Positions 1 through 64,000 of a DNA stretch of 64,000 nucleotides are shown here, piece by piece. The DNA lies in the NCBI GenBank assembly GCA_027484685.1, contig JAIXSO010000048.1, forward strand, positions 8,477-72,476, written 5' to 3'. The position numbers and the translations under genes were made by a program. Position 1 is the stretch's first letter, and each line of letters opens with the position of its first letter. The notes beneath the pieces are model-generated. The model saw only the letters and a list, made by a program, of their open reading frames with translations, did no database searches and had not been told where the DNA came from. The DNA comes from Bacteroidota bacterium. GTDB taxonomy: Bacteria > Bacteroidota > Bacteroidia > UKL13-3.

Positions 1-143
1 TAAGTTTGTACAATCATTTCATGTAAATGAATAAGCCTTTGAATAGGAGAAATACTTGCCCAATATGCCCTCATACTATCCTCTTGTTCTTCTAAAGTGG
101 AAATGACAATTCGATTGTTTTTTTCATTTAATGCATTTTCCAT
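1..143 (-). CDS. hypothetical protein, N-terminal part only (gene runs off the left edge)
   Basis: ATG at 143..141 opens an uninterrupted minus-strand frame to position 1 (MENALNEKNNRIVISTLEEQEDSMRAYWASISPIQRLIHLHEMIVQT...). Absent from the supplied track because it is truncated. No family recognised. Confidence 0.3.
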   Translation of the reverse strand, partial: MENALNEKNNRIVISTLEEQEDSMRAYWASISPIQRLIHLHEMIVQT

Positions 144-269
144 TTCTAATTGTTTTTAACAAAAGTAAACAATGCACCAGATATTTCATTTAATAAAACA
201 ATAACTTTTAATAGAATAGCTGTAAATTGATTAAACTTTCTGTTATTTTGCTAATAAACCAAAAATACA

Positions 270-641
270 ATGAAAGCATTTTACACCATACTACTTTTAA
301 CCCTTTCAAATACCTTTATGACCTTTGCTTGGTATGGGCATTTACAATTTAGCAAAATAGAGTGGCTAAAAAATACTGGATTAATTGGTGTTATATTAAT
401 AAGTTGGTTAATAGCTTTGGCTGAATATGCCTTAATGGTTCCAGCAAATAAAATTGGTTACAAAGAAAATGGTGGTCCATTTAATATGTTTGAGCTAAAA
501 ACCATTCAAGAGGTGATTTCGCTTACTGTATTTGTACTCATCAATTATTTTGTTTTTAAATCGGACAAATTAGCTTGGAATCACTTACTTGGCTTTGCTT
601 TAATAGTATTAGCTGTTTTTGTGGTTTTTAAAAAGTGGTAG
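270..641 (+). CDS. DMT-superfamily small membrane protein (DUF486-like)
   Basis: 123 aa with four predicted hydrophobic helices. The N-terminus LSNTFMTFAWYGHL and overall size match the DUF486/DMT family as I recall it. Confidence 0.7.
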   Translation: MKAFYTILLLTLSNTFMTFAWYGHLQFSKIEWLKNTGLIGVILISWLIALAEYALMVPANKIGYKENGGPFNMFELKTIQEVISLTVFVLINYFVFKSDKLAWNHLLGFALIVLAVFVVFKKW

Positions 642-650
642 TTTTTTAAG

Positions 651-750
651 CAGCTGGCAGCTAGCTTCTGGCCTTTAAACAAATTATAGTAATAATCTTG
701 TAGCTTTGTAATCTCTAAATCTTCAAATCAAAAATCTTTAAATTAGATAC
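651..750. repeat. composite word-repeat leader: CTGGC-type block (651..674) followed by an AATCTCTAAATC / AAATCAAAAATC block ending at the SDR start codon
   Basis: cagctggcagctagcttctggcc ... gtaatctctaaatcttcaaatcaaaaatctttaaattagatac|ATG. The same two word blocks, in the same order relative to a start codon, recur at 53973..54112 on the minus strand. Confidence 0.7.
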
Positions 751-1452
751 ATGAATTTACAAAATAAAATAGCCGTTGTTACGGGTGTTAGCAAAGGAAT
801 TGGCAAAGCTATTTGCGAACAATTATTAGCAAATGGCGCAACTGTATTTGGCTTAGGTCGAAATAATAACGATATTTCAAATTCAAATTACAATTTTATC
901 CATTGCGATGTACGCAGTTTCGATTCTGTGCAAAATGCTTTCAATACAATATTTGCAAAAACCAACCAAACCATTGATATTCTAATAAACAATGCAGGCT
1001 TAGGTTATTTTGGGTTTTTGGAAGATATGCCAATAGAACAATTTCATGAAATGCAAGAAACTAACTTAAATGGTATTTTTTATTGCTGTAAAATGGCATT
1101 GCCAAAAATGAAAGAAAAACAAATTGGCCATATCATCAATATTGCATCAACTGCTGCATTAGAAGGAATGGCACAAGTAGTTGGATATTCGGCTAGTAAA
1201 TGGGCAGTGAAAGGTTTTAGCGAGTCGCTTTTTCGCGAAGTGCGCGATTTCAAAATAAAAGTAACTTGTATTTATCCGGGTGCAGTAAAAACCGATTTTT
1301 TCAGAAATAGTCCGGGCGTAAAACCTCACGATTATATGCTAATGCCCGAAGATGTGGCAGCTAATTTAATTTTTGCATTACAAATGCCTGATAATTTTCA
1401 TACTGTAAATCTTGAAATAAGACCATTGCAACCAAAAGGACCTAAAAAATAA
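751..1452 (+). CDS. short-chain dehydrogenase/reductase (SDR) family oxidoreductase
   Basis: N-terminal TGVSKGIGKA Rossmann motif, NNAG, and the catalytic YSASKWA (YxxxK) motif. Confidence 0.9.
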   Translation: MNLQNKIAVVTGVSKGIGKAICEQLLANGATVFGLGRNNNDISNSNYNFIHCDVRSFDSVQNAFNTIFAKTNQTIDILINNAGLGYFGFLEDMPIEQFHEMQETNLNGIFYCCKMALPKMKEKQIGHIINIASTAALEGMAQVVGYSASKWAVKGFSESLFREVRDFKIKVTCIYPGAVKTDFFRNSPGVKPHDYMLMPEDVAANLIFALQMPDNFHTVNLEIRPLQPKGPKK

Positions 1453-1580
1453 TTAGCTCGAAAACCTTTATTATTAGGGCATCTTCAACTCCTCTTGAAA
1501 AAATGTGCAACATTAATTAAAAATAAATAGGCTAATATTTTGTTAAGCATTATTTTTACCGCAAAAATCAAACATAAAAT

Positions 1581-3770
1581 ATGCCAACTTTACGTTTCAA
1601 CGCTTTAAAAACTGCCCTCAGCAGAAATCCAGTTCTTACCAAAGCCCCATCTGAAAAAGTATCAGATTTTTACAACAGCAATGTATTTAACGACAGTGCA
1701 ATGAAAAACTTTTTAAGCAAAGAAGCTTACGAAGCAGTTTCAAGAGCTGTAAAAATGGGTGAAAAAATTGATCGTAGCCATGCTGATGCAGTAGCTTCGG
1801 GAATGAAAAACTGGGCAATGAGCCGTGGAGTAACGCATTATACCCATTGGTTTCAGCCATTAACGGGTGCTACAGCCGAAAAACATGACGCCTTTTTTGA
1901 ACCTACCGAGGATGGTCGCTCAATGGAAAAGTTTTCAGGTGGCGCCTTGGTTCAGCAAGAACCAGATGCAAGTAGTTTTCCAAACGGAGGTATTAGAAAT
2001 ACTTTTGAAGCGCGTGGTTACACCGCTTGGGATCCTTCATCTCCAGCATTTATAATGGAAGAAAATAACGGTAAAACTTTATGTATTCCTACCATTTTTG
2101 TTTCATACACAGGCGAAGCATTAGATTTCAAAGCACCTTTATTAAAAGCATTACATGCTGTAGAAAACTCAGTAGTAGCCGTTTGTTCTGAATATTTCGA
2201 CAAAAATGTTAGCAAAGCATCAGCTAGTTTAGGTATAGAGCAAGAATATTTTTTAATTGACGAAGCTATGTTTTATGCTCGTCCTGATTTAATGTTAACC
2301 GGCCGTACGTTATTAGGCCATGCGCCTGAAAAAGGACAACAATTAGAAGATCATTACTTTGGTTCAATTCCTCCAAGAATCCACGATTTTATGGTTGATT
2401 TTGAAACCGAAGCATACAAATTAGGTATTCCATTAAAAACCCGTCATAATGAGGTGGCTCCTGGGCAATTTGAATGTGCTCCAAATTTTGAAGAGGCTAA
2501 TTTAGCAGTTGACCACAATCAATTGTTAATGGATTTAATGGAAAAGGTGAGCCAACGCCATGGTTTAAAAGTTTTATTACACGAAAAACCTTTTGCTGGT
2601 GTTAATGGAAGCGGAAAACACAATAATTGGAGTTTAATTACCAATACAGGTGTAAATTTATTAGCTCCTACCAAAAATCCTGAAACCAATTTACAGTTCC
2701 TTACTTTTTTTGTTAACGTAATTAAAGCTGTAAATGATAATGCCGATTTATTACGCGCATCAATTGCCACTGCAAGCAACGACCACCGTTTAGGTGCAAA
2801 CGAAGCTCCACCAGCAATTATGAGTATTTTTATTGGTAGCCAAATGACTAACGTGTTAGATTCAATTTTAAACGATAAATCGAGCGCTAAGGTTAATACC
2901 AAATCAAAACAAGCTATCAATGTTATCAAAATTCCTGACATTTTATTAGATAATACCGATAGAAACCGTACTTCGCCATTTGCCTTTACTGGAAATAAAT
3001 TTGAATTTAGAGCTGTAGGTTCAAGCGCTAATTGTGCTAATGCAATGATTGTATTAAATACAGTTATGGCAGATCAATTAAACAAATTTAAAGCTGAAGT
3101 TGATGCCTTAATTAAAAAAGGTAAGAAAAAAGAAGAAGCAATTTTAAGCACTTTAAAAGCTTACTACAAAGCATCTAAAAATATTTTATTTGAAGGAAAT
3201 GGTTATAGTGATGAGTGGGTTAAAGAAGCAGCAAAACGTGGCTTATCAAATGTAAAAACTACACCAGAAGCATTGAATGCTTATGTTTCAAAACAATCGG
3301 CTGATTTATTTACTAGAAATAATATTTTTAGCAAAATAGAATTAGACGCTCGTTATGAAATTATGCAAGAATTGTATGTTAAAAAAATTGATATTGAGGC
3401 AAAAACATTATCTCAATTGGCTACATCGCATGTAATTCCGGCAGCTGTAGAATACCAAAGTAAATTGGCTACCAATGTACAAGCTTTAAAAGGGGCAGGA
3501 TTAAGCAAAGCTAGCTACGAAACACAGTTAAAAACAATCGAAACTATTTCTAAACATATCAAAACTATTAGTGATAATGTTGAAAAAATAATTACTGAAA
3601 CCGAAAAAGCACATCACGCTACCAATACACATAAAGCAGCAGTTGCATTATGTCATAAAGTGAAACCTTTATTTGATCATGTTCGCTCTTCAAGCGATGC
3701 TTTAGAGTTTATGGTAGATGATACTTTATGGCAATTACCTAAGTACAGAGAAATGCTATTTATTAAATAA
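1581..3770 (+). CDS. glnN: glutamine synthetase type III
   Basis: 729 aa, the characteristic GSIII length. The N-terminus (FNALKTA..., VTHYTHWFQPLTG) and the catalytic region (NEVAPGQFE, KPFAGVNGSGKHNNWS) match GSIII as recalled. Confidence 0.9.
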   Translation: MPTLRFNALKTALSRNPVLTKAPSEKVSDFYNSNVFNDSAMKNFLSKEAYEAVSRAVKMGEKIDRSHADAVASGMKNWAMSRGVTHYTHWFQPLTGATAEKHDAFFEPTEDGRSMEKFSGGALVQQEPDASSFPNGGIRNTFEARGYTAWDPSSPAFIMEENNGKTLCIPTIFVSYTGEALDFKAPLLKALHAVENSVVAVCSEYFDKNVSKASASLGIEQEYFLIDEAMFYARPDLMLTGRTLLGHAPEKGQQLEDHYFGSIPPRIHDFMVDFETEAYKLGIPLKTRHNEVAPGQFECAPNFEEANLAVDHNQLLMDLMEKVSQRHGLKVLLHEKPFAGVNGSGKHNNWSLITNTGVNLLAPTKNPETNLQFLTFFVNVIKAVNDNADLLRASIATASNDHRLGANEAPPAIMSIFIGSQMTNVLDSILNDKSSAKVNTKSKQAINVIKIPDILLDNTDRNRTSPFAFTGNKFEFRAVGSSANCANAMIVLNTVMADQLNKFKAEVDALIKKGKKKEEAILSTLKAYYKASKNILFEGNGYSDEWVKEAAKRGLSNVKTTPEALNAYVSKQSADLFTRNNIFSKIELDARYEIMQELYVKKIDIEAKTLSQLATSHVIPAAVEYQSKLATNVQALKGAGLSKASYETQLKTIETISKHIKTISDNVEKIITETEKAHHATNTHKAAVALCHKVKPLFDHVRSSSDALEFMVDDTLWQLPKYREMLFIK

Positions 3771-3796
3771 TTTTTTCGAATTTTATGCATTTTAAA

Positions 3797-3833
3797 ACAG
3801 CCATTCAATACCAATTTGAATGGCTGTTTTATT
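3797..3833 (+). terminator. rho-independent terminator after glnN
   Basis: Perfect 12-bp stem acagccattcaa / ttgaatggctgt with a 7-nt loop, followed by a T-rich tail (tttattt). Confidence 0.8.
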
Positions 3834-3952
3834 TAAGAGTGCTCATATATAGACAATTAAAAAAACAAAAGTTCTAAAAAAAAACATTGTTTAATACGCT
3901 AAAAAAATTAAAATTGCGTTTGTACTAAATCAAACGCAAAAAGTATTTACAC

Positions 3953-6064
3953 ATGAAACAAAATTACATGATAAAATTAACTGGATTTGTATTAATATTA
4001 TCTGCCTTATTATATGCTTGTAAGCCCGGGGCAAGCATTGGAGATGCACGAAAAGATTTTAAAGATTTAAAATATGCTCAAGCTGCTGAAAAATACAAAA
4101 AAGTTTATGGCATTACCAAAGACAAGGAAATAAAAAAAGAAGCAGCATTTTATGCAGCAGAATGCTACCGCTTGTCGAACAACTGGACAACAGCAGAAAG
4201 CTGGTACACCAAAGCAGTTCAAGTTGACCCAACTAATGCTGAGGCAAAATACCGCCAAATTCAAGCTTTAAAGTATTCCGAAAAATATGTTGAATCAATT
4301 ACAGAAGCCAATAAATACAAAAAAACGGTTGGTTCTGACCCTAAAATTGATTTAGAAGATTGCGGAAGTACAAACGCTCAAAAATGGAAATCAGAAAAAA
4401 CACGTTTTGTAGTTGAAAATGTAGCTAAACTTAACACTAAATACAGTGATTTTGCCACTATGTGGTACAGAAAAGACCAATTGATGTTTTCTAGCGATAG
4501 ATTAGAAGTTGGAGTAAGTGGTAAAGATAAATATGGTTGGTTTAATAATGGCTATTGCGATATTTATACTACTACCTTAAAATTAAACAAAAAGAATAAA
4601 GAAACTATTGAGAATTATAGTCCACCTGTTTTGGTTGATAAAAAGAATGTGAACGGAAAATGGAACGATGGAACGGTTTGTTTTGATGCCAAATTCACTA
4701 CTATGTATTTTACTAAATGTAATTATGGTGAAAAAAATGATGGTAAGGGCGCACATTGCAGAATTTACGAATCAAAATTAAATGGCACAGAATGGAGTGT
4801 ACCAATACCTCTTCCTTTCAGTACCGATTCATTTGATTGTGGTCAACCCTTTTTAAGCAAAGATGGAACTACGCTTTATTTCTCTAGTAACATGCCTGGT
4901 AGTACTGCAAAACCGGTAACAAGTGCTGAAAATCCTGAAGGGTTAGAATTAAGTAAAGATTTATACAGTGTAAGTTACAGTAAAAGAGGTAATGCTTGGG
5001 GCGATCCTGTAAATTTAGGTCCTACTGTAAATACTGATGGTGACGAAGGTTTCCCTTTCCAACACGAAGACGGAACATTATACTTTGCATCAAACGGCCG
5101 TTGCGGCATGGGTGGATTTGATATTTTCTACACCAAAGGTCAAGGTACTGATTGGAGTGATCCTATTAACATGAAAGCACCTATTAATTCAGGTGGTGAT
5201 GACTTTGCAATTATTTTTTCAAAAGATAAAGAAAGTGGTTTTTTCTCTTCAAATAGAATGAACGGAAAAGGTAGTGATGATATTTATAGATTTACCAAAA
5301 CGCCATTGGTATTTACTTTAAGCGGTGTTGCTCGTGATGAAAAAGATAATTCAATCTTAAAAAATACAACTATTCAATTTACTAACAGTTCAGATACAGT
5401 AAAATTGGTTGTTAAAACAGATGCCGCAGGTTCTTATAGAATAACCCTAAGAGCAGGAACAGATTACGACTTTTATGGTTCTAAACCATTGTATTACGAT
5501 AGTAAAATTTATGGAGCTACTACCAAAAACTTAGAAGTTTCAACAGATTTAGTTCAAGATTTAATATTAAAACCATTTGGAGACGATGTTTTTGATGTAA
5601 AAGGTATATTCTATGGATTAGATAGTGCTGATATCAGACCTCGCTCGGCAGAAATTCTAGACTCTTTGGTAATTGTTATGAATAAATATCCAATGTTAAA
5701 ATTTGAATTGGGTTCTCATACCGATTGTAGAGCTGATTCATTATACAATATCAAGTTATCACAAAGACGCGCTGATTCATGTGTTGGTTATTTAATTCGT
5801 CACGGTGTTGATTCAATGAGATTAGTATCGAGAGGTTATGGAGAAAATGAATTAGCGGTTCCAAAATGTGCTTGTGAAGGACCAAACGAAAGAATTGAAG
5901 GACAGAAATGTACTGAAGCCGAACATCAATTAAATAGAAGGACTACAGTAAAAGTTATAGATAAAAACTTTATTGGCATAACCAAACCGAAAAGTAATGA
6001 ACCTGAAGCTCCAAAAAACATTCCAGGTCAAAGAGTTAGACCAGGCACCCAACCAAGGAGGTGA
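3953..6064 (+). CDS. OmpA-family outer-membrane lipoprotein with TPR, PD40 (TolB-like) repeats, carboxypeptidase-regulatory-like domain and C-terminal OmpA/MotB peptidoglycan-binding domain
   Basis: Signal peptide with lipobox-like LLYAC. Repeated S.DG.TLYF.S motifs. C-terminal OmpA_C motifs FELGSHTDCRADSLYNIKLSQRRADS and GYGENE. Confidence 0.85.
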   Translation: MKQNYMIKLTGFVLILSALLYACKPGASIGDARKDFKDLKYAQAAEKYKKVYGITKDKEIKKEAAFYAAECYRLSNNWTTAESWYTKAVQVDPTNAEAKYRQIQALKYSEKYVESITEANKYKKTVGSDPKIDLEDCGSTNAQKWKSEKTRFVVENVAKLNTKYSDFATMWYRKDQLMFSSDRLEVGVSGKDKYGWFNNGYCDIYTTTLKLNKKNKETIENYSPPVLVDKKNVNGKWNDGTVCFDAKFTTMYFTKCNYGEKNDGKGAHCRIYESKLNGTEWSVPIPLPFSTDSFDCGQPFLSKDGTTLYFSSNMPGSTAKPVTSAENPEGLELSKDLYSVSYSKRGNAWGDPVNLGPTVNTDGDEGFPFQHEDGTLYFASNGRCGMGGFDIFYTKGQGTDWSDPINMKAPINSGGDDFAIIFSKDKESGFFSSNRMNGKGSDDIYRFTKTPLVFTLSGVARDEKDNSILKNTTIQFTNSSDTVKLVVKTDAAGSYRITLRAGTDYDFYGSKPLYYDSKIYGATTKNLEVSTDLVQDLILKPFGDDVFDVKGIFYGLDSADIRPRSAEILDSLVIVMNKYPMLKFELGSHTDCRADSLYNIKLSQRRADSCVGYLIRHGVDSMRLVSRGYGENELAVPKCACEGPNERIEGQKCTEAEHQLNRRTTVKVIDKNFIGITKPKSNEPEAPKNIPGQRVRPGTQPRR

Positions 6065-6078
6065 TGAATAAAACTAAA

Positions 6079-6111
6079 AGCCCGATAAATTAAATTTATC
6101 GGGCTTTTTTA
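6079..6111 (+). terminator. rho-independent terminator after the OmpA-family gene
   Basis: Stem agcccgataaat / atttatcgggct (12 bp), loop taa, then TTTTTT. Confidence 0.85.
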
Positions 6112-6129
6112 TGGATTATAATAGTTCAT

Positions 6130-6160
6130 AAAAAAAGCCATACAAAATTGTATGGCTTTT
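6130..6160 (-). terminator. rho-independent terminator after the HIT/greA genes (minus strand)
   Basis: Stem agccataca / tgtatggct. On the minus strand it is followed by a T7 run (complement of aaaaaaa at 6130..6136). Confidence 0.8.
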
Positions 6161-6176
6161 ATTTAATAATAGAAAA

Positions 6177-6569
6177 CTAAATATACTTAGCTATTGAATC
6201 TGCTATTTCTTGCATTTCCTCTTTGGAAAATGAAAGCTTTTTTCTTTCAAAATTCATATCATTTACACCATTTATAGGCATTAAATGAATATGAGTGTGC
6301 GGAACTTCTAAGCCAATAACAGTTACTCCAACTCTTTCACAAGGAATAGCCTTTTTAAGGGCTATAGCAACTTTTTTTGCAAACAAATGTAAGTTTGTAT
6401 ACAATTCGTCATCCAAATCAAATATATAATCTATTTCCACCTTAGGAAGTACCAGTAAATGACCTTTTGTTAGAGGACTAATATCTAAAAAAGCTAAAAA
6501 GCTATCATCTTCGGCAACTTTATAACAAGGAATTTCTCCTGCTATAATTCGAGAAAATATACTTGCCAT
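6177..6569 (-). CDS. HIT (histidine triad) family protein
   Basis: Histidine triad HTHIHLMP near the C-terminus. 130 aa, typical HIT size and N-terminus (IFSRIIAGEIP). Confidence 0.9.
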   Translation of the reverse strand: MASIFSRIIAGEIPCYKVAEDDSFLAFLDISPLTKGHLLVLPKVEIDYIFDLDDELYTNLHLFAKKVAIALKKAIPCERVGVTVIGLEVPHTHIHLMPINGVNDMNFERKKLSFSKEEMQEIADSIAKYI

Positions 6570-6574
6570 ATTGC

Positions 6575-7075
6575 TTAACTAAATGAAATAGTTAAAATTT
6601 CTAATTTAATAGTACCTGCAGGTGCGGCAATTTCAACTATATCACCCACTTTTTTACCCATTAAACCAGCACCAATTGGCGACTTTACTGAAATTTTTCC
6701 AATTTTAAAATCTGCTTCGTTTTCAGAAACAACAATATAAGTAAATTCTTTCTTTACATTATGGTTTAAAACTAATACTTTACTTAATAGCATTACTTTG
6801 CTGTTATCTAGCTTAGTTTCATCAATTATTCTACTTATTGCTAACAAAGATTCAATTTGAGAAATTTTAGTTTCTAAATGTCCTTGGTCTTCTTTTGCTG
6901 CATGGTATTCAGCATTTTCACTTAAATCACCTTTATCTCTGGCATCGGCAATTTGCTTCGAAATAAATGGGCGTTGAACAAATTTTAAATCGTGTAATTC
7001 TTTTTGCAATTTCTCGAAGCCATCTTTAGATAAATAATTAAGAGATGGTGAAGCCGATAAAGTTTTTTTTGCCAT
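6575..7075 (-). CDS. greA: transcription elongation factor GreA
   Basis: Coiled-coil N-domain with ARDKGDLSENAEYHAAKE and a C-terminal FKBP-like domain (SVKSPIGAGLMGKKVGD). Confidence 0.93.
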   Translation of the reverse strand: MAKKTLSASPSLNYLSKDGFEKLQKELHDLKFVQRPFISKQIADARDKGDLSENAEYHAAKEDQGHLETKISQIESLLAISRIIDETKLDNSKVMLLSKVLVLNHNVKKEFTYIVVSENEADFKIGKISVKSPIGAGLMGKKVGDIVEIAAPAGTIKLEILTISFS

Positions 7076-7099
7076 TTTTTATAAAAATTTTGATACAAT

Positions 7100-7142
7100 A
7101 TAAAACAAAAAGAAACGTCCGGATTGATAATCCGAACGTTTC
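7100..7142 (-). terminator. rho-independent terminator after the PorV/PorQ-like gene (minus strand)
   Basis: Stem gaaacgtccggatt / aatccgaacgtttc with one C/A mismatch. On the minus strand it is followed by ctttttgtttta. Confidence 0.7.
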
Positions 7143-7166
7143 AATATAATAAACAAATATATAAAA

Positions 7167-8261
7167 TTATTTGTTATTTCCTAAAGTAAGTTTAAGTCCA
7201 ATACTGTGTATTCCGTTAAAAATAACAGTTGGTTGATAAGCATAATCAATTGCTAAATCAGTAGTATTACTAACAGGTATTCCAAAACCAACACCAAAGC
7301 TTATGCCATATTGGGGATTCTTATATTCAGTGTCACTAAAGTTACCTTCTTGATGCGCATAACCAGTTCTTAACATAAACATATTCTTGTAAGCGTACTC
7401 TGTTCCAATAGCAACAATGTTTGATGAAAATGCATTATAGTTAAAATTAGCATTTAAGGTTAATTTGTGATCATATGTTTCTTCACCTTTATCTAATCTA
7501 AAATCGTAAGCTGCACCAATATTAGCTAAAGCTGGCATATTAAATGGCTGAGAACCAAATAAAGTTTTTCTTGTAGCGCCCGTTGATGTTACTGTTGTAT
7601 TAGCAGTTAAACCAGTACCTTGATATGCAAAATCAGGACCTAAATTACGAACAGCGATACCAAATCTGAAATCTTGTTTTTTAATTTTTTTAGCAGCATT
7701 TAAAGATGTTTGATATTGAACACCAGCATCTAAAGTAACTCCACTAGCATTAACACTTGAAGTACCTTCGCTAATGTATCTAACCATTAAACCACCTGTA
7801 ATTGAATTAGAGAAGGTTTTTGAATAAGCCAAACCTAAATTCAAAATTTGAGTAGTGTAAGTTCCTAAGGTCATATCAGGAGCTTCGGTTGTGGTAATTG
7901 GAATATTTCCAATATCCCAATATGTTAAAGCCATACCTAATACGCCACCACTTCCATTTTCGCCAAGAGCTTGAGCAATACCAAAATTATTAAGGTAAAT
8001 ATCAGTTCCAACTAAGTAACGGGTTTGTGACGCTTGAATTTCCATTTTCTTTACATAAGCCAAACCGCCTATGTTTAAGTAATATGACTCTAAACCTCTA
8101 GCAGAAGCAGTATTTGAACCGCCTAAACCAACACCACGAACATACGGATTAACCAAAAGCTGTGTTGCTCCAGCACCACCGGCTCTATCAGGATTTCCTG
8201 CATTTACAGTAGCCAATAATCCAAAACAAGCTACCAAACTTTGTAAAATATACTTCTTCAT
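7167..8261 (-). CDS. PorV/PorQ-family outer-membrane beta-barrel protein (T9SS-associated, FadL-like)
   Basis: Signal peptide, then AGATQLLVNPYVRGVGLGGSNTASARGLESYYLNIGGLAY. This matches the family's N-terminal pattern as I recall it (aGa.fL.i..gaRa.gmGga...a.y.NpAGLa). Alternating beta-strand pattern throughout. It is the last gene of a three-gene T9SS-linked cluster. Confidence 0.7.
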   Translation of the reverse strand: MKKYILQSLVACFGLLATVNAGNPDRAGGAGATQLLVNPYVRGVGLGGSNTASARGLESYYLNIGGLAYVKKMEIQASQTRYLVGTDIYLNNFGIAQALGENGSGGVLGMALTYWDIGNIPITTTEAPDMTLGTYTTQILNLGLAYSKTFSNSITGGLMVRYISEGTSSVNASGVTLDAGVQYQTSLNAAKKIKKQDFRFGIAVRNLGPDFAYQGTGLTANTTVTSTGATRKTLFGSQPFNMPALANIGAAYDFRLDKGEETYDHKLTLNANFNYNAFSSNIVAIGTEYAYKNMFMLRTGYAHQEGNFSDTEYKNPQYGISFGVGFGIPVSNTTDLAIDYAYQPTVIFNGIHSIGLKLTLGNNK

Positions 8262-8291
8262 ACGAGTAATTTATTTTATAATTTTTTTTAG

Positions 8292-8324
8292 AATGCACTT
8301 TAATAACAACTATTAAAGTGCATT
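8292..8324 (-). promoter_or_regulatory. perfect 13-bp stem-loop in the 72-nt spacer between the T9SS cargo gene and the PorV/PorQ-like gene
   Basis: aatgcactttaat (8292..8304) / attaaagtgcatt (8312..8324), loop aacaact. On the coding (minus) strand an A-run follows, not a T-run, so it is not a canonical terminator. Confidence 0.6.
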
Positions 8325-8333
8325 ATTATTTTT

Positions 8334-11300
8334 TTAAAACGAATCGAAATCAGCTGGACGCATTACACCAAACCATTTGATAATTCTTTCTCCAATGCCT
8401 GGAGCATCAATATGAACTAGATAAACACCACTTGATATAGGAACATTTGCATCATTGCGTAAATCCCATTCAATATATGTTCTAGTATCATCATCTTTTG
8501 GAATTCTTCTTACCAAGAAACCGCTTTGAGTATAGATTGAAACTACACATTTTTTTGGAACGTTTATAATTTTTACTCTATTATCCAAAGCATTGCCAGG
8601 ATCTTCATATCCACTATATGCATAATATGGATTTGGCGAAATATTAACCATATCTAAAGCCTTATTACCAGCAGTTTTATCGTTAATAACAGGAGCAATG
8701 CTATTCGTATTGAATTCGTACAAAGGTTGACCAGCATTTGCTAATGGTGTATCAACATTATTGATGTAACGAGCATATGGACGTTTTACTCTAATTTTTA
8801 CCGTTGCATCATTTGGAACTAAACCATCAGCCATACTTCTTAAGCGAGAAGTTTGAGCTAAAATTGGCATTGTAACCCACATAAATTGAGATAAGAAATA
8901 ACGTTTTTGTAAGGTATTAGGTTCATCAGAAGGATTGGTTACATTTAATAATTGTTTATAAGTAACACCTTCATCATACTTAGGGCCTCTAAATAATACA
9001 TTATTACCCACTTTAAGTTCTTTAGCACCCATAACATACACGTGGTGTTTTCCTCCAAATGCTGGTACACCATTACTCGAATTACCATCAAACCAGTTTA
9101 CAGTAGGATTCCAAATCATATCGTTACCATTTTCACCAGGTAATGAAGAGTCTTCACCAAAAACAATGTTCAATCTTTCACCTGTTTCTACATTGATAGC
9201 ATATCCTGGGAACCAACTTAAACCAAAGCTACCAGACTCAGGTTTACCATTTTTATCTACCGAAGCAGATGCTCTGATATTGCCTTTAGAAACATTGCCA
9301 ATATTTTGTTCTTTGTTTTCACCCATTTCTAATACAATACAACGAGTCCATTTTGATTTATCATTTGTAAATACAACATCAACACCTTGTAAACTTGAAA
9401 TAGGATTATCTTCAGAAATTTGATTAGTATTTGGAGTTAAACTAATTCCGGGACCATAAGAAGCTGGGGTTGAACCACTTTTTACAGCCTTGGCGCATAA
9501 CTCAAATGGAGCCCAAGTTCCACCTAATATATTACTATATTGTTTTCTAGGATCAATCGCCACTTTATTACCAGCAATTGATCTAAAGAAATCATGATCC
9601 GTTAAATTAGTAAATTCGGGAGTTCCAGTATTACCAGATCTTATCCAATTAAATGGTGCTAATGCTACAGCACCGTCAGGAATACCGCTTAACCATCTAT
9701 TAGTAGGATCGGCAAAAGTTATAGATGCATCTATGTAACCATTAGATAAATCATTATTATTATTGGGGTCACCAGGAGCAGCTACTTGATTAACAGTAAC
9801 TGATAAACCTAACTCATCAAAAATTTGTTCATTTGCCATCATTAAGTTTCTAGTTCCGGCATATACTTTACCAGTAGCAGTGTTAATTATTTTCCAAGAA
9901 GAAGTAGCTCTAGCTAATGAATCTGAAATCCTTGGGTTCGTTGAAGAATCAGTAATAAAAAGTTTAAAATTTGCTAAAGGAACTTTAAATGGATTGATAA
10001 CCTTAATTGTTACAGGTCCTTGACCTTCAATATAACTTGGCCTTTTAACATAATAAGGTGCAATTAATGCTGAATCAATCGATGCTTTTGACAAGTTAAT
10101 AAAATTTCCTCCATTACCAATACCTTCAATTCTGGTTAAAGCTGGCCCACTTGTGAAACCTGAATTTAATTGAGTACCTTGCTGATGACCATATGATAAA
10201 TGTGGAGTAGCAGTTAAGATAACTGGTCTAGAACCTGATAAATATTGCGTAGCTTCTTGAGGACAATTAGTTACAGCAGCATAAGGAATAATTAAGTAGT
10301 GGTAATTTTTATAATTTACCAAAGTTTGGTCAGATTCAACAGAGAATGCATCTTTAGTTATTTGGAAAGAATGCTTGATTCCTTTGTCCTCACCACTTAC
10401 CATTATCCTTTTAACATTGCCTAAATCTGCATCATTAACAGTATTAACAATAAATCCTATACCATCTTGAATGTCACATTGACCAACTAATCTTATTTGA
10501 TCTCTATCAGAGAAATCACTTGGAGTAGAAGGTACCTTTAATTGGAATATTTGATATCCTTGGAATTTATAGTCAGTAGAATCAGCGCATAATCCTGCAA
10601 CTTTAGCTTTAAAATTTTCTGGTCTTTCAGAGTTTACAATATTTAGAATTAACTCACGATTTAACTCAGTAATTTTTACTGCATTATCGTCAAATTCAGG
10701 ACCTCTTAAAATTCTGAAGTTGTTCTTAAATAATACAGTTGCTTTATCACTAGCTTCTTTTAATAAATTAAAAGAACCAGTAGCACCGCCAGTAGTGGCT
10801 CTAGCCCAAACAACACCGATTGTGACTCTATTTACAGCACCAGGTAATAATTTGAATGAACCAGCAGTTTGTAAGAAACGTCTGTCAGCGGGCGTATTTC
10901 CGGCAATTCTTTCTGTCCATAAAGCTCTTCCTGCAGGGTCAGTAGCGCCAGGGAACATATAACTTGAGGTGTCAGAACCTCCTCTGCCATTGCCTCCGTA
11001 TGTAATTGGTTGTCCATCTCTCCAACGTCCGTTTAAGTAATTCCAAAAATCGTTTGGTCTTGCAGGATTTCCTTGTTGTGATTGGTTATTATCGTAATAA
11101 ACAAATTTTGTTAATCCTATTTGCTTTTGATTTTCGTCAAGGGGACCTTCAAAAAAATTAACCCCCACACTAGGAGGATTTAAACCATAACCTAAAATAC
11201 CTTCATCGTTATCATCACCATTATAACAGATTCCAAGATTTCTCTTTACATCACACTCAACATAATCATCAGAATAATTACCTAAATCTGGATCTACCCA

Positions 11301-12173
11301 TTGACCAAAAATACAGCTATCTATAATTTCTGTTCCACGATTGGTTATAGTAGTTCTGTAAAAAGTCATGTTGTTAACTTCATCATTAGTAGCAAAACCA
11401 AATGCTTGTAATTTAAACTCTAAATTCAAAGGTAAACCTTGAGTTTCAGAGTGAATATTACCTTTATCATTGTAACAGATAAACATCATTTGATCAGGAA
11501 TTGAAGCTAAACCAGCTTCACCTTGATTAAAAGTTGGGTAATCTCCGTCTTCATAATTGTAATTTCCATCATTGTTCACATCAAAGAATGGAGCTAGAAA
11601 TTTAGTCTCGCCTGGACCGCCATTTCCTGGCCAACTCATAATATCTGATGCTACTGCTTCTCCATCAATGAATTTAGAAATTTCAGTACGTGTTACTGTC
11701 CAAATTTTATCAAATTCTTTACATCTGGTAGATGTTACAGAAGCAGAACCATCAATTTGTAATGGTCCTGGAAAAAAGTCATTACCATTTTGACGGTAAG
11801 TTTGCGCAGCTAAACGTAAATTACCTTGGGTTATTCCACCAATCCAAAGTGCACCAGAGAATAATGAATTCTTGGCAACTTGACCAGTTTGAACTTTAGG
11901 AATTTCGTAACGTGCATTACTTAAATTCCACCACATGTCACCACCATTTAATATAATGGTTCTAACATTATTAATCGACAATTCTTTTTGTGCTGTTGCA
12001 GGAGCACAACCTGCGCCCATTTTTGCTAATGGATTAGATTTTATATTTGGTAAAACATTAGAGGAGTTTCCTGCTAATTTGCCGATACCAATATTTTCGC
12101 GGGCTTGTAAGTTTAAAAAACCTATAGCACTTAATACGAGTGTTGCTGTTTTTATATATTTAAAGTTTAACAT
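8334..12173 (-). CDS. very large secreted protein with T9SS type-A C-terminal sorting domain; function unknown
   Basis: 1279 aa with an N-terminal signal peptide. The last ~100 aa (ISPNPYYAY...VVSIYTQSGFLVRRI...WDLRNDANVPISSGVYLVHIDA) fit the Por-secretion CTD pattern. DxNxDG-like calcium-loop motif (FDVNNDGNYNYEDGDYP). No catalytic motif recognised. Confidence 0.7.
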   Translation of the reverse strand: MLNFKYIKTATLVLSAIGFLNLQARENIGIGKLAGNSSNVLPNIKSNPLAKMGAGCAPATAQKELSINNVRTIILNGGDMWWNLSNARYEIPKVQTGQVAKNSLFSGALWIGGITQGNLRLAAQTYRQNGNDFFPGPLQIDGSASVTSTRCKEFDKIWTVTRTEISKFIDGEAVASDIMSWPGNGGPGETKFLAPFFDVNNDGNYNYEDGDYPTFNQGEAGLASIPDQMMFICYNDKGNIHSETQGLPLNLEFKLQAFGFATNDEVNNMTFYRTTITNRGTEIIDSCIFGQWVDPDLGNYSDDYVECDVKRNLGICYNGDDNDEGILGYGLNPPSVGVNFFEGPLDENQKQIGLTKFVYYDNNQSQQGNPARPNDFWNYLNGRWRDGQPITYGGNGRGGSDTSSYMFPGATDPAGRALWTERIAGNTPADRRFLQTAGSFKLLPGAVNRVTIGVVWARATTGGATGSFNLLKEASDKATVLFKNNFRILRGPEFDDNAVKITELNRELILNIVNSERPENFKAKVAGLCADSTDYKFQGYQIFQLKVPSTPSDFSDRDQIRLVGQCDIQDGIGFIVNTVNDADLGNVKRIMVSGEDKGIKHSFQITKDAFSVESDQTLVNYKNYHYLIIPYAAVTNCPQEATQYLSGSRPVILTATPHLSYGHQQGTQLNSGFTSGPALTRIEGIGNGGNFINLSKASIDSALIAPYYVKRPSYIEGQGPVTIKVINPFKVPLANFKLFITDSSTNPRISDSLARATSSWKIINTATGKVYAGTRNLMMANEQIFDELGLSVTVNQVAAPGDPNNNNDLSNGYIDASITFADPTNRWLSGIPDGAVALAPFNWIRSGNTGTPEFTNLTDHDFFRSIAGNKVAIDPRKQYSNILGGTWAPFELCAKAVKSGSTPASYGPGISLTPNTNQISEDNPISSLQGVDVVFTNDKSKWTRCIVLEMGENKEQNIGNVSKGNIRASASVDKNGKPESGSFGLSWFPGYAINVETGERLNIVFGEDSSLPGENGNDMIWNPTVNWFDGNSSNGVPAFGGKHHVYVMGAKELKVGNNVLFRGPKYDEGVTYKQLLNVTNPSDEPNTLQKRYFLSQFMWVTMPILAQTSRLRSMADGLVPNDATVKIRVKRPYARYINNVDTPLANAGQPLYEFNTNSIAPVINDKTAGNKALDMVNISPNPYYAYSGYEDPGNALDNRVKIINVPKKCVVSIYTQSGFLVRRIPKDDDTRTYIEWDLRNDANVPISSGVYLVHIDAPGIGERIIKWFGVMRPADFDSF

Positions 12174-12191
12174 AAAATTATTTTTTTTATT

Positions 12192-15100
12192 TTAAAACTG
12201 AACTGATACTCCAATACGGGTTAAACGTGGTAACAAAAATCTATCAGGATTAACCATCCTTGTATTATATAGGTCAACAAATGACTGTGCATTGGTTGCA
12301 GTTCTAATTTGATCAGCTGCAAAAGGAGAAGTTAAGTAACCATCGTTGTAAGCACTTCCTGTATATCTAAACACTCCAGTTACATTGGCAGCATTTAATA
12401 AATTAGTTACTGTTAAGAAAACACGCATTCTGTATTCTTTTACACTTGCACCAGCTCGCTTATTTTTAATAGTGAAGTTTTTATCTACGTTTAAATCAAC
12501 GTTAAATTGTGCTGGTAAATTAGCCCCATTAGGAGTTCCTTTTATTGGACTTCTAACTGCAGCACCGCTTTGAACACCATCTGGAGTAGAAATTAAATTC
12601 TGTGTGTAAGGACGACCTGAGTATGCAGAAAAAATAAAGTTGAAACCAGCATTCTCTAGAATTTTCTTACCTCCAACTACAGGACCATCATATTTTTTAC
12701 CATCTTTATAATGGAAATCAAAATTGGTTTTGAAAGTGTGGCGTGTATCAAAATCTAAAGGGAAAATGGTTCTAGTATTGGGTAAGCCTGCTTGAATTAA
12801 AGCAGCACTTGATTGTACGTTTGAACCAGTACCATCAGCAAATTGTAATTGATAATTAGCATCAACATTTACATTACCCATATCAATTAATTTATATTCC
12901 AAACCTACTGATTTAACTGTTGAGAAATCTATATTACCAACAGTTGTGTAAGTATTTGGCCAAGCTTGAATATAGCTAAATAACTGTGTCATATTTCTAT
13001 TTTCACGATATGAAGCTATAATACCAATTGCTGAGTTTTTACCAATTTGTTGACGGAAACCAATTTCATAATCGGTAACTTGGGTCATTTTCAAATCAGG
13101 ATTTGCTATAATTCCAGTTAATCGGTTTGACAAAAAGAAATAATCATCAATTTGTGCCACGTTACTACTAGGACGTTGTGTTAAAATATCGTAAGTACCA
13201 TAAAACTGCGATGAAGTACTGATAGGGAAAGAGAACCATACGCGAGGCAATACTTTAACATCTGGCACATAATCTTTAAACGACTCAGCAGTAGGAACCT
13301 TTGAATTATTAGCATCTGCTACTAAAGGAATATTTTGACTAGTACCAGCAGCACGTTGAATAGCAGCAGGATCAGAAACTGGATTACCATTTCTATCATA
13401 CCATTTATTACCATCGCGGTAACCAGCTATACCATAGCTATTTGCCGAAAAATTATCAGTAGTAATATATACCTTCCAATTATCTTGCACTGTACTAGGC
13501 ATAGCATTGATTGTTTCTGGTGAAATTTTTGCCGATGCACCTTGTTTAACCTCACCAGCAGTTAAAATTGGAACCATTGAATATGGATCACGTAATACTA
13601 ACTGGTTTGCATCAAACCTTTCAACACGGACACCAACACGTAAAATCAAATCTTTAAATTGGAATTTATCTTGAATCCAAGCTGCAGCATAAATTGGTTG
13701 GTACGCAGGTAAAATTCTGTTTTTGAAAAACTCATTAATTCCTGGTTTTCCCGAAACTGCATTACCTAAATGATCGTAACCAAAATATCCAACAAAAGAA
13801 TTACCGTTATTCAATAACTCATTAGCAGAGAACATATTTAAGTTATAAGTACCAGGAGCATATGAATTAATATCTAAGAAAGTTTGTTCGGTTATAGGGT
13901 TACCATTATTATCGGTAGCGCCTTGGCTAATTAATTTTGCTCTTAAATTTTTATCAAACTCTGATTGATCAGCAGCATTGATTCTTCTATTGAAAGAAAT
14001 GGTATCTTGAAAAACACCATTAGCATCAAACTTAGCAATTCCAATTGAATCTAAACCTGAAAATTGACGATTTGCTAATAATGGCATCAATTGCCATAAA
14101 TTGCTTGCTGATAAATTGTAGCTACGTTGGAAACGTTGTTCGTATGTTAAACCAAATTGTAAATTATGTTTAGCTTTTAAATTTCTTCTAGGTGCTATTG
14201 AGGCATTAGATTCTAAATAAACAATGTAGTTTTCAAATAAATTTTTAGAATAACCTGCTTGCACATCGGCTAAGTTACCCCACATACCTGAATAAATTGA
14301 TTGAGGATCATCTCCATTTTGCAAGGCACCTAAACCTCTTAATTGATTGAAATTATTAAAGTTATTAGCACCATAATAATTTAAGAATGCTTGAGTATAA
14401 TTTCCTCTAAGTGTATTGAAATCAGCTTTTTGAAAAGTAAATGCTGTATCTCTAAATCCAGTTTGACGAGTATAGCCTGTTAAGTACATTTTTCTACCAT
14501 CATTTAAAGTAATAGTATCAGCTGGTTGTCCAAAAGTTTTTCTAACTGCAGTATATGCAGGAGCATTGTATGTTTTAAATGTTCCAACGTAACCATATTT
14601 AAAGAAATCTTTTCCATGATTAGCATCAAAAGTTTCTGAATAATTACGCTCATAACTAACACGAACAGTATAATAAGCATCCGAAATTTTTACACCTTTA
14701 GTTAAAGTAGATTCTAACCTTGCTTTAGCAGTATCCTCTTTTTTATTAAACATTTGGGTAAATTGTAAATAAATTAACCCATTATAACCTTCTGTTCTTG
14801 AATTATTGGCAGAATTCAATAATGAGTGGAAACTATTCCAATTATTTCTGGCAAAAAACTGTGCCTGGTAGCCCAATTTAAAATTCATATTATTACTAGG
14901 TTGATAATTAAAGTTACCACTAGTATTAATATTGTAAGAAGAAACATTTTGACGGTAGTCAACTTTTTCCAAATCACCTTTGGTTAAAAATTCAGCCGCA
15001 GGAACAAGGGTACCCAATGTATTTGGACGAACAGGAGTTTCTTCAATTTCTTTCATTTTGGCATCCTTCACTTTATAAACATCAACCGCAGGTAAACCTG

Positions 15101-15959
15101 GGTCTAAGGCGTAAAAGCCTCTAACGGAGTTAGTAAATCCAATTAATACCTTTTCTCTTCCATCAACACCTTTATCTTTTAACATAATTGGCCCCGAAAC
15201 AAAAGTGGTAAACTCATTTACATGCGAATTATCCAAGTAACCATAAAATGGACTAGCAGTTCTGTATTCGAAAAAACGCACCCATTGTTTAGTTGGGGCT
15301 TTAGTGGTAGCACTGATAGCTCCTCCAGTAAAATCTCCATAAGAAGCAGGAGTACCACCAGTGATAACCTCTAAATTTTCAATGGCATTAGCAGGTAAAT
15401 TAATACCTTGAACACGCACACCATCAATATAATAAGCAGTGTTTTCAGCACGCGAACCACGAATATTTGGAGCAGCTCCGCCACGCGAATCAACACCACG
15501 TGAAATACCTGCAATTGCATTTAAATTTTGAGTTCCTTGCTTATTTATGTTTTTAAAGTTGTTCTGATTGGGATCATCTTTATCAATCAACTGTACTTTA
15601 TTTCCAAGTACTTCAACTTCTTTCAAATTCTTATTTGACATTGAAAAAGTCCTTGTGGTAATTTTATTATCACCTTTTACTGGAACATCCTGCATAACTA
15701 TTTTTTGATAACCAACCAAAGAAACAGAAATATTGTACAAACCGGCTGGAATAGCGGTAAACTCAAACTCACCGTCTTTGTCAGTGTACTTTGATTTTTT
15801 AATACCCCCACCACCTTCAATAATTACAAGCACAAATTCAATTGGCTTTTTTGTGTTATCATCAATAACTTTTCCTTCAAGCACACCCAGGTTAGATTGG
15901 GCTGTGGCCAAAGCTGAAAGGCCTATTAAGGCCGCTAATAATAAATATATCCTTCTCAT
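12192..15959 (-). CDS. TonB-dependent-receptor-like outer-membrane barrel with N-terminal carboxypeptidase-regulatory-like domain
   Basis: Signal peptide (ALATAQ). CarboxypepD_reg-like segment (LEGKVIDDNTKKPIEF...DGEFEFTAIPAGLYNISVSLVGYQ). Plug-like motifs (NIRGSRAENTAYYIDGVRV, LEVITGGTPASYGDFTGGAISATTK). C-terminal aromatic residue (VSVQF). It stops 18 nt before the next gene. Confidence 0.8.
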   Translation of the reverse strand: MRRIYLLLAALIGLSALATAQSNLGVLEGKVIDDNTKKPIEFVLVIIEGGGGIKKSKYTDKDGEFEFTAIPAGLYNISVSLVGYQKIVMQDVPVKGDNKITTRTFSMSNKNLKEVEVLGNKVQLIDKDDPNQNNFKNINKQGTQNLNAIAGISRGVDSRGGAAPNIRGSRAENTAYYIDGVRVQGINLPANAIENLEVITGGTPASYGDFTGGAISATTKAPTKQWVRFFEYRTASPFYGYLDNSHVNEFTTFVSGPIMLKDKGVDGREKVLIGFTNSVRGFYALDPGLPAVDVYKVKDAKMKEIEETPVRPNTLGTLVPAAEFLTKGDLEKVDYRQNVSSYNINTSGNFNYQPSNNMNFKLGYQAQFFARNNWNSFHSLLNSANNSRTEGYNGLIYLQFTQMFNKKEDTAKARLESTLTKGVKISDAYYTVRVSYERNYSETFDANHGKDFFKYGYVGTFKTYNAPAYTAVRKTFGQPADTITLNDGRKMYLTGYTRQTGFRDTAFTFQKADFNTLRGNYTQAFLNYYGANNFNNFNQLRGLGALQNGDDPQSIYSGMWGNLADVQAGYSKNLFENYIVYLESNASIAPRRNLKAKHNLQFGLTYEQRFQRSYNLSASNLWQLMPLLANRQFSGLDSIGIAKFDANGVFQDTISFNRRINAADQSEFDKNLRAKLISQGATDNNGNPITEQTFLDINSYAPGTYNLNMFSANELLNNGNSFVGYFGYDHLGNAVSGKPGINEFFKNRILPAYQPIYAAAWIQDKFQFKDLILRVGVRVERFDANQLVLRDPYSMVPILTAGEVKQGASAKISPETINAMPSTVQDNWKVYITTDNFSANSYGIAGYRDGNKWYDRNGNPVSDPAAIQRAAGTSQNIPLVADANNSKVPTAESFKDYVPDVKVLPRVWFSFPISTSSQFYGTYDILTQRPSSNVAQIDDYFFLSNRLTGIIANPDLKMTQVTDYEIGFRQQIGKNSAIGIIASYRENRNMTQLFSYIQAWPNTYTTVGNIDFSTVKSVGLEYKLIDMGNVNVDANYQLQFADGTGSNVQSSAALIQAGLPNTRTIFPLDFDTRHTFKTNFDFHYKDGKKYDGPVVGGKKILENAGFNFIFSAYSGRPYTQNLISTPDGVQSGAAVRSPIKGTPNGANLPAQFNVDLNVDKNFTIKNKRAGASVKEYRMRVFLTVTNLLNAANVTGVFRYTGSAYNDGYLTSPFAADQIRTATNAQSFVDLYNTRMVNPDRFLLPRLTRIGVSVQF

Positions 15960-16074
15960 GTAAATGTTTGTTACAAATTATTAATTGGATTGATTTTAAG
16001 AGCGTAAATTAAATGGGTTTTCTTCAATAAATCAAACATCACCCAAAATAGCCGCTCAAGTAATTTTATTGTGC

Positions 16075-17001
16075 TTATTTTAAGTCAGTTAATTTTAAGA
16101 GTATGGATTGCGCAATTTTTTCATAGCTCTCAAAAGTCCAACCGGCAATATGCGGTGATAAAACTACTTTTTTGTTGTTTATAAGGTAGTCAAAATCTTT
16201 TTGCTGCTGGTTGCTTAGGTTATTTATTTTTTCATTTTCCAATACATCAAAACAAGCTCCCTTTATTTTCATATTATTCAGATATTCAATTGTTTCAGGC
16301 ATATTTACCACCTCTCCACGGCACATATTTAATAGGTAAATATTTTTTTTAAATTGTGTAAAAAAACTTGCATTCACCCAATTTTTAGTTTCAGGTGTTA
16401 ATGGAACATGTAGCGATAAAATATCACTTTCTTCAAAAATTTGCTCCAAAGTTGCCTCTTGTGCATTTTGGTTAGAATAATTTTCCAAATATTTATCATA
16501 TGCCAAAATTTTCACATCAAAACCGGCTAATTTTCGGGCAAATGCTTTTCCTGTATTTCCAAAACCAATAATTCCTACCGTTTTTCCATTTAATTCATAG
16601 CCTCTGTTGCCTTCTCTATCCCAAATTTTATTTCTTACCTCAAAATCAGCTTTAGCTAAATTACGCATTAAACTTAAAAGCATGCCTAAAGTATGTTCAC
16701 CTACAGCATCGGCATTGGCTTGCCCAGCGTTAAAACAATAAATTCCTTTTTGATTGGCTAAATCCAAATCAATATTGTCTAATCCGCTGCCTGCTCGCGC
16801 AATAATTTTTAAATTTGGAGCAGCAGCAAAAATTTCTTTATCAATTAAAGTTTTGGTACGCACCACCAAAACCTCAAAAGGTGCAATTATTTGTAAAATT
16901 TCGCTTCTATTAATAGCAGGCAAATAAGTTACTTCATAACCAATTTTCTCTAATCCTTCTGTTAATAAACTACTTACATCGTCAATAATGAGTACTTTCA
17001 C
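16075..17001 (-). CDS. D-isomer-specific 2-hydroxyacid dehydrogenase family protein (phosphoglycerate dehydrogenase-like)
   Basis: NAD-binding GIIGFGNTGKAFARKL. Catalytic-domain layout with SPHIAGWT near the C-terminus. Confidence 0.85.
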   Translation of the reverse strand: MKVLIIDDVSSLLTEGLEKIGYEVTYLPAINRSEILQIIAPFEVLVVRTKTLIDKEIFAAAPNLKIIARAGSGLDNIDLDLANQKGIYCFNAGQANADAVGEHTLGMLLSLMRNLAKADFEVRNKIWDREGNRGYELNGKTVGIIGFGNTGKAFARKLAGFDVKILAYDKYLENYSNQNAQEATLEQIFEESDILSLHVPLTPETKNWVNASFFTQFKKNIYLLNMCRGEVVNMPETIEYLNNMKIKGACFDVLENEKINNLSNQQQKDFDYLINNKKVVLSPHIAGWTFESYEKIAQSILLKLTDLK

Positions 17002-17160
17002 TGCTGCAATAAAGTTAATTTAACAAAGAAAAGAAATTGACTTAAAGCATATATCTGATAATCTACTATTTACAAAAAATGCTTGTTTGCAGATTTGTTT
17101 TAGCTAACAATTTCTTAAAACATTTTTCCCTGAAACGCTTTATTAAATGAAACAAATTAT

Positions 17161-17790
17161 ATGATACAACTGCTTACATCAGATTTTGAAAAACTAGAAA
17201 AACAAAAACGTACTAATTTAATCAATTGCCTTTCGGGTTTAAGGGCTGCTAATTTAATTGGCACTATTAATAATAGCGGAAAAAGTAATTTGGCCATTTT
17301 CAACTCGGTTAATCATATTGGTGCCAACCCGCCATTAATGGGTTTTATTCAAAGACCAGCTAGTGTTGAAAGGCATACCTATGAAAATATAAAAAATAAT
17401 GGATGTTTTACCATTAACAATGTAAACGAAAATATTTACAAACAAGCCCATCAAACTGCTGCCCGATTTGGAGAAAATGAAAGCGAATTTGAAAAAACTG
17501 GCCTTAACGAATTTTACTCCAACGTAATTAAAGCACCATACGTAACCGAAAGTTTGGTAAAAATAGGTTTAACATTTGAAGAAGAAGTTTTGATTAAATC
17601 AAATAATACCATTTTGGTAATTGGTAGAGTAGTGGAACTTATAATTAACGAAGATTTTTTAACAGAAGAATATTTACTTGATTTAAGTAAAACCAAAAGC
17701 ATTGCTGTTCAAGGTTTGGAGACTTATTACAAAGCAGAAAAAATAGCAACTTTACCTTATGCTAAACCTGATTTGAATATTTTAACTTAA
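17161..17790 (+). CDS. flavin reductase-like (FMN-binding split-barrel) domain protein
   Basis: 209 aa. The pattern RAANLIGT...AIFNSVNHIGANPPLMGF resembles the flavin reductase-like domain family. Recognition is moderate only. Confidence 0.55.
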   Translation: MIQLLTSDFEKLEKQKRTNLINCLSGLRAANLIGTINNSGKSNLAIFNSVNHIGANPPLMGFIQRPASVERHTYENIKNNGCFTINNVNENIYKQAHQTAARFGENESEFEKTGLNEFYSNVIKAPYVTESLVKIGLTFEEEVLIKSNNTILVIGRVVELIINEDFLTEEYLLDLSKTKSIAVQGLETYYKAEKIATLPYAKPDLNILT

Positions 17791-17860
17791 CCCAAAAATA
17801 TTTGCTTGCACAATTTGAGTTAATTACTCTTATTTTTTTTAGCTAATATCGAAGCCAAAT

Positions 17861-18937
17861 ATGATTTTAGCTTTACGAATATTAGCTGCACCTTTTGCAC
17901 TGCTTTATGGTTTTATATTATTTATACGAAACTGGTGTTACAGTGCGGGGTTATTGCCTGAGACATCTTTTGAGTTACCGATAATTAATGTAGGTAATTT
18001 GGCTTTTGGCGGAACAGGAAAAACGCCTCACATTGAATATTTAATAAAACTACTCAAACCTACCCACAAAGTTGCTGTTTTAAGCCGAGGCTATAAACGC
18101 AAAACCATTGGTTATTTTTTTGCAAGCAATGAAAGTAGCGCTACCGAAATTGGCGATGAGCCTAGACAAATAAAACAAAAATTTAAAGATGAAATTCATC
18201 TTGCCGTTAGTGAAAATAGAGTTATTGGCGTGCCAAACTTACTTTTTGATGCAGATGATACTGATGTAATTTTATTGGATGATGCTTTTCAGCACAGGGC
18301 TATCAAAGCGGGATTGAATATATTATTAACCGATTACCATAATTTATTTACCCAAGATTATTTAACGCCAGCCGGCACTTTACGAGAATACCGAGCAGGC
18401 TATAAACGTGCTGATATTATTATAGTTACCAAATGTAATGCCGATTTACAGCAAACTGAAAAAGATAAAATTAAAGCTCAAATAAAACCTTTAGCACACC
18501 AACAAGTATTTTTTAGCTATCAAAAATATGATGATTTGGTGCCCTATTTCAACGGAAATATTGAAAATCAAGTAAACCTAAAAAATGCTGATGTTTTAAC
18601 ATTTAGCGGAATTGCAAAAGCCGATAGTTTTGAAAATTATTTGGACCAAAATGCCCGTAAAGTATTAACTGCTTGGCGCTTTGGCGATCATCATGACTTT
18701 ACGAAGGAAGAAATTACTAAACTTTTAGCTGAATTTGACAGATACGAGTCTGAAAATAAAATATTGTTAAGTACAGAAAAAGATGCCATGCGATTACAAA
18801 CCGATGAGTTCAAAGATTTGCTAAAAAATTATCCTATTTATTATTTGCCTTTGCAAGTGGCATTTTTCGAAAATGATAAAGAAAAATTTAACCAAACCAT
18901 TTTAAACTATGTTGAACAAAATAAACGAAGCTACTAA
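17861..18937 (+). CDS. lpxK: tetraacyldisaccharide 4'-kinase
   Basis: N-terminal membrane helix, P-loop GNLAFGGTGKTP, LSRGYKRK and LLDDAFQHR motifs. Confidence 0.9.
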   Translation: MILALRILAAPFALLYGFILFIRNWCYSAGLLPETSFELPIINVGNLAFGGTGKTPHIEYLIKLLKPTHKVAVLSRGYKRKTIGYFFASNESSATEIGDEPRQIKQKFKDEIHLAVSENRVIGVPNLLFDADDTDVILLDDAFQHRAIKAGLNILLTDYHNLFTQDYLTPAGTLREYRAGYKRADIIIVTKCNADLQQTEKDKIKAQIKPLAHQQVFFSYQKYDDLVPYFNGNIENQVNLKNADVLTFSGIAKADSFENYLDQNARKVLTAWRFGDHHDFTKEEITKLLAEFDRYESENKILLSTEKDAMRLQTDEFKDLLKNYPIYYLPLQVAFFENDKEKFNQTILNYVEQNKRSY

Positions 18938-19712
18938 TTATATTTTATCAAAAACTGCCATAAAACCTGAAACTGGTATTATTTTAGGAACTGGTTTAGG
19001 TGCTTTGGTTAACGATTGCGAAGTGGTAAATACCATCAATTATGAAGATATTCCACATTTTCCGATAAGCACAGTTGAAAGCCATAAAGGCAAACTAATT
19101 TTTGGCTATTTAAATAAAAAACCGGTGGTAATTATGCAAGGTAGGTTTCATTATTACGAAGGTTACAGCATGCAAGAAGTTACTTTTCCAGTAAGGGTTT
19201 TAAAATTTTTAGGTATAAATAAACTATTGATAAGCAATGCAGCGGGTGGATTGAACCGAAATTATCAAGTAAGCGAACTGATGCTTATAAACGACCATAT
19301 TAATTTATTGCCCGAATCGCCATTAAGAGGAAAACATTACCGTGAGTTTGGAGACAGATTTCCTGATATGTGTGAACCATATAACAAAACATTGCGCGAG
19401 CAAGCTTTAAATATTGCAACGCAAAACAATATTACACTCCATGAAGGTTGTTACGCATCGGTACAAGGACCAGCTTTAGAAACTAAGGCAGAGTATAAAA
19501 TGCTTAGCATAATGGGTGCTGACGCTGTTGGAATGAGTACTGTGCCCGAAGTTTTGGTGGCGGTACAAATGAAATTAGCAGTTTGTGCCATTTCGGTTAT
19601 TACCGATTTAGGATTTCCCGAAACTTTAAAACCAGTAAGTTTAGAAAAAATAATTGCGGCCGCTAACAAAGCTGAACCGCAATTAAGTAAATTATTTATG
19701 GAGTTGGTATAG
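18909..19712 (+). CDS. purine nucleoside phosphorylase (trimeric PNP family)
   Basis: GIILGTGLG, STVESHKGKL, MQGRFHYYEGY, ISNAAGGLN and VGMSTVPEV motifs. The start overlaps the lpxK end by 29 nt. Confidence 0.9.
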   Translation: MLNKINEATNYILSKTAIKPETGIILGTGLGALVNDCEVVNTINYEDIPHFPISTVESHKGKLIFGYLNKKPVVIMQGRFHYYEGYSMQEVTFPVRVLKFLGINKLLISNAAGGLNRNYQVSELMLINDHINLLPESPLRGKHYREFGDRFPDMCEPYNKTLREQALNIATQNNITLHEGCYASVQGPALETKAEYKMLSIMGADAVGMSTVPEVLVAVQMKLAVCAISVITDLGFPETLKPVSLEKIIAAANKAEPQLSKLFMELV

Positions 19713-19713
19713 C

Positions 19714-20709
19714 TCAAAGCTGCGCCACTTCCTGACTATAATGCTCTTCTACTTGACTTATAACTGCTAAAACTTCTTCTAATTTATTTAAGGTAACCAA
19801 TTTGGTTCTAAATTCTTTAAAATGATTTAAGCCTTTAAAATACGAAGTATAATGCCTGCGCATTTCTAAAACTCCTAAGCCTTCACCCTTCCACTCCACA
19901 CTTTTGGTTAAATGTTTGCGACACACTTCTACTCTTTGAGCAATAGTTGGTGCTGGCAATAATTGGCCTGTGGCCATGTAATGTTTTATTTCGTTAAAAA
20001 TCCAAGGATAACCAATAGCAGCGCGGCCTATCATTACACCATCAACGCCATATCGATTTTTATATTCTACCGCTTTTTCTGGGCTATCAATATCGCCATT
20101 ACCAAAAATTGGAATTTTAATATTTGGGTTGTTCTTAATTTTTCCAATCAAAGTCCAATCGGCTTCGCCTTTGTACATTTGAGCGCGCGTTCTACCATGA
20201 ATACTCAATGCGGCAATGCCTACATCTTGCAATCGTTTGGCTACATCTTCTACGTTTTTAGAGTTTTCGTCCCAACCCAAACGAGTTTTTACTGTAACTG
20301 GCAATTTAGTTGATTTTACAACTGCTTCGGTTAAACGAACCATGAGTTCAATATCTTTTAAAACTCCTGCTCCTGCTCCTTTACAAACCACTTTTTTTAC
20401 AGGGCAACCAAAATTAATATCCACTAAATCAGGATTTACTGTATCCACAATTTGTGTAGCCATGGCCATTGCTTCTTCATCGCCTCCAAAAATTTGAATA
20501 CCTATTGGTCGTTCATAATCGAAAATATCGAGTTTTTTTCTGCTTTTAATAGCATCTCTAATCAATCCTTCAGACGAAATAAACTCTGTGTACATAAGGT
20601 CTGCACCGTTATCTTTGCACACAGCTCTAAAAGGCGGATCACTCACATCTTCCATTGGGGCCAACAAAAGTGGAAAATCGCCTAATTCTATATTACCTAT
20701 TTTTACCAA
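19714..20709 (-). CDS. dusB: tRNA-dihydrouridine synthase
   Basis: LAPMEDVSD, INFGCPVKKV (catalytic Cys) and HGRTR motifs of the Dus family. Confidence 0.88.
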   Translation of the reverse strand: MVKIGNIELGDFPLLLAPMEDVSDPPFRAVCKDNGADLMYTEFISSEGLIRDAIKSRKKLDIFDYERPIGIQIFGGDEEAMAMATQIVDTVNPDLVDINFGCPVKKVVCKGAGAGVLKDIELMVRLTEAVVKSTKLPVTVKTRLGWDENSKNVEDVAKRLQDVGIAALSIHGRTRAQMYKGEADWTLIGKIKNNPNIKIPIFGNGDIDSPEKAVEYKNRYGVDGVMIGRAAIGYPWIFNEIKHYMATGQLLPAPTIAQRVEVCRKHLTKSVEWKGEGLGVLEMRRHYTSYFKGLNHFKEFRTKLVTLNKLEEVLAVISQVEEHYSQEVAQL

Positions 20710-20751
20710 TTATTTATTTTAAAATTATATTGCGCTCACAAAAATAACAAA

Positions 20752-21705
20752 ATGTTTAAGATACCCACATTTGCATCCAACCCAATTGTTTACTTTTTAT
20801 GGCAATTGCTCATACTAATTGGTATGGTTATAACCTTTTATATTGTTGGGGGTGTACTAAGTATTAGTATTACAAAAACATTTTTTGGAATTGATTTACA
20901 AAGTTCATTTTTTGATATAGTTAACCATCCAAGTGAATATCCACAAGGGGTTTTGGCTTTAAAGCTCAACCAAGGAATTATTTCAATTGCTATTTTTATA
21001 GTTCCAGCTATTTTATTTAGCAGGTCAATTAATCAAAATCCAGTTCATTTTTTACACCTAAAACATAAAACCCGTATTTATAATTATTTGTTTATAATCA
21101 TATTAATTATTTCGGCTATTCCAGTTTCCTCTTGGCTTTTGGAACTTAACCAAAATTTACATTTGCCAGATAGTTTAAAAGAGTTTGAAACTTATTTACG
21201 CGGTGACGAAGCTTTTAGTAAACTCCAATCTGAAGCTTTTGTTAGGGCCAATGGAATAGGACAATTGATTTTGAATATTTTTATTGTAGCCGTAATTCCT
21301 GCCATTGCTGAGGAAATATTTTTTAGAGGTTGCCTTCAAAATTTTGTGCGCATGTGTTTTTATAATTTACATGTATCAGTAATTTTTACAGCCATTATTT
21401 TTAGCGCTATTCATGGTGATTATTTTGGCTTTTTACCGCGATTTATGTTTGGTGTGGTTTTGGGCTATGCTTTTGCTTACAGTGGCAATATTTGGGTAAC
21501 AGTGTTAGGTCACTTTTTAAACAATACCATAACCATTTTGGCTTTTTATATTTCCGAAAAACATCCTGAAATTGAATATTTTAAAGATGATTATAATTTT
21601 CCAATTTATTTAACAGCAATAGCGGCTTTTGGAGTGGTTATTGTTTTATTTGCAATGAGTAAACTAAGGTTTAACCAAATATTTATAAAACATACAAATG
21701 ATTGA
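20752..21705 (+). CDS. CPBP (CAAX) family intramembrane glutamic endopeptidase
   Basis: Polytopic membrane protein with the EEIFFRG motif, then FSAIHG and a later HFLNN motif. Confidence 0.8.
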   Translation: MFKIPTFASNPIVYFLWQLLILIGMVITFYIVGGVLSISITKTFFGIDLQSSFFDIVNHPSEYPQGVLALKLNQGIISIAIFIVPAILFSRSINQNPVHFLHLKHKTRIYNYLFIIILIISAIPVSSWLLELNQNLHLPDSLKEFETYLRGDEAFSKLQSEAFVRANGIGQLILNIFIVAVIPAIAEEIFFRGCLQNFVRMCFYNLHVSVIFTAIIFSAIHGDYFGFLPRFMFGVVLGYAFAYSGNIWVTVLGHFLNNTITILAFYISEKHPEIEYFKDDYNFPIYLTAIAAFGVVIVLFAMSKLRFNQIFIKHTND

Positions 21706-21904
21706 TTGGGTAAAGGTTACAGAGGTAAAAGATATTTTCACCTCGCAAAACATCATCACATTTTTGGCTGAAAATGGCATTGAGGCATCAGAAATTAATA
21801 AAACCGATAGCAGCTATGCGGGCGCTTTTGGAAAAATTGAAATATATTGCCACCAAGAAGATGCGGTTACTGCCTTGCATTTAATTGAAAAAAATAAAAT
21901 TTAA
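21698..21904 (+). CDS. DUF2007-like small protein (putative signal-transducing domain)
   Basis: 68 aa. ATGA-type 8-nt overlap with the upstream CPBP gene. The pattern W..V......A..I...L...GI.......D resembles DUF2007. Confidence 0.55.
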   Translation: MIDWVKVTEVKDIFTSQNIITFLAENGIEASEINKTDSSYAGAFGKIEIYCHQEDAVTALHLIEKNKI

Positions 21905-21918
21905 CGTAAAACTATATC

Positions 21919-22737
21919 ATGAGTAATTTTTGGCAAAGAGCCATTACAGGTTTCTTTTTTGTATTAGCCATTGTGCTTTGCACAATAATGAACGAATGGG
22001 CTTTTTATATTTTGCTATTTGCAATCAATTTTTTGTGCTTGCGCGAATTTTATCAATTAATGCTGCCCGATAAAAACTGGATTGAGCAATATTTAGGCGT
22101 AATAGCAGGAAGTATTATCAATATTATGTTTGCCTTGATTATTAGAAACGATTGGGATTTTAGTTGGTTTTACCATTTAATTCCTGTGTTTTTATTGATG
22201 ATAATTATAAAGCTTTTTGAAAAAACCAAACGTGAGTTTGATACCTTGGCTTATCAAGTTTTAGGTATTATTTATATCTGTTTCCCATTAAGCATGTTGG
22301 CCGATTTTGGTCGTTTTAACAGTTTAACTTACGATGGAGCCTTGCCAATTGGTTTCTTTATTATGCTTTGGACTTGCGATACTGGCGCATACTTAGTTGG
22401 CCGAAAACTTGGTAAACGCAAATTGTTTGAACGCATTAGCCCTAAAAAAACTTGGGAAGGCAGCATGGGTGCGGCTTTATTTGTAATTTTAGTAGCATTT
22501 GTTTTTACCCAATTTGATTATTTTGATATTTTGGAACTTCACGAATGGATTATTTTTGGTATTTTAACTTTAATATTTGGCACCTTTGGCGATTTAACCG
22601 AATCGCTTTTAAAACGCAATATTGATGTTAAAGATTCAGGTAATTTACTACCTGGGCATGGTGGTGTTTTAGATAGATTTGACGGCTTATTTTTAGCTGT
22701 TCCTGCAGTGTACTTTTATTTAATTTTTACTACATAA
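21919..22737 (+). CDS. cdsA: phosphatidate cytidylyltransferase
   Basis: C-terminal signature SLLKRNIDVKDSGNLLPGHGGVLDRFD. Polytopic membrane protein. Confidence 0.9.
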   Translation: MSNFWQRAITGFFFVLAIVLCTIMNEWAFYILLFAINFLCLREFYQLMLPDKNWIEQYLGVIAGSIINIMFALIIRNDWDFSWFYHLIPVFLLMIIIKLFEKTKREFDTLAYQVLGIIYICFPLSMLADFGRFNSLTYDGALPIGFFIMLWTCDTGAYLVGRKLGKRKLFERISPKKTWEGSMGAALFVILVAFVFTQFDYFDILELHEWIIFGILTLIFGTFGDLTESLLKRNIDVKDSGNLLPGHGGVLDRFDGLFLAVPAVYFYLIFTT

Positions 22738-22750
22738 ATAGCTTTCGTAA

Positions 22751-23530
22751 ATGATAAAAGCTTTGGTAAGTAAAGTTTACCACGATACTGAAAACAACAA
22801 AATAGAAAACATAAAATTGCAAGCTTTTATAGTTTGTATAGCTTCGGCAGTTTGTATCAGTTTAGATGAGTATTTTGGTCAAGCTAACTTTACTTTTGAT
22901 TTTTTACACCAAGTGGGTTTACATAAAATAGCCGATGCTTATGCCAATATAGTGAACGATAAATTATATGCCTTGGCTTGTTGGGTTGGCGTAATAGTTT
23001 TGTTTTATGGCTTGGTGCCTTTGGCAATTATCAAATTTGTATTTAAAGATAAATTTTCGAACTATGGTTTAGGAATAAAAGGCGCTTTAAAAGATTACAA
23101 AATTTACCTTTTAATGATTGCTATTATGATGCCTTTGGTGTTTACAGCCTCATTTACCGAAAGTTTTCAGCATAAATATCCTTTTTACAAATTGCAAGCT
23201 GGCGAAGGATTATATCCACGTTTTTTAGCTTGGGAATTGCTTTATTTAATTCAATTTTTTGCGGTGGAGTTTTTCTTTCGAGGGTTTATGGTGCATGGCA
23301 ATAAAAAGCGTTTTGGCTTTTACAGCATTTTAGTAATGACTATTCCATACTGTATGATTCATTTTGGAAAACCCTTACCCGAAACCTTAGCCGCTATTAT
23401 TGCAGGATTGGTACTTGGCGTACTGAGTTTAAAAAGCAATAGCATTTGGTTGGGTGTAGCCATTCATTTTTCAGTAGCTATCACCATGGATTTTTGCTCA
23501 CTTTGGCAAAATGGTTTTTTGTTTAAATAA
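22751..23530 (+). CDS. CPBP (CAAX) family intramembrane protease, second copy
   Basis: Membrane protein with VEFFFRGF, then IHFGK and a late HFSVA motif. Confidence 0.7.
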   Translation: MIKALVSKVYHDTENNKIENIKLQAFIVCIASAVCISLDEYFGQANFTFDFLHQVGLHKIADAYANIVNDKLYALACWVGVIVLFYGLVPLAIIKFVFKDKFSNYGLGIKGALKDYKIYLLMIAIMMPLVFTASFTESFQHKYPFYKLQAGEGLYPRFLAWELLYLIQFFAVEFFFRGFMVHGNKKRFGFYSILVMTIPYCMIHFGKPLPETLAAIIAGLVLGVLSLKSNSIWLGVAIHFSVAITMDFCSLWQNGFLFK

Positions 23531-23577
23531 TTCATGATAACATAAAAAGAGACAGTCTCAAAAGTCTCAAATTGGTA

Positions 23578-23646
23578 GTCAGTTCGAGCGAAGTCGAGAA
23601 CTTAATATGCACGTTTTCAAAACATTTCGACTCCGCTCAATGTGAC
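23578..23646. repeat. GTCA...TGAC palindromic hairpin repeat, copy A
   Basis: gtcagttcgagcgaagtcgagaac-(23 nt)-tttcgactccgctcaatgtgac. The arms are near-identical to the copies at 44595..44645 and 52463..52520. Confidence 0.85.
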
Positions 23647-23686
23647 AAAAAACGAAAAGGTTGTCCTTTTGAGACAACCTCTTTTT
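23647..23686 (-). terminator. rho-independent terminator after fumC (possibly bidirectional)
   Basis: 8-bp stem aggttgtc (23658..23665) / gacaacct (23673..23680). The tail is T-rich on the minus strand (tttcgtttttt) and also on the plus strand (ctttttc). Confidence 0.7.
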
Positions 23687-23707
23687 CGGTTATTTAATAT
23701 GTTTCGA

Positions 23708-25102
23708 CTATAAGTTTCCAACCATATTTTCTGGTTTAACCCAAGCGGTAAATTCTTCGCTGGTTAAGTAACCTAACTCTACTGCTGCTTCGCGTAAAGT
23801 TTTGTTTTCTTTATGTGCTTTCTTAGCAATTTTAGCTGCTTTTTCGTAACCAATATGTGGGTTTAAAGCGGTAACCAACATCAATGAATTTTCCAAATGA
23901 CGTTGAATAATATCGTTGTTGGCTTCAATACCAATGGCACATTTATCGTTAAACGAAACGCAAGCATCTCCAATTAAACGTGCACTTTGTAATACGTTTG
24001 CTGCCATAACTGGTTTGAAAACATTTAATTCAAAATGTCCGTTCATGCCACCAACAGTAACTGCCACATCGTTTCCAATAACCTGGGCGCAAACCATGGT
24101 CATTGCTTCTGGTTGTGTTGGATTTACTTTACCTGGCATAATAGATGAACCTGGTTCGTTATCAGGAATGATAATTTCGCCAATACCGCTACGTGGACCA
24201 GAAGATAACATACGGATATCGTTGGCAATTTTCATTAGCGAAACCGCTGTACGTTTCAATGCACCGCTTAATTCAACCATGGCATCATGAGCTGCTAATG
24301 CTTCAAACTTGTTTGGAGCAGTAACAAAAGGAAAGCCTGTAAATTCTGCAATTTTTTTAGCTACCAATACATCATAACCTTTAGGAGCATTTAAACCCGT
24401 TCCTACTGCTGTTCCACCCAAAGCCAATTCTAAAATCATGGTTAGCGCATTATTGATTGCTCTGATGGAGTTATCAATTTGTTGTACATAACCACTAAAT
24501 TCTTGACCTAAAGTTAAAGGCGTAGCATCCATAAAATGGGTTCTACCTGTTTTAACTATGTTCTTAAAATCTTTTGCTTTTTTATCTAAAGTATTGCGCA
24601 ATAAAGTTAAACCTGGCAAAGTAATTTCAACCACCTGCTTGTATGATGCAATGTGCATAGCAGTTGGGAAAGTATCATTACTAGATTGCGATTTGTTTAC
24701 ATCATCGTTTGGATGTAAAACTTTATTTTCGTCTAATAAATTACCACCATTTAAAACATGTGCGCGGTTGGCAATTACCTCGTTTGAGTTCATGTTACTT
24801 TGTGTTCCACTGCCAGTTTGCCAAATTACCAACGGAAACTCTCCATCATGCATTCCAGTTAAAATTTCATCACAAACTTTGCTAATCAAATCGCGTTTTT
24901 CAGCGGGCAATACACCTAAATCGGTATTGGCATGAGCGGCTGCTTTTTTTAAGTAAGCAAATGCGTGAATAATCTCCTTTGGCATGCTAGCCTCTGGACC
25001 AATTTTAAAGTTATTGCGGCTACGCTCTGTTTGTGCACCCCAATATTTTTCGGCAGGTACTTGCACCTCGCCCATGGTATCGTGTTCTATTCTGTATGTC
25101 AT
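23708..25102 (-). CDS. fumC: class II fumarate hydratase
   Basis: 464 aa. Signature [14 protein letters not shown]-terminus [26 protein letters not shown]. Confidence 0.96.
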
Positions 25103-25107
25103 ATTCT

Positions 25108-25273
25108 TGCTTCTAGCCGCTAGCTTCTGGCCGCTGGCTGTTTGTTAATATATTATAATTGTTTTTACTTTTTTAGCTTCTGGCAGCTGGCTAATTTTTA
25201 TTTGTTTAAATTATTTTACTCTTTTCTTAACTAATTTTTTTGGCTAGAGGCTAGCTGCCAGCAGCCAGAGGCA
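25108..25273. repeat. three CTGGC/GCCAGAAGC-type word blocks filling the fumC-pgk spacer
   Basis: Blocks at 25108..25140 (ttgcttctagccgctagcttctggccgctggctg), 25175..25193 (agcttctggcagctggcta) and 25242..25273 (ggctagaggctagctgccagcagccagaggca, opposite orientation). Related blocks at 651..674, 54087..54112 and 57727..57759. Confidence 0.8.
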
Positions 25274-25274
25274 A

Positions 25275-26489
25275 TTAGTTGTTAATGGCAGCTATCCCAG
25301 GTAATTCTTTCCCCTCAAAATACTCAAGCAATGCACCACCACCTGTACTCACATAACTTACTTGGTCTTCAAAGCCAAATTTAGCTACTGCAGCAGCACT
25401 ATCTCCCCCACCAATTAAGCTAAATGCACCATTTTTAGTAGCTTCAACTACTGCAATGGCAACGCTTTTTGTTCCATTTTCAAAATTGCTCATTTCAAAA
25501 ACACCCATTGGACCATTCCACAAAATGGTTTTAGAGTTTTTGATTACATCAGCAAAAGTTTGGCTTGCTTCAGTTCCAATATCTAAACCCATCCAACCGG
25601 TTTCAATTTTATGGTTGCTGCAATTTTTAAAATTAGCATCATTGCCAAATTTATCAGCAACCACCGAATCGGCTGGCAATAAAAGTTTAACGCCTTTGGC
25701 TTCCGCTTTTTTCAATAAATCTAAACAAAGTTCCAATCTATCATCTTCGCAAAGCGATGAACCAATTTCGTAACCTTGCGCCTTTAAAAATGTATAAGCC
25801 ATTCCGCCACCAATAATGATGTTATCAACGCTATTGATTAAATTTTCGATGATTAATAATTTATCAGAAACCTTAGCACCACCTGTAATAGCCGTGAATG
25901 GACGCTCTGCATTTTTCATTACCTTTTCGGCATTAGCAACTTCGTTTGCCATTACATAACCAAAACATTTTTCAGTTGGGAAAAATTGTGCTATAATAGC
26001 AGTACTTGCATGGGCACGGTGTGCAGTTCCAAATGCATCGTTTACATATACATTTCCCAGTTTGCTTAATTTTTCAGCAAAACCCACATCACCTTTTTCT
26101 TCTTCTTTATAAAAACGTAAATTCTCCAATAATAAAATTTCTCCAGCTTTTAAATTAGCTGCTTTATCAATTGCTTCTTGACCTATACAATCATTGGCGA
26201 ACTGAACATTTACACCAAATAATTCAGAAGCAGTAGCAATTACATGTTTTAACGAGTGCTTTTCAAAATCAACTGTTCCGTCTTCTTTTAATTTTTTAAG
26301 TGGGCGACCTAAATGACTCATCAAAATACAAGAACCGCCATCGGCCAATATTTTTTTAATAGTTGGCACTGTAGCACGTATGCGCGCATCGTCAGTTACA
26401 GCAAGCGTTTGTTTGTCTAGTGGCACATTAAAATCAACACGTACAAGTGCTTTTTTACCACTAAAATTAATTGAATCAACTGTTTTCAT
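25275..26489 (-). CDS. pgk: phosphoglycerate kinase
   Basis: From the ATG at 26489: [25 protein letters not shown], the canonical Pgk N-terminus. The 31 extra codons in the track ORF (to 26582) are hydrophobic or low-complexity and not Pgk-like. Confidence 0.95.
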
Positions 26490-26758
26490 GTATTTTATAT
26501 TTTTGATGTTGCGAAAATAGGATTTATACAAAATAAAACTAACGACTAAAATCAGTAAATAGCATTTAAAAGACATGAACAAAAACGTAATTGCTATGAA
26601 ATAGTAATGTAGTAATATTAAATGGAAAGATTAAATTAAAGTAAACATATTTCACTTCATCAATACACTTTAATCTTTTATTATTTAGCACTTTATATTA
26701 ACTAACATTCATTATTAAAAGAATATAAATATGTTTTTGTAATTTTTATAAAATATAA

Positions 26759-27790
26759 ATGACCTACTACATTCTGAAACAACCAACAATTTGGTCCTTA
26801 TTCCATTGAAAACCTTAAACATTATGTAGAAAATGGAAACGTACTTTTGTCGGATATAATAGAGAGTTCAACCAACGAAGAGCTTAATGTGAGGACAATT
26901 TTAAAGATGCAAAATGTAAACTATAAAATAAAAAATAATGGAAGTGTTATCAATCAAATTAAACTTATTGATAAGGATTTAATTATTCCGAAAGTGGATT
27001 TTATAAAGAAGGATATTTTAAACGATAAACGACTCATTTATTTATCATTATTTGGTTTAGCTCCCACATTTTTAATTAAATTTACTTTTAGTTCTTGGTT
27101 TACTTTTTATGCCATTGCATTGTACTTTTCTGCTATTTGGGGAATATTTTTTACTATGTTTTTAAAACCAATCAAGTAAAAACAAAACAACCATTTTACT
27201 TTTTTTTGCAACACAACTCGCAGCTTATTTTTTAGCCAATTTACATCTTTTGCAAGGCATAAGTACATTGTATTCCTTAACCAATTCAGATTCCATTTTT
27301 TTAAGGCTAGTAGGCTTTTTATTTGGTGTTGGCTTACTAGAAGAAACAATTAAAGCACTTCCTAATTTTCTTTATTTTAAAATTATCAAAATAACCACTA
27401 ATACCTCAAACTATAGCATATTATGGATTGATGTCGGGCATTGGTTTTGGAGTGTTAGAAGGCGTTTTATATCAAACTACTTTAAATACAGAATTAGGCT
27501 ATAATGAAGCTTTTTTTATGAATATAGCAAGGCTTACTTCATGGCCATTTTTACGTGCAATTTGGGCTGACGTTTCTGCTTATTTTTTATCACTTGTTTT
27601 TTTGTAACTTTTTAATCGTAAAAGTTTATATGTTTTGACCATAGCTATTCCTACTATTCTTAATGGTTTATACGACACTTTTGGATGAAGTATTTTAGGC
27701 TTGACACCAACCATTATTTCATTAATATTGCTCATATTTTACTTGATGAGAAGTAGCAAATTTCAATCTAAATTTTTAAATAATATATAA
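26759..27790 (+). pseudogene. decayed GYF_2-domain / PrsW-family intramembrane protease gene (at least 3 frameshifts and 2 in-frame stops)
   Basis: The reading frame must be switched near 26778, 27150..27180 and 27385..27395. In-frame TAA at 27605 and TGA at 27686. The pieces read MTYYILK|NNQQFGPYSIENLKHYVENGNVLLSD (GYF_2-like), LLEETIKALP (PrsW EExxK motif), YYGLMSGIGFGVLEGVLYQ and NGLYDTFG*. Confidence 0.65.
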
Positions 27791-27798
27791 CAGTATCA

Positions 27799-28596
27799 AT
27801 GAACGAATTATTACAAACTGCAACAAGCCTTTGGCAAGAAATTACTAATAATCCAGGAACTTCATTAGCAATTATTGGCAATCTAATTATAATAGAAAGT
27901 TTATTGTCGGTAGATAATGCTGCTGTATTAGCAACTATGGTAATGGATCTGCCTAAAGAACAGAGAGATAAAGCTTTAAAATTTGGAATTTTTGGAGCAT
28001 ACTTTTTTCGTGGTTTGGCAATGCTATTTGCTGCCGTTTTAATTAAAATTTGGTGGTTAAAACCATTGGGTGGTCTATACTTATTGTACTTAGTTTACGA
28101 TTGGTATAAAGGAAAACAATCAGAAACAAAAGAAGATGATTTAATAGATAAAAATAGCAACTGGCTTTATAAAATGACGGTTGGCTCTTTGGGCAATTTT
28201 TGGGCTACAGTTTGTTTGGTAGAACTTATGGACATGGCTTTTTCTATTGACAATGTTTTTGCGGCTGTTGCGTTTACGCCTAACATTATTTTGGTATGTA
28301 TTGGAGTATTTATTGGAATTTTAGCAATGAGATTTATTGCCCAATGGTTTGTTAAATTAATGGAAAAATATAACTTCTTAGAAACAGCTGCATTTATTGT
28401 TATTGGTATTTTAGGACTTAAATTATTGTTATCTCTTTACGAACATTTTTACCCAACTAGTTACATTAGCGAATTTTTTGGAAGCCATACTGCTGATATT
28501 GGTATTTCAATTCTAACAGTAGCAATTTTCTTTGTACCTATATTAACCAGTTTATTTTTTAATTGGCCAGCTAAAAGCAAAATCGAAAATGAATAG
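27799..28596 (+). CDS. TerC-family (DUF475-like) integral membrane protein
   Basis: Two SxDN motifs (LLSVDNAAVLATMV and FSIDNVFAAVAF) in a polytopic membrane protein. Confidence 0.8.
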   Translation: MNELLQTATSLWQEITNNPGTSLAIIGNLIIIESLLSVDNAAVLATMVMDLPKEQRDKALKFGIFGAYFFRGLAMLFAAVLIKIWWLKPLGGLYLLYLVYDWYKGKQSETKEDDLIDKNSNWLYKMTVGSLGNFWATVCLVELMDMAFSIDNVFAAVAFTPNIILVCIGVFIGILAMRFIAQWFVKLMEKYNFLETAAFIVIGILGLKLLLSLYEHFYPTSYISEFFGSHTADIGISILTVAIFFVPILTSLFFNWPAKSKIENE

Positions 28597-28945
28597 AGCT
28601 ATTTCTGGATTTCATATCCTATCAATACTTTCAGAGATTGATAACGATTTTAGCCCAAAAGAGGGTTTGGTTATTGTTGACTATTTAAAGAAAAACTTTC
28701 CACCACATTTATTTGTGTTAGATAGAGAAATGGAAATTTTAAGCAATTTAAAAAAAGATGAATATTTAACACATTTTATCAAATGCCTTGAAGAGTTTTA
28801 CAAAGATTCGACCGAGGAAGAAAGGGTAAAGTTTGTAAAATTTGCTATTAAAGTTGTAATGGCTAATAATAAAGTATCTAATGAAGAAAATATTTATTTG
28901 AATGAATTGTACAATGCATGGGCATTAGATAACAATAATTTTTAA
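28589..28945 (+). CDS. TerB-like small soluble protein (tentative)
   Basis: 118 aa. 8-nt overlap with the TerC-family gene. Helical protein with a VMANNKVSNEENIYLNELYN segment resembling the TerB-like fold family. Weak recognition. Confidence 0.45.
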   Translation: MNRAISGFHILSILSEIDNDFSPKEGLVIVDYLKKNFPPHLFVLDREMEILSNLKKDEYLTHFIKCLEEFYKDSTEEERVKFVKFAIKVVMANNKVSNEENIYLNELYNAWALDNNNF

Positions 28946-29040
28946 AATTGGCGTTGATTGCAATAATTGATTAGAATAATTAATCATAAATATTTTTTTC
29001 AAATTTATTACGATGATAGAAATTAATTCATGATCAATCA

Positions 29041-29124
29041 GGAAGAGTTCATTTTTACCAATAAAATAGATGAAATCAACTGTTTTCATCTATTTTATAT
29101 TTTTGCATTGCAAGGTTATACAAA
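29041..29124 (-). pseudogene. relic copy of the pgk promoter-proximal region plus first ~19 codons
   Basis: Ungapped plus-strand alignment at an offset of exactly 2600 nt: 26451..26505 versus 29051..29105 gives about 48/55 identities by eye, including the ATG and MKTVD codons. A further shared ttatacaaa follows an 8-nt indel. The relic frame reads MKTVDFIYFIGKNELFLID versus Pgk [19 protein letters not shown]. Confidence 0.6.
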
Positions 29125-29232
29125 CTTAAATCTAAAATCTAAAAATGGCATTATAAAATATACTTTGGTTATCTTGCTATTAAATAAAAACTATTTTTGT
29201 TTTGCAATCAGCCAATTTTAGCACCTATTCAA

Positions 29233-29910
29233 ATGAAAATTCTTGTACTTGAAGACGACTTTACCCTATCAAAAGAAATTAGACAATTTTTGGTTTCGAA
29301 AGAATTTGAATGCGATGCCATTTACGATGGAAGTTTGGTTATTAAACAGTTGCAAATAGCTCATTACGATTTATTTATATTAGACATCAATGTTCCAGGT
29401 AAAAATGGTTTTGAGGTTTGTAAACAAATTAGATTAGTTGACAAAGAAACTCCTATACTAATGCTTACCGCTTTTGGTGAGGTGAGCGATAAAGTAACTG
29501 CATTTAACAATGGGGCCGATGATTATTTGGTAAAACCATTTCATTTTGATGAACTTTTTGTGCGTATTTCAGCATTGCTACGCAGAAAATCAATGCCACA
29601 ACAAGTAGAAGAAAAAATAACAATAGCTGACTTAGAAATTAATTTAACCGAAAGTAAAGTACACAGAAACGGAAATGAAATTGTGCTTTCGCCAAAGGAA
29701 TATCAGCTATTGATTTTATTAGCAAAAGCTAAGGGTAAATCAATTTCAAAACAAGTAATTGCTGAAACCATTTGGGATTACAACATTGAAACCAATTACA
29801 ATACCATTGAAGTTTATATTAATTTTTTACGCAAAAAAATTGATAAAGACTTTGAACAAAAACTTATTCAAACTAGGCCCGGATTTGGTTACTTTTTAAA
29901 AGCTGAATAA
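29233..29910 (+). CDS. OmpR/PhoB-family response regulator (receiver + winged-helix)
   Basis: From the ATG at 29233: MKILVLEDD. Phospho-acceptor region FILDINVPGKNG, LMLTA, DDYLVKPF. C-terminal winged helix (LSPKEYQLLILL, RPGFGY). The 12 upstream codons in the track ORF are unlikely to be translated. Confidence 0.9.
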   Translation: MKILVLEDDFTLSKEIRQFLVSKEFECDAIYDGSLVIKQLQIAHYDLFILDINVPGKNGFEVCKQIRLVDKETPILMLTAFGEVSDKVTAFNNGADDYLVKPFHFDELFVRISALLRRKSMPQQVEEKITIADLEINLTESKVHRNGNEIVLSPKEYQLLILLAKAKGKSISKQVIAETIWDYNIETNYNTIEVYINFLRKKIDKDFEQKLIQTRPGFGYFLKAE

Positions 29911-29912
29911 TT

Positions 29913-31280
29913 ATGACTATAAAACAGAAAATTGCGCTTTATAGTAGCTTGTTTTTTTCACTTCTTTTTGGGCTTACCTCCATTATTATTTATTATCAAT
30001 TCTCTAATTTTAGAGAAGAAGAATTTAAGGAACGGCTGGAGGAAAAAGCCATTAATACCATGAAACTTTTAGCAGAAGTACAAGAGGTGGATAATACTTT
30101 ATTACAATTGATTGATAAAAACTCTATTCATAAGCTTTACAATGAAAAAACATTGATATTCAATGATAGTTTACAGCTCATATATAGTAGTGTGGACGAT
30201 GTTGTTATTAATTGGACAGTAGATGATTTAAAAAAGCTGAAAAAAGAAAAAACTTTATTTAAAACTGAAGGCGAATATGAAATTTTTGGTATTTATTACG
30301 TCTCACAACATATTGACTATTATGCCCTCATTTCGGCACAAGATAAATATGGAAAAAGAAAATTGCAGTTTTTGAGTGTAGTTCTAACTATTTCTTTTTT
30401 GATAGCAACATCCATTATTTGGTTGGTATCTTTTAATTTCACCAAACGATTAATTTTACCACTTGACAATTTTCAGAAAAAAATTACCAATATCAGCTCA
30501 AATAACTTAACCGAACGCCTTGCAGAAACAGGTAAAGATGATGAGATTAACTTAATAGCAAAGGCGTTTAACCAAATGATGAGGAGAATTGAAGATTCGT
30601 ACAAAAACCAGCAAGAGTTTACAGCCAATGCATCGCACGAGCTACGAACTCCTATAGCCCGAATAATTACACAATTAGAAAATCTTGAACAGTTAGAAAA
30701 ACATAGTGCTGAAACGCTAACTTATCTTCAGAATATAAAAACTGACGCCAATAATATGGCAGAGTTAATTAGCTCGCTGCTTACACTTTCCAAAATTTCG
30801 GAAACACAGATAGATTTTACTAATAATAAAAAACGTATTGATGAAATTATCTTTGATTCAATGGCTTTGGTAAAGAAAAATTATCCTGATTTTTCGAGTG
30901 GTTTTGAACTTATTGAAAACAACGAATTTGAATATGATTTAGATATTTTTTGCAATGAGTCTTTACTTAAAATAGCATTTTCTAATTTGATTAAAAATGC
31001 CTATTTGTATTCAGCCAATAAAAAAGCTTTGATAGAGATAGAGCAAATCAATACCAATCAAATCGCAGTAAGAATAAAAAACAATGGCAATACCATTGAA
31101 AATTCAGAACAGCACAAGCTTTACGATACTTTTATGCGTGGCAAAAACTCTCAAAATAAACCTGGTTCAGGATTGGGTTTACCATTAAGCAAACGCATTT
31201 TTAACTACCATAATGCCACTTTAAATTATTCGGTTACTGGCCAGAATTTAAACCAATTCGAAATTATTTTTTCTATTTAA
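29913..31280 (+). CDS. sensor histidine kinase
   Basis: Two transmembrane helices flanking a periplasmic domain, a HAMP-like linker, H-box ASHELRTPIARI, and an HATPase G-box (GSGLGLPLSKRI). Confidence 0.9.
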   Translation: MTIKQKIALYSSLFFSLLFGLTSIIIYYQFSNFREEEFKERLEEKAINTMKLLAEVQEVDNTLLQLIDKNSIHKLYNEKTLIFNDSLQLIYSSVDDVVINWTVDDLKKLKKEKTLFKTEGEYEIFGIYYVSQHIDYYALISAQDKYGKRKLQFLSVVLTISFLIATSIIWLVSFNFTKRLILPLDNFQKKITNISSNNLTERLAETGKDDEINLIAKAFNQMMRRIEDSYKNQQEFTANASHELRTPIARIITQLENLEQLEKHSAETLTYLQNIKTDANNMAELISSLLTLSKISETQIDFTNNKKRIDEIIFDSMALVKKNYPDFSSGFELIENNEFEYDLDIFCNESLLKIAFSNLIKNAYLYSANKKALIEIEQINTNQIAVRIKNNGNTIENSEQHKLYDTFMRGKNSQNKPGSGLGLPLSKRIFNYHNATLNYSVTGQNLNQFEIIFSI

Positions 31281-31357
31281 GCTATTTTTAAGGCTTGATT
31301 TAAGCACTATTTAAGAAGCACCAACTCATCTTTGTTGCGTAATTAAGCGTAATTGAT

Positions 31358-32605
31358 ATGAGATATAGCTTTTTGTTTTGTATATTTTTTTTAATTGGTG
31401 GTTTGCAAGCACAGCAAACTTATACAGTTGAAGAATGCGAAAACCAGTTTTTAAAAAATAACCTTTTACTGGTGGCCGAACAGTTTGATGTAGATGCATC
31501 GAAGGCTGCTATTATTCAAGCAAAGGTTTGGGATAATCCTTATGTGTCGGGCGAAATAAATTTATACAACCCCAACAACCAACAATATTTTGATGTAGGA
31601 ACTGCTGGGCAAAAAGCATTTGCTATTCAGCAATTGATTTACCTAAGTGGTAAAAGAAGTAATGAAATAGCTTTAGCCAAAACCAATAGTGCCATGGCTC
31701 AATTGCAATTTGAAGATGCATTACGCAATTTAAGAGCCACACTCAAACAAAGTTTTTATACCATTTATTTCGATAGCAGAAAAATAGATATTACATCTAA
31801 ACAACTTTCGAACCTAGACTCGGTAATACAAGCCTATAACGGACAAGCCATGAAAGGCAATGTGCCCATGAAAGATTTGGTAAGGCTACAATCGTTATAC
31901 TTTAGCTTAAAAAACGATAAAACCATTTTGGTTCAAAACTTAACCGATGAAATGCAAAAACTTAAAGTGTTAACTGGCCAATCGACAGATATTGTTCCTG
32001 TTATTACAAATTTAAATAAATACTTTTCTGCAAAAAAAATAGAAACCCTTTCGGAAGATACATTGATAAAAATAGCCGCAGAAAATAGGCCTGATTATTT
32101 ATTAGCTATAAAAAATATAGAAAGTAATGAATTTAACTTACAACTTCAAAAAGCCATTGCCAGACCAGATTTAACCCTTGGAACCGCTTATGATCAAAGA
32201 GGTGGCGCATTTAACAATCAAATTAACTTAACTTTTGGTATGCCATTACCTGTTTGGAACAAAAATAAAGGCAATATAAAAATAGCCGAAATTCAGGTAA
32301 AACAAGCCAAAACATTAGAAAACTATGCCTTACTCCAACTTAAAAATGAAGTAAGTGCCACTTATAAAAAATGGATTGAGGCCAATAATAATTACCAGTT
32401 TTTAACCAAATCGAATACTGCCAGTTTTGAGCAGGTTTATCAAGGAGTAATGTTCAATTTTAAAAAACAAAATATTACCATTTTAGAGTTTACCGATTTT
32501 ATGGAAAGCTATAACCAAAGTATTCAAAATTTTAACGAAATAAATAAAGTGCTCATTCTATCGAGCGAAGAATTAAATAAGGCCCTTAACAAACAAGTAT
32601 TTTAG
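31358..32605 (+). CDS. czcC: TolC/CzcC-family outer-membrane efflux protein
   Basis: Signal peptide, 415 aa, two-repeat coiled-coil/beta-barrel OEP pattern. It is the first gene of a C-B-A ordered efflux operon. Confidence 0.8.
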   Translation: MRYSFLFCIFFLIGGLQAQQTYTVEECENQFLKNNLLLVAEQFDVDASKAAIIQAKVWDNPYVSGEINLYNPNNQQYFDVGTAGQKAFAIQQLIYLSGKRSNEIALAKTNSAMAQLQFEDALRNLRATLKQSFYTIYFDSRKIDITSKQLSNLDSVIQAYNGQAMKGNVPMKDLVRLQSLYFSLKNDKTILVQNLTDEMQKLKVLTGQSTDIVPVITNLNKYFSAKKIETLSEDTLIKIAAENRPDYLLAIKNIESNEFNLQLQKAIARPDLTLGTAYDQRGGAFNNQINLTFGMPLPVWNKNKGNIKIAEIQVKQAKTLENYALLQLKNEVSATYKKWIEANNNYQFLTKSNTASFEQVYQGVMFNFKKQNITILEFTDFMESYNQSIQNFNEINKVLILSSEELNKALNKQVF

Positions 32606-32606
32606 T

Positions 32607-33695
32607 ATGTTTAATAAATCAATATTATTTGTAGCAAGTATGTTAGTAGTTACACTTTACTCGTGTAGCGATAACAAAAAAAAGGAAGAAACAGCCACTG
32701 CTTTTGTATTAAGTGATGTAATGTTAAGCACTACGCAAACAGCGCCCGCCAGAAGCATGCCTTTAAAAAACGAGCTGTCATTTTATGGGAAAATTACTGC
32801 CGACAATAACAAGTTAATTGAGATATATCCAATTGTGGGCGGTAATGTTATGAATGTGAATGTAGAGCTTGGCGATTATGTTACCAAAGGACAAGTTTTA
32901 GCTAGCATTAGAAGTACTGAAGTAGCCAGTTTTGAAAAAGATTTGATTGATGCTAAAAACGATGTATTAGTAGCTAAAAACAGTGTAAAAGTGGCCCAAG
33001 AACTTTTTGAAGGTAAATTAAACTCTGAGCGCGATGTATTAGAGGCCAAAAGTCAACTAGAAAAAGCCGAAAGTCAATTGCACAGGATCAAGGAAGTTTA
33101 TAGCATTTACAATATCAAAAAAGGAGCTTTTTACAATGTATTAGCACCTATCAGTGGTTTTATTATTCAAAAAAATATTAACCAAGATATGTTATTACGC
33201 AGTGATAGGACTGACAATATTTTTGACATTGCACAAATAAATGAAGTATGGGCTATAGCCAATGTGAACGAAACAGACATTAACCAAGTTAAATTAGGTG
33301 AAGAAGCTTCGGTTACTACATTAAGTTATAACGATAAAGTTTTTAAAGGCAAGGTTGATAAAATATTTAACATCATTGACCCTGAAACCAAAGCCATGAA
33401 AGTTCAAATAAAACTGAACAACCCTGATTATTTATTGAAACCCGAAATGAGAGCTAATATTAAACTATCGTATAACGAAGACAAAAATATGATTGCCATA
33501 CCATCGGCTGCTATCATTTTTGATAAAAATAAAAACTTTGTAATGGTATTTAAAGATAGAAATAATATTGAGACCCGACAAGTAGAAGTATTTAGGCAGG
33601 TGGGCGATATTAGCTACATATCGGCAGGATTAAAAGTTGACGAAAAGGTTATGACTACCAACGGCCTTTTGGTTTACAATGCACTAAATAACTAA
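32607..33695 (+). CDS. czcB: efflux RND periplasmic adaptor (membrane fusion) subunit
   Basis: Lipobox LYSC. Lipoyl-like (VELGDYVTKGQVLASI), coiled-coil hairpin and beta-barrel segments typical of HlyD/CzcB adaptors. Confidence 0.88.
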   Translation: MFNKSILFVASMLVVTLYSCSDNKKKEETATAFVLSDVMLSTTQTAPARSMPLKNELSFYGKITADNNKLIEIYPIVGGNVMNVNVELGDYVTKGQVLASIRSTEVASFEKDLIDAKNDVLVAKNSVKVAQELFEGKLNSERDVLEAKSQLEKAESQLHRIKEVYSIYNIKKGAFYNVLAPISGFIIQKNINQDMLLRSDRTDNIFDIAQINEVWAIANVNETDINQVKLGEEASVTTLSYNDKVFKGKVDKIFNIIDPETKAMKVQIKLNNPDYLLKPEMRANIKLSYNEDKNMIAIPSAAIIFDKNKNFVMVFKDRNNIETRQVEVFRQVGDISYISAGLKVDEKVMTTNGLLVYNALNN

Positions 33696-33750
33696 GAGGT
33701 TTTGACCAACCAATTCATAAAAAAATTTTAATTCATAAACAGTAAGTATA

Positions 33751-36700
33751 ATGAATAAGCTCATTAAAAGTATTCTATCATTTTCGTTAAAAAACAAAGC
33801 GTTTACGTTTTTTGGCGTGATAGTTCTAGTCATATCAGGATTTATTGCTTTTAAAAATATGCCTATTGAGGCATTTCCCGATGTTACCAATACGCAAATA
33901 GTAATTATAACCCAATGGAACGGGCGCAGTGCCGAAGAAGTAGAGCGTTTTGTTACCACACCTATTGAACTTTCGATGGGTTCGGTTCAGAAAAAAACAA
34001 GTGTGCGTAGCACTACCATGTTTGGTTTATCTATTATAAAAATAATTTTTGAGGATAATGTAGATGATTTATTTGCCAGAAACCAAGTAAATAACCAACT
34101 AAGAACGGTATCACTACCCGATGGAATAGACCCTGAAGTACAACCACCATACGGACCAACAGGTGAAATTTTTAGATACACTTTAAAAAGTGACTCACGC
34201 GATTCGAGGGAATTATTAACCATTCAAAATTGGGTTATTGATAGACAGTTACGTTCTGTTCCTGGTGTGGCAGATATCAATGTTTTTGGTGGACAACAAA
34301 AGGTATTTGAATTAAGTGTTGACCCTAATAAATTAGAAAAATACGACCTCACTCCTCTTCAAGTTTATGATGCTGTAAATAAAAGTAATTTAAACGTTGG
34401 TGGCGATGTAATTGAAAAAAGTGGTCAATCGTATGTAGTACGTGGTTTAGGTTTGTTACAATCTATTCCTGATATTGAAAATATTATTGTAGATCAAAAT
34501 AATGGTAACCCAGTATTGGTAAAAAATTTAGCCAATGTTACTGAAAGTTCTTTACCACGCGTTGGTCAAGCTGGATTAAATAACCAAGATGATGTGGTAG
34601 AAGGAATTATAGTAATGCGTAAGGGTGAAAATCCTAAAGAAGTGCTTGCTCGTGTTAAAGCCAAAATTGATGAAATAAACGAACGCATTTTACCCAAAGA
34701 TGTAAAAATGGAAACATTTTACGACAGGGACAATTTGATGAATTATACCACATCAACGGTGATGCATAATATGTTTGAAGGAATATTATTTGTTACCGTC
34801 ATTGTATTTTTATTCATGGCCGATTGGCGTACTACTGTTACTGTTTCTATTATTATTCCTTTATCATTATTGTTCGCCTTTTTGTGCTTAAAATTAAAAG
34901 GAATGAGTGCTAATTTACTGTCGCTAGGAGCAGTTGATTTTGGTATTATTATAGATGGGGCTGTGGTAATGGTAGAGGGCATATTTGTAACTCTCGATCA
35001 CTTGGCACATAAAAAAGGAATGGTGGCCTTTAATAAGTTATCGAAAGGGCAAATAATTAAAAAGACTGGCACCTCATTAGGTAAAGCCATTTTCTTTTCA
35101 AAACTAATTATCATCACCGCCTTATTACCCATTTTTGCTTTTCAAAAAGTAGAAGGTAAAATGTTCTCGCCATTGGCTTATACCTTAGGTTTTGCCTTAT
35201 TAGGAGCATTGTTATTTACCTTAACTTTAGTGCCTGTATTGTGCCATATTTTCTTAAATAAAAATGTAAAGGAAAAACACAATCCTTTTGTTAACTTTTG
35301 GAATAAATTAGTGGAGAATGGCTTTAACTGGACTTTTAAACACAAACGTTTAACCCTTATTGTTTCATTGCTATTGATATTCTCAACTTTCTTTTCGACT
35401 AAGTTTTTAGGAACAGAATTTTTACCTCAATTAAACGAAGGTTCGCTATGGATTACCGCTGAAATGCCTTTGAGCACTTCACTTGATAAATCAATGATTA
35501 CCACCAATAAGTTAAAAGCCATTTTACAATCGTTTGACGAAGTAAATGGTGTGCTATCGCAAACAGGAAGGAGTAATGATGGAACCGACCCTAATGGATT
35601 TGGATTTGTGCAGTTTCAGGTAAATTTAAAACCTAAAGAAGAATGGGCACGTAAAATAACCCAAGACCAGCTTATTGATGAAATGGATAAAAAGTTAAAA
35701 CAATATCAAGGTATAACTTACAATTATTCTCAACCTATTGCCGATAATGTTTCAGAGGCAGTGGCAGGTTTTAAAGCATCTAACGGTGTTAAAATTTATG
35801 GCGATGATTTGAATAAACTAAACGATTATGCCAACCAAGTTTTAAAAACCATCAAAAATATAGATGGAATAAAAGATGCTGGTATTATTAGAAACATTGG
35901 TCAACCTGAGTTGAGCGTAATTTTAGACAGAGAAAAAATGGCTGCCTATGGTGTAACCATTGCCGATGCGCAAGCTGTATTAGAAATGGCTTTTGGCGGT
36001 AAAACTGCTACTCAAAAATTTGAAGGTGAACGCAAGTTTGATGTAAGGATTAGGTACGAAAAAGAATACCGCAAAAACGAAAAAGACATTGCCAACCTAA
36101 TGGTGCCAACACTTAACAATACCAAAATTCCTTTAAAAGAAATTTCGGTTATTGATAAAGACAATGGCGCTGCCTTTATTTATAGAGATAATTTAAAACG
36201 TTTTATTGGTGTTAAATTTTCTATTAGAGATAGAGATTTGGGAAGTACCATAGCCGAAGCACAACAAAAAGTTTCGCAAAATATTCAATTGGCCGCAGGA
36301 TATGACATTGGTTGGACTGGCGAGTTTGAAAACCAAGTAAGGGCCACAGGAAGCTTAACCGAAATGGTTCCCATTAGCTTAGTAGGTATTTTTATTTTGT
36401 TATTTATACTTTTTGGTAATATAAAAGATTCGTTATTAGTATTAGCCAATGTGCCCTTCGCTATTGTTGGAGGTATTTTGGCTCTACATATTACCGGAAT
36501 GAACTTTGGAATTTCGGGCGGTGTGGGCTTCATAGCTTTATTTGGAATTTGTATTCAAAATGGGGTGCTACTTATATCGGAGTTTCATAAAAATTTAAAA
36601 GACAAGTTAAATTTAGAAACATCTATAAAAGAAGCCGTAAAAGTGCGCACCCGCCCGGTAGTTATGACTGCGTTAATGGCTTCTATTGGTTTATTACCTG

Positions 36701-36852
36701 CAGCTATTAGCACTGGTATTGGTTCAGAATCTCAAAAACCATTGGCCATTGTAATAATTGGTGGATTGATAACTGCCATCATTTTAACTTTATTGGTATT
36801 TCCTATTATATTTTGGGTGTTTAACCGCAACAAACATGAGGTTATTGATTAA
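33751..36852 (+). CDS. czcA: CusA/CzcA-family heavy-metal efflux RND permease
   Basis: 1033 aa with 12-TM RND architecture. N-terminus IKSILSFSLKNK...PIEAFPDVTNTQIVIITQWNGRSAEEVERFVTTPIE is typical of the HME-RND family. Confidence 0.92.
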   Translation: MNKLIKSILSFSLKNKAFTFFGVIVLVISGFIAFKNMPIEAFPDVTNTQIVIITQWNGRSAEEVERFVTTPIELSMGSVQKKTSVRSTTMFGLSIIKIIFEDNVDDLFARNQVNNQLRTVSLPDGIDPEVQPPYGPTGEIFRYTLKSDSRDSRELLTIQNWVIDRQLRSVPGVADINVFGGQQKVFELSVDPNKLEKYDLTPLQVYDAVNKSNLNVGGDVIEKSGQSYVVRGLGLLQSIPDIENIIVDQNNGNPVLVKNLANVTESSLPRVGQAGLNNQDDVVEGIIVMRKGENPKEVLARVKAKIDEINERILPKDVKMETFYDRDNLMNYTTSTVMHNMFEGILFVTVIVFLFMADWRTTVTVSIIIPLSLLFAFLCLKLKGMSANLLSLGAVDFGIIIDGAVVMVEGIFVTLDHLAHKKGMVAFNKLSKGQIIKKTGTSLGKAIFFSKLIIITALLPIFAFQKVEGKMFSPLAYTLGFALLGALLFTLTLVPVLCHIFLNKNVKEKHNPFVNFWNKLVENGFNWTFKHKRLTLIVSLLLIFSTFFSTKFLGTEFLPQLNEGSLWITAEMPLSTSLDKSMITTNKLKAILQSFDEVNGVLSQTGRSNDGTDPNGFGFVQFQVNLKPKEEWARKITQDQLIDEMDKKLKQYQGITYNYSQPIADNVSEAVAGFKASNGVKIYGDDLNKLNDYANQVLKTIKNIDGIKDAGIIRNIGQPELSVILDREKMAAYGVTIADAQAVLEMAFGGKTATQKFEGERKFDVRIRYEKEYRKNEKDIANLMVPTLNNTKIPLKEISVIDKDNGAAFIYRDNLKRFIGVKFSIRDRDLGSTIAEAQQKVSQNIQLAAGYDIGWTGEFENQVRATGSLTEMVPISLVGIFILLFILFGNIKDSLLVLANVPFAIVGGILALHITGMNFGISGGVGFIALFGICIQNGVLLISEFHKNLKDKLNLETSIKEAVKVRTRPVVMTALMASIGLLPAAISTGIGSESQKPLAIVIIGGLITAIILTLLVFPIIFWVFNRNKHEVID

Positions 36853-37183
36853 TCTTAAATCATTCTAGAAATAAGCTAAATCAAGCATTCAATGATATTG
36901 GACGATTAATTAAATATAAGAAAGACATTAGTTGCTAAAATTATAAACCCAAACCGCTTTAGACAAAATTAAAGTGTTTTGGGCTTAAAAAGTAGATTAA
37001 AGAAAACACAAACCATGGACTAAATTCGAACTAAAAACGGACAAAATACCAACACTTTGCAAAATTGAAAGGGAAACAAGGGCAACCAAAAGTCAACCAA
37101 ATTTGCTTCAAGTTTTATTTTGCCCAATCACATACTCAACATACAAACTGATAGAAAAAAATGTTTTAAAAAAATTGCTAAAA

Positions 37184-37486
37184 ATGCCTAACAACACATC
37201 CCAACATATTTTAAATACCTCTGCCAATCTTTTAGGATTTTGCCTTGTGGTAATAACCGCACTTCATGTGAATGACCAAACCGAGACAACAATCATAGAC
37301 ATGTTAACTGCTTTTGTAGCCTTGTTGCTTACATTTTCATGTTTGTTTTCTTTTATCTCCATCAGGTCAGAAAATGCTAGAATTGAAATGAGGTTTGAGA
37401 CAATTGCAGATTACTTATTCTTCATATCTCTGACTGGCATACTATCAATAATCACTCTTATTTTACATAACTACATAAACAAATAA
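37184..37486 (+). CDS. small three-helix membrane protein, unknown function
   Basis: ATG at 37184 (MPNNTSQHILNTSANLLGFCLVV...). The track ORF starts at a TTG 27 codons upstream, which I consider less likely. Confidence 0.4.
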   Translation: MPNNTSQHILNTSANLLGFCLVVITALHVNDQTETTIIDMLTAFVALLLTFSCLFSFISIRSENARIEMRFETIADYLFFISLTGILSIITLILHNYINK

Positions 37487-37491
37487 CAAAA

Positions 37492-38112
37492 ATGAAAACA
37501 CTTAATAAAACAATCGCTTTGCTATCAATCTGCATTTTGACAGGTTGTGCAAGTACACAAATTTTCAGCGATAAAGATGATGCTATTGACTTTAATAAAT
37601 ATAAAACATTTGCTTGGCTACCTACAGGTAATTTTAGCTATGGAAACGGTTTTGATAACCAAATAATTGAAAGTAATATTAAAACCCATGCTTCTAACTT
37701 ATTAGAGTTAACTTGGCTAAAAGCTGATACAATTGCCCCTGATTTACTTTTTGAATACCACATTGAATTTAAAAATAAAACCATTATAGAGCAGCAACCA
37801 ATATATAATTATAACTACAATAATGGTATGTATTATTATGGCAGATACAATTATAACAGATACTATGGTTATGATCCTTATTGGCGACACAGCAACATGA
37901 ACTCGCCATATATAATAGGTTATAAAAATGTTCCTGTTACTTATAAAGAAGGAACTTTGTTAATATCTGCAATTGACCGAAATACAAACAAATTAGTTTG
38001 GCGAGGATGGTCTGTTAGCACAGTTACAGATACTAATACATACGAACAGGAATTAAAAAAATATGTTACAAAAATTTTTTATAAGTTTCCAATCCAAATC
38101 CCAACGAAATAA
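37492..38112 (+). CDS. DUF4136-like lipoprotein
   Basis: Lipobox ILTGC. N-terminal DFNKYKTFAWLP and C-terminal GTLLISAIDRNTNKLVWRGWS resemble the DUF4136 pattern as recalled. Confidence 0.55.
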   Translation: MKTLNKTIALLSICILTGCASTQIFSDKDDAIDFNKYKTFAWLPTGNFSYGNGFDNQIIESNIKTHASNLLELTWLKADTIAPDLLFEYHIEFKNKTIIEQQPIYNYNYNNGMYYYGRYNYNRYYGYDPYWRHSNMNSPYIIGYKNVPVTYKEGTLLISAIDRNTNKLVWRGWSVSTVTDTNTYEQELKKYVTKIFYKFPIQIPTK

Positions 38113-38114
38113 AT

Positions 38115-38669
38115 ATGAAAAAAATAATTTCAATTTTTGGGGTTTGCTTTTTTGTGCTTAACTTTTTAAATGCTCAAACTTCACGCAACTGCAAAGTTTT
38201 AATATCAACCAAGTTTAATGATTCATTATATACCGTTGTATCTAAAGCAGCAACACTAACCTTTAATTTGGCTACAAACAACCTGACCTTAAAACTCAAA
38301 CTCCAATCATTAGACCATGAAATTGATACGATTGAAAATTTCTTTAATCAATACCAACCATCAGACGAATTAATATATATGGCTAACACTGGTAACAATG
38401 TTTTTGATTTGATTGAAAGCGAAGCCAACAGAAATAAAATATATCCCTTGTCAGGAAATTTGACTTTGAACTCAATTTCAAAAGGAGTTGAAGGAACTTA
38501 CTCCTTGCTAAAACTTACAAACGAAAGCCAAGATACTAAACTTAATTTACGCTTTAGTTTAGATTTATCTTTTAACCCCATTGATTTTGGCATTAATAAA
38601 ATTTTCCCTTTGTTAAATCAAAAGGTTTATATCGAAATTGATGAAGCAATTGTAAACATAATTGAATAA
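38115..38669 (+). CDS. secreted hypothetical protein
   Basis: Signal peptide (FLNAQ). Starts 2 nt after the previous stop. No family recognised. Confidence 0.45.
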   Translation: MKKIISIFGVCFFVLNFLNAQTSRNCKVLISTKFNDSLYTVVSKAATLTFNLATNNLTLKLKLQSLDHEIDTIENFFNQYQPSDELIYMANTGNNVFDLIESEANRNKIYPLSGNLTLNSISKGVEGTYSLLKLTNESQDTKLNLRFSLDLSFNPIDFGINKIFPLLNQKVYIEIDEAIVNIIE

Positions 38670-38959
38670 AATGAAATATAGAATATCGATTTTCATGTTA
38701 ACACTTATGTTATAAATTTTAAACAAGTCGAGGAATTACAATTTTCTTTCTTGCACTCGCTAGCGTAACACTAGTGAGTGTATCATTAAGCCTCTGGCTG
38801 ATTAAAGTAATCCCTAATTTGGATTTGTTGTTTGATTTTTCCAATCTTTTATAAGACAAAATGTACTTATTGCAGGTGTTTATACGCATTGTGAATGCTC
38901 ATAAGAACTATATGTTTAGCAACAAAACAATCATAAAAATGATTACAATAATTTAACTA

Positions 38960-39658
38960 TCAACATATCATCATTAACCTAGTTTCTCCTGCTTTTTCCT
39001 TTGGTGCTCTATGCACACATGGAAACACTTTGCTTTCAGGATGGTCAATTGCTAATCGCCATAAATTACCAATACCTAGGCTAATGGGTTGTGCATTTGG
39101 TTTTTCTTGGTAATGTAAATCAAAAAAGTGCTTACTTAAAAATGCTTCAAATCCCTCCTCTGCTCCTTCATATAGTTTTTTGAGTTCATTGCGAATTTCT
39201 GGAATAAGAATTTTTTGTTGCCCCTGTTCATTAGGCAATATTTGGCTTGGTTCACCATAATACGTGCACAAAAAAGTATCTACAGCAATTGGAGATCTGT
39301 CTACATGATAAGAATAAACATCGGTTGGAAAGAATGGAAAATCATCATCTCTATTGTAATATTTAATCAAATTTAGAGTTGGTATTGCTCCATGAACTTT
39401 TAACAGCGTTAAATCATCAATCAGTATTTGACGAGCAAGTTGCCCTTGCTCACTTAATATAAGTTCATTTAAATCGGTTTCATCAATAGCTACTATATTA
39501 TCTTTAAAGGCTATCTTATTTACTATTTCCGAAAAATCTCCTAATAAATTTCGTTTCCAACAAATAGCATTTATGTTGCCTTGGAAAGGCGTTAAAGTAA
39601 GTTCTTGAAAATTAGCAACACAATGAATTTGATTGTAAGCCTGAGATAAATTGAACAT
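38960..39658 (-). CDS. DUF1826-like protein (tentative)
   Basis: The segments YHVDRSPIAVDTFLCTYYGEPSQIL and CVHRAPKEKAGETRLMMIC resemble the DUF1826 conserved blocks as I recall them. Confidence 0.4.
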   Translation of the reverse strand: MFNLSQAYNQIHCVANFQELTLTPFQGNINAICWKRNLLGDFSEIVNKIAFKDNIVAIDETDLNELILSEQGQLARQILIDDLTLLKVHGAIPTLNLIKYYNRDDDFPFFPTDVYSYHVDRSPIAVDTFLCTYYGEPSQILPNEQGQQKILIPEIRNELKKLYEGAEEGFEAFLSKHFFDLHYQEKPNAQPISLGIGNLWRLAIDHPESKVFPCVHRAPKEKAGETRLMMIC

Positions 39659-39714
39659 AATGATTTAAAGTAAATAATGAAACGAAAGTAATACCAATTG
39701 CATTTATAAAATAA

Positions 39715-41694
39715 TTAGTCTTTTCTCTTGGCATTTCGTTTTTTTATGGCAATTCTACTTAAGGTATTATTCTTCAATAACATCAACTTGTTTAATTTAT
39801 AATAAGTACCAAATTGCTTATTAATCCCAGTACTTCTAATTTTATACATTTGGTATTCTAACAATCGCTCATAAATCAACTCATTTCTTTCCACTGAAGT
39901 TTCTTTGGCTTGTCTTCTACAATATCTATTTATAGCACGAAAATTGTTTTTTAAACGAAATAATTCATTTTCATAAGCAGGCCATTGGTCGGTAAATTTT
40001 TCTAAATTCTGACCATATAATTCGTCAGCATCAGCAACGCCAAGTTTTTTTAAATAAGTATAATCGTAAGCTAATTTTTTATGGATGTTACAAAATAAAT
40101 CGACATACCTTTTTAAAACTTTTAATTCGGCATAGTAATTTTTAAAAATAAAAGTATTCTTACTATCAAAAAGTAGTAAATCATCGTTGAACTTGTATTT
40201 TAGCAAAGTATCTTTACGACTTCTTACTTCTAAATCCATATCATCAACCATATTATATCTATACCCTTGTGTACTGTAAACCTTACCCGTATTTCGATTT
40301 GATTTTACACTATATTTTTCACTAGCCGTTTTATAATAAGCAAACAAACTATCCATTTTTTTAACTTGAAAATAAAGACTATCTTTAATTCTTAACAACG
40401 AATCATTTAACAATTCAATATTATTTACACATAAAATAGAATCTTCTCTAAGCGGATTTAAAAACAGCCGAGCATTTTCAAATCGCTTACTTTTCAAAAG
40501 GTCTTTTAACTTAAAATTCGATTTTTTGACGGTAGATTTTATAAGTTTAAGTGCATCTCTTTTAATTTTACCACCAGTAACAAGCTTGCTGTATACAGCC
40601 GATGTAGAAGAAATTAAACGTTGATTTTGATTTCTTAAAGTGTCTCGTTTTTGAACATTATTTTTAATTAAATCTTGCTTTTGGATATTTAAAAAATACA
40701 TCATCGAATCAAGGTGCATTTTTGAACTATCAGTTAATAAAATTACGGAGTCGCAAGCAACTTTAGTATTGCTTTTGTTCATTTCCTTTTCATCAATTGA
40801 TAGCAATAAATCTTGAGCCATCATTAAATAGCTGTTGGCAATGGCTATATGGTTTTTGTGGTTAAATTTATGTACCATAAAACCTACATCAATCATGTTT
40901 TTTTCAAATTCAGCATTGGCATAATCTACTCGTGCAGCATCCAAAACATCATCTGAAATACTATTTATGCTATCGTTATATGAATGTAGAAAATAAGCGC
41001 TGTCTTTTTCAAAATATTCAATATTCTGCTCATCGTTCAGTAGTTGCCACATAGGCACTGAGGCTATATGGTCTGTTTTAAAATAATGACCACCCTTTAA
41101 ATAGTAAAAATTATTTGGACTCTTAACAAAATGAGGCTTGTACTTATATATTCCTTGTGTACCAAGTGTTAAAATTTTTACAAAAAAACCAATAAATGTA
41201 AGTCGGTAAGAACTTACATAACCCGCATCCCAACATACATCAATTAACTTCCATTGTTTATCAATATAAACTGCGTTCCAAATATGTTTATCAATATATA
41301 ATTTATCGTTTAAATCGTCACTATTTCCTTTAACATAACCTGGCACCGAGGCTGAAATGATATTTGCATTTTTACATAATTCATTGAACAAATCGGTATA
41401 ACCCAAACAAACGGCTTTGCGTTTACGTAAAATGGTTTTAATAGAAGTCCTTTCAAAGTTGTTTTTAGCCACCTTCTTCACATCGTACTTAATATGACTT
41501 ACCATCCAACTATGAATAGCAGCTACTTTTTCTTCATCAGTTTTTAAGTGATGTGTTAATTTGTAAGCTAGTTTTTTAGCATTATAAGTATAAAAAAAGG
41601 GCACAAATTTATGTGCTTTTACACCTTGTGCATACGCTAAAAAGCAATGAAATAAAGCTCCAAGCAATAATATTGTTTTATAAAACTTTCCCAT
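39715..41694 (-). CDS. transglutaminase-like cysteine-protease-fold domain protein with long Lys/Asn-rich helical C-terminal region
   Basis: Signal peptide. Transglutaminase-core motif KRKAVCLGYTDLFNELC followed by HIWNAVY...WKLIDVCWD (Cys-His-Asp arrangement). Its start overlaps the upstream stop by 1 nt (TAATG). Confidence 0.65.
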   Translation of the reverse strand: MGKFYKTILLLGALFHCFLAYAQGVKAHKFVPFFYTYNAKKLAYKLTHHLKTDEEKVAAIHSWMVSHIKYDVKKVAKNNFERTSIKTILRKRKAVCLGYTDLFNELCKNANIISASVPGYVKGNSDDLNDKLYIDKHIWNAVYIDKQWKLIDVCWDAGYVSSYRLTFIGFFVKILTLGTQGIYKYKPHFVKSPNNFYYLKGGHYFKTDHIASVPMWQLLNDEQNIEYFEKDSAYFLHSYNDSINSISDDVLDAARVDYANAEFEKNMIDVGFMVHKFNHKNHIAIANSYLMMAQDLLLSIDEKEMNKSNTKVACDSVILLTDSSKMHLDSMMYFLNIQKQDLIKNNVQKRDTLRNQNQRLISSTSAVYSKLVTGGKIKRDALKLIKSTVKKSNFKLKDLLKSKRFENARLFLNPLREDSILCVNNIELLNDSLLRIKDSLYFQVKKMDSLFAYYKTASEKYSVKSNRNTGKVYSTQGYRYNMVDDMDLEVRSRKDTLLKYKFNDDLLLFDSKNTFIFKNYYAELKVLKRYVDLFCNIHKKLAYDYTYLKKLGVADADELYGQNLEKFTDQWPAYENELFRLKNNFRAINRYCRRQAKETSVERNELIYERLLEYQMYKIRSTGINKQFGTYYKLNKLMLLKNNTLSRIAIKKRNAKRKD

Positions 41695-42353
41695 TAATTG
41701 AATTTATTGTTCCATTGTTGCCACCAAATGTATAAATCGAATATAATGAGTATAAAAATAGAAGTTAATCCAACCCAATAACCCCAAAGTTTTTCTCCAG
41801 AAAAATCAAATAAAATAAAGGCATGATATAAAAAGAAGGCTGCTATTATTTCTAAAAACAAATTGATTCTAACTGGAGATTTTTCTAAAAATTTCCCTGC
41901 CAAACTAATTAATAAAAATAACAAGGATAAAAAGGTTCCAAATTGAAAAACATAAGGCAATGCATTTATGCTCATTCCTATTCCTGTATAAACATTAGGC
42001 TCTGGATTCAAAAAAATCTTTAGGAAAGGATACTTTTTTGTAAGTGTTGCAGAGAGATATTCCTCTTTATTATTTGATTTATCAGCATCATTCTCGTTAA
42101 AACTATTTTCATTGGCAGAGGTATCAATATTGTTTGTATTAACTAAAGGTGTTTCAATTTCAATGGTATCAGAATCAAAGCTCATCAACGAATCCATTTC
42201 ACGAGTGGCTTTAGCTATAGAATCAGCTTGACGTTGTGCTTCTTGTTTTGCTTTTTCTTCAGCACTTGGTCCACCACATCCACTTTGAAAAAAAGGAAGA
42301 AAAAAGGTACATAAAACCAAAACATGCAAAAAGCGAGAATATTTTATCATCAT
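41694..42353 (-). CDS. membrane lipoprotein, unknown function
   Basis: Lipobox FFQSGCGG, an acidic low-complexity linker, then 3-4 hydrophobic helices. Confidence 0.5.
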   Translation of the reverse strand: MMIKYSRFLHVLVLCTFFLPFFQSGCGGPSAEEKAKQEAQRQADSIAKATREMDSLMSFDSDTIEIETPLVNTNNIDTSANENSFNENDADKSNNKEEYLSATLTKKYPFLKIFLNPEPNVYTGIGMSINALPYVFQFGTFLSLLFLLISLAGKFLEKSPVRINLFLEIIAAFFLYHAFILFDFSGEKLWGYWVGLTSIFILIIFDLYIWWQQWNNKFN

Positions 42354-42390
42354 AATAAAAGAATATTGTTAAACCTTATTTATACTTTTG

Positions 42391-42423
42391 CCACTTCGCA
42401 TTCCGCACTCCGAACTCCGCATT
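42391..42423. repeat. GCGGAGT-type word repeat in the spacer between the 708-aa and 219-aa genes
   Basis: ccacttcgcattccgcactccgaactccgcatt (coding strand: aatgcggagttcggagtgcggaatgcgaagtgg). Confidence 0.6.
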
Positions 42424-42426
42424 ATC

Positions 42427-44553
42427 TTAAATGCTTCCGTTCCATTTTCTAATAAACCACTCCATGCTCAATAACAACAAAATAATAAAGAAAATCCATT
42501 TGTTATTGATTAACTCATCTAGCTTCGAATTAGTATAACTAACTGCTTGAATATTTTCGTTTGCAGTAATATTTCCCGGTATTTTATCCATATTGGCATA
42601 CGTGTAAAACTGGCCTTTGGTATCGTTTGCCAAGGTATTCAATAATTGATAATCAGCGCGCGTTTGGGTTAGTTCAGCTTGCAATGCTTGTACTATAAAA
42701 TTACCCGTTTTAGTTTCTTTTTGATTAATGCTTTTAGCACTGTAAGTATAAGTTCCCACAGGCAATTGACCTAAATTAGCCGTATATGATTTATCAGTTT
42801 TACTAAAGCTGTAATCAAACTGTTTGCCTTGTGCATTTTTTATAATTAACGAAATGTCTTCGGTGTTTTGCAACTCATAACTTTGGTTATAAATCTGTGC
42901 ATCAAAAACTACGTTTTCGCCCTCATCAAATTTTTGTTTAATGGGTTTTACTTTAAAAAAACTTTTATCGGCTTTTAAAGCTATGGATTGAATTACCTTG
43001 GCTATTAAATCGCTGGTTATTACTTGCGAGTTATTTTTATCAAAATCAAACAAACGCCATTTCCAAAAACCTTCACCCATTAAAAATGCCAAATTACTAG
43101 CATTGTCAATGCTTAGCATAGGTTCGTTTGTTAATACATAGCCAATTTGCTGTTTTAAAACCAACTGCGATTGTGCATTTAAACTGTATTTTCCATAAGC
43201 AACTTGCAAAGGAGGAAAATCTGCAATTTGTTTAGCTGTTGTTTCATCAAAATATAACGAACTGTTAGCTGCGTTAAACCCTGCTGTGGCGGCTGTAGAA
43301 GTAATTTGTGGAGCCGAAAACTGCAAACTACTTTGTAATTGATTCAATTGCGCAAATCCTGTGCGATTGGTTAACACAAAAAAACAGGGTGTTTTGCTAT
43401 CAATTATATATTTTACCAAAGGCATGGCTTCATTCCTAAATCCAGGTAGTTGATGGGCAATAACTACATCGTATTTTTTTATCAAATCATTGCTTGCTTC
43501 GTTGAACAATACAATGCTTGCTTCGTAATTTTGATTTTGATTGATGGCTTGTTTTAAAGCACTTAAATCAGGATGCGGACACAAGCCCACTATCAATATC
43601 TTTTGTTTCGATTTGATTACATCCACAAAAAAATCAAACTGATTATTTACATAACTAATTTCGTTATTTTGTTTGGTAATAGTTACCGTAAAATGTTGCG
43701 AACCTTCTGTGCTAGTAGGCAGTTTAGCTTTTATGGTTTTAAAAAATGTTTTATTATCAATGGTAATATTTTGCTTAAAAATACTTTGCCCTTTATGGCT
43801 AATTTGAACCAAACTAGGTTGATTTAAAAAATCGAAAGCAGCCAAATCAATTTCTACTTCAAATTCATTTCCAGCAAAAACTATTTGGTTATAACGTACA
43901 TTTTTTATCAATGCATCGCGCTGTTGATTGCTATCGCCTAAAGCCACCGTATAAAAAGGAACTTTTAAGTTTTTAGCACTTTCAAGCGGACTATTTCCTT
44001 TGGTATAAATCCCATCAGTTGCCATTATTACAGCACCTAAATTTTGGTTACTGTAGTTGTTTTCAATTTCATTAAGTACAGATTCTAAATTACTTTGTTT
44101 TTGTTTAAAAGTTAAAGCAGAATCAGATTGAATTTCATTACCAAAAGCAATGGTTTTAACCTCGTAGTTATCTTTTAAATTATTGACCAACTGGTTAATT
44201 TTATTTTGCAAATTGGCCTTGTATTCTGCACCAAATTTATTGGTAATAATAGATTCGCTATTATCGGCAGCTATTACTACTATTGGTTTTTTTACTTGCT
44301 TGTTGGTCGATTTAATTAATATCCCTAACAATAAAAAAAGTAACATAAAAACACTCAAAAAACGAAGTCCATTTAAACTCCATTTTATCCATTTGTTTTC
44401 AATATTTAAAGGATTTTTATAATATAAAAACCACGATATACCCGCAGCCAAAGCAAGGCATAAAGGAATAAACCAAAGTGAAAATTCTGCGCTTAAATTG
44501 TACAATGTGTTAAGTTTTTTATTTGGTAAATAAAAATGGTGCGGGAACGTCAT
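42427..44553 (-). CDS. membrane protein with BatA-like N-terminal double-TM segment, vWA-like and amidotransferase-like regions, and a C-terminal TM anchor (tentative)
   Basis: Two N-terminal helices (LWFIPLCLALAAGISWFLYY, FLSVFMLLFLLLGILI) followed by VVIAADNSESI. A central KILIVGLCPHPD block. A C-terminal helix WIFFIILLLLSMEWFI. Confidence 0.5.
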   Translation of the reverse strand: MTFPHHFYLPNKKLNTLYNLSAEFSLWFIPLCLALAAGISWFLYYKNPLNIENKWIKWSLNGLRFLSVFMLLFLLLGILIKSTNKQVKKPIVVIAADNSESIITNKFGAEYKANLQNKINQLVNNLKDNYEVKTIAFGNEIQSDSALTFKQKQSNLESVLNEIENNYSNQNLGAVIMATDGIYTKGNSPLESAKNLKVPFYTVALGDSNQQRDALIKNVRYNQIVFAGNEFEVEIDLAAFDFLNQPSLVQISHKGQSIFKQNITIDNKTFFKTIKAKLPTSTEGSQHFTVTITKQNNEISYVNNQFDFFVDVIKSKQKILIVGLCPHPDLSALKQAINQNQNYEASIVLFNEASNDLIKKYDVVIAHQLPGFRNEAMPLVKYIIDSKTPCFFVLTNRTGFAQLNQLQSSLQFSAPQITSTAATAGFNAANSSLYFDETTAKQIADFPPLQVAYGKYSLNAQSQLVLKQQIGYVLTNEPMLSIDNASNLAFLMGEGFWKWRLFDFDKNNSQVITSDLIAKVIQSIALKADKSFFKVKPIKQKFDEGENVVFDAQIYNQSYELQNTEDISLIIKNAQGKQFDYSFSKTDKSYTANLGQLPVGTYTYSAKSINQKETKTGNFIVQALQAELTQTRADYQLLNTLANDTKGQFYTYANMDKIPGNITANENIQAVSYTNSKLDELINNKWIFFIILLLLSMEWFIRKWNGSI

Positions 44554-44594
44554 CCTGATTCCGCCTCAGCGGAGAAAGAACTATAATTGTAACA

Positions 44595-44645
44595 GTCATT
44601 TCGAGCGAAGTCGAGAAACGGTATCTCGACTTCGCTCGATGTGAC
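44595..44645. repeat. GTCA...TGAC palindromic hairpin repeat, copy B (most compact)
   Basis: gtcatttcgagcgaagtcgagaaa-cggta-tctcgacttcgctcgatgtgac. 22-nt arms with a 2-nt internal mismatch. Confidence 0.9.
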
Positions 44646-44672
44646 ACACCGCGCTTTATATGATAAATAAAA

Positions 44673-45419
44673 CTACATCACCATACCACCGCAAACATTA
44701 ATAGTTTGGCCGGTAATATAGGCTGAAAGTTCACTTGCTAAAAATGCAACACAATTGGCTACATCTACCGTGCTTCCGCCACGTTTTAAAGGAATTCCTT
44801 TAATCCATTCTGCTTTTACATCAGCATTTAAGGCGTCAGTCATTTCAGTTTCAATAAAACCTGGAGCAATCGCATTGCAACGGATATTGCGGCTTCCTAA
44901 CTCTTTAGCTACCGATTTGGTAAAACCAATCATACCTGCTTTTGATGCTGCATAATTAGCTTGACCCGCATTTCCAGTTATACCAACCACCGAAGTTATA
45001 TTGATAATAGAACCTTGTTTGGCTTTCATCATATATTTAGTAGCAGCTTTGGTCATGTTAAATGCCGATTTTAAGTTGGTGTCTAATACTTCGTCCCATT
45101 GTGCTTCGCTCATGCGCATTAATAGTGTATCGCGGGTAATACCAGCATTGTTAACCAATACATCAATTTTACCAAATTCTTTTACCACTTCGTCTACCAA
45201 AGTTTCGCTAGCAGCAAAATCGGCCGCATTACTTTGATATCCTTTTGCTTTAACGCCTAAAGCATTTAATTCTGCCTCAAAAGCATTGGCTTTTTCAACC
45301 GAACTAGCATAAGTAAAAGCTATATCAGCACCTAAATTAGCTAAATAAGTGGCTATTCCTTTGCCAATTCCACGACTAGCACCAGTAATTAAAATTGTTT
45401 TGTTTTGTAATGTTAACAT
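44673..45419 (-). CDS. fabG: 3-oxoacyl-[acyl-carrier-protein] reductase
   Basis: TGASRGIGKGIA, NNAGITRD, YAASKAG and GQTINVCGGMVM motifs. 248 aa. Confidence 0.9.
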   Translation of the reverse strand: MLTLQNKTILITGASRGIGKGIATYLANLGADIAFTYASSVEKANAFEAELNALGVKAKGYQSNAADFAASETLVDEVVKEFGKIDVLVNNAGITRDTLLMRMSEAQWDEVLDTNLKSAFNMTKAATKYMMKAKQGSIINITSVVGITGNAGQANYAASKAGMIGFTKSVAKELGSRNIRCNAIAPGFIETEMTDALNADVKAEWIKGIPLKRGGSTVDVANCVAFLASELSAYITGQTINVCGGMVM

Positions 45420-45683
45420 AAAAATGAGTTTCTATAAAAATTGAGCAAATATATTAAACTGTTTTAAAGCAATTTATAATTCATAAAAATAGCTCCAGAT
45501 GAAAATATAATACATTGAAATATTGAGCATTATAGTTTAAAATTAGTATAAAATACTGCATTTTAGGTTAATAATTAAAAAAACATTGCCTTAGCCCAAT
45601 ATTATTTTTGTAGATGTGGTTAAAACAACCAATAATTGTATAGGCAAAATACTTAAATCAGTTTGTGCTTTTTTAATTAACAA

Positions 45684-46334
45684 ATGAAAAAATATTATTC
45701 AGTTATATCATTACTTTTTTTAGCAATCATATTTTTTAATGGCTGCAAAGAAAAATTTGAATGCAGTTCTAACAATAAAGTACCAATACCCCAAATAATG
45801 AAAGATTACTTTTATTATAAAGAAGGCACTTGGTGGGTATATAAAAATGTTAAAAACAATACCTACGACAGCATGTGGGTATGGCAAAGCAGTAGTAATT
45901 ATTACCAAGGGCAAGGAGGAGAGGGTTTTGGCAGCACTGACAAATGTTATGAACGGATTGTAATGGGTATTGACCAAAGGGGTGGTGATAGTGTTTCCAA
46001 ATTTAGTATGTGGGACTTGAGCAACTTTGTCGTAAATAATAACAACCGATTTGCTTTTGGAGTCTTTGGGAGAAATATATCTACAACCGCAAATTGGGAT
46101 TTAGATTTATTTTTCACAAATAACGAATTGGAAAAATATAAGCCCGTTAGGCAGATTAGTTCTGTCTATAAGGAAATTGAAACAGTGCAGAATAATAATT
46201 ATAATAACCTTATTGAAGTTGTAGGTTCAAACCAAGTTCATTACTGGCTGTTTTCCAAGCATATTGGACTTATTAAATATGTAGACCGCTACTCCAACCA
46301 ATGGGAGCTAGTAAAATATAATATTAGCCAATAA
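45684..46334 (+). CDS. lipoprotein of unknown function, tandem paralogue 1
   Basis: Lipobox FFNGC. Shares blocks with the next gene: YYKEGTWWVY/FYKDNSYWVY, YDS, DKCYE/NKCYE, NLIEV, and IGLIKYVDRYSNQWELVKYNISQ / IGLIKYIDKQANKWELVKHQVNQ. Confidence 0.6.
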   Translation: MKKYYSVISLLFLAIIFFNGCKEKFECSSNNKVPIPQIMKDYFYYKEGTWWVYKNVKNNTYDSMWVWQSSSNYYQGQGGEGFGSTDKCYERIVMGIDQRGGDSVSKFSMWDLSNFVVNNNNRFAFGVFGRNISTTANWDLDLFFTNNELEKYKPVRQISSVYKEIETVQNNNYNNLIEVVGSNQVHYWLFSKHIGLIKYVDRYSNQWELVKYNISQ

Positions 46335-46345
46335 AGAAAAACTAC

Positions 46346-46984
46346 ATGAAAAACCTATTACTAGCTGCTTTACTGCTATTGCTTTTTACCAATATGCAAT
46401 GCAAACTTACAGGACCAAATGAAATTGATTGCAATAATAATAGTATTCATTTATCTGGTAATGCTAAAAGTTATTTTTTTTATAAAGATAATTCTTATTG
46501 GGTTTATTATAACGAAGCCACCAACGAGTATGATAGCTTTTTTGTTTCTAAAGCCGAGCTTAATATACGCCAACCGATTAAAGACATGGGAGATGACGTA
46601 AATAAATGTTATGAATGTGCTAGAATTAGTATTTGCAATACTTCAAAAAAGGAAGTTTTTTACCTTACAATAGACAATACATCAGAAAATCGTAATTCAT
46701 TTCAAGAGTTTCAAAAATCTGTTGGTTTTGAATCAGATTTTGGATTATTTTATACAAAAGATAGTTTAGAAACAATCAATGGAGTGCGTCCTTATGAAAT
46801 AACAATAATTGATAGTTTGGAAATTCAAAGTAAATGGTATAAGAATCTAATAGAAGTAAAATCAGACAAGGTAGGTTTTGATAATTTTAATTATAGGTTA
46901 TATGCTAAAAATATAGGACTAATAAAATATATAGATAAACAAGCCAATAAATGGGAATTAGTTAAACACCAAGTAAACCAATAA
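46346..46984 (+). CDS. lipoprotein of unknown function, tandem paralogue 2
   Basis: Signal peptide ending NMQC. Collinear similarity to 45684..46334 (see the blocks listed there). Confidence 0.6.
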   Translation: MKNLLLAALLLLLFTNMQCKLTGPNEIDCNNNSIHLSGNAKSYFFYKDNSYWVYYNEATNEYDSFFVSKAELNIRQPIKDMGDDVNKCYECARISICNTSKKEVFYLTIDNTSENRNSFQEFQKSVGFESDFGLFYTKDSLETINGVRPYEITIIDSLEIQSKWYKNLIEVKSDKVGFDNFNYRLYAKNIGLIKYIDKQANKWELVKHQVNQ

Positions 46985-47211
46985 ACTTATGAAAACAGAA
47001 ATAATTCTACAAGACAATTGTTGAACGATTATTACAAAAATATCCCCATTTCAAACCTATTGGTTATTAGTGTATTTCTTAAAAGCAAATTGAATATCAA
47101 TTGCAATCTTTTGCTTTCAAGAACTATTATCATATTAGCATAATTTTTTTTGAGTGGTTCTATTTGTTGTTTATTGTTTTTTATATTGCTGCCATGATTT
47201 ATTTAAAAAAT

Positions 47212-48861
47212 ATGCTTTCAAAAGTTAAAAGGTATAAATTGGTAATTGCATTTGCATTTTTAGGGCTTATTTCATTTAAAGCTACTGATACTTATTTTGA
47301 AATATCGAAAAACATGGACTTGTTTTCATCGGTTTTCAAAGAAATAAATACGTATTATGTAGATGAAATAGACGCAGGTAAATTAACCAAAAAAGCGATT
47401 GACGAAATGTTAAATACGCTTGACCCATACACCAATTATATCAGCGAAGCTGAGGCCGAAGATTTTCGTTTTCAAATGACAGGTCAGTACGGTGGTGTAG
47501 GTGCGCAAATTGGCATGAAAGGCGATTATGTGGTTATTACCGATCCTTACGAAGGTTATCCTGCTCAAAAAGAAGGTTTATTACCGGGCGATATTATAGT
47601 AGAAATAGAAGGCAAAAGCAGTAAAGGCAAAAGCACATCCGAAGTTAGTAAATTACTTAAAGGCCAAGCCGGTAGCAAAGTAAACATTACCATTAAACGC
47701 AATGAGGTAGAAATAAAAAAATCAATTTTACGTGAGGAGATTAAAGTAAAAAATGTGCCTTATTATGGCATGGTAAACAGCGAAACTGGGATTATCAAAC
47801 TAACTGGTTTTACCAACGATGCAGGCAAAGAAGTGCGCGATGCTTTGTTGGAATTAAAGAAAAACAATAACCTTAAAAATGTGATTTTAGATGTGCGCGG
47901 CAATCCAGGTGGTTTGTTACACGAAGCAGTAAATATTGTAAATATATTTATTCCACAAGGGCAAGAAGTAGTATTTACCAAAGGAAAAGTAAAAGAATGG
48001 GAAAAATCGTACAGAACTTTAAACCCAAGCACTGACGAAAATATTCCTTTAGTAGTTTTAACCAATCATGGTTCGGCTTCGGCTTCCGAAATTGTAAGTG
48101 GTAGTATTCAAGACCTAGATAGAGGAATTGTAATTGGGCAAAAAACTTTTGGAAAAGGTTTGGTTCAATCTACAAGACCATTGAATTACAATGCCCAAAT
48201 AAAAATTACTACTGCAAAATATTACACACCAAGTGGGCGCTGCATTCAAGCATTGGATTATTCGCATAGAAACGAAGATGGCAGCGTAGGCAGTGTGGCT
48301 GATAGTTTGAAAAAAGCATTTAAAACCAAAATAGGCCGCAAGGTTTTAGATGGTGGTGGAGTGGACCCAGATATTAAAGTGGAACAAAAACCATTGTCGA
48401 AAATTGCTGAAAGTTTGATTTCTAAACAACTTATTTTTGATTTTGCTACGCAATTTAGAAACAAAAATGTGAGCATTGGCGATGCCAAATCGTTCAAACT
48501 AAAAGAAAGCGATTTTGCTGATTTCAAAGCATTTATTGCCAATAAAGATTATGCTTATAACACTGCTACAGAAACAGCCTTACTTGAAGTAAAAAAGAAA
48601 GCTGAAGAAGAAAAATATTTTGATGCTATTAAAACACAATTTGAAGCCATGAAACAAAGTGTTAACCACGATAAAGCGGCCGATATTGAAAAAAATAAAG
48701 AAGAAATAATTGAACTTTTAGAAGAAGAAATTGTGAGAAGATATTATTATCAAAAAGGCAGAATAGAAGCCGGTTTTGATAACGACCAAGAGGTGCAAGA
48801 AGCCTTAAAAGTATTTGCAGATAAGCAGCGCTACAACCAAATTTTAACTACTGTAAAATAA
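47212..48861 (+). CDS. S41-family C-terminal processing peptidase with PDZ domain
   Basis: PDZ segment (GYPAQKEGLLPGDIIVEIEG). Catalytic region LDVRGNPGG, GSASASEI (Ser) and KTFGKG (Lys). I prefer the ATG at 47212 (MLSKVKRYKLVIAFAFLGL); 47194 is an alternative. The TTG at 47101 in the track is unlikely. Confidence 0.88.
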   Translation: MLSKVKRYKLVIAFAFLGLISFKATDTYFEISKNMDLFSSVFKEINTYYVDEIDAGKLTKKAIDEMLNTLDPYTNYISEAEAEDFRFQMTGQYGGVGAQIGMKGDYVVITDPYEGYPAQKEGLLPGDIIVEIEGKSSKGKSTSEVSKLLKGQAGSKVNITIKRNEVEIKKSILREEIKVKNVPYYGMVNSETGIIKLTGFTNDAGKEVRDALLELKKNNNLKNVILDVRGNPGGLLHEAVNIVNIFIPQGQEVVFTKGKVKEWEKSYRTLNPSTDENIPLVVLTNHGSASASEIVSGSIQDLDRGIVIGQKTFGKGLVQSTRPLNYNAQIKITTAKYYTPSGRCIQALDYSHRNEDGSVGSVADSLKKAFKTKIGRKVLDGGGVDPDIKVEQKPLSKIAESLISKQLIFDFATQFRNKNVSIGDAKSFKLKESDFADFKAFIANKDYAYNTATETALLEVKKKAEEEKYFDAIKTQFEAMKQSVNHDKAADIEKNKEEIIELLEEEIVRRYYYQKGRIEAGFDNDQEVQEALKVFADKQRYNQILTTVK

Positions 48862-48880
48862 CACTCAAATCCCTAAAAAA

Positions 48881-49717
48881 ATGTTATCAATTACAGATTT
48901 TATCATTCTATTTTTATTTGGTTCATTAGGTGGTTTTATGTCAGGTTTTTTAGGAATTGGTGGCGGTATTATTTACGTTCCCATTCTTGATTATTTTCTT
49001 TCAAAATATTTTGGTACAGGCAATGAATTGGTAAAAGCTGTTTTAGCCAATTCATTATTTATCATCATATTTTCGGCAGCAGTAGCCAGTTATAAGCAAT
49101 TTAAAATGGGCAATTTCTTTTTAAAAGAAACCCTACAAACCATGCTGCCGGGAATAGCAAGCGTAATAGTTTTGCATACTCTAATTAATAACGGAACTTG
49201 GTATAGCCGAAGCGTATTTTTATATTTTTTCCTTACCATGTTAATTTTTGTGGTAGTAAAAATGTTTATGCCTAAGCCAAAAGTGGAAGCTATTACAGAA
49301 GCAAAATCAAATAATTACAAATACAATATTACTGGTGCTTTTGCTGGAATTGTAACTGCCATGTCGGGCTTAGGAGGTGGAGTTATTATGACTCCTGTTT
49401 TTACAGAATGGATAAAGCTAGATATTAAAAAAGCAAGTGCTATTTCTACAGGTGTAATATTTGGTTTTGCCATTGTAATTGGTATTTTAAACCTAAACGC
49501 CAAGCCTCAAACTTATATCAGTAATTGGCAATTTGGATACATATTTTTACCAATTGCCCTGCCATTAATAGCAGGTACTTTTCTTTTTGCTCAATTGGGA
49601 GTTAAAACTGCTCAAAAATCAAAATCTCAAACCATCAGAATTACGTTTGCAACTTTTGCATCCACTATTTTAATAAAAGTTATATATGAAATACTTAGTC
49701 TTAATTCTATTATTTAG
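48881..49717 (+). CDS. TauE/SafE-family sulfite/anion exporter
   Basis: Two-repeat polytopic protein with GIGGGIIYVPIL and LGGGVIMTPVF motifs. Confidence 0.85.
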   Translation: MLSITDFIILFLFGSLGGFMSGFLGIGGGIIYVPILDYFLSKYFGTGNELVKAVLANSLFIIIFSAAVASYKQFKMGNFFLKETLQTMLPGIASVIVLHTLINNGTWYSRSVFLYFFLTMLIFVVVKMFMPKPKVEAITEAKSNNYKYNITGAFAGIVTAMSGLGGGVIMTPVFTEWIKLDIKKASAISTGVIFGFAIVIGILNLNAKPQTYISNWQFGYIFLPIALPLIAGTFLFAQLGVKTAQKSKSQTIRITFATFASTILIKVIYEILSLNSII

Positions 49718-51362
49718 TTTATTTGGCAATGTTTTTGCCCAAAAAATCATCAAGTCGGATGAGGATATTATCAACTCGCTTGAGCAAAATTTAAGTTATT
49801 TGGCCAGCGATAGACTAGCAGGCAGACTAATGGGAAGCCATGGTGAAAAACTAGCCTATGAGTTTTTAATTGATAATTTTCAATCGTTGGGTTTAATAGG
49901 AAAAGGAACGGATGGCAGCTTTTTACAAGCATTTACTTTAAATAAATTATCGTTCAATAATGTTTCGTTTACCATGAGCAAAAAGAGCTTTGAACTAACT
50001 TTAAGTGGCATAAATCCTACCAATTTTTACCCATTAAGTCAAAGTAATGTAGGTAAAGTAAAAGGCAAAACCATTTGGTTAGGAGCAGGCAATCATGCTG
50101 ATTATGTAAATAAAAAAAGCTTAGATGGCAAAATATTGGTTTACAAACTAGCTGACCCAAATAGCGAAAACAATAAGGTAAGTTTAGAGAATAAAATAGA
50201 TACAGCCATAGCTTTAGGGGCCAAAGCAGTAATTATTATTAACCAACATCAAGAAGTGCTAGAGCCTGATTTTAAGCCATTTTTCAAAGCTAATTTTTAT
50301 AAAATTCCGGTTTATTTTTTATCGCATTTAAACAAACTAGATACACTTAACTTTGATAATGCTTCGGTTGAATTAAATATTGATACCATCACCAGAACGT
50401 TAACTGGCCATAATGTAATTGCATTTTTAAACAATAAAGCACCGCAAACAGTAGTAATTGGTGCTCATTACGACCATTTGGGGTATAACGAGTTAGGAGG
50501 TTCAACTTACCGCAAAACCGAAAACGAAAAACCACAAATTCATAATGGAGCTGATGACAATGCAAGTGGAACCGCTGCATTGATTGAATTAGCCGAAATT
50601 ATAAAAAAAGCACATTTAAGTAAATACAATTATTTATTCATTGCCTTTAGTGGCGAGGAAGAAGGACTTTTAGGCTCTAACTATTTTTGCAAACATCCAA
50701 CCATTGATAGCACCAAAATTAATTACATGATTAATATGGATATGTTAGGAAGATTAGATAGCACTAAAAATACTTTTGCTATTGATGGTGTGGGCACTTC
50801 GCCAACTTGGAACACTGCTTTAGCTAAAATAAATATTGATGGAATAAAGCCTAAAACATCAGAAAGTGGTATGGGTGCAAGCGACCATACTTCGTTTTAT
50901 AATATTGGTGTACCTGTACTTCACTTTTTTACTGGCACACACAACGATTATCATAAACCAAGTGATGACGACCACCTAATAAATTATAAAGGCGAATTAG
51001 CTGTTTTAAAATACATTTATAACCTTATTTATAATTTAGAACAAGAACCAAGATTGATATTTACCAAAACCAAAGATACCCATTCCTCAACTGGAGGTGG
51101 AGCTGGTTTTAAAGTTACTTTGGGCATTATGCCAGATTATCTACACGAAGGTAAAGGTGTAAAAATAGATGGAGTTACAGAAGGAAAACCTGCTGCTTTA
51201 GCTGGCTTAAAACGTGGTGATTTATTAATAAAGCTTGGAGCGGATGAAGTTGCAGACATGCAAGCCTACATGAAATGTTTGGGCAAATACAACAAAGGCG
51301 ATAAAGTAAAGGGCAAAGTTGTTCGCAATGGAGCTGAAATAGAAGTAGATATTACCTTTTAA
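49686..51362 (+). CDS. M28-family aminopeptidase with C-terminal PDZ domain
   Basis: Signal peptide MKYLVLILLFSLFGNVFAQ. Metal-ligand blocks GAHYDHLG, GADDNASG, SGEEEGLLGS and DMLGR. C-terminal PDZ (GKPAALAGLKRGDLLIKLG). The start overlaps the TauE gene by 32 nt. Confidence 0.85.
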   Translation: MKYLVLILLFSLFGNVFAQKIIKSDEDIINSLEQNLSYLASDRLAGRLMGSHGEKLAYEFLIDNFQSLGLIGKGTDGSFLQAFTLNKLSFNNVSFTMSKKSFELTLSGINPTNFYPLSQSNVGKVKGKTIWLGAGNHADYVNKKSLDGKILVYKLADPNSENNKVSLENKIDTAIALGAKAVIIINQHQEVLEPDFKPFFKANFYKIPVYFLSHLNKLDTLNFDNASVELNIDTITRTLTGHNVIAFLNNKAPQTVVIGAHYDHLGYNELGGSTYRKTENEKPQIHNGADDNASGTAALIELAEIIKKAHLSKYNYLFIAFSGEEEGLLGSNYFCKHPTIDSTKINYMINMDMLGRLDSTKNTFAIDGVGTSPTWNTALAKINIDGIKPKTSESGMGASDHTSFYNIGVPVLHFFTGTHNDYHKPSDDDHLINYKGELAVLKYIYNLIYNLEQEPRLIFTKTKDTHSSTGGGAGFKVTLGIMPDYLHEGKGVKIDGVTEGKPAALAGLKRGDLLIKLGADEVADMQAYMKCLGKYNKGDKVKGKVVRNGAEIEVDITF

Positions 51363-51375
51363 TAGCAACAAAAAT

Positions 51376-51408
51376 GTATTTGGGTATTATTCATAAATAC
51401 CCAAATAC
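51376..51408. terminator. bidirectional hairpin between the convergent M28 and isoaspartyl peptidase genes
   Basis: 12-bp perfect stem gtatttgggtat / atacccaaatac. The right arm lies inside the last codons of the minus-strand gene. Confidence 0.55.
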
Positions 51409-52322
51409 ACTTCTTCATCTTGGCGCAAAATACCGCGGTACATGCCTTCAGAGTTAAAGCAAAGTTCAACATTTCCTTGAGCATCCATGCCAATTAAACC
51501 GCCTTCGCCACCCATTTTTACCAATTTATCTTTTACCACATAATTGCAAGCTTGCTGCAAACTATAGCCTTTATATTCCATTAAACAACTTATATCGTAA
51601 GCCACCACTGCGCGCATAAAATACTCGCCATGGCCAGTACAGCTAATAGCACAAGTATTATTATTAGCATAAGTTCCAGCTCCAATTATTGGGCTATCGC
51701 CTACCCTACCAAAGCGTTTATTGGTCATGCCACCAGTAGAAGTAGCAGCTGCCAAATTTCCATGAACATCTAAAGCCACAGCACCAACGGTTCCAAACTT
51801 TTTTTCGCCAGTTTCTAATACCGTATGATCCAATTGATAACCATCAGTATCTTTTAAATCTTGCCATTGTTTGTAACGCTCAGCAGTATAAAAATAGTCG
51901 TTGTTTTGAAATGGCAAATTCATGTTTTTTGCAAATAATTCAGCATCAACACCTTGCAAAAACACATGTCCTGATTTTTGCATAATAACTTTAGCCAAAT
52001 GAACTGGATTTTGAACATTACTAACACCAGAAACAGCACCAGCTTCGAGGTTTTTGCCTTCCATAATAGAAGCATCCATTTCGTGAGTTCCCTTATTAGT
52101 AAACACCGCGCCTTTGCCAGCATTAAACAATGGAAAATTTTCAAGACTGATAACCGCAGCTTCTACTGCATCTAAACTTGAACCGCCTTTGCTTAAAATT
52201 TGATTCCCTGCCAATAAAGCATTTTGTAAACCTTGTTTATATTGAGCTTCCTTTTCAGGAGTCATTAAAGCTCGCACAATAGTTCCTGCTCCGCCATGAA
52301 TGGCAATTGCATGTTTTTTCAT
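51387..52322 (-). CDS. isoaspartyl peptidase / L-asparaginase (Ntn hydrolase)
   Basis: HGGAG N-terminus. Autoprocessing/nucleophile site KKFGTVGAVALD. GGMTNKRFGRVGDSPIIGAG. Confidence 0.9.
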   Translation of the reverse strand: MKKHAIAIHGGAGTIVRALMTPEKEAQYKQGLQNALLAGNQILSKGGSSLDAVEAAVISLENFPLFNAGKGAVFTNKGTHEMDASIMEGKNLEAGAVSGVSNVQNPVHLAKVIMQKSGHVFLQGVDAELFAKNMNLPFQNNDYFYTAERYKQWQDLKDTDGYQLDHTVLETGEKKFGTVGAVALDVHGNLAAATSTGGMTNKRFGRVGDSPIIGAGTYANNNTCAISCTGHGEYFMRAVVAYDISCLMEYKGYSLQQACNYVVKDKLVKMGGEGGLIGMDAQGNVELCFNSEGMYRGILRQDEEVYLGIYE

Positions 52323-52390
52323 GTTAGTTGTTAGTTGTTGGTTGACAGTTGTTAGTTTTGGTTGAGGGTTGCGAGTTGTTAGATTGCTGG
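52323..52390. repeat. GTTAGTTGTTGG-type word repeat abutting the isoaspartyl peptidase start codon
   Basis: gttagttgttagttgttggttgacagttgttagttttggttgagggttgcgagttgttagattgctgg. On the coding strand this is a G-poor CAAC/TAAC leader ending ...aacaactaacaactaac|ATG. Confidence 0.7.
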
Positions 52391-52397
52391 CAAATTC

Positions 52398-52420
52398 GTC
52401 ATTTCGTGCCTCGAAATGAC
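52398..52420. repeat. collapsed mini-copy of the GTCA...TGAC hairpin family
   Basis: gtcatttcg-tgcct-cgaaatgac. It keeps the family termini (GTCATTTCG / TGAC) but lacks the internal AGCGAAGTCGAGA arms. Confidence 0.55.
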
Positions 52421-52462
52421 GTTAGGTTTGATCATCATTGCAATGGGTGAAACAATCTCTTT

Positions 52463-52520
52463 GTCATGTCGAGCGGAGTCGAGACATGGTTAAATATTTC
52501 TCGAATGCGCTCGAACTGAC
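52463..52520. repeat. GTCA...TGAC palindromic hairpin repeat, copy C
   Basis: gtcatgtcgagcggagtcgagaca-tggttaaatat-ttctcgaatgcgctcgaactgac. Confidence 0.85.
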
Positions 52521-52577
52521 TATTCAGCCATTGCAAGCAACCTCACCTGCAATAGCAGAGGACACCAAAAATACCGT

Positions 52578-53972
52578 TTAAGCAGTTACTGCCTCTTGAA
52601 CAATTTGTGCTTTTGGCTCATCTTTTATTTGACCCCAGCCGCCCCAAACATTTTTAACATTGGTAAAGCCTTGTGTTTTTAATGCCGCAGCAGCCACCAT
52701 ACTTCGGTAACCACCTGCACAATGCACCAAGATTTCTTGATTTTTTCCTAAATCACTATTATTGGTTAATATTTCGCTTAACTGAATATTTTTAGCTTGC
52801 ATTAAGTGTCCGCTAGCAAATTCAGTTGGTTTGCGCACATCTACAATCACTGCACTTGGGTTATGTAAACTATCTAATACCAACTCTTCCGATGAAATAC
52901 TGATTATCATATCAAATTTTTTATTGGCATTTTTCCAGCTATCAAAACCGCCTTCTAAAAAACCTTTTATGTTATCAAAACCTACGCGTGTTAAACGCTC
53001 CACCGATTCTTGTTCAGTACCTGTTTTTGCTACTACAATAATTGGTGAATGGATATCTAACAAAGTAGCAGCCCATATGGCATACTGTCCATTTAAACCA
53101 AAATTAAATGATTTAGGAATAAAACCTAACTCAAAAAAATCGGCTATACGCGTATCAATAATGGTGGCACCTTCTACGTAAAATTCTTCAAATTTATCAA
53201 CCGAAAGTGGTTTTAAACCTTGCTCAATTACTGTTTCAAAACTGGCATAACCTTGTTTGTTTAGTTTTGCATCTTTAAAAAAGTAACTTGGAGCAGGCGC
53301 AATTCCAGTTGTTATAGCTGTAATAAAAGCAGGTTCGGTCATTGGTTGTAAGGCATAATTACTTGCTTTTTGCTCCCCAATGGTACTAAATGTTTCTTTA
53401 CCAATATTTTTACCACAAGCCGAACCAGGACCATGGGCAGGATAAACAATCACTTCATCTGCCAAAGGCTTAATTTTTGTATTTAATGAGTTAAACATTT
53501 TAGCAGCCAACTCTTCTTTGGTCATAATGCCATCTAATAAATCAGGACGACCAACATCGCCTACAAATAAGGTATCGCCAGTAAATACACAATAATCTTT
53601 TCCATTTTCATCCATTAACAAAAACGAGCTCGACTCCAAAGTATGGCCAGGTGTGTGCAATACCTTTATTTTTAATTTACCTAATTCAAATACTTCATTA
53701 TCGGCAGCTACATGAACAGGAAAATTAGTAACTGTAGTTGGGCCATAAATAATGGTAGCACCTGTTTTAGCTGCTAAATCTACGTGTCCACTTACAAAAT
53801 CAGCATGGAAATGTGTTTCAAAAATATATTTAATTTTAGCACCATTGGCAGTTGCTTTATCAATATACATTTGGTAATCGCGCAAAGGATCTATAATAGC
53901 CACTTCGCCATTACTTTCAATATAGTAGGCTGCTTGTGCTAAGCAATTGGTATATAATTGTTCTATGATCAT
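52578..53972 (-). CDS. metallo-beta-lactamase-fold persulfide-dioxygenase-like protein fused to two rhodanese domains
   Basis: MBL metal motif ETHFHADFVSGH. C-terminal rhodanese active-site loop VHCAGGYRS. Confidence 0.85.
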   Translation of the reverse strand: MIIEQLYTNCLAQAAYYIESNGEVAIIDPLRDYQMYIDKATANGAKIKYIFETHFHADFVSGHVDLAAKTGATIIYGPTTVTNFPVHVAADNEVFELGKLKIKVLHTPGHTLESSSFLLMDENGKDYCVFTGDTLFVGDVGRPDLLDGIMTKEELAAKMFNSLNTKIKPLADEVIVYPAHGPGSACGKNIGKETFSTIGEQKASNYALQPMTEPAFITAITTGIAPAPSYFFKDAKLNKQGYASFETVIEQGLKPLSVDKFEEFYVEGATIIDTRIADFFELGFIPKSFNFGLNGQYAIWAATLLDIHSPIIVVAKTGTEQESVERLTRVGFDNIKGFLEGGFDSWKNANKKFDMIISISSEELVLDSLHNPSAVIVDVRKPTEFASGHLMQAKNIQLSEILTNNSDLGKNQEILVHCAGGYRSMVAAAALKTQGFTNVKNVWGGWGQIKDEPKAQIVQEAVTA

Positions 53973-54112
53973 GTTATTATTATTTGATGATTTTTGATTT
54001 AGAGATTTAAAGATTTTTTTGAATTGCTAAATTGTTAAATGGATGGATAGTTTAATTGTTATATTGCTTATTAAACTTTGCCAATTGCTAGAAGCCAGAG
54101 GCCAGCAGCCCC
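53973..54112. repeat. composite word-repeat leader (second copy of the module at 651..750, on the minus strand)
   Basis: Coding strand: ggggctgctggcctctggcttctagc ... aaatctttaaatctctaaatcaaaaatcatcaaataataataac|ATG. It shares the 12-mers aatctctaaatc and aaatcaaaaatc and the 11-mer aatctttaaat with 651..750. Confidence 0.7.
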
Positions 54113-54114
54113 TA

Positions 54115-54459
54115 TTATCCGCCCGCTTTTTTAGCTTTATACCCTAATTTAATTAAATGAGCCAAAATTTTATCTCTAAACTCGCCTTGAATTAATATTT
54201 CTCCATCCTTTACACTGCCACCTACACCACATAATTTCTTTAAAGCTGAGCCTAAAGCATTCAAATCTTCGGTGGTGCCCACAAAACCGCTAACAGCGGA
54301 AACAACTTTCCCCGCACGATTTTTTTTATCTAAAAATATTTTTAAATTTTGTTGATTATTGGGTAAGGTTTCTATTGTTTCTTCCTGCTCAAAATCGTAA
54401 CTAAAATCTGAATCAGTGCTAAAAACAACACCACTTACTTTTTTATTTTTATTGCTCAT
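54115..54459 (-). CDS. yciH: SUI1/YciH-family translation initiation factor
   Basis: 114 aa. C-terminal SUI1 domain pattern (LKKLCGVGGSVKDGEILIQGEFRDKILAHLIKLGY). Confidence 0.85.
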   Translation of the reverse strand: MSNKNKKVSGVVFSTDSDFSYDFEQEETIETLPNNQQNLKIFLDKKNRAGKVVSAVSGFVGTTEDLNALGSALKKLCGVGGSVKDGEILIQGEFRDKILAHLIKLGYKAKKAGG

Positions 54460-54536
54460 TAACAGAAAAAATTAAGGGATTACAAGATTACAAAATTTAT
54501 TTCTGTAAAAGATATGAATATTTTTTAAATTTTGAA

Positions 54537-54560
54537 TTCAATGAATATTTATTCATTGAA
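54537..54560. promoter_or_regulatory. 24-nt perfect palindrome upstream of yciH (candidate operator or RNA hairpin)
   Basis: ttcaatgaata-tt-tattcattgaa: 11-bp perfect arms, located 78 nt upstream of the yciH start. Confidence 0.4.
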
Positions 54561-54591
54561 CCGAATATTAATTTTGTCAAATTTAATTGCT

Positions 54592-54626
54592 AAAAACGAA
54601 AAAAGCACCCTATTACAGGTGCTTTT
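54592..54626 (-). terminator. rho-independent terminator after efp
   Basis: Stem agcacc / ggtgct with an 8-nt loop. On the minus strand it is followed by ttttcgttttt. Confidence 0.75.
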
Positions 54627-54644
54627 AACTATTTAAAAAGTTAT

Positions 54645-55205
54645 TTATTTCACTCTTTCAGAGTATGATTCTGTACGTAAATCAACTTTAATTTTTTCAC
54701 CTTCGTTCACAAATAAAGGAACCATTATTATAGCACCAGTATCAAGCGTAGCAGGTTTTAAAGTATTGGTTGCTGTATCGCCTTTTACACCTGGTTCAGT
54801 GTAAGTAATTTCGTAAATACCAAAGTTAGGTGGTTCTATTCCAATTACTGAATCACTTTCTAATGCTACTTTTAAAATCATTTCTTCTTTTAAAAACTTA
54901 GCAGTATTTCCAACCATACTTTCTTCTACATAAATTTGTTCGAAGGATACAGGATCCATTAATACTAAGCTTGTACCATCTTTGTACAAATATTGCATTT
55001 CATGGTGTTCAACCCTTAACATTTCTACACTTTCGCCTGCACGTAAACGCTGCTCAATTTGTTTTCCACTTTTTACATTGCGCAGTACTACTTGGTAAAA
55101 TGCGCGTAAATTACCCGGTGTACGGTGTTGGTATTCCATTACTTGGCATAATTCGCCTTCGTATTTTATATAACAACCCTTAAATAAATCGCCTGTATTT
55201 GCCAT
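54645..55205 (-). CDS. efp: translation elongation factor P
   Basis: 186 aa. The N-terminus GDLFKGCYIKYEGELCQVMEYQHRTPGN and three-domain length are typical of EF-P. Confidence 0.95.
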   Translation of the reverse strand: MANTGDLFKGCYIKYEGELCQVMEYQHRTPGNLRAFYQVVLRNVKSGKQIEQRLRAGESVEMLRVEHHEMQYLYKDGTSLVLMDPVSFEQIYVEESMVGNTAKFLKEEMILKVALESDSVIGIEPPNFGIYEITYTEPGVKGDTATNTLKPATLDTGAIIMVPLFVNEGEKIKVDLRTESYSERVK

Positions 55206-55380
55206 AACTTATTGTTTTTTATTTTTTTATTTTCTATTACTCCGTTGGCTAATCCCGAAAACTTTCGAGACTACGGCTATTAATCGTTAGCTAGTTTATC
55301 ACTAATCAATTTAATAACTTATCATCTAAATTTGCGGTGCGAAAATACATTTTAGTTTTTAGTTTACAATATACAAGCAA

Positions 55381-56403
55381 TTATAGCTCACTATAAAATT
55401 GTTTTTGTTCCACAAAATGCTTCCAAACCACACTTTTATTATAAATACCTGTTAAATTTTTGTTTTTGATGGTAGCCTGTACTTTTTTGCGCAATTTTAA
55501 CCAAGCAAAAAAATGTTTGGCAAAATGATAATGCGCCTTATGAATTGCCAAACTATGTTTAGGAAATCCGTTTAAAAGAAAAAATACAGAACTCAGTAAA
55601 TCAAGCATATGCCTAAAAGGAATTAACCAAAACGCTTGTGCAGTTGGTAAATTTTTAAGCATCATAATCAGCGAATTTCTAAAGTTTAAATACGTTTTTT
55701 TATCGCTTAACTTACTTAAAGTACCTCCACCTAAATGAAATACATAACTTTCAGGAACACTTATTATTTTATAGCCAAGCAATTGTAACCTCCAACACAA
55801 ATCTACTTCTTCCATATGGGCAAAAAAGTTGGCATCAAAACCTTCGGCCTCATGAAATGCTTTGGCTTTTATAAATAAACACGCACCTGTAGCCCAAAAA
55901 ATTTCCTCAATATTTTGGTATTGAAGCTTGTCTTCTTCACATTTTTCAAATAACCGTCCACGGCAAAACACATAACCAAATTTATCCATGTGTCCGCCTG
56001 ACGCGCCTGCATATTCAAAAAAATTACGGTTAGTATATTGCAACATTTTAGGCTGAGCTGCCGCTACATTTGCATCGGCTTCCATGGCTTCTATAACTGG
56101 CATAATCCAATTTTCGCCTACTTCTATATCGTTGTTTAACAATACATAATAATCGGCTTCTACATGTTTAAGCGCCTGATTATAACCACCTGCATAACCA
56201 TAATTATAACCATTTTGTACTACTTTTATTTGCGGATAGTTTTCGGTAATAAATTTTACTGAATCATCGCTCGAATGATTATCAGCAAGCACAATTTCTA
56301 AGTTTGGATAGTTACTTGCCACCACCGAAGGCAAAAATTTTTGTAAATATTCTACTTTATTCCAATGAATAATTACTACAGAAACTTTAGGGTAATTAGT
56401 CAT
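55381..56403 (-). CDS. family 2 glycosyltransferase
   Basis: VSVVIIHWN N-terminus, LADNHSSDDS, LLNNDIEV (DxD-like) and a FFAHMEEVDLCWR block. Confidence 0.85.
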   Translation of the reverse strand: MTNYPKVSVVIIHWNKVEYLQKFLPSVVASNYPNLEIVLADNHSSDDSVKFITENYPQIKVVQNGYNYGYAGGYNQALKHVEADYYVLLNNDIEVGENWIMPVIEAMEADANVAAAQPKMLQYTNRNFFEYAGASGGHMDKFGYVFCRGRLFEKCEEDKLQYQNIEEIFWATGACLFIKAKAFHEAEGFDANFFAHMEEVDLCWRLQLLGYKIISVPESYVFHLGGGTLSKLSDKKTYLNFRNSLIMMLKNLPTAQAFWLIPFRHMLDLLSSVFFLLNGFPKHSLAIHKAHYHFAKHFFAWLKLRKKVQATIKNKNLTGIYNKSVVWKHFVEQKQFYSEL

Positions 56404-56406
56404 TAG

Positions 56407-56805
56407 CTAAAATTTTTCTCCTTTTTTATAAGGTATATAAACAAATTGAGCCGAAGTGGGTGTGAGCCAAAGCACACAACAATGGGTTTTGTAGCTCTTA
56501 TAGTTTTGTTTAAAATCTTCTTGTTTTGTTTTTTCAATAACTTTACGCTCCACCATTTCTTCTATTGTAGAGGCATAAATATCGTTATCGCGAGCAAAAT
56601 CGGCACGAGCCAAAATAAGTTCGCCAATTTTCACCTCATGTTCCGATGCTATAAAAATGGGAAACTGGGTAAATTTTTCTTTTACCATATCAATGGCCAC
56701 CTCTTTTATTGATTCACTAAAAAAGTCAATATCGGCCTTTAAAGCATTTAGCTGAGTTTCAAATGTTGCATTCATTATTTGGGATGGCGAATATAATAAT
56801 TGCAT
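56407..56805 (-). CDS. hypothetical cytoplasmic protein
   Basis: The frame is open from the ATG at 56805 (MQLLYSPSQIMNATFE...); the track uses a TTG 4 codons upstream. It stops 3 nt before the GT2 gene start. No family recognised. Confidence 0.4.
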   Translation of the reverse strand: MQLLYSPSQIMNATFETQLNALKADIDFFSESIKEVAIDMVKEKFTQFPIFIASEHEVKIGELILARADFARDNDIYASTIEEMVERKVIEKTKQEDFKQNYKSYKTHCCVLWLTPTSAQFVYIPYKKGEKF

Positions 56806-56835
56806 AGCATTGCGCAAAATTGGCAGTAGTTAATA

Positions 56836-56927
56836 GTTTATAGACCATAGACGATAGAGATTTTATGCCTTTAAAAAGTAAAAACTTGTGACAAATAGCT
56901 ATGGTCTATTCATCATAGTCTATAAAC
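56836..56927. repeat. TATAGAC/CATAG word repeats in inverted arrangement in the divergent spacer upstream of lptB
   Basis: gtttatagaccatag (56836..56850) is matched in inverse orientation by ctatggtctat (56899..56909) and gtctataaac (56918..56927). Confidence 0.6.
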
Positions 56928-56996
56928 AATTATAAAAAAATAGCATTATTGGCATTATACTTGCAAAGTAATTACTGCTGTTTAAAGTAAAAATTT

Positions 56997-57719
56997 ATGA
57001 AGTTAGAAAGCCACAATTTAGTTAAGCGTTATAAAAAAAGAACTGTTGTAAACAATGTATCTATTGAGGTAGAACAAGGCGAATGCGTTGGTTTACTTGG
57101 ACCAAATGGAGCAGGAAAAACCACTACTTTTTACATGACAGTAGGTTTAATTAAACCTGATGAAGGAACTGTAACTTTAGATGGTGAAGATTTAACCGCC
57201 ATGCCCATGTACAAAAGAGCTCAAAAAGGTTTAGGCTACTTACCGCAAGAAGCAAGTATTTTCAGGACTTTAAGTGTAGAAGATAATATAAAAGCGGTAA
57301 TGGAACTTACCGATATGACCAAAGAAGAACAGCGCGATAGATTAGAATCGTTAATTGACGAATTTACCTTACACAAAGTGCGTAAAAGCATGGGAAATGT
57401 ATTGAGTGGTGGCGAAAGACGCAGAACTGAAATAGCGCGAGCATTGGCTGTAAACCCCAAATTTATTTTATTAGATGAACCTTTTGCTGGTATTGACCCC
57501 ATTGCTGTAGAAGATATTCAGGTAATTGTAGCTAAACTAAAACATAAAAATATTGGTATTTTGGTAACTGACCATAATGTTCACGAAACACTTTCGATAG
57601 TAGACAGAGCTTACTTACTTTTTGAAGGTAAAATTTTAAAAGCCGGAACTGGCCAAGAATTAGCCGATGATGAAATGGTTCGTAGGGTTTATTTAGGACA
57701 GAATTTTGTGTTGAGGTAG
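56997..57719 (+). CDS. lptB: LPS export ABC transporter ATP-binding protein
   Basis: Walker [10 protein letters not shown], signature LSGGERRR, Walker [13 protein letters not shown], and the characteristic C-terminus [13 protein letters not shown]. Confidence 0.93.
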
Positions 57720-57726
57720 CATTTTT

Positions 57727-57759
57727 AGCTTCTGGCTGTTGGCTTCTGGCAACTGGCAG
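57727..57759. repeat. CTGGC/GCTTCTGGC word block immediately after lptB
   Basis: agcttctggctgttggcttctggcaactggcag. Confidence 0.7.
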
Positions 57760-57930
57760 GGTTATTCTTGTATTTGCAATATGTGTTGTTTTGAATTCCA
57801 ATTCTTCTGAAAACAAACCAGAATTTGTTAGAAATAGGAAAGTTTAGGAAAAAATATTCCTATTAGACAAGTTATGTACAATTCTAAAAAAAACGTTCTA
57901 CGTAAATAAATTTATTCAGACAATTCCAAA

Positions 57931-58896
57931 ATGGTTACAAAATATCTTCAAAGACAACTTCTCATCTGGAAAATCATTCTCGTTTTGACAGCGTGCAATA
58001 GCGGACAACAACCTGATAAAAAAAAATCGGTTAGTAATACAATTACGGACAATGCCCCACTTCTTGACAGTTGCAATAAAATATTGGACCAACTTTTAGA
58101 AATAGATGAATCTAGAGTTATAGATACACTTTCATTTGAAAAATATTATTCAAGCGAAACAATAAAACGGAAAGAAATTAATCTCACATATAATTCGCTT
58201 ACTTTTCATACAAGCAATAAGCAATTTGACAAGCAACTTAGTGCCTTGACAAATTCTTTAATTTCAAAAGATTATATGGAATTGAAAAAAGATTATTTTT
58301 TATTCAGAAAAGATGAAACGAAAAAGGAAAAAGAATCAGGAAAATACCGTTATGGTTGGGACATTGAAATATCTCCAGTTTATGTAAATCAGAATTCTGT
58401 TTCTCTTGCTATTATCAAGTGGTCATATACTGGCGGAATACATGGTTCATTAGATATTTCCTATAAGAATTATATTTTCCGAAATGGAAAAACAAAAATA
58501 TTAACCAATTATGATTTTATTAACGATGAACTAAATTTAGATACTGTTTATTTTGACCCGATTGCGAATAAGGTAATTTTTGAACATCAAAAAAACTCAG
58601 GGTGCTACTTAGTCTGTTTCGGTTGGTCAGAAAAAATTATTTCATTCAAAGAACTTTTTTCTTCATTTTCAGAAGATAGTTCTTTTAGTAATAGGTATTT
58701 TGTTTTTAATTCTGACGGTATTAAAATAAAATACTATGGGGACTACTATGGGGGAGCACAGGGAGTGGACATATACGATTTACAAGACAAAGTAATTCCC
58801 AAAAAAGAATTTCAAAAAGTTGCAAGCAAGATAATTTTGCAACTTTGGAACGACAGTTTATCTAAAAGGGAAAACAGCAGCAGCAGGCACGAATGA
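57931..58896 (+). CDS. lipoprotein with DUF3298/RsiV-like signature (tentative)
   Basis: Lipobox-like LVLTACNSG. The WSYTGGIHGS block resembles the GGAHG motif of the DUF3298/DUF4163 family. The gene looks more AT-rich than its neighbours by eye. Confidence 0.45.
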   Translation: MVTKYLQRQLLIWKIILVLTACNSGQQPDKKKSVSNTITDNAPLLDSCNKILDQLLEIDESRVIDTLSFEKYYSSETIKRKEINLTYNSLTFHTSNKQFDKQLSALTNSLISKDYMELKKDYFLFRKDETKKEKESGKYRYGWDIEISPVYVNQNSVSLAIIKWSYTGGIHGSLDISYKNYIFRNGKTKILTNYDFINDELNLDTVYFDPIANKVIFEHQKNSGCYLVCFGWSEKIISFKELFSSFSEDSSFSNRYFVFNSDGIKIKYYGDYYGGAQGVDIYDLQDKVIPKKEFQKVASKIILQLWNDSLSKRENSSSRHE

Positions 58897-58949
58897 AAGC
58901 ACTAGGCATAAACGGATTTGGCCAATGTAGCGGTTTAATCCTAAGCAGA

Positions 58950-58996
58950 CACATTTGTAGTTATTGATAATTTGGTTCTTAATAACTACAAATGTG
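58950..58996. promoter_or_regulatory. perfect 16-bp inverted repeat (hairpin) downstream of the cassette gene
   Basis: cacatttgtagttatt (58950..58965) / aataactacaaatgtg (58981..58996), 15-nt loop. No T-run follows on the plus strand. Confidence 0.6.
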
Positions 58997-59109
58997 GTAA
59001 AAATCTACCATTCTTTTAACGAAAAAACTATTTTGCCCAATTTTAAAAAAGCCTACCTTTGATGCTATTAAATGATACTATCAGGAAGCCGCTTTGTGGC
59101 AATTCAGTT

Positions 59110-59199
59110 AAAATTCTATAAGCTTGAACTGTTTATAAACTAGCTAATGACGAAATAGATTGCAAGATGTATTTAGGACAAAATTTCGAATTAAGATAA
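59110..59199 (+). pseudogene. relic of an lptB 3' end (last 29 codons plus stop, with two in-frame stops)
   Basis: Ungapped 90-nt alignment with lptB 57630..57719 gives 63/90 identities counted by eye. Translation is KIL*A*TVYKLANDEIDCKMYLGQNFELR* versus [29 protein letters not shown] (17/29 identical). The relic stop codon (59197..59199) directly abuts the MOSC ATG at 59200. Confidence 0.65.
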
Positions 59200-59994
59200 A
59201 TGACTCAAATGAAGTATTGTATTTCTGAAATTTATATTTACCCTATAAAATCGTTGGGCGGAATTAAACTTACCGAGAGCAATATTGAGCCCAGAGGATT
59301 GCAACACGATAGAAGGTGGATGCTTTGCAATGAAAACAACCACTTTATTACACAACGTGAGTTTAAAGAATTAGCACTATTTAAACTCAGTAAAGAAAGT
59401 AACTTCTTTGCCATTAATTACCAAGAAAACAGTTTTCAAATTCCTTTTGAAACAGGTGGCCAAACAGAAACCGTTAAAGTTTGGGATGATGAATGCTTGG
59501 CTATAGAATACACCTTAGGTTCTGCATGGTTTAGCAAAATGTTAAATATGACTTGCAAGTTATTCTACATGCCCAATCAATCGGAAAGAAAAGTGAGCGA
59601 AAAATATGCCCATAATAACGAAATAACCAGCTTTAGCGATGGTTTTCCTATTTTGATAATTGGTCAAGAATCACTCAATTATTTAAATACCAAATTACCA
59701 AAACCAATTGGTATGGATAGATTCAGGCCAAACATAGTTTTTACCGGAGGCAAACCTTTTGATGAAGACCATTTTAAGGATTTTAGCATAGGTAAAAATT
59801 TGCTAAAAGGAGTAAAACGATGCAGCCGTTGTGTAATTACCACCATTGACCAAAATACAACCAAAACAAGTTCTGAACCACTGAAAACATTGGCCACTTT
59901 TAGAAATATGGACAATAATGTACTATTTGGCCAAAATCTCATCACCACAAAAATTGAGCATGAAATTAAAATTGGTGATGAAATTATTTTATAA
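59200..59994 (+). CDS. MOSC domain protein (MOSC N-terminal beta-barrel + MOSC)
   Basis: N-terminus ISEIYIYPIKSLGG, RPNIVF, and the conserved Cys block RCSRCVITTIDQNT. Confidence 0.85.
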   Translation: MTQMKYCISEIYIYPIKSLGGIKLTESNIEPRGLQHDRRWMLCNENNHFITQREFKELALFKLSKESNFFAINYQENSFQIPFETGGQTETVKVWDDECLAIEYTLGSAWFSKMLNMTCKLFYMPNQSERKVSEKYAHNNEITSFSDGFPILIIGQESLNYLNTKLPKPIGMDRFRPNIVFTGGKPFDEDHFKDFSIGKNLLKGVKRCSRCVITTIDQNTTKTSSEPLKTLATFRNMDNNVLFGQNLITTKIEHEIKIGDEIIL

Positions 59995-60192
59995 TTGTAT
60001 AGCAATATGAAAATTTTTAACCCACAGATACTACTAACATTACTAGCAGTAATTTTTGCTTTGCTATTTTACTTTTTCAAAAATAATAGTCAAATGCTTA
60101 GTAGTTATTGGATTGCTGCTCTAATTGGTTTAATCATAAGCTTTGTTATTTACGACTCTATCATCTTTATAAAAAGTAAATTCAAAAAGTAA
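59995..60192 (+). CDS. small two-helix membrane protein, unknown function
   Basis: 65 aa with two hydrophobic helices. It starts immediately after the MOSC stop. Support is an ORF plus hydrophobicity only. Confidence 0.35.
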   Translation: MYSNMKIFNPQILLTLLAVIFALLFYFFKNNSQMLSSYWIAALIGLIISFVIYDSIIFIKSKFKK

Positions 60193-60338
60193 AATTCTTC
60201 TCTTTTTGATTGGCATTTAACACAACAAAGTGTTTGCTAAATGTAAAAATTATGCCTAATTTGTTGTAAAAATAAAACGGTTATAAAAGTTATTGATTTT
60301 AAAATTGACAAATCCATTTTATATCGTTCCTTTGCAAA

Positions 60339-60686
60339 GTGAAAAATAGAACTGCACGTTTATTTATGTTATTAGCATCGGTTTTGATGTTAAAAATATG
60401 TTTTGGACAAAGCATGTTTTCGGCAAATACTAAAGTTGAAAACAAATCGACTATTCACGCCTCAAATAACAATCATAATATTTCGTTAAACCTTGCCAAT
60501 AGTGAGTTTGACGAAGATGAGACCGAGGAAAACAATACCAAAGATTTATTTATTGAATTACACTATTTAAGTGTATTTTTTAATCACATTAACTTAACTA
60601 CTAACTATTTACTTTCTCATCAAATAAGTTACAATTATCCGTTAAGTTTATCAATTTTTAAGGCAATAAATTGCTTTAGAATATAG
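60339..60686 (+). CDS. possible small secreted protein (GTG start), doubtful
   Basis: Signal-peptide-like N-terminus MKNRTARLFMLLASVLMLKICFGQ. The rest is low-complexity. It lies in the long spacer upstream of dabA. Confidence 0.25.
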   Translation: MKNRTARLFMLLASVLMLKICFGQSMFSANTKVENKSTIHASNNNHNISLNLANSEFDEDETEENNTKDLFIELHYLSVFFNHINLTTNYLLSHQISYNYPLSLSIFKAINCFRI

Positions 60687-60880
60687 CATTCCTTAGCCCT
60701 TCAGGCAATTTTTGACTGTTATCGTAGTCAATATTTAAAAAATCAACCATTTTATTAAACATTTTTAAAGCAATTAGCCTTGTTGCAATTTTTTATTGCA
60801 TTTAAGACTGCTTGTTTTTTATTGTAAAACATTAAAACAAACATGACTAAACATATTGATTAGCATGTATTTATGTAAAA

Positions 60881-63379
60881 ATGAAAAATAATCAATCAAA
60901 CTTCAACGAGCATGAGGTTTTGCATGAGTTAAAGCATTTTTTGCCTGCTCAAGCACCATTAAAAGATTTTATTCATCACAATACACTTCATTCGTTTCAA
61001 AACTTAAAGTTTTACGATGCATTACACCAAGCAGCTAAAATATTTGGTTTTAAAACTACCCTTTCACTCAACGATTACAGGAACTTGTACCAAAGTGGTA
61101 AAATTGATAACCAAGTTCTTGAAAACATAATTGCGGAGCAAAAAGGAAAAGATGAATTGGCATTATGGAAAGATAAATTATTAAATAAACAATTTGATTA
61201 TCAAATTGATTCCAGAATAGGAAAACTAAAAGCCAACTGGAAAAACAACTATAAAATAGATATGGATGCATTGGTTCATCCACTGTTATTCAGAATTGTT
61301 TGCAGTTATTTAGATCAAGGAATTGCCATTTGGAATTTCCCAATTGAGCACAAGGGTTTTCTTTCATCAATCAGAGAGTTTGAACGCATGAGTTATGGCA
61401 GTATTTTTAACTCCAAAAGAGTTAGAAATTTACTGCTTAATAACAATTGTTCAATGGAACACTTGCTTGAAATATTGGTAGGCGATGAAACTTTATATGC
61501 TCAATATTTATACGACCAGCAGTTTGCCCACCAAGGCTGGTCGGGCATGGTATCGTTTATAGAAGATAATCCCAATGCAATATTAGATACTAAAAAAATT
61601 ACTTTACATGATTTTATAGTTTTTGAACTTTTATTAGAAATAAACGCATTGGACAGCCAATATGGAGACAATTGGAAACCCATAAAAGATACTTTAAAAG
61701 AAATACCTACACCATTGTTTGCTTCTGTGGCAGTTACAGAACTTAACGAGGTAATTATGCTTTGGCAAGATGCTTATGAATGGACTTATTATGACCAAGT
61801 ATTAGCTGGCGTGCAATTGGGTTATGATAATAAAGCACCCAAAACTGCTAAAAGTTTTCAAGCACTATTTTGTATTGATGATAGGGAATGTTCTATAAGA
61901 AGGTATGTAGAAATAAACGATGAAAAATGCGAAACATTTGGCACTCCAGGATTTTTTGGAGTAGAGTTTTTTTATCAACCTAAAAATGGAAAATTCCATA
62001 CCAAATTGTGCCCCGCGCCTGTTACTCCTAAGTATTTAATTAAAGAAATAAATACCAAAGGGAACAAAGATAAAGATGCTCATTACAGCAAAAAAAGTCA
62101 TTCCCTTTTTCAAGGTTGGATAATATCGCAAACGCTAGGTTTTTCGTCAGCATTTAAACTGGCGGTGAATATTTTCAAACCAACCATGAGCCCTGCTACA
62201 ACTTCATCGTTTAAGCACATGGATAAATTTTCGCAATTAACCATTGAGAACAAAAATATAAACCAACGCGAAGGTGATTTACAAATTGGTTTTACAGTTG
62301 ATGAAATGGTAACGCGTGTTCAAAATTTATTGAATAGCATTGGCTTAATTGAAAACTTTGCTCCTTTGGTTTATTTGGTTGGGCACGGTGCAAGCAGCAT
62401 TAACAATACACACTATGCAGGTTACGATTGCGGAGCATGTTCAGGCAGACCTGGTTCGGTGAATGCACGTGTAATGAGTTTTATGGTTAATCATAAAAAG
62501 GTAAGAGAAATACTTGCAAACAAAGGATTGGTAATTCCCGATACTACTCAATTTATGGGTGTTTTACACGATACCACTCGCGATGAAATGGAATTTTATG
62601 ATGAAGATTTATTGAATGAAACCAATAAAATGTTTCATGAACAAAATAAAAAAACGTTCCAGAAATCGTTGGATGAAAATGCCAAAGAACGCTCACGCAG
62701 ATTTATATTAACCAATACCAAAGACAGTGCTAAAAAAGTGCATGAAGCTGTAAAATTACGTTCTGTTTCATTATTTGAACCAAGGCCAGAATTGAACCAT
62801 GCTACCAATGCATTGTGCATTGTTGGGCAGCGCGAGTTAACCAAACATTTGTTTTTAGACAGGCGTTCGTTTTTGAACTCGTACGACTACAAAATAGATT
62901 TAGATGGCACTTTTTTAACTAATATTTTAAAACCTATTGGACCAGTTTGTGGAGGTATCAATTTAGAATATTATTTCTCAAGAGTAGATAATCAAAAATT
63001 AGGTGCAGGAACCAAATTGCCTCATAATGTAATGGGTTTAATTGGTGTAGCCAATGGAATTGATGGCGATTTAAGACCAGGATTACCGAGTCAAATGATA
63101 GAAGTTCATGACCCTATAAGGATGCTAGTTATTGTTGAGCATTTTCCAGAAATTGTTTTAAAAGCTATTAGCCAAGCATCAGAGACATACGAATGGTATA
63201 ATAATGAATGGATGCATTTGGTATCAGTTAATCCTGTTACCAGAAAATTGCAGGTTTTTAAAGATGGTCAATTTGTGCCTTACAAGCCTTTAAAAACTAA
63301 ATTAGAGTTAGCTCCAAACTTGAATCATTTGGTAGAGTCGACCGAAGAAAATTTCCCAGTTTATTTATTTAATAATTAA
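60881..63379 (+). CDS. dabA: DabA (DUF2309) subunit of a DAB-type inorganic carbon pump
   Basis: 832 aa. DUF2309-like N-terminus (LPAQAPLKDFIHHNTLH). Beta-carbonic-anhydrase-like CxDxR at C331/D333/R335 (FCIDDRE, Cys codon 61871..61873). H502 and C517 are spaced 15 residues apart (GHGASSINNTHYAGYDCGAC, 62384..62431). A NuoL-like gene follows 7 nt downstream. Confidence 0.85.
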   Translation: MKNNQSNFNEHEVLHELKHFLPAQAPLKDFIHHNTLHSFQNLKFYDALHQAAKIFGFKTTLSLNDYRNLYQSGKIDNQVLENIIAEQKGKDELALWKDKLLNKQFDYQIDSRIGKLKANWKNNYKIDMDALVHPLLFRIVCSYLDQGIAIWNFPIEHKGFLSSIREFERMSYGSIFNSKRVRNLLLNNNCSMEHLLEILVGDETLYAQYLYDQQFAHQGWSGMVSFIEDNPNAILDTKKITLHDFIVFELLLEINALDSQYGDNWKPIKDTLKEIPTPLFASVAVTELNEVIMLWQDAYEWTYYDQVLAGVQLGYDNKAPKTAKSFQALFCIDDRECSIRRYVEINDEKCETFGTPGFFGVEFFYQPKNGKFHTKLCPAPVTPKYLIKEINTKGNKDKDAHYSKKSHSLFQGWIISQTLGFSSAFKLAVNIFKPTMSPATTSSFKHMDKFSQLTIENKNINQREGDLQIGFTVDEMVTRVQNLLNSIGLIENFAPLVYLVGHGASSINNTHYAGYDCGACSGRPGSVNARVMSFMVNHKKVREILANKGLVIPDTTQFMGVLHDTTRDEMEFYDEDLLNETNKMFHEQNKKTFQKSLDENAKERSRRFILTNTKDSAKKVHEAVKLRSVSLFEPRPELNHATNALCIVGQRELTKHLFLDRRSFLNSYDYKIDLDGTFLTNILKPIGPVCGGINLEYYFSRVDNQKLGAGTKLPHNVMGLIGVANGIDGDLRPGLPSQMIEVHDPIRMLVIVEHFPEIVLKAISQASETYEWYNNEWMHLVSVNPVTRKLQVFKDGQFVPYKPLKTKLELAPNLNHLVESTEENFPVYLFNN

Positions 63380-63386
63380 TCAAAAA

Positions 63387-64000
63387 ATGGAAAAAATAAT
63401 TCAATTATTCATACTTATTCCTTTGCTTGGTTTTATTATTAGTTTAATTATTCCAAGACAAAATGAAAGGCTTATATCATTAACTGCATTTACATCGGTA
63501 GGCATTAATTTTATTGGCTTTGTAGTTTTTGTTGTCTACTGGCTTTTTAATGGTTTTCCGGTACTTAACTTAAAGGAAATTCTTATTTATAAAACCACCA
63601 ACTACGAATTTTTACTCGATTTTTATTTCGATAAAATTACTGTTGTTTATCTTTTTGTAGGTTCGTTTCTTACCTTTTTAGTTACCATTTATAGTCGTTA
63701 TTATTTGCACCGCGAACATGGTTATAAAAGGTTTTTCAATACCATTTTATTCTTTTACGTTGGTTATAGTATTACTGTGCTTTCAGGTAATTTTGAAACC
63801 TTATTTTTAGGTTGGGAAATTTTAGGTATATCATCGTTTTTACTCATTAGTTTTTACCGCGAAAGATACTTGCCTGTAAAAAATGCCATTAAAGTTTTTA
63901 GTATTTATAGAATTGGCGATGTAGGTATTTTATTAGCCATGTGGATGAGCCATCATTTATGGCACGAAAACATTACTTTTTTAAAATTAAATAATTACGA
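63387..64000 (+). CDS. dabB: DabB (NuoL/ND5/MnhA-like proton-conducting membrane subunit), 5' part; runs off the right edge
   Basis: ATG at 63387, frame open to the window end. It reads MEKIIQLFILIPLLGF...FLGWEILGISSFLLISFYRERYLPVKNAIKVFSIYRIGDVGILLAMW, matching the N-terminal ND5/NuoL pattern (GWEGvG..SyLLIgFw...A..KAf..nRiGD). Not in the supplied track because it is truncated. Confidence 0.8.
   Translation, partial: MEKIIQLFILIPLLGFIISLIIPRQNERLISLTAFTSVGINFIGFVVFVVYWLFNGFPVLNLKEILIYKTTNYEFLLDFYFDKITVVYLFVGSFLTFLVTIYSRYYLHREHGYKRFFNTILFFYVGYSITVLSGNFETLFLGWEILGISSFLLISFYRERYLPVKNAIKVFSIYRIGDVGILLAMWMSHHLWHENITFLKLNNY

Follow-up and report, generated by a model that had tools for sequence, protein, structure and literature searches.

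The 64,000-nucleotide stretch of Bacteroidota DNA analysed here (the window) raises the question of whether a TonB-dependent transporter, a large protein with a T9SS-type sorting domain and a PorV-like barrel, encoded side by side, operate as one outer-membrane machine. The three genes were found exactly where the initial annotation had placed them, arranged head-to-tail on the minus strand: g1 (12192..15959) is a 1255-aa ORF for the TonB-dependent transporter, g2 (8334..12173) a 1279-aa ORF for a secreted, beta-rich protein ending in a C-terminal T9SS-type sorting domain (CTD), and g3 (7167..8261) a 364-aa ORF for an outer-membrane barrel of the PorV/PorQ family. The g1-g2 gap is free of terminators and measures 18 nt (median 21 nt in related loci), and the g2-g3 gap measures 72 nt (median 37 nt in related loci). 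A strong intrinsic terminator on the minus strand follows g3 and ends the operon (7102..7142; a 14-bp stem with 6 GC pairs, then the T-run TTTTTGTTTT), and the claim that it is the only canonical one was borne out. The spacer between g2 and g3 is not featureless and contains a 14-bp hairpin (8292..8324, without assigned strand) that lacks a T-run on the coding strand; hairpins of unrelated sequence occur at the same place in about 25 related loci.

Neither a SusD gene nor a regulator gene or riboswitch was present near the trio, which gives no hint of a different kind of system; no riboswitch or other RNA element was detected upstream of g1, and an Rfam scan of the whole 64-kb window gave no matches. 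Scanning for sigma-70 promoters, a method unsuited to Bacteroidota promoters, returned matches no more frequent than in shuffled sequence. A PorE-like gene scoring below the cut-off of its model is located 1.1 kb from the trio (3953-6064), and no further T9SS components were seen in the window. We considered this gene as a fourth component and rejected it, since no more than the three closest relatives have it in the vicinity of the trio.

When the conservation of the neighbourhood was analysed as proposed with the initial annotation, the trio turned out to be syntenic. Order and strand of the three genes are identical in 71 of 80 related loci. Contig ends truncate all of the exceptions apart from L051, a lone second copy of g2 (another lone paralogue is present in L083). 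Counting eight further loci sampled at 33–39% g2 identity that also contain the trio, at least 75 loci preserve this order, the most distant at about 33% identity. Moreover, g2 and g3 follow in both contigs examined for two g1 homologues of 35–36% identity, which had been picked on g1 alone. This confirmed that the three-gene arrangement is not due to chance. The neighbouring housekeeping genes for a 2-hydroxyacid dehydrogenase, GreA and a HIT protein, although unrelated to the trio, reach almost the same degree of synteny. The synteny is therefore weaker evidence than it appears, and the gene order partly reflects vertical inheritance.

The g2 family is large, comprising 7223 representatives at 50% identity. 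All loci carrying the trio belong to metagenome-assembled genomes, and no cultured host or isolate with the trio came up when we searched for homologues, consulted protein clusters and scanned 185,579 species genomes, all records obtained being MAGs, metagenomes or unnamed. The family appears to be confined to uncultured, mostly freshwater lineages. The combination of a receptor-like barrel, a T9SS cargo and a PorV paralogue had been regarded as an undescribed system, and our literature searches likewise yielded no paper on the trio. This deeply conserved three-gene outer-membrane operon of uncultured Bacteroidia appears not to have been described previously.

The g1 product starts with a signal peptide, as seen in the ORF translation, and shows the layout recognised earlier from the letters, consisting of a carboxypeptidase-regulatory-like N-terminal extension at residues 28-117 (15609..15878, minus strand; Pfam CarboxypepD_reg; PF13715, 54.3 bits; PF13620, 45.6 bits), a plug core at residues 141-213 (15321..15539, minus strand; Pfam Plug PF07715, 34.8 bits vs. 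a cut-off of 23.9) and a Phe as the last residue. Among PDB entries, a family profile of g1 matched the solved N-terminal domain of a SusC protein (9hfj) and the plug domains of PirA, Fiu and PfeA. Directly before the plug, we read the motif LKEVEVLG at residues 112-119 (15603..15626, minus strand), which we take as a putative TonB box; of the 21 homologues shown from a 63-row alignment, most likewise have L-x-E/D-V-x-I/V with K-PLID behind it. The Pfam model TonB_dep_Rec was found in g1 homologues at 35–38% identity, and the copy in the window had no match to a barrel model. An AlphaFold2 model of residues 110-1255 (pLDDT 86.6, pTM 0.83) gave 162 Foldseek matches in the PDB at E<1e-3, and all 50 of the 50 listed are TonB-dependent transporters, including YddB (1.2e-24), PirA, PhuR, FhuA, FusA, XusA and BtuB, with target-normalised TM scores mostly between 0.6 and 0.76. 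The model comprises a 22-strand barrel enclosing the plug and about 450 extra residues in very long extracellular loops, as seen from AlphaFold2 and Foldseek. By its predicted fold, g1 is therefore a genuine TonB-dependent transporter. It shares only the N-terminal extension, which is of the Bacteroidota style, with SusC/RagA-type transporters: no NCBIfam model matched g1 at E<=0.01, which would include a SusC/RagA signature if the library holds such a model. We also discarded the assignment of the locus as a SusC/SusD polysaccharide utilisation locus, since g1 matched no SusC/RagA model, no SusD gene is present and the downstream g2 had no Pfam match.

The CTD of g2 covers residues ~1177-1269 (8367..8645, minus strand). 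All 22 diverse CTDs of the g2 family matched the C-termini of the NCBIfam models for PorZ (best E 5.9e-11) and PorU (best E 1.3e-6) and, at E<1, the type A model TIGR04183 (best E 4.8e-7); the respective values for the CTD in the window were 5.3e-5, 0.008 and 0.029. NCBI lists some g2 homologues under the name "T9SS type A sorting domain-containing protein". The description as a clear type A CTD thus holds at the family level (22/22 match TIGR04183), but is overstated for the copy in the window, which reached 14.4 bits vs. the TIGR04183 cut-off of 23 and did not match Pfam Por_Secre_tail (PF18962). The type B model TIGR04131 matched a single one of the 22 CTDs with an E-value of 0.094. Lys1266 within the motif KWFGV is invariant across the 22 CTDs, and type A CTDs are known for a near-invariant Lys (PMC10994853). 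As judged from these profile comparisons, the CTD of g2 is type-A-like and most similar to those of PorZ and PorU, whose higher scores may partly stem from how the models were built. After the last CTD strand, g2 continues into a family-specific C-terminal tail, MRPADFDSF (8337..8363, minus strand; consensus MRPxD[LF]xx[FY]-COOH), which remains conserved even among family members of about 35% identity; with the preceding KWFGV, the family-specific end reads KWFGVMRPxDLxxF. PorZ (5m11) stops before the position of this extra tail.

The passenger part of g2 is preceded by a signal peptide without a lipobox and contains no catalytic or adhesin domain that could be named, in agreement with what had been read from the letters: neither in the window copy nor in 20 homologues is the passenger covered by a model of Pfam or NCBIfam. 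Searches of the PDB with the single sequence and with a family profile, and a Foldseek search against viral models, gave no usable match, and an HExxH motif was sought and is absent. The AlphaFold2 model of residues 25-1190 (pLDDT 81.9) produced only weak, partial Foldseek matches in the PDB (TM <=0.25) to beta-sandwich domains of GH116-, GH94- and GH15-type enzymes. The most conserved region of the passenger spans residues ~56-500 (10674..12008, minus strand), as defined by invariant columns in two alignments, A1 and A2; it contains many invariant Asp, Asn, Gly and Trp residues and three invariant Cys, and its windowed conservation ranges from 0.57 to 0.91, exceeding 0.7 over most of the region. 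An end-to-end alignment with PorU, named in the initial annotation as the result that would speak against a new system, was not found. The PorU model NF033707 matched the last ~80 residues only (profile positions 997-1075; 13.8 bits vs. a cut-off of 420), Pfam Peptidase_C25 did not match, and the PorU structure 6za2, which is present in the PDB library, is absent among the Foldseek matches listed. Likewise, we rejected g2 as PorZ: NF052228 matched with its last ~80 profile positions only (15.9–21.9 bits vs. 260), the passenger has no sequence similarity to PorZ, and 5m11, also contained in the PDB library, is absent among the Foldseek matches listed.

The PorV/PorQ signature previously noticed in g3 passed the threshold of the family model NF033709 with 143.1 bits vs. 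a cut-off of 90, aligning residues 32-358 with profile positions 4-324 of 326. The same family model matched 21 of 21 g3 orthologues, whose best E-values were 7.3e-23 with the PorV and 3.2e-22 with the PorQ model, at scores far below both cut-offs. The protein in the window was rejected as an orthologue of PorV, the general type A carrier (NF033710, 75.2 bits vs. a cut-off of 250), of PorQ (NF033711, 59.7 bits vs. 220) and of PorV2 (NF052325, 30.1 bits vs. 325). Its best match in the PDB is PorV of F. johnsoniae (6h3i_F, 5.2e-18), and TIGR03519 for PorP/SprF barrels did not match at E<=0.01. By these scores, g3 is a distinct paralogue within the PorV/PorQ family and orthologous to none of PorV, PorQ and PorV2.

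In three distant loci, the gene following g2 carries an OmpA-type domain. In L084, its product is a PorV-family barrel to which an OmpA peptidoglycan-binding domain is fused, and in L088 and the P0255 contig a gene for an OmpA-domain protein occupies the slot directly after g2. Static PorP/SprF complexes are pinned to the peptidoglycan by an OmpA-type partner, PorE (PMC12618676), and the occurrence of a peptidoglycan-binding domain on the barrel encoded after g2 therefore favours a static anchor in parallel to the PorP-PorE complexes.

We tentatively propose, with a probability somewhat short of even, that g2 is exported by the T9SS, retained on the dedicated g3 barrel and works together with g1. 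The signal peptide would take g2 across the inner membrane via Sec, the Ig-like CTD would direct it to the T9SS translocon, and the dedicated g3 barrel, encoded directly downstream, would extract it. The CTD would stay uncleaved on g3 and tether g2 at the cell surface, as PorZ is tethered on PorQ and PorU on PorV, and in some lineages a fused OmpA-like domain would pin the barrel to the peptidoglycan. The tethered g2 would cooperate with g1, its conserved N-terminal passenger region capturing or processing a substrate which g1 would import with TonB energy. That g2 depends on the T9SS, keeps its CTD bound to g3 and touches g1, and that the transport of a substrate by g1 is directed inwards, is inferred; the role of g2 with the transporter is purely conjectural, because neither a binding nor a catalytic domain can be recognised in its passenger. 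Lone g2 paralogues (L051, L083), the score of the window CTD below the type A cut-off, the near-equal synteny of the housekeeping neighbours and the lack of T9SS genes in the window other than the sub-threshold PorE-like one also speak against the proposal. In its favour, it is an established hallmark of cognate T9SS pairs that the carrier-barrel gene comes immediately after that of its substrate (PMC12618676), and PorU and PorZ are the known cases of retained CTDs, which bind to PorV and PorQ (PMC10202324, PMC12365241). The previously suggested hypothesis is partly supported, having survived each of the three refutation tests named with it. Its analogy to PorV shuttling cargo can be sharpened: a better precedent is provided by the PorZ-PorQ and PorU-PorV pairs, in which an uncleaved CTD is permanently held by a cognate barrel (PMC10202324, PMC12365241).

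Rather than being a partner of g2, g1 may be an independent transporter sharing an ancient, vertically inherited neighbourhood or transcript with g2 and g3, which would then represent a T9SS cargo and its dedicated anchor (e.g., a static adhesin or surface enzyme). We consider this unlikely, even if a real contender: cargo-carrier pairs are known to work without a transporter (PMC12618676), the genome of L053 carries two tandem copies of g1, and the near-equal synteny of the flanking greA, HIT and 2-hydroxyacid dehydrogenase genes makes linkage alone weak evidence, but only a minimal distance, 18 nt here and 21 nt as the median, separates g1 from g2, with no terminator in between, both contigs examined for g1 relatives of ~35% identity again continue with g2 and g3, and the ~450 residues of extra extracellular loops would fit a docking surface. 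It is still less probable that the three genes encode auxiliary machinery for the T9SS or for envelope biogenesis, a lineage-specific analogue of PorZ-PorQ with g2 handling a glycolipid or polysaccharide and g1 serving as conduit or partner. The g2 passenger is unlike PorZ in sequence and fold, even though the PorZ CTD is the best-scoring model for that of g2, and g1 has a full import-type architecture with a putative TonB box, plug and 22-strand barrel. The location of the trio amid core housekeeping genes and its presence in two copies in only one genome among the loci examined are as expected of a housekeeping machine, while the PorE-like gene 1.1 kb away in the window, which would also fit, is shared by the closest relatives alone.

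Two other explanations have very little probability. The Oar protein is reportedly needed for PopC secretion in Myxococcus, and g1 shares the layout of a carboxypeptidase-regulatory N-domain, plug and barrel with Oar-type proteins, so that g1 might be a TonB-dependent exporter of g2 and the CTD-like domain, which scored below the type A cut-off in the window, merely an Ig-like module. We regard this as very improbable: a folded, beta-rich protein of 1200 aa cannot get through a 22-strand barrel with a plug, a PorV-family barrel is encoded directly after g2, and the invariant Lys and the family-wide matches to T9SS CTD models favour export by the T9SS. Hardly credible at all is an ordinary porU-porV pair beside an unrelated receptor gene. 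It would be resembled by the succession of a large CTD protein of ~1280 aa and a PorV-family barrel, but g2 lacks a Peptidase_C25 domain, the PorU model covers its CTD only (13.8 bits vs. 420), PorU 6za2 is absent among the fold matches listed and g3 reaches only 75 bits vs. the PorV cut-off of 250.

The proposed cooperation of a T9SS-exported, g3-bound g2 with g1 can be extended to a more specific version, which we regard as possible but doubtful. The uncleaved CTD and the tail would lock g2 on a private PorV paralogue in a stable three-protein complex with g1, where it would act as a lid capturing or processing the substrate, and the T9SS would serve as a biogenesis route for nutrient-uptake machines. 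If true, SusCD and BtuBG would have a counterpart built by the T9SS, and type A-like CTDs could, like those of type B, have dedicated carriers beyond PorU and PorZ. To our knowledge, the surface partners of Bacteroidota TonB-dependent transporters are currently viewed as lipoproteins. The view in the field is also that type A CTDs are served by the general carrier PorV and that private carriers exist for type B only (PMC12618676, PMC12635249). The trio operon suggests exceptions to both PorV as the sole type A carrier and lipoproteins as the only transporter partners, and it suggests that the T9SS can supply surface partners for nutrient transporters. It would represent a third family of retained CTDs paired with cognate PorV-like barrels, hard-wired to a transporter. 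With 7223 representatives, a passenger covered by no Pfam or NCBIfam model and an apparent restriction to uncultured lineages, the g2 family exposes a large gap in the present picture of outer-membrane biology, and the natural barrel-OmpA fusions offer a directly testable hypothesis of static anchoring.

Among known systems, the SusC-SusD, BtuB-BtuG and XusA-XusB pairs resemble the trio in that g1 carries an N-terminal extension and is directly followed by the gene for a large, predicted surface protein; the structures that g1 matched include those of XusA (9gbc) and of BtuB from B. thetaiotaomicron (8bmx). The transporter partner is a lipoprotein in these pairs, whereas g2 has no lipobox and carries a T9SS CTD plus its own anchor barrel, and no SusD gene is present. 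In the type B cargo systems with PorP/SprF carriers, such as SprB-SprF and Fjoh_3952-3951-3950 of Flavobacterium johnsoniae, the gene for the carrier comes immediately after that of the cargo, which remains attached and anchored at the surface (PMC12618676). The order of g2 and its barrel gene is the same, and the OmpA-carrying barrel genes after g2 in distant loci parallel PorE, but the CTD of g2 is type-A-like (one of 22 matched TIGR04131, E 0.094) and g3 belongs to the PorV/PorQ family. In the PorZ-PorQ and PorU-PorV pairs of the T9SS attachment complex of P. gingivalis, a retained type-A-like CTD holds a large exported protein on its cognate barrel (PMC10202324, PMC12365241). The trio shares with them the CTD of g2, which scores best against those of PorZ and PorU, and the family of g3. 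It differs in its passenger, which is unrelated to the C25 peptidase of PorU and the beta-propellers of PorZ, in the additional conserved C-terminal tail of g2, in a barrel orthologous to neither PorV nor PorQ and in the co-encoded TonB-dependent transporter, and retention of the CTD is only proposed for g2. In our best reading, the trio is a further variant of the principle of a cargo encoded with its cognate carrier.

The three minus-strand genes that the initial annotation had proposed as an outer-membrane module are real and lie head-to-tail in the window. They comprise g1 (12192–15959, 1255 aa), coding for a TonB-dependent transporter, g2 (8334–12173, 1279 aa), coding for a large secreted protein, and g3 (7167–8261, 364 aa), coding for a barrel of the PorV/PorQ family. 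The genes are separated by 18 nt (g1–g2) and 72 nt (g2–g3), and a strong intrinsic terminator with a 14-bp stem and a T-run follows 3′ of g3 on the same strand (7142–7102). All three products start with a signal peptide, and the cleavage site shows a lipobox in none of them. On both sides the trio is flanked by housekeeping genes, coding for a 2-hydroxyacid/phosphoglycerate dehydrogenase-like protein upstream (16075–17001) and for GreA and a HIT-family protein downstream (6177–7075). The remainder of the window is ordinary chromosome of about 33% GC, and Rfam finds no RNA elements anywhere in it.

The spacer between g2 and g3 contains an AT-rich hairpin with a 14-bp stem (8292–8324), which has no T-run on the coding strand. 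Stable hairpins were observed at the same place in about 25 related loci (L011, L021, L026–L034, L046, L067 and others), some copies being followed by a T-run. Because their sequences are unrelated between loci, it is the structure that is conserved and not the sequence; the element may set the ratio of g2 to g3, either by terminating transcription in part or through RNA stability. About 1.1 kb past the end of g3, a gene convergent with the trio-greA-HIT block (3953–6064, plus strand) codes for a 703-aa OmpA-domain protein similar to PorE and the CHU_0125 family, with scores of 380 and 406 bits that are under the respective cut-offs of 600 and 620. Among the relatives, only the three closest (L003, L004 and L006) have a PorE-like gene close to the trio. 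Two further plus-strand regions, a CusA/CzcA-type RND efflux operon (OEP, HlyD-like adaptor and pump; 31358–36852) and a gene for a DabA-type inorganic carbon transporter subunit (60881–63379), are ordinary and have no relation to the trio.

The TBDR-like barrel of the initial annotation is indeed a TonB-dependent transporter. Pfam recognises a carboxypeptidase-regulatory-like N-terminal domain (residues 28–117) and a Plug domain (residues 141–213; 34.8 bits vs. a cut-off of 23.9) in g1; no Pfam barrel model matches the window copy, and TonB_dep_Rec is present in full-length homologues at 35–38% identity. AlphaFold2 gave a confident model of residues 110–1255 (pLDDT 86.6, pTM 0.83), for which Foldseek returned 162 matches in the PDB at E < 1e-3. 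The best 50 of these are all TonB-dependent transporters, and the matches include YddB (1.2e-24), PirA, PhuR, FhuA, FusA, XusA and BtuB, with target-normalised TM scores mostly between 0.6 and 0.76 among those listed. Relative to the matched transporters, g1 is longer by about 450 residues, the surplus lying in extracellular loops. A putative TonB-box-like motif, LKEVEVLG (residues 112–119), lies ahead of the plug, and most homologues show a similar pattern. NCBIfam yields no match to g1, which therefore does not fit the SusC/RagA signature model, if NCBIfam holds one, and no SusD gene adjoins g1.

The product of g3 aligns end-to-end with the PorV/PorQ family model NF033709 at 143 bits (cut-off 90), and this model also matches each of 21 orthologues, which were sampled to identities as low as 30%. 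The models for the individual orthologues gave scores of 75 (PorV, cut-off 250), 60 (PorQ, cut-off 220) and 30 bits (PorV2, cut-off 325), and the best E-values of the 21 orthologues on the PorV and PorQ models are likewise far below those cut-offs. Therefore, g3 is a paralogue distinct from the orthologues of PorV, PorQ and PorV2. The closest solved relative found with a profile of its orthologues is PorV of F. johnsoniae (6h3i_F, 5.2e-18).

In neither the window copy nor 20 homologues does any Pfam or NCBIfam model reach the passenger part of g2, and PDB searches with the single sequence and with a family profile retrieved nothing. AlphaFold2 produced a good model of residues 25–1190 (pLDDT 81.9), which is nearly all beta. 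Foldseek found weak partial matches only, to glycoside hydrolases and phosphorylases in their beta-sandwich domains, with TM scores of at most 0.25, and a viral structure library added nothing further on the fold. Residues 56–500 (approximately) and 985–1024 are extremely conserved. Among the passengers of the family, a known domain was recognised in one case only, a Pfam PSII_BNR match (BNR/Asp-box propeller) in an insertion of a 1687-aa variant (L090, 7001–12064).

[quoted passage not shown] All 22 diverse members analysed match the NCBIfam model of the PorZ C-terminus (best score 5.9e-11), the generic type A domain model TIGR04183 (4.8e-7) and the PorU C-terminus (1.3e-6). Because the window copy reaches 14.4 bits on TIGR04183, under the curated cut-off of 23, the "clear type A" CTD of the initial annotation is true of the family and not of this particular sequence. 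The near-invariant lysine described in type A CTDs (PMC10994853) corresponds to K1266, which is invariant in the family. Past the last CTD strand follows a tail that is strictly conserved family-wide, KWFGVMRPxD[LF]xx[FY]-COOH, of which MRPxD[LF]xx[FY] occupies residues 1271–1279 (8337–8363); it is missing from PorZ and does not follow the beta-signal pattern of outer-membrane proteins.

More than 3000 homologues of g2 were found in a database clustered at 90%, and an exhaustive search yielded 7223 representatives at 50% identity (E < 1e-3), including 2345 at E < 1e-30. A GTDB scan with one genome per species confirmed at least 549 relatives, the best 80 of which are MAGs without exception; nearly all carry the label Bacteroidota or Bacteroidia, and a few are evidently mislabelled. 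The name lists of the homologue, cluster and genome searches contain no cultured organisms, and no published account of the trio was found in the literature searched. The g2 family is thus a large one, for which the resources searched contain neither a description nor a family model. As for synteny, g1, g2 and g3 keep the same order and strand in 71 of 80 related loci, the others being cut by contig ends, apart from L051, a second g2 copy standing alone. The two gaps have medians of 21 and 37 nt, and the three proteins vary jointly in their identity to the window (r = 0.95 and 0.97). The trio recurs at 33–39% g2 identity or via g1 homologues of about 35% identity (L081, L084 with a split g1, L085, L086/87, L088, L089, L090 and the contig of P0255). 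On metagenome contig L083, g2 stands alone, no barrel gene being close by, and the complete MAG chromosome OZ244977.1 (L053, 264–7915) has two tandem g1 paralogues before g2–g3 as well as a lone g2 paralogue elsewhere (L051). The order dehydrogenase-trio-greA/HIT persists in the majority of loci, down to protein identities of about 35%, which is unusually deep for an outer-membrane operon. Since the flanking genes are nearly as syntenic as the trio (greA in 71, HIT in 63 and the dehydrogenase gene in 54 of the 80 loci, and also in several distant ones), conserved order alone is no proof that the trio acts together. What speaks for an operon is that the genes are tightly spaced, that they have one terminator, and that two outer-membrane barrels and a T9SS-type cargo make functional sense together.

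In distant loci, the gene 3′ of g2 codes for a product with an OmpA domain. In L084 (12354–14138, 594 aa), a PorV-family barrel (residues 35–368) is fused to an OmpA-like peptidoglycan-binding domain (474–592); the L088 product (11122–12630, 502 aa) combines an OmpA domain with a faint PorP_SprF match, and the P0255 contig codes for a 692-aa OmpA-domain protein. These variants resemble the PorP/SprF-PorE complexes, by which type B cargo is kept in position (PMC12618676), and a barrel pinned to the cell wall fits static anchoring better than free shuttling.

PorU and PorZ are T9SS substrates that keep their CTDs, bound to PorV and PorQ (PMC10202324, PMC12365241), and the gene of a type B cargo precedes that of a private carrier, to which the cargo remains attached (PMC12618676, PMC12635249). 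The identities of the three components are shown by the data, and from this CTD retention and gene order we infer how they would act together, in every interaction, in the direction of transport and in the substrate. g2 would be exported first by Sec and then by the T9SS, and g3 would take it from the translocon. The uncleaved CTD would keep g2 tethered to g3, possibly with the conserved tail as the lock, and the tethered g2 would serve g1, most simply by capturing or processing a substrate outside the cell for g1 as a TonB-powered importer. The cargo-anchor relation of g2 and g3 is probable, while we propose the full three-part arrangement tentatively, at slightly less than an even chance.

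That g1 is an independent transporter merely linked to g2–g3, as the synteny of the flanking genes would allow, appears rather unlikely. A role of the trio as accessory to the T9SS or to envelope biogenesis, by analogy with PorZ-PorQ, would agree with the CTD matches to PorZ; we consider this role improbable. An Oar-like function of g1 as exporter of g2, a protein with a T9SS-type CTD, seems very improbable. An ordinary porU-porV pair is refuted by the low score of g3 on the PorV model, by the restriction of the PorU match to the CTD of g2 and by the fold search with g2, where PorU (6za2) and likewise PorZ (5m11), both in the Foldseek library, are absent among the matches listed. With g2 distinguished from PorU, the trio syntenic and g3 above its family threshold, the hypothesis of the initial annotation withstood each of the tests that it had set, although its complex of g2 with both barrels is still hypothetical.

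The role proposed for g2 in serving g1 is the one that lipoproteins such as SusD, BtuG and XusB fill for other Bacteroidota transporters. That a T9SS cargo can have its own carrier or anchor barrel is a known principle. The novelty lies in pairing a type-A-like CTD with a PorV paralogue reserved for it, and in the constant association of both with a TonB-dependent transporter.

Follow-up and report, generated by a model that had tools for sequence, protein, structure and literature searches.

Results

Organization of the Locus

The host is a freshwater bacterium, and the locus was analyzed within a 64-kb stretch of its DNA, hereafter called the window. In the window, pgk is followed by a first copy of a 145-nt segment, D (D_A, 26433-26577), by an insert, X (26578-29032), by a second copy of D (D_B, 29033-~29163) and by a response-regulator gene. 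The individual features are as follows:

23708-25102, minus strand: fumC, downstream of pgk
25275..26489, minus strand: pgk, intact, 404 aa (Pfam PGK, E 4.7e-153)
26433..26577, minus strand: D_A, the functional copy of D (145 nt), comprising pgk codons 1-19 and an 88-nt conserved upstream (promoter/5′UTR) block
26578..26758, plus strand: leader of insert X, AT-rich (G+C 0.17)
26759..27796, plus strand: pseudogene of a PrsW-family intramembrane protease, colinear with the intact PrsW (345 aa) of locus L165
27799..28596, plus strand: gene for a TerC/YkoY-family membrane protein, intact, 265 aa (PF03741, E 4.9e-50)
28589..28945, plus strand: gene for a TerB-like protein, intact ORF, 118 aa (PF05099, 21.3 bits)
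28925..29089, minus strand: 54-aa relic ORF with pgk-derived start codons, overlapping the 3′ end of terB in antisense
28946..29032, strand not assigned: trailer of insert X, following the TerB-like gene
29033..~29163, minus strand: D_B, a decaying relic of the pgk upstream block and codons 1-19, cut off at codon 19
29164..29232, plus strand: R, the original upstream region of the response regulator, which aligns colinearly with the L170-L172 empty site
29233-29910, plus strand: OmpR-type response regulator (Pfam)
29913-31280, plus strand: HAMP/HisKA histidine kinase (Pfam), followed by a TolC-MFP-RND efflux operon

D_A is continuous with pgk and is near-identical both to the single copy of D in L170-L172 and to L162. 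The right edge of D_B runs straight into the upstream region of the response regulator, which contains a TAnnTTTG box at 29192-29199 that is kept in L172 (at 1439); both copies of D contain such a box on the plus strand. The gene order RR-HK-OEP-MFP-RND is repeated in L174 and L175. Since another locus (L081) is 100% identical to the window over 23657-30328, and contigs of two more samples (runs X2 and X3) cross both junctions without a difference, the D-X-D arrangement is real and no assembly artefact.

The Repeat at the pgk Start

The original prediction had placed a duplicate of the pgk start 2600 nt away, with 48 of 55 positions identical by eye, and the computed alignment returned the same figures: 48/55 identities between 26451-26505 and 29051-29105, in direct orientation and exactly 2600 nt apart. 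The ungapped repeat reaches 73 nt (26433-26505 against 29033-29105; 59/73, or 81%), and a gapped alignment carries the homology on to ~26577 and ~29163. Past an indel, the further shared motif that had been noticed is indeed present in both copies (TTATACAAA). The 32-nt core around the ATG differs by a single base between the copies and has two matches in the window vs. 0.00 expected (100 shuffles), and the pair is the only direct repeat of at least 40 nt in the 64 kb. Among 179 fetched loci, the core was found solely at the pgk starts of the closest relatives. The homology between pgk and the relic reaches 57 nt into the pgk coding sequence. D_B is thus a pgk-derived relic, whose coding start and upstream block are homologous to those of pgk, colinear with them and similar beyond chance. 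Two doubts attached to the original prediction, that the similarity might not be significant or that the core might be dispersed upstream of unrelated genes, are both removed by these counts.

The AT-rich composition is the one property that would suit a dispersed promoter or leader module, or an assembly chimera, in place of a pgk relic. We rejected this explanation, to which we give practically no probability, on the strength of the copy number in the window (two vs. none expected), the confinement of the core to pgk starts, the 57 nt of coding homology and the contigs from independent samples that cross both junctions.

The predicted relic frame was also recovered, as an ORF of 54 aa (28925..29089) that starts MKTVDFIYFIGKNELFLID and matches the Pgk start at 11 of 19 residues. 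It had no Pfam match, and a further strain with the cassette has a substitution in the ATG (29089 T>G). We judge this ORF to be a by-product and no gene.

The Insert Is the Tail of a ter Cluster

X measures 2455 nt, which together with the second 145-nt D makes a total addition of 2600 nt. Three genes on the strand opposite to pgk had been expected between the two copies, and a PrsW-family pseudogene, a TerC gene and a TerB-like gene, all on the plus strand, do lie there; of the label GYF-PrsW given to the first, the PrsW part stands, while the GYF part is weak (a weak GYF_2 match in an intact PrsW orthologue). Stress-response clusters of the ter (tellurite-resistance-associated) type reportedly contain TerD, VWA/TerY, a PP2C phosphatase and a Ser/Thr kinase (Anantharaman, Iyer and Aravind, 2012). 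In relatives, the cluster runs TerD...TerY-PP2C-kinase-PrsW-TerC-TerB, and in L166, L167, L168, and L176 the order ...TerY-PP2C-Pkinase-PrsW-TerC-TerB is accompanied by an overlap of the kinase stop with the PrsW start. Judged by this colinearity with the last three genes of ter clusters in related Bacteroidota, X is the 3′ tail of such a cluster (PrsW-TerC-TerB). The cassette of the original prediction is thus no mobile unit but the end of a much larger gene cluster. TerD, TerY/VWA, PP2C and kinase genes, which lie upstream of PrsW in L166, L167, L168, and L176, were found nowhere in the 64-kb window. With TerC and TerB families present (TerB by the scores of its orthologues), these genes missing and PrsW inactive, the window holds no functional ter system.

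The closest relative of X is L165, with 87.9% identity over 2210 nt and a dS of 0.62, compared with a species-level dS of 0.59 (pgk) or 0.57 (regulator). The G+C content of X, for which a contrast with the flanks had been suggested, is 0.278 vs. 0.30-0.31 in the response-regulator and histidine-kinase genes. Because X shares the low G+C of the regulator side and its distance to L165 equals the species-level one, it bears no sign of an origin outside this group of lineages.

The three genes have fared differently. The window PrsW retains 85% nucleotide identity to the intact PrsW of L165, relative to which it carries at least four frameshifts, at ~26764 (-5), 27148 (-1), 27188 (-1) and 27363 (+1), and at least three in-frame stops; more indel variants were seen among strains. 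Intact PrsW orthologues match PF13367 at E 1e-19, and by these lesions the window copy is a dead gene. TerC, at 92.5% amino acid identity to L165 and a dN/dS of 0.07, is under purifying selection. The TerB-like protein of the window reaches 21.3 bits and so falls short of the Pfam cut-off (24.4), which its orthologues in L165, L166, and L168 exceed, at 26-27 bits. Nearly all of the amino acid change in TerB since the split from L165 falls on the window branch, on which the gene is fast-evolving.

The ends of X gave fewer matches. The leader (26578-26758) matches neither a fetched locus nor the window, nor the 3′ end of the kinase gene that lies before PrsW in full ter clusters; the sole stretch resembling L165 is the ~16 nt before the PrsW ATG. 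For the trailer (28946-29032), no counterpart was found in what follows TerB in L165, L166, L176, and L177, in any other locus, in the window or in the kinase C-terminus. A second copy of PrsW-TerC-TerB was not found in the 64-kb window.

One way to obtain a junction between terB and codon 19 without foreign DNA is a tandem duplication from pgk codon 19 rightward to a ter cluster, the duplication joint being followed by an internal deletion between D_A and PrsW. This account requires a plus-strand ter cluster to the right of the regulator, of which there is none in the 35 kb on that side; moreover, the duplication would have to exceed 35 kb, and the later deletion, stopping shortly before PrsW, would have to exceed 32 kb. 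We consider it quite improbable.

The Empty Site and Related Loci

An empty site, with pgk directly adjacent to the response regulator, was to be expected in related genomes if X had been inserted, and it is present in L170-L173 (four contigs from four samples), where pgk is directly divergent from the regulator and has one 5′ region. It was found through read mapping and regulator homologues, not through Pgk homologues. The empty-site lineage is a close relative (Pgk 96.5% and response regulator 95% identical; for pgk vs. L172, dN 0.020 and dS 0.59), and its divergence from the window is equal on both flanks (dS 0.59 for pgk, 0.57 for the regulator). The empty-site sequence equals D_A from pgk to ~26572-26577 and the right flank of D_B from ~29160 on, and D_B aligns to it across the whole of D. 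Junction contigs from two further runs agree: one in run X4 (46x) joins window position 26569 to 29155, the cassette coverage there being ~5x, and one in run X5 (23x) has the same junction, with a loose end that reads the empty-site D into 29155. Since these relatives carry the predicted empty site, the insertion proposed originally is supported. In the ancestor shared with L170-L173, pgk (minus strand) and the regulator (plus strand) were thus divergent neighbors.

Searches with Pgk gave a different set of loci. In genome contigs they yielded 80 loci, at none of which does pgk adjoin TerC, TerB, PrsW or the orthologous regulator; in the closest of them (L001, 94%), the upstream gene is miaA. 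Among the matches listed from metagenome contigs, none was closer than 71% identity. The closest Pgk homologues (L162, L163, and L164) have a 220-aa gene or miaA as upstream neighbor and no empty site. Relatives at ~80% Pgk identity have unrelated neighbors on both sides of pgk, and in ~170 other pgk loci there were no ter genes and no relic nearby.

In four different contexts, synteny breaks at the edge of the pgk upstream block, which could be taken as the mark of a mobile element or a site-specific recombinase (a transposon or an integrative island) the genes of which later disappeared. In agreement with the original prediction, however, the ORF list and Pfam revealed no recombinase, transposase or integrase ORF. 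X has no terminal inverted repeats and no copy elsewhere in the 64 kb, and no Rfam family (riboswitch, tRNA or other) matched in 25000-30500, tRNAs being covered by the Rfam models. A sigma-70 promoter and terminator scan, with a model unsuited to Bacteroidota promoters, gave background levels. Target duplications made by transposases are typically 2-15 bp, far shorter than the 145 bp found here, and the variable neighbors on both sides of pgk in more distant relatives point to general shuffling. An origin of this kind is very improbable.

The same synteny break allows a more speculative thought, namely that the edge of the block (about -90 to -97) may be a preferred capture point, independent of any recombinase, for promoter-less operon fragments with a long target duplication. 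Operons running rightward would thereby get their own copy of a bidirectional promoter, as the plus-strand TAnnTTTG box in both D copies would suit, and D_B might be partly kept by gene conversion, by antisense transcription into terB/terC or as a second promoter of the regulator. We hold this to be decidedly doubtful. The unrelated neighbors on both sides of pgk in the relatives at ~80% weaken the idea of a hotspot.

Decay of D_B and Age of the Event

Over 130 aligned sites, 27 changes are specific to D_B, 8 to D_A and 3 to the empty site. D_B has 27-29 private substitutions per 130 sites (Jukes-Cantor distance 0.25) and a net deletion of 13 nt. The neutral distance per lineage since the split from the empty-site lineage, taken from synonymous sites, is ~0.29. 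Because the ~0.25 accumulated by D_B approaches this value, the relic would have been drifting for most of that time and the event is probably old, dating from soon after the split, with the 130 sites as the basis of the estimate. The differences in D_B are unevenly spread, with one mismatch at most over 31 nt (P about 0.003), which pure neutral decay would not predict, and gene conversion could be the cause.

The proximity of the D_B branch (0.25) to that of the whole lineage (0.29) would also suit an insertion just before the split. The cassette state would then be ancestral, and the empty site of L170-L173 would reflect later deletion of X by recombination between D_A and D_B, which direct repeats of 145 nt can mediate. 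Yet L170-L172 have a single D without any of the ~28 private changes or the 13-nt net deletion of D_B, so that the crossover must pre-date nearly all of the decay. The ~170 other pgk loci without ter genes or a relic nearby also speak against an ancestral cassette, as does the need for two events vs. one. This alternative is improbable, and insertion of X in the window lineage is the reading followed below.

Discussion

In the current study, we characterized a filled and an empty version of the same pgk locus. The explanation that we consider probable, with good confidence, is an old, recombinase-independent insertion of a ter tail, X, with duplication of the 145-nt D. In the ancestor, ~157 nt separated the pgk ATG from the MKILVLEDDF start of the regulator. 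The window lineage then gained 2600 nt, made up of the 2455 nt of X and a second copy of the 145-nt target. The copy proximal to pgk, D_A, kept pgk whole, and for this reason an essential gene could tolerate an insertion within its 5′ end. The distal copy, D_B, lost its gene body and entered near-neutral drift. Following the insertion, PrsW decayed, TerC was kept under purifying selection, and the TerB-like gene sped up.

We infer that the event did not involve a recombinase and was either assisted by homology or caused by template switching. Our tentative preference, held at somewhat less than even confidence, is homology-assisted capture through the pgk/D homology, in which conspecific DNA with a ter tail already abutting the pgk upstream block would have been taken up. 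Such DNA could have been a circular molecule that integrated by a single crossover (Campbell type), or a linear fragment joined at one homologous and one illegitimate joint, in the manner of homology-facilitated illegitimate recombination (HFIR); either would yield D-X-D. A donor or intermediate, whether pgk-D-X without D_B or a circular molecule of D and X, was not found in the searched collections. The sites that could discriminate are few: at two of them D_A equals L162 while D_B equals the empty site, and others point the other way, in that D_A and D_B share a T5 run and one C vs. the empty site. With 8 differences, the opening 150 nt of pgk show no unusual divergence, and a sliding comparison gave no signal of a mosaic pgk with a donor-derived 5′ part. 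The original prediction held that the incoming segment supplied a replacement 5′ end and displaced the original one; the insertion itself is borne out by the empty site, while the symmetry of D-X-D, with its few mixed sites, makes such a replacement indistinguishable from a 145-bp target duplication during insertion.

Template switching of the MMBIR/FoSTeS type is a possible but rather unlikely alternative. A stalled fork would leave the pgk 5′ region, use a ter tail in the same cell as template for 2455 nt and return 145 nt behind its exit, so that a single event without a donor would make both junctions and the duplication, and no pre-existing junction between D and X would be required. The cargo fits, being an arbitrary piece of a larger operon without mobility genes, and X stands about as far from its nearest relative as host genes do from theirs (dS 0.62 vs. 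0.57-0.59). A redundant copy would also account for the decay of PrsW and the acceleration of TerB. Against this route, the 64-kb window holds no second PrsW-TerC-TerB copy, and neither the leader nor the trailer of X has a match, which leaves any microhomologies at the junctions unreadable.

The preferred route, homology-assisted capture, has counterparts among known systems. In Escherichia coli, single-crossover integration occurred more often than true HFIR, and it duplicated 109-950 bp of the homologous segment (PMC3240628). The insert is likewise flanked there by direct copies of the shared segment, as X is by D_A and D_B with one D at the empty site, and the 145 bp seen here fall within the experimental range. 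The present event differs in being ancient and natural, with one copy since decayed, and no circular intermediate, plasmid or donor is known for it. HFIR makes its first joint within a homologous anchor, a role that pgk/D could serve here, and its second through microhomology over a few nucleotides. Non-homologous cargo thus enters beside the anchor without a recombinase gene, and the end of the recipient gene could stay beyond the insert. HFIR usually deletes, rather than duplicates, recipient DNA between its two joints (PMC3240628). At the joint between the terB trailer and codon 19, the trailer matches nothing that could serve as a donor flank. It is treated in PMC5361080 with reference to transformable bacteria (de Vries and Wackernagel, 2002; Prudhomme et al., 2002; Meier and Wackernagel, 2003, as cited there), and has been put forward to explain displaced "orphan" gene ends (PMC5361080). 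In the orphan ends of T6SS effector-immunity and Rhs/CDI loci, an incoming module with a replacement end pushes the old end and its neighbors aside as a relic (PMC5361080). There, variable 3′ toxin ends are involved, they evolve under diversifying selection, and the events recur, whereas here a single event affected the 5′ end of a housekeeping gene and brought unrelated cargo. Transposons and insertion sequences likewise duplicate target sequence around the insert, but over 2-15 bp vs. 145 bp, and the transposase and inverted repeats are missing here. An integrase-mediated genomic island is also a poor match, as there is no tyrosine or serine recombinase and no Rfam match for a tRNA att site in 25000-30500, and the G+C content is 0.278 vs. 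0.30-0.31.

The locus is an ordinary rearrangement of a known kind, and it is well documented. It offers a clean natural example, with filled and empty sites, of how, with no obvious help from a mobile element, a piece of an operon can lodge within the 5′ end of an essential gene, which is saved by a duplicated promoter-plus-start segment. For annotation, neither the 54-aa "MKTVD..." ORF, a relic, nor the PrsW fragments, a pseudogene, should be counted as a gene. As an internal clock, the relic suggests that TerC has long been retained while PrsW decayed, and TerC may therefore be of value to this bacterium independently of the rest of the ter system.

Results

The start region of pgk is present twice in the window. 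The original estimate of about 48 identities in 55 between 26451-26505 and 29051-29105 proved exact in a computed alignment (48/55), and the ungapped repeat extends over 73 nt (26433-26505 vs. 29033-29105; 81% identity, spacing 2600 nt). Within a 32-nt core around the start codon the copies differ by one base; this core has two matches in the window, as against none in 100 dinucleotide-preserving shuffles. Since the repeat is the sole direct one of at least 40 nt in the 64-kb window, and since among 179 fetched loci only the closest relatives have the core, and only at their pgk starts, a dispersed promoter module is excluded. An assembly artefact is ruled out by Logan contig L081, which is 100% identical to the window over 23657-30328, and by contigs from two additional samples (runs X2 and X3) that cross both junctions with no differences.

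The original prediction implied an empty site, with pgk adjoining the response regulator in relatives. None was seen in the genome collection or beside the closest Pgk homologues: upstream of pgk lies miaA in L001, L163, and L164 (Pgk 93-94% identical) and a gene for a 220-aa membrane protein in L162 (96%). The site was revealed by contigs from public sequencing runs aligned to the window. One run X4 contig, at depth 46, links window 26569 to 29155, omitting 2585 nt; in this run depth is 17-86 over pgk and the regulator genes vs. ~5 over the inserted genes. A 23x contig of run X5 enters at 29155, preceded by TTACGACTAAAATCAGTAAATGGTATTTTA, the terminal part of a pgk upstream block. Searching for response-regulator homologues led to P0241 (95% identical), found on four contigs from four different samples (L170-L173); in these, pgk (minus strand) is directly divergent from the regulator-kinase operon and only one pgk 5' region is present. 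The predicted adjacency thus exists in relatives, and X4 and X5 contain the same junction. That this arrangement arose by secondary deletion is quite improbable. Runs X4 and X5 are freshwater metagenomes from one study, with a cassette-less relative at 23-46x and a cassette-bearing strain at ~5x over window 24500-31000; no abundant second copy of the inserted genes at 85% likeness or more aligned to the cassette in either run.

Colinearity of the empty-site sequence with the window extends from pgk across the pgk-proximal copy (D_A) to ~26572-26577 and resumes at ~29160, continuing into the regulator upstream region (R), while the distal copy (D_B) can be aligned to it across the entire duplicated segment. 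The window order is therefore pgk, D_A, insert X, D_B, R, regulator, and X plus one D measures 2600 nt, the spacing of the repeat.

Features of the locus (window coordinates)
25275-26489, minus strand: pgk, with fumC downstream
26433-26577: D_A, 145 nt
26578-29032: X, 2455 nt, with a 181-nt leader (G+C 0.17) and an 87-nt trailer
26759-27796, plus strand: PrsW-family protease pseudogene, colinear with the intact 345-aa PrsW of L165 (85% nucleotide identity)
27799-28596, plus strand: TerC (TerC/YkoY family; PF03741, E 4.9e-50)
28589-28945, plus strand: TerB-like, 118 aa (Pfam TerB 21.3 bits, under the gathering score of 24.4)
29033 to ~29163: D_B, 131 nt

Segment D consists of pgk codons 1-19 and an 88-nt upstream block, presumably the pgk promoter and 5' UTR, which is also conserved in L162 and partly in L001, L163, and L164. 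The upstream edge of this block (~-88 to -97) is a synteny break in four contexts, namely miaA (L001 ~9910), the 220-aa gene (L162 ~9905), the regulator (L172 ~1410), and the ter tail (window ~26572-26582); the shared break may be due to short spacers between genes together with selection on the promoter. Candidate Bacteroidota-type -7 boxes (TAnnTTTG) occur on the plus strand in both D copies (26498-26505 and 29098-29105) and nearest the regulator (29192-29199), the last conserved in L172; the empty-site D, with one extra T, has no plus-strand TAnnTTTG box. On the minus strand (29118-29125), the relic has a perfect predicted box, TAAGTTTG, with TTATTTTG at the corresponding place in the functional copy.

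The three genes foreseen between the copies on the strand opposite to pgk were all identified, on the plus strand; with the leader and trailer, which had no match among all available sequences searched, they make up X. The "badly decayed GYF-PrsW pseudogene" was correctly seen as decayed and as PrsW, with four frameshifting indels (~26764, 27148, 27188, and 27363) plus three or more in-frame stops; the GYF label corresponds only to a weak GYF_2 match (E 0.021) in the intact orthologue. Single-base indel variants are found within it among cassette-bearing strains (27069, 27191, and 27295; runs X4 and X6), one at a homopolymer bearing a window frameshift. PrsW is dead, and its decay is ongoing and strain-specific. 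TerC has a dN/dS of 0.07 relative to L165, and the window branch carries only modestly more change. Almost all amino-acid change in TerB-like since the L165 split lies on the window branch (~0.09 vs. ~0.01), in agreement with its fall below the Pfam threshold, which its orthologues in L165, L166, and L168 clear (26-27 bits). Our reading is that TerC is probably kept for a function of its own and that the remainder of the ter tail would be dispensable without the upstream system.

Changes in D were counted against the empty-site copy over 130 aligned sites. D_B has 27 private substitutions and a 13-nt net deletion relative to the empty site, and at two further sites no two of the three sequences agree; D_A has eight private changes and the empty-site copy three. 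D_A is thus the constrained, functional copy, and D_B is drifting. The relic ATG is altered in another cassette-bearing strain (29089 T>G; X4, ~5x) and further relic positions vary in run X6; the 54-aa relic ORF is therefore free of coding constraint. Differences between the D copies are clustered, leaving a 31-nt stretch around the ATG (26474-26505/29074-29105) with at most one mismatch (P ~0.003 by shuffling); gene conversion between the copies could account for this. Coding constraint as its cause was rejected, the relic ATG being mutated in another strain. The D_B branch (~0.25, Jukes-Cantor) is to be compared with ~0.29 per lineage, from dS values between the window and empty-site lineages of 0.59 (pgk) and 0.57 (regulator), and suggests that the duplication dates to soon after these lineages split, a rough figure from 130 sites. 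The histidine kinase (29913-31280 vs. L171 911-2278) has a dS of about 1.5 and dN of 0.069 relative to the empty-site lineage, and the adjacent regulator is much less diverged (dS 0.57, dN 0.025).

In L162 (6363-10000), genes for FabG, a 691-aa protein, and the 220-aa membrane protein directly adjoin pgk. Since their window homologues lie at 41694-45419 (minus strand; region compared, 29164-45419), the entire RR-HK-TolC-MFP-RND block, with DUF4136, DUF1826-like, and transglutaminase-like genes (~12.5 kb), also separates them from pgk relative to L162. In relatives whose Pgk is ~80% identical, pgk is flanked on each side by unrelated genes.

Discussion

In relatives L166, L167, L168, and L176, PrsW-TerC-TerB is not a separate unit; these genes form the 3' end of a >10-kb cluster ordered TerD-TerD-VWA-VWA-...-TerY(VWA+TerY_C)-PP2C-protein kinase-PrsW-TerC-TerB, in which the stop of the kinase and the start of PrsW overlap. 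No upstream ter-cluster genes occur within the window. The duplicated bounds of the original "2.6-kb cassette" stand; X is a fragment of a larger ter cluster, not a mobile cassette. The closest copy of the trio is in L165 (87.9% identity over 2210 nt); the homology starts 16 nt ahead of the PrsW ATG and ends at the terB stop. The L165 contig reaches only 92 nt upstream of PrsW (1-92), and this stretch is non-coding rather than a kinase 3' end; the trio may already be detached from the ter cluster in L165 too. In L166 (11454-20798), genes for DUF6804, SNase, and LRR/FtsK-gamma proteins come after the full cluster, along with a BREX system (BrxA, BrxB, BrxC); the ter cluster there thus has a defence-island-like neighbourhood.

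TerC is separated from that of L165 by a dS of 0.62, about the distance of host genes to the empty-site lineage, and the trio has a G+C of 0.278, like the regulator side; the likeliest source of X is thus this lineage group itself rather than a distant donor. Divergence from the empty-site lineage is equal on both flanks, and it is not unusual in the first 150 nt of pgk. No mark was seen in these regions of import of part of pgk from a distant donor.

As originally noted, no recombinase or transposase ORF was seen in X or its surroundings, nor were terminal inverted repeats or an Rfam match, and a duplication of 145 bp is ~10 times as long as those made by transposases. A lost mobile element is accordingly very hard to credit. 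A circular molecule with D and X that entered the chromosome by one crossover would give D-X-D; so would a linear fragment with a homologous joint in pgk and an illegitimate joint at codon 19, as in homology-facilitated illegitimate recombination (HFIR). In E. coli conjugation experiments aimed at HFIR, most recombinants were single crossovers with 109-950 bp duplications of the homologous segment (PMC3240628), and HFIR has been proposed as the origin of displaced "orphan" gene ends at T6SS and Rhs loci (PMC5361080). We tentatively lean towards such homology-assisted capture, by the circular or the linear route, although both presuppose a donor with the ter tail already joined to the pgk upstream block, and none was found. 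Template switching, in which a fork would copy the cell's own ter tail and return 145 nt behind its exit point, dispenses with a donor but requires the genome to contain a source copy at another locus, and we regard it as possible though rather doubtful. Tandem duplication followed by deletion is improbable. The original prediction that an insertion supplied a replacement 5' end and displaced the original is borne out by the empty site as to the insertion; the few D sites informative on which copy was incoming conflict with one another.

By the tests applied, the locus qualifies neither as a transposon or integrative island nor as a functional ter system. Its footprint belongs with recombinase-independent insertions that duplicate a homologous or target segment, and the cargo of X with the ter clusters, a known gene neighbourhood. 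The case itself is new and well supported; its event type is known, and it is not a new mechanism. Its value lies in a documented pair of filled and empty sites, and the annotation of the relic ORF and of the PrsW pseudogene is to be corrected.

Follow-up and report, generated by a model that had tools for sequence, protein, structure and literature searches.

A decayed duplicate of the lptB 3' end marks an old 1480-nt insertion, probably made by integrase-free recombination, in a Bacteroidota genome

In a 64-kb stretch of a Bacteroidota genome (64,000 nt; hereafter the window), a degraded duplicate of the final 30 lptB codons was found to mark the site of a 1480-base insertion. The insertion is old; locus L004 carries a homologous relic, likewise decayed and sharing derived changes. 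It was most likely produced by the ordinary recombination machinery of the cell rather than by a dedicated enzyme of a mobile element, and the reading preferred here, with reasonable though far from full confidence, is that of a scar left by integrase-free insertion through general recombination, with lptB as the homologous anchor. The pgk gene of the same window bears the same kind of scar. The features of the lptB locus are as follows.

56997..57719, plus strand: lptB, encoding the LPS export ABC ATPase, intact, 240 aa (open reading frame, Pfam ABC_tran)
57626..57719, plus strand: duplicated lptB 3' end, the copy that still functions (final 30 codons and stop TAG)
57728..57757, plus strand: heptad array (GCNNCTR)x4-5, beginning 9 nt past the lptB stop; left edge of the insert
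57758..57930, plus strand: conserved cassette leader, roughly 170 nt (GGGTTATTCT.ATATTTG...), from alignments and nhmmer
57931..58896, plus strand: cargo gene for an orphan lipoprotein, 321 aa, with a weak PdaC/DUF3298-type domain
58950..58996, plus strand: hairpin of 16+ bp, 54 nt past the lipoprotein stop (dG -21.8 kcal/mol, z -5.0)
59016..59082, plus strand: relic of a Fic promoter region (TTTG at 59032-59035, 18-nt spacer, TACCTTTG at 59054-59061)
59083..59109, plus strand: Fic coding stub, the former ATG (now AGG) and 8 codons, ending at the illegitimate joint
59110..59199, plus strand: relic of the resident lptB 3' end (30 codons, two internal stops, stop TAA)
59200..59994, plus strand: MOSC-domain gene, once the direct neighbour of lptB; gene callers place its start at 59209

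The lptB product shares 74-100% amino acid identity with at least 160 loci. When 57630-57719 was aligned without gaps with 59110-59199, 63/90 nucleotides were identical, as were 18/30 codons including the stop and 17/29 without it, and the relic translation read KIL*A*TVYKLANDEIDCKMYLGQNFELR*, with two in-frame stops; the nucleotide and amino acid counts and the two stops of the original prediction were thus reproduced exactly. A repeat search returned the pair as a direct repeat of 93 nt (57626-57718 and 59106-59198, 71% identical, spacing 1480), in which the longest identical run was 11 nt (TATTTAGGACA). The formal statistics that had been called for were equally clear. In a scan of the 90-mer against all 90-mers of the window on both strands (mean 24.4 matches, sd 4.3), the relic, with 63 matches, was the sole outlier (z about 9), the next best giving 43-44, and in self-BLASTN of the window the lptB/relic pair ranked second among the off-diagonal matches (E = 1.3e-5), the pgk pair ranking first. 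Positions 59197-59202 read taaATG, as had been predicted, the relic stop directly abutting the MOSC ATG. The relic agrees with L001 at 5/5 sites where the current lptB end departs from it. The locus is identical in an independent assembly (L081) and is fully covered by contigs from three runs. Additionally, a 10-nt palindrome (TAAAATTTTA) is present at the insertion site.

The former contiguity of lptB and the MOSC gene, proposed from the window alone, was confirmed by empty sites. In L001 (about 92% nucleotide identity) the order is lptB-TAA-ATG-MOSC, with no DNA between the genes, and in a contig from metagenome X4 position 57713 is followed directly by 59194, exactly 1480 nt being missing. 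The depth in X4 is about 1-2 over the cassette versus 20-40 on the flanks. Similarly, L010 and L082 lack the insert present in L011, the loci being otherwise collinear; L082 and L083 were the useful close relatives among the matches listed in the LptB metagenome scan. Recombination with empty alleles may keep the lptB site polymorphic.

The insert is a composite of the heptad array, the leader, the lipoprotein gene, the hairpin and a Fic promoter with its stub. The lipoprotein gene and the hairpin were found as predicted, and the CTGGC word repeat is real, although its unit proved to be the heptad of the array; the description as a one-gene cassette did not hold, since on the right it ends in what is left of a second gene, a stub made up of the Fic promoter and 9 codons, and on the left in a leader shared with other cassettes. 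Five heptad arrays were observed in the window against none expected, and arrays lie 3-15 nt past stop codons in 10/13 cases, with presence or absence varying between close relatives and some arrays following genes with no cassette nearby. An array follows the lptB stop at all eight lptB-linked cassette loci, among them L081 (the window's own allele), L004, L005, L007, L011, L083 and L162, the array of the last being broken by a small hairpin, and at none of the empty sites. The order lptB, array, leader is contiguous in all eight. The leader gave nhmmer matches in L004, L005 (two copies), L007, L011 and L083 (E = 1e-32 to 1e-50), and array and leader occur twice in tandem in L005. The leader probably supplies the cargo gene with its promoter and 5' UTR; consensus folding of the leader gave a weak hairpin only (-6.6 kcal/mol, a few covarying pairs), and a structured RNA is not claimed. 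Among 5.8e9 proteins the lipoprotein matched none but itself, and among 1.84e9 representatives it had eight remote relatives, the nearest on a 994-nt contig without context. The cargo differs between loci, the window and L004 holding different lipoprotein genes. The hairpin at 58950-58996 is probably a terminator, without a U tract. An Rfam scan of 56800-59300 gave no match, and no plasmid or phage similarity was found for the insert.

At the right end, 59016-59090 is 87-88% identical to the promoter region and start of the intact Fic genes in L011 and L083, the promoter relic being matched by nhmmer with E = 3e-21. The Bacteroidetes promoter consensus is TTTG/TAnnTTTG, and TTTG-N18-TACCTTTG (59032-59061), which we take to be a putative promoter motif of this type, now faces the MOSC gene; the retained Fic promoter probably drives MOSC now. 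TAAAAT keeps the spacing of intact fic genes, exactly 26 nt from the Fic start codon, and the stub is identical to the L162 allele at 12/19 positions (counted by eye). Stub and relic are joined at a microhomology of 12/13 nt (TAAAATaTTAAAA / TAAAATtTTAAAA) between fic codons 10-13 (TAAAATATTAAAA) and lptB codons 211-214 (TAAAATTTTAAAA), both of which encode KILK, and the joint lies inside the shared TAAAAT.TTAAAA (59109-59121) at the left edge of the relic. Loci L083 and L162 are donor-like, with the same order and an intact Fic gene. Both also carry a second relic, a 194-nt copy (89% identical) of the 3' end of a convergent BNR/Ycf48-like gene, which joins the Fic promoter at a TATTT microhomology. 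Among the cassette-bearing lineages, lptB is 86-96% identical at the nucleotide level.

The pgk case had been put forward as the mirror image of the lptB case, and both the mirror architecture and an empty allele were found. Its features are the following.

26433..26569, minus strand: duplicated pgk 5' end, the copy that still functions (about 15-20 codons and about 77 nt upstream)
26570..29154, no strand assigned: insert of 2585 nt absent from relatives (X13 and X5 contigs)

Contigs from X13 (51.9 kb) and X5 join 26569 to 29155, skipping the 2585 nt. The insert holds fragmented ORFs with TerC and TerB-like genes (Pfam), and the relic pgk 5' end lies within it at about 29033-29154; the duplication is about 125 nt, with a repeat alignment score of 123 versus 36 ± 6 for shuffles. 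In the pgk relatives L167-L169 the gene order upstream of pgk differs and no empty site was found, and the novel pgk joints showed no heptad array.

For the lptB insertion, incoming DNA from a related lineage would have carried lptB, the heptad array, the leader, a variable small gene, the Fic promoter and Fic, an order proposed because L083 and L162 have it, while in the recipient cell lptB would have abutted MOSC. On the left side, homologous recombination may have occurred within the highly conserved lptB; on the right, an illegitimate join would have formed at the 12/13-nt microhomology. In an equivalent topology, the fragment would have recircularised at the microhomology and entered through one crossover within the 90 nt of lptB. 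Both routes would duplicate the last 90 nt of lptB, the gene-body copy remaining functional and the copy before MOSC, fused to the 9-codon fic stub, presumably decaying neutrally. The cargo gene may have been swapped later by exchange between the conserved leader and the right end. A length of 90 nt is inefficient for a crossover, an objection to the single-crossover route. The original prediction that the insert brought a replacement end was not demonstrated: per-segment identity matrices of 17 alleles revealed no 3' mosaicism or discordant junction in the current lptB, the 3' end being 96% and the remainder 94% identical to L001, and over the final 90 nt the filled loci form no cluster. A further objection is that no donor-derived mosaic tract was detectable in the current gene.

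The insertion was compared with known modes of gene capture. Homology-facilitated illegitimate recombination (HFIR) combines homologous recombination at one end with an illegitimate joint at the other, usually at 3-10 bp of microhomology, and experiments in Acinetobacter, S. pneumoniae and P. stutzeri have been summarised (PMC3240628). In E. coli conjugation, most events involved a recircularised molecule and a single crossover, with locus duplications of 109-950 bp (PMC3240628). The present scars share the one-sided homologous anchor (lptB, which is contiguous with array and leader, and pgk), the illegitimate joint at short microhomology (12/13 nt at fic/lptB, TATTT between BNR gene and Fic promoter in L083) and the lack of a dedicated recombinase in the ORFs tested. 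The insert is absent from collinear relatives at both lptB (L001, X4, L010, L082) and pgk (X13, X5). The microhomology at lptB, at 12/13 nt, is longer than the usual 3-10 bp, and the duplications of 90, about 125 and 194 nt compare with the 109-950 bp of the single-crossover variant. No recipient DNA was deleted at the lptB joint, and the duplication is an objection in that classical HFIR usually deletes and only the single-crossover variant predicts it directly. Unlike the experiments, which relied on laboratory selection, the footprint described here is natural and ancient, lies at essential housekeeping genes, and was inherited and possibly spread between lineages.

The absence of a recombinase gene, claimed in the original prediction, was upheld: Pfam revealed no recombinase or transposase domain in the cassette ORFs of five of the eight lptB-linked loci (window, L004, L011, L083 and L162) or of the first L005 cassette, the cassette of L007 and the second of L005, which run off their contigs, lying outside the scan. 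The scanned ORFs thus hold no tyrosine or serine recombinase gene of the kind that defines integrase islands. An integron cassette would show attC-like ends and an integrase, and no attC-like imperfect inverted repeats were found at the cassette ends and no integrase in the tested ORFs. A transposon or IS was not indicated either, with no terminal inverted repeats, a 90-nt duplication and no transposase.

Integrase-mediated genomic islands use tRNA genes or protein genes as targets, inserting at their 3' ends, and are flanked by attL/attR direct repeats. The lptB locus resembles them in that the 3' end of a conserved gene was targeted, the gene stayed intact and a partial copy stands at the far end. 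This classic signature, together with a relic whose starting point in lptB coincides between two lineages, the palindrome within the site and cassette ends conserved across lineages, would fit a degenerate integrative element whose recombinase was lost or acted in trans, an lptB-like attP having recombined with an attB in lptB to give attL and attR. Such an origin is nevertheless unlikely. Besides the recombinase-free ORFs, the joint cuts the fic cargo at codon 10 and keeps the spacing exact, a feature unexpected for an att site, and the other relics differ in target, length and junction (BNR gene, 194 nt; pgk 5' end, about 125 nt). The lptB repeats are diverged along their full length, with no identical core now apparent and no identical run above 11 nt; decay could have erased a core.

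The heptad arrays and leader might themselves be active signals promoting recombination (Chi-like or uptake-like) or unrecognised recombinase sites, which is judged quite improbable. If they were, the ends of conserved essential genes would be preferred landing pads for promoter-bearing mini-cassettes in this freshwater Bacteroidota clade, and a dedicated system for cassette capture, not described to date, would have left the scars at lptB and pgk. The proposal that array and leader form the recognition module of an integron-like or Xer/dif-module-like system setting promoter-bearing cassettes directly past the stop codons of conserved genes could draw on their occurrence before every lptB-linked cassette, in tandem in L005, and on the position and variability of the arrays, but is very improbable: it would produce neither a 90-nt gene-end relic nor a truncated fic, the ORFs scanned include no recombinase to go with it, arrays also follow genes without a cassette, and the pgk joints have none. 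Chance similarity, local duplication or an assembly artefact without any insertion, which AT-rich sequence and a metagenome-type assembly might invite, is refuted by the 90-mer scan, the L004 relic and the identical 1480-nt boundaries of the empty alleles, with L081 and the contigs of three runs also against it.

Integrase-free recombination anchored in lptB also has parallels in the C-terminal displacement at Rhs/CDI loci and, in Vibrio cholerae, the stepwise displacement of T6SS effector-immunity modules (PMC5361080). In both, a conserved gene body anchors incoming DNA that displaces the former 3' end, which is left as an orphan farther downstream, and repeated events build arrays, comparable to the tandem leaders of L005. 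The displaced end at lptB, however, is a non-functional 90-nt ABC ATPase relic rather than a toxin tip with its immunity gene, and the cargo consists of small orphan lipoprotein or Fic genes with no logic of toxin diversification. In aquatic bacteria, flexible genomic islands of the replacement and additive kinds are likewise described as strain-variable spots between core genes whose cargo is exchanged by homologous recombination in conserved flanks (PMC4033161). The lptB spot differs in being tiny (1-3 kb), in lacking a tRNA or integrase and in keeping a gene-end relic that records how it opened.

Laboratory work has established that foreign DNA with one-sided homology can become trapped in the chromosome, and clear natural footprints of such trapping have mostly been reported for toxin loci. 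The lptB scar is a natural footprint of this known laboratory mechanism, and its joint can be read base by base, from anchor, 12/13-nt microhomology and truncated cargo to donor-like order and empty alleles. Scars in two essential housekeeping genes within one 64-kb window suggest that conserved essential genes anchor gene gain in tightly packed genomes, lptB and MOSC having had no intergenic base between them, and that only events duplicating a gene end survive. The recurrent integration mode suspected originally is best explained by known general recombination, either HFIR or a single crossover of a recircularised fragment, and does not call for new machinery. If this holds, scans for gene-end relics would give a simple map of integrase-free gene acquisition in uncultured bacteria.

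Locus L011 shares the relic boundary and, apparently, the fic/lptB joint, and has a different gene downstream. This recurrence in a second lineage is an objection in its own right, requiring either that the insertion spread later, with the relic serving as homology arm on the right, or that the same microhomology was used again. The region preceding the relic in L011 was considered as a plain second Fic promoter, for which nhmmer and BLASTN found nothing, and its local alignment with the composite L083 segment scored 61 versus 32.5 ± 5.4 for shuffles (0/500).

The last 30 codons of lptB (57630-57719) were aligned without gaps to the 90 nt before the MOSC gene (59110-59199), with 63/90 nt identical and, at the protein level, 18/30 positions identical, the stop being counted. 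The second copy, a decayed relic, translates as KIL*A*TVYKLANDEIDCKMYLGQNFELR*, and the MOSC ATG lies directly 3' of its TAA. This alignment had been counted by eye in the original prediction, and formal statistics upheld it. When the lptB-end 90-mer was scored against all window 90-mers on both strands, the relic reached 63 against a background of 24.4 ± 4.3 matches (maximum 44), and self-BLASTN of the window returned the pair as the second-best off-diagonal match (E 1.3e-5), after the pgk pair. A repeat search recovered it too, as direct repeats of 93 nt spaced 1480 apart. The duplication of the lptB 3' end is real and well above chance expectation. The relic appears to be the end of the resident lptB, since it carries the state of a relative's locus, L001, at five of the five sites where L001 and the current lptB 3' end disagree, TAA stop included.

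An LptB scan of species-representative genomes gave at least 80 loci, from freshwater Bacteroidota MAGs. L001, approximately 92% identical to the window in nucleotides across 13 kb and with an LptB of 99.6% amino acid identity (single difference R114K), reads lptB-TAA-ATG-MOSC with no intervening DNA. Among public metagenome contigs placed on the window, one from run X4 passes through lptB to 57713 and resumes at 59194, skipping exactly 1480 nt, and X4 depth is ~1–2 across the cassette versus 20–40 on its flanks. Filled and empty alleles, with and without the cassette, therefore coexist in nature, and the predicted former contiguity of lptB and MOSC, broken by an insertion, was confirmed. A second, independent assembly of the window's own allele was also found (L081). 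In X4 contig 15, which carries the empty allele, lptB is 99% identical to the window (57429-57713) and MOSC 93% (59194-59688), a change that could mean either that recombination broke off at the insertion site or that the contig is a chimera of strains.

Locus L004 also holds a cassette between lptB and MOSC, with a shorter relic just before MOSC, and at four-fold sites it has diverged from the window by 0.34, versus 0.25 for L001. Because the L004 and window relics have the derived changes ATAAACTA, AATGA and GATT in common, the insertion is older than the window/L004 split, with which the distance of the relic to the intact end (JC 0.30 to L001) agrees. Since L001 is nearer the window than filled L004 is, its empty state must be secondary, through precise loss or allelic replacement by an empty allele.

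The predicted one-gene cassette proved not to be so simple: the 1480-nt insert is composite, its right end being a truncated Fic gene. Its left end consists of the following.

57728-57757, + strand: heptad array (GCNNCTR)x4-5, first base nine nt past the lptB stop
~170 nt directly after the heptad array: leader

Array and leader are conserved past the stop of lptB in L004, L005 (where they occur twice in tandem), L007, L083 and L162, with weaker conservation in L011, and the cargo genes behind them differ among these six loci. The tandem copies of L005 (5921-6040 and 6750-6870) stand on both sides of a 110-aa lipoprotein gene, which suggests successive insertions at lptB, with older cassettes pushed downstream. 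The leader contains a weak conserved hairpin, AAACCTTCC...GGAGAAGGTTT (at 57813-57860 of the window and in the leaders aligned to it from L004, L005, L007, L083 and L162), with a few compensatory changes and a consensus energy of just −6.6 kcal/mol. In the window the cargo gene encodes a lipoprotein of 321 aa, in which Pfam finds a weak PdaC domain; the protein is nearly an orphan in database searches, and a strong hairpin lies 3' of its gene. Further right, 59016-59090 matches the promoter region and beginning of the intact Fic genes of L011 and L083 at 87–88% identity; the former fic ATG is now AGG (59083-59085), and exactly 26 nt past the first base of that ATG, a distance shared with intact fic genes, the sequence passes into the relic. 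The joint lies within TAAAAT.TTAAAA, common to fic codons 10–13 and lptB codons 211–214 with one mismatch in 13. A Fic gene was thus truncated at its tenth codon, and the stub was joined to lptB −90 through this microhomology.

In L083 and L162 the order is lptB, heptad array, leader, small gene (164 or 280 aa), P_fic (the putative promoter region upstream of the Fic gene) and intact Fic, which is exactly that expected of the DNA entering the MOSC lineage. Both loci bear a second, similar scar, in which 194 nt from the 3' end of a convergent BNR/Ycf48-like gene are present as an additional copy at 89% identity.

L083, 1700-1890 and 2900-3100: BNR/Ycf48-like 3'-end pair
L162, 4830-4903 and 5981-6052: BNR/Ycf48-like 3'-end pair

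This relic includes the BNR gene's own heptad array and is situated upstream of P_fic, which it joins at a TATTT microhomology; the intact BNR-gene end lies downstream of Fic, and the relic is a further gene-end duplication around an inserted Fic gene. The Fic protein of L083 (1938-2891) has homologues at 82–90% identity in many Flavobacterium genomes and in Bacteroidota MAGs unrelated to them; it is far more conserved than its hosts, suggesting frequent horizontal spread. In a different genome, L165, a 420–560-nt direct duplication covering a TerB-like gene (1894-2446 and 6060-6813) encloses IS1595 transposase, AP-endonuclease and Fic genes.

A second lineage is represented by L011, in which lptB is followed by a 3.1-kb cassette of three genes (UPF0158 protein, lipoprotein and Fic), ending in a 90-nt relic (77% identical) and then a 609-aa ABC transporter gene; in L010 and L082 that transporter gene lies directly 3' of lptB, with no cassette. 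L011 probably has the same fic'/lptB' joint as the window, because the 165 nt before its relic align significantly with the composite segment of L083 (BNR relic, P_fic, fic start), with a score of 61 against 32.5 ± 5.4 for shuffles (0/500). Relic substitutions are independent between the window and L011. Either the scar spread early between lineages by ordinary double crossover, with lptB as left and the relic as right homology arm, or two separate events made use of this long microhomology.

The mirror-image case predicted at pgk was likewise borne out, as a second insertion that is flanked by a duplicated gene end. The pgk 5' end (~15–20 codons and ~77 nt upstream; 26433-26569) recurs at ~29033-29154 with an alignment score of 123, versus 36 ± 6 for shuffles, and a 51.9-kb contig from metagenome run X13 and a contig from X5 pass from 26569 straight to 29155, leaving out 2585 nt.

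26570-29154: pgk insert, with fragmented ORFs (26847-27700), TerC (27799-28596) and TerB-like (28589-28945)

As originally stated, no recombinase accompanies the lptB insertion: Pfam gave no integrase or transposase in the cassette ORFs of the window, L004, L005 (first cassette), L011, L083 and L162, the scan leaving aside L007 and the second L005 cassette, which run off their contigs. Repeat searches found no terminal inverted repeats at the insert, which had no similarity to plasmids or phages, and its region had no Rfam match. The scar is consistent with homology-facilitated illegitimate recombination, in which homologous exchange in a conserved anchor gene is combined with an illegitimate joint at microhomology, and the data agree equally well with its documented variant, in which a linear fragment recircularises and a single crossover then inserts it, so that part of the homologous locus becomes duplicated. 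Most such events in E. coli gave duplications of 109–950 bp (PMC3240628), and gene-end displacement at Rhs, CDI and T6SS loci is a natural analogue (PMC5361080). Two observations make a dedicated site-specific system less probable: the joint truncates a cargo gene, and the junction sequences of the three scars are unrelated (lptB 90 nt, BNR gene 194 nt, pgk ~125 nt). We are moderately confident that the lptB scar is the remnant of a past recombination event that needed no integrase, at a hotspot 3' of lptB that varies between strains; the scar is not an active element. Essential genes plausibly stay similar enough across lineages to anchor recombination, one reason for scars to sit there, and where genes abut, as in lptB-TAA-ATG-MOSC, presumably only gene-end-duplicating outcomes spare both neighbours. 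The mechanism class is already known from experiments, to which this site adds a natural case, resolved to the base, at essential housekeeping genes and with clade-specific heptad arrays and a shared leader.

That the cassette brought a replacement end would be a hypothetical corollary of this recombination model. The predicted mosaic junction was not found in the per-segment comparison of lptB alleles: the last 90 nt of the current gene are 96% identical to L001 and the first 630 nt 94%, and filled loci do not cluster in the last 90 nt. A foreign origin of the current 3' end is accordingly not supported. The only hint of an end travelling with the cassette is the stop codon, which is TAG in all filled loci of the first comparison (the window plus five others, L004, L005, L007, L011 and L083) and TAA in many empty loci, but TAA also in donor-like L162.

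Tandem heptads (GCNNCTR)x4-5 occur in the window at 650-672(+), 25109-25138(+), 25176-25195(+), 25243-25272(-), 54080-54109(-) and 57728-57757(+), with 0 expected by chance. Those abutting genes (the DMT_6 gene, pgk, the SUI1 gene and lptB) start 3–15 nt past the stop codon in the orientation of the gene. Across 1.56 Mb of loci, the arrays were confined to the closest clade, 10/13 following a stop codon, and their presence varies between close relatives, L001 having none after the SUI1 gene and the pgk relatives L167-L169 none between pgk and fumC. A second, REP/MITE-like family of hairpin-forming units of type GTCATTTCGAGCGAAGTCGAGAA was found at 23577-23600, 44594-44646 and 52462-52524; the segment 52356-52577, which holds one such unit, is a small insertion, as it is missing from L001.
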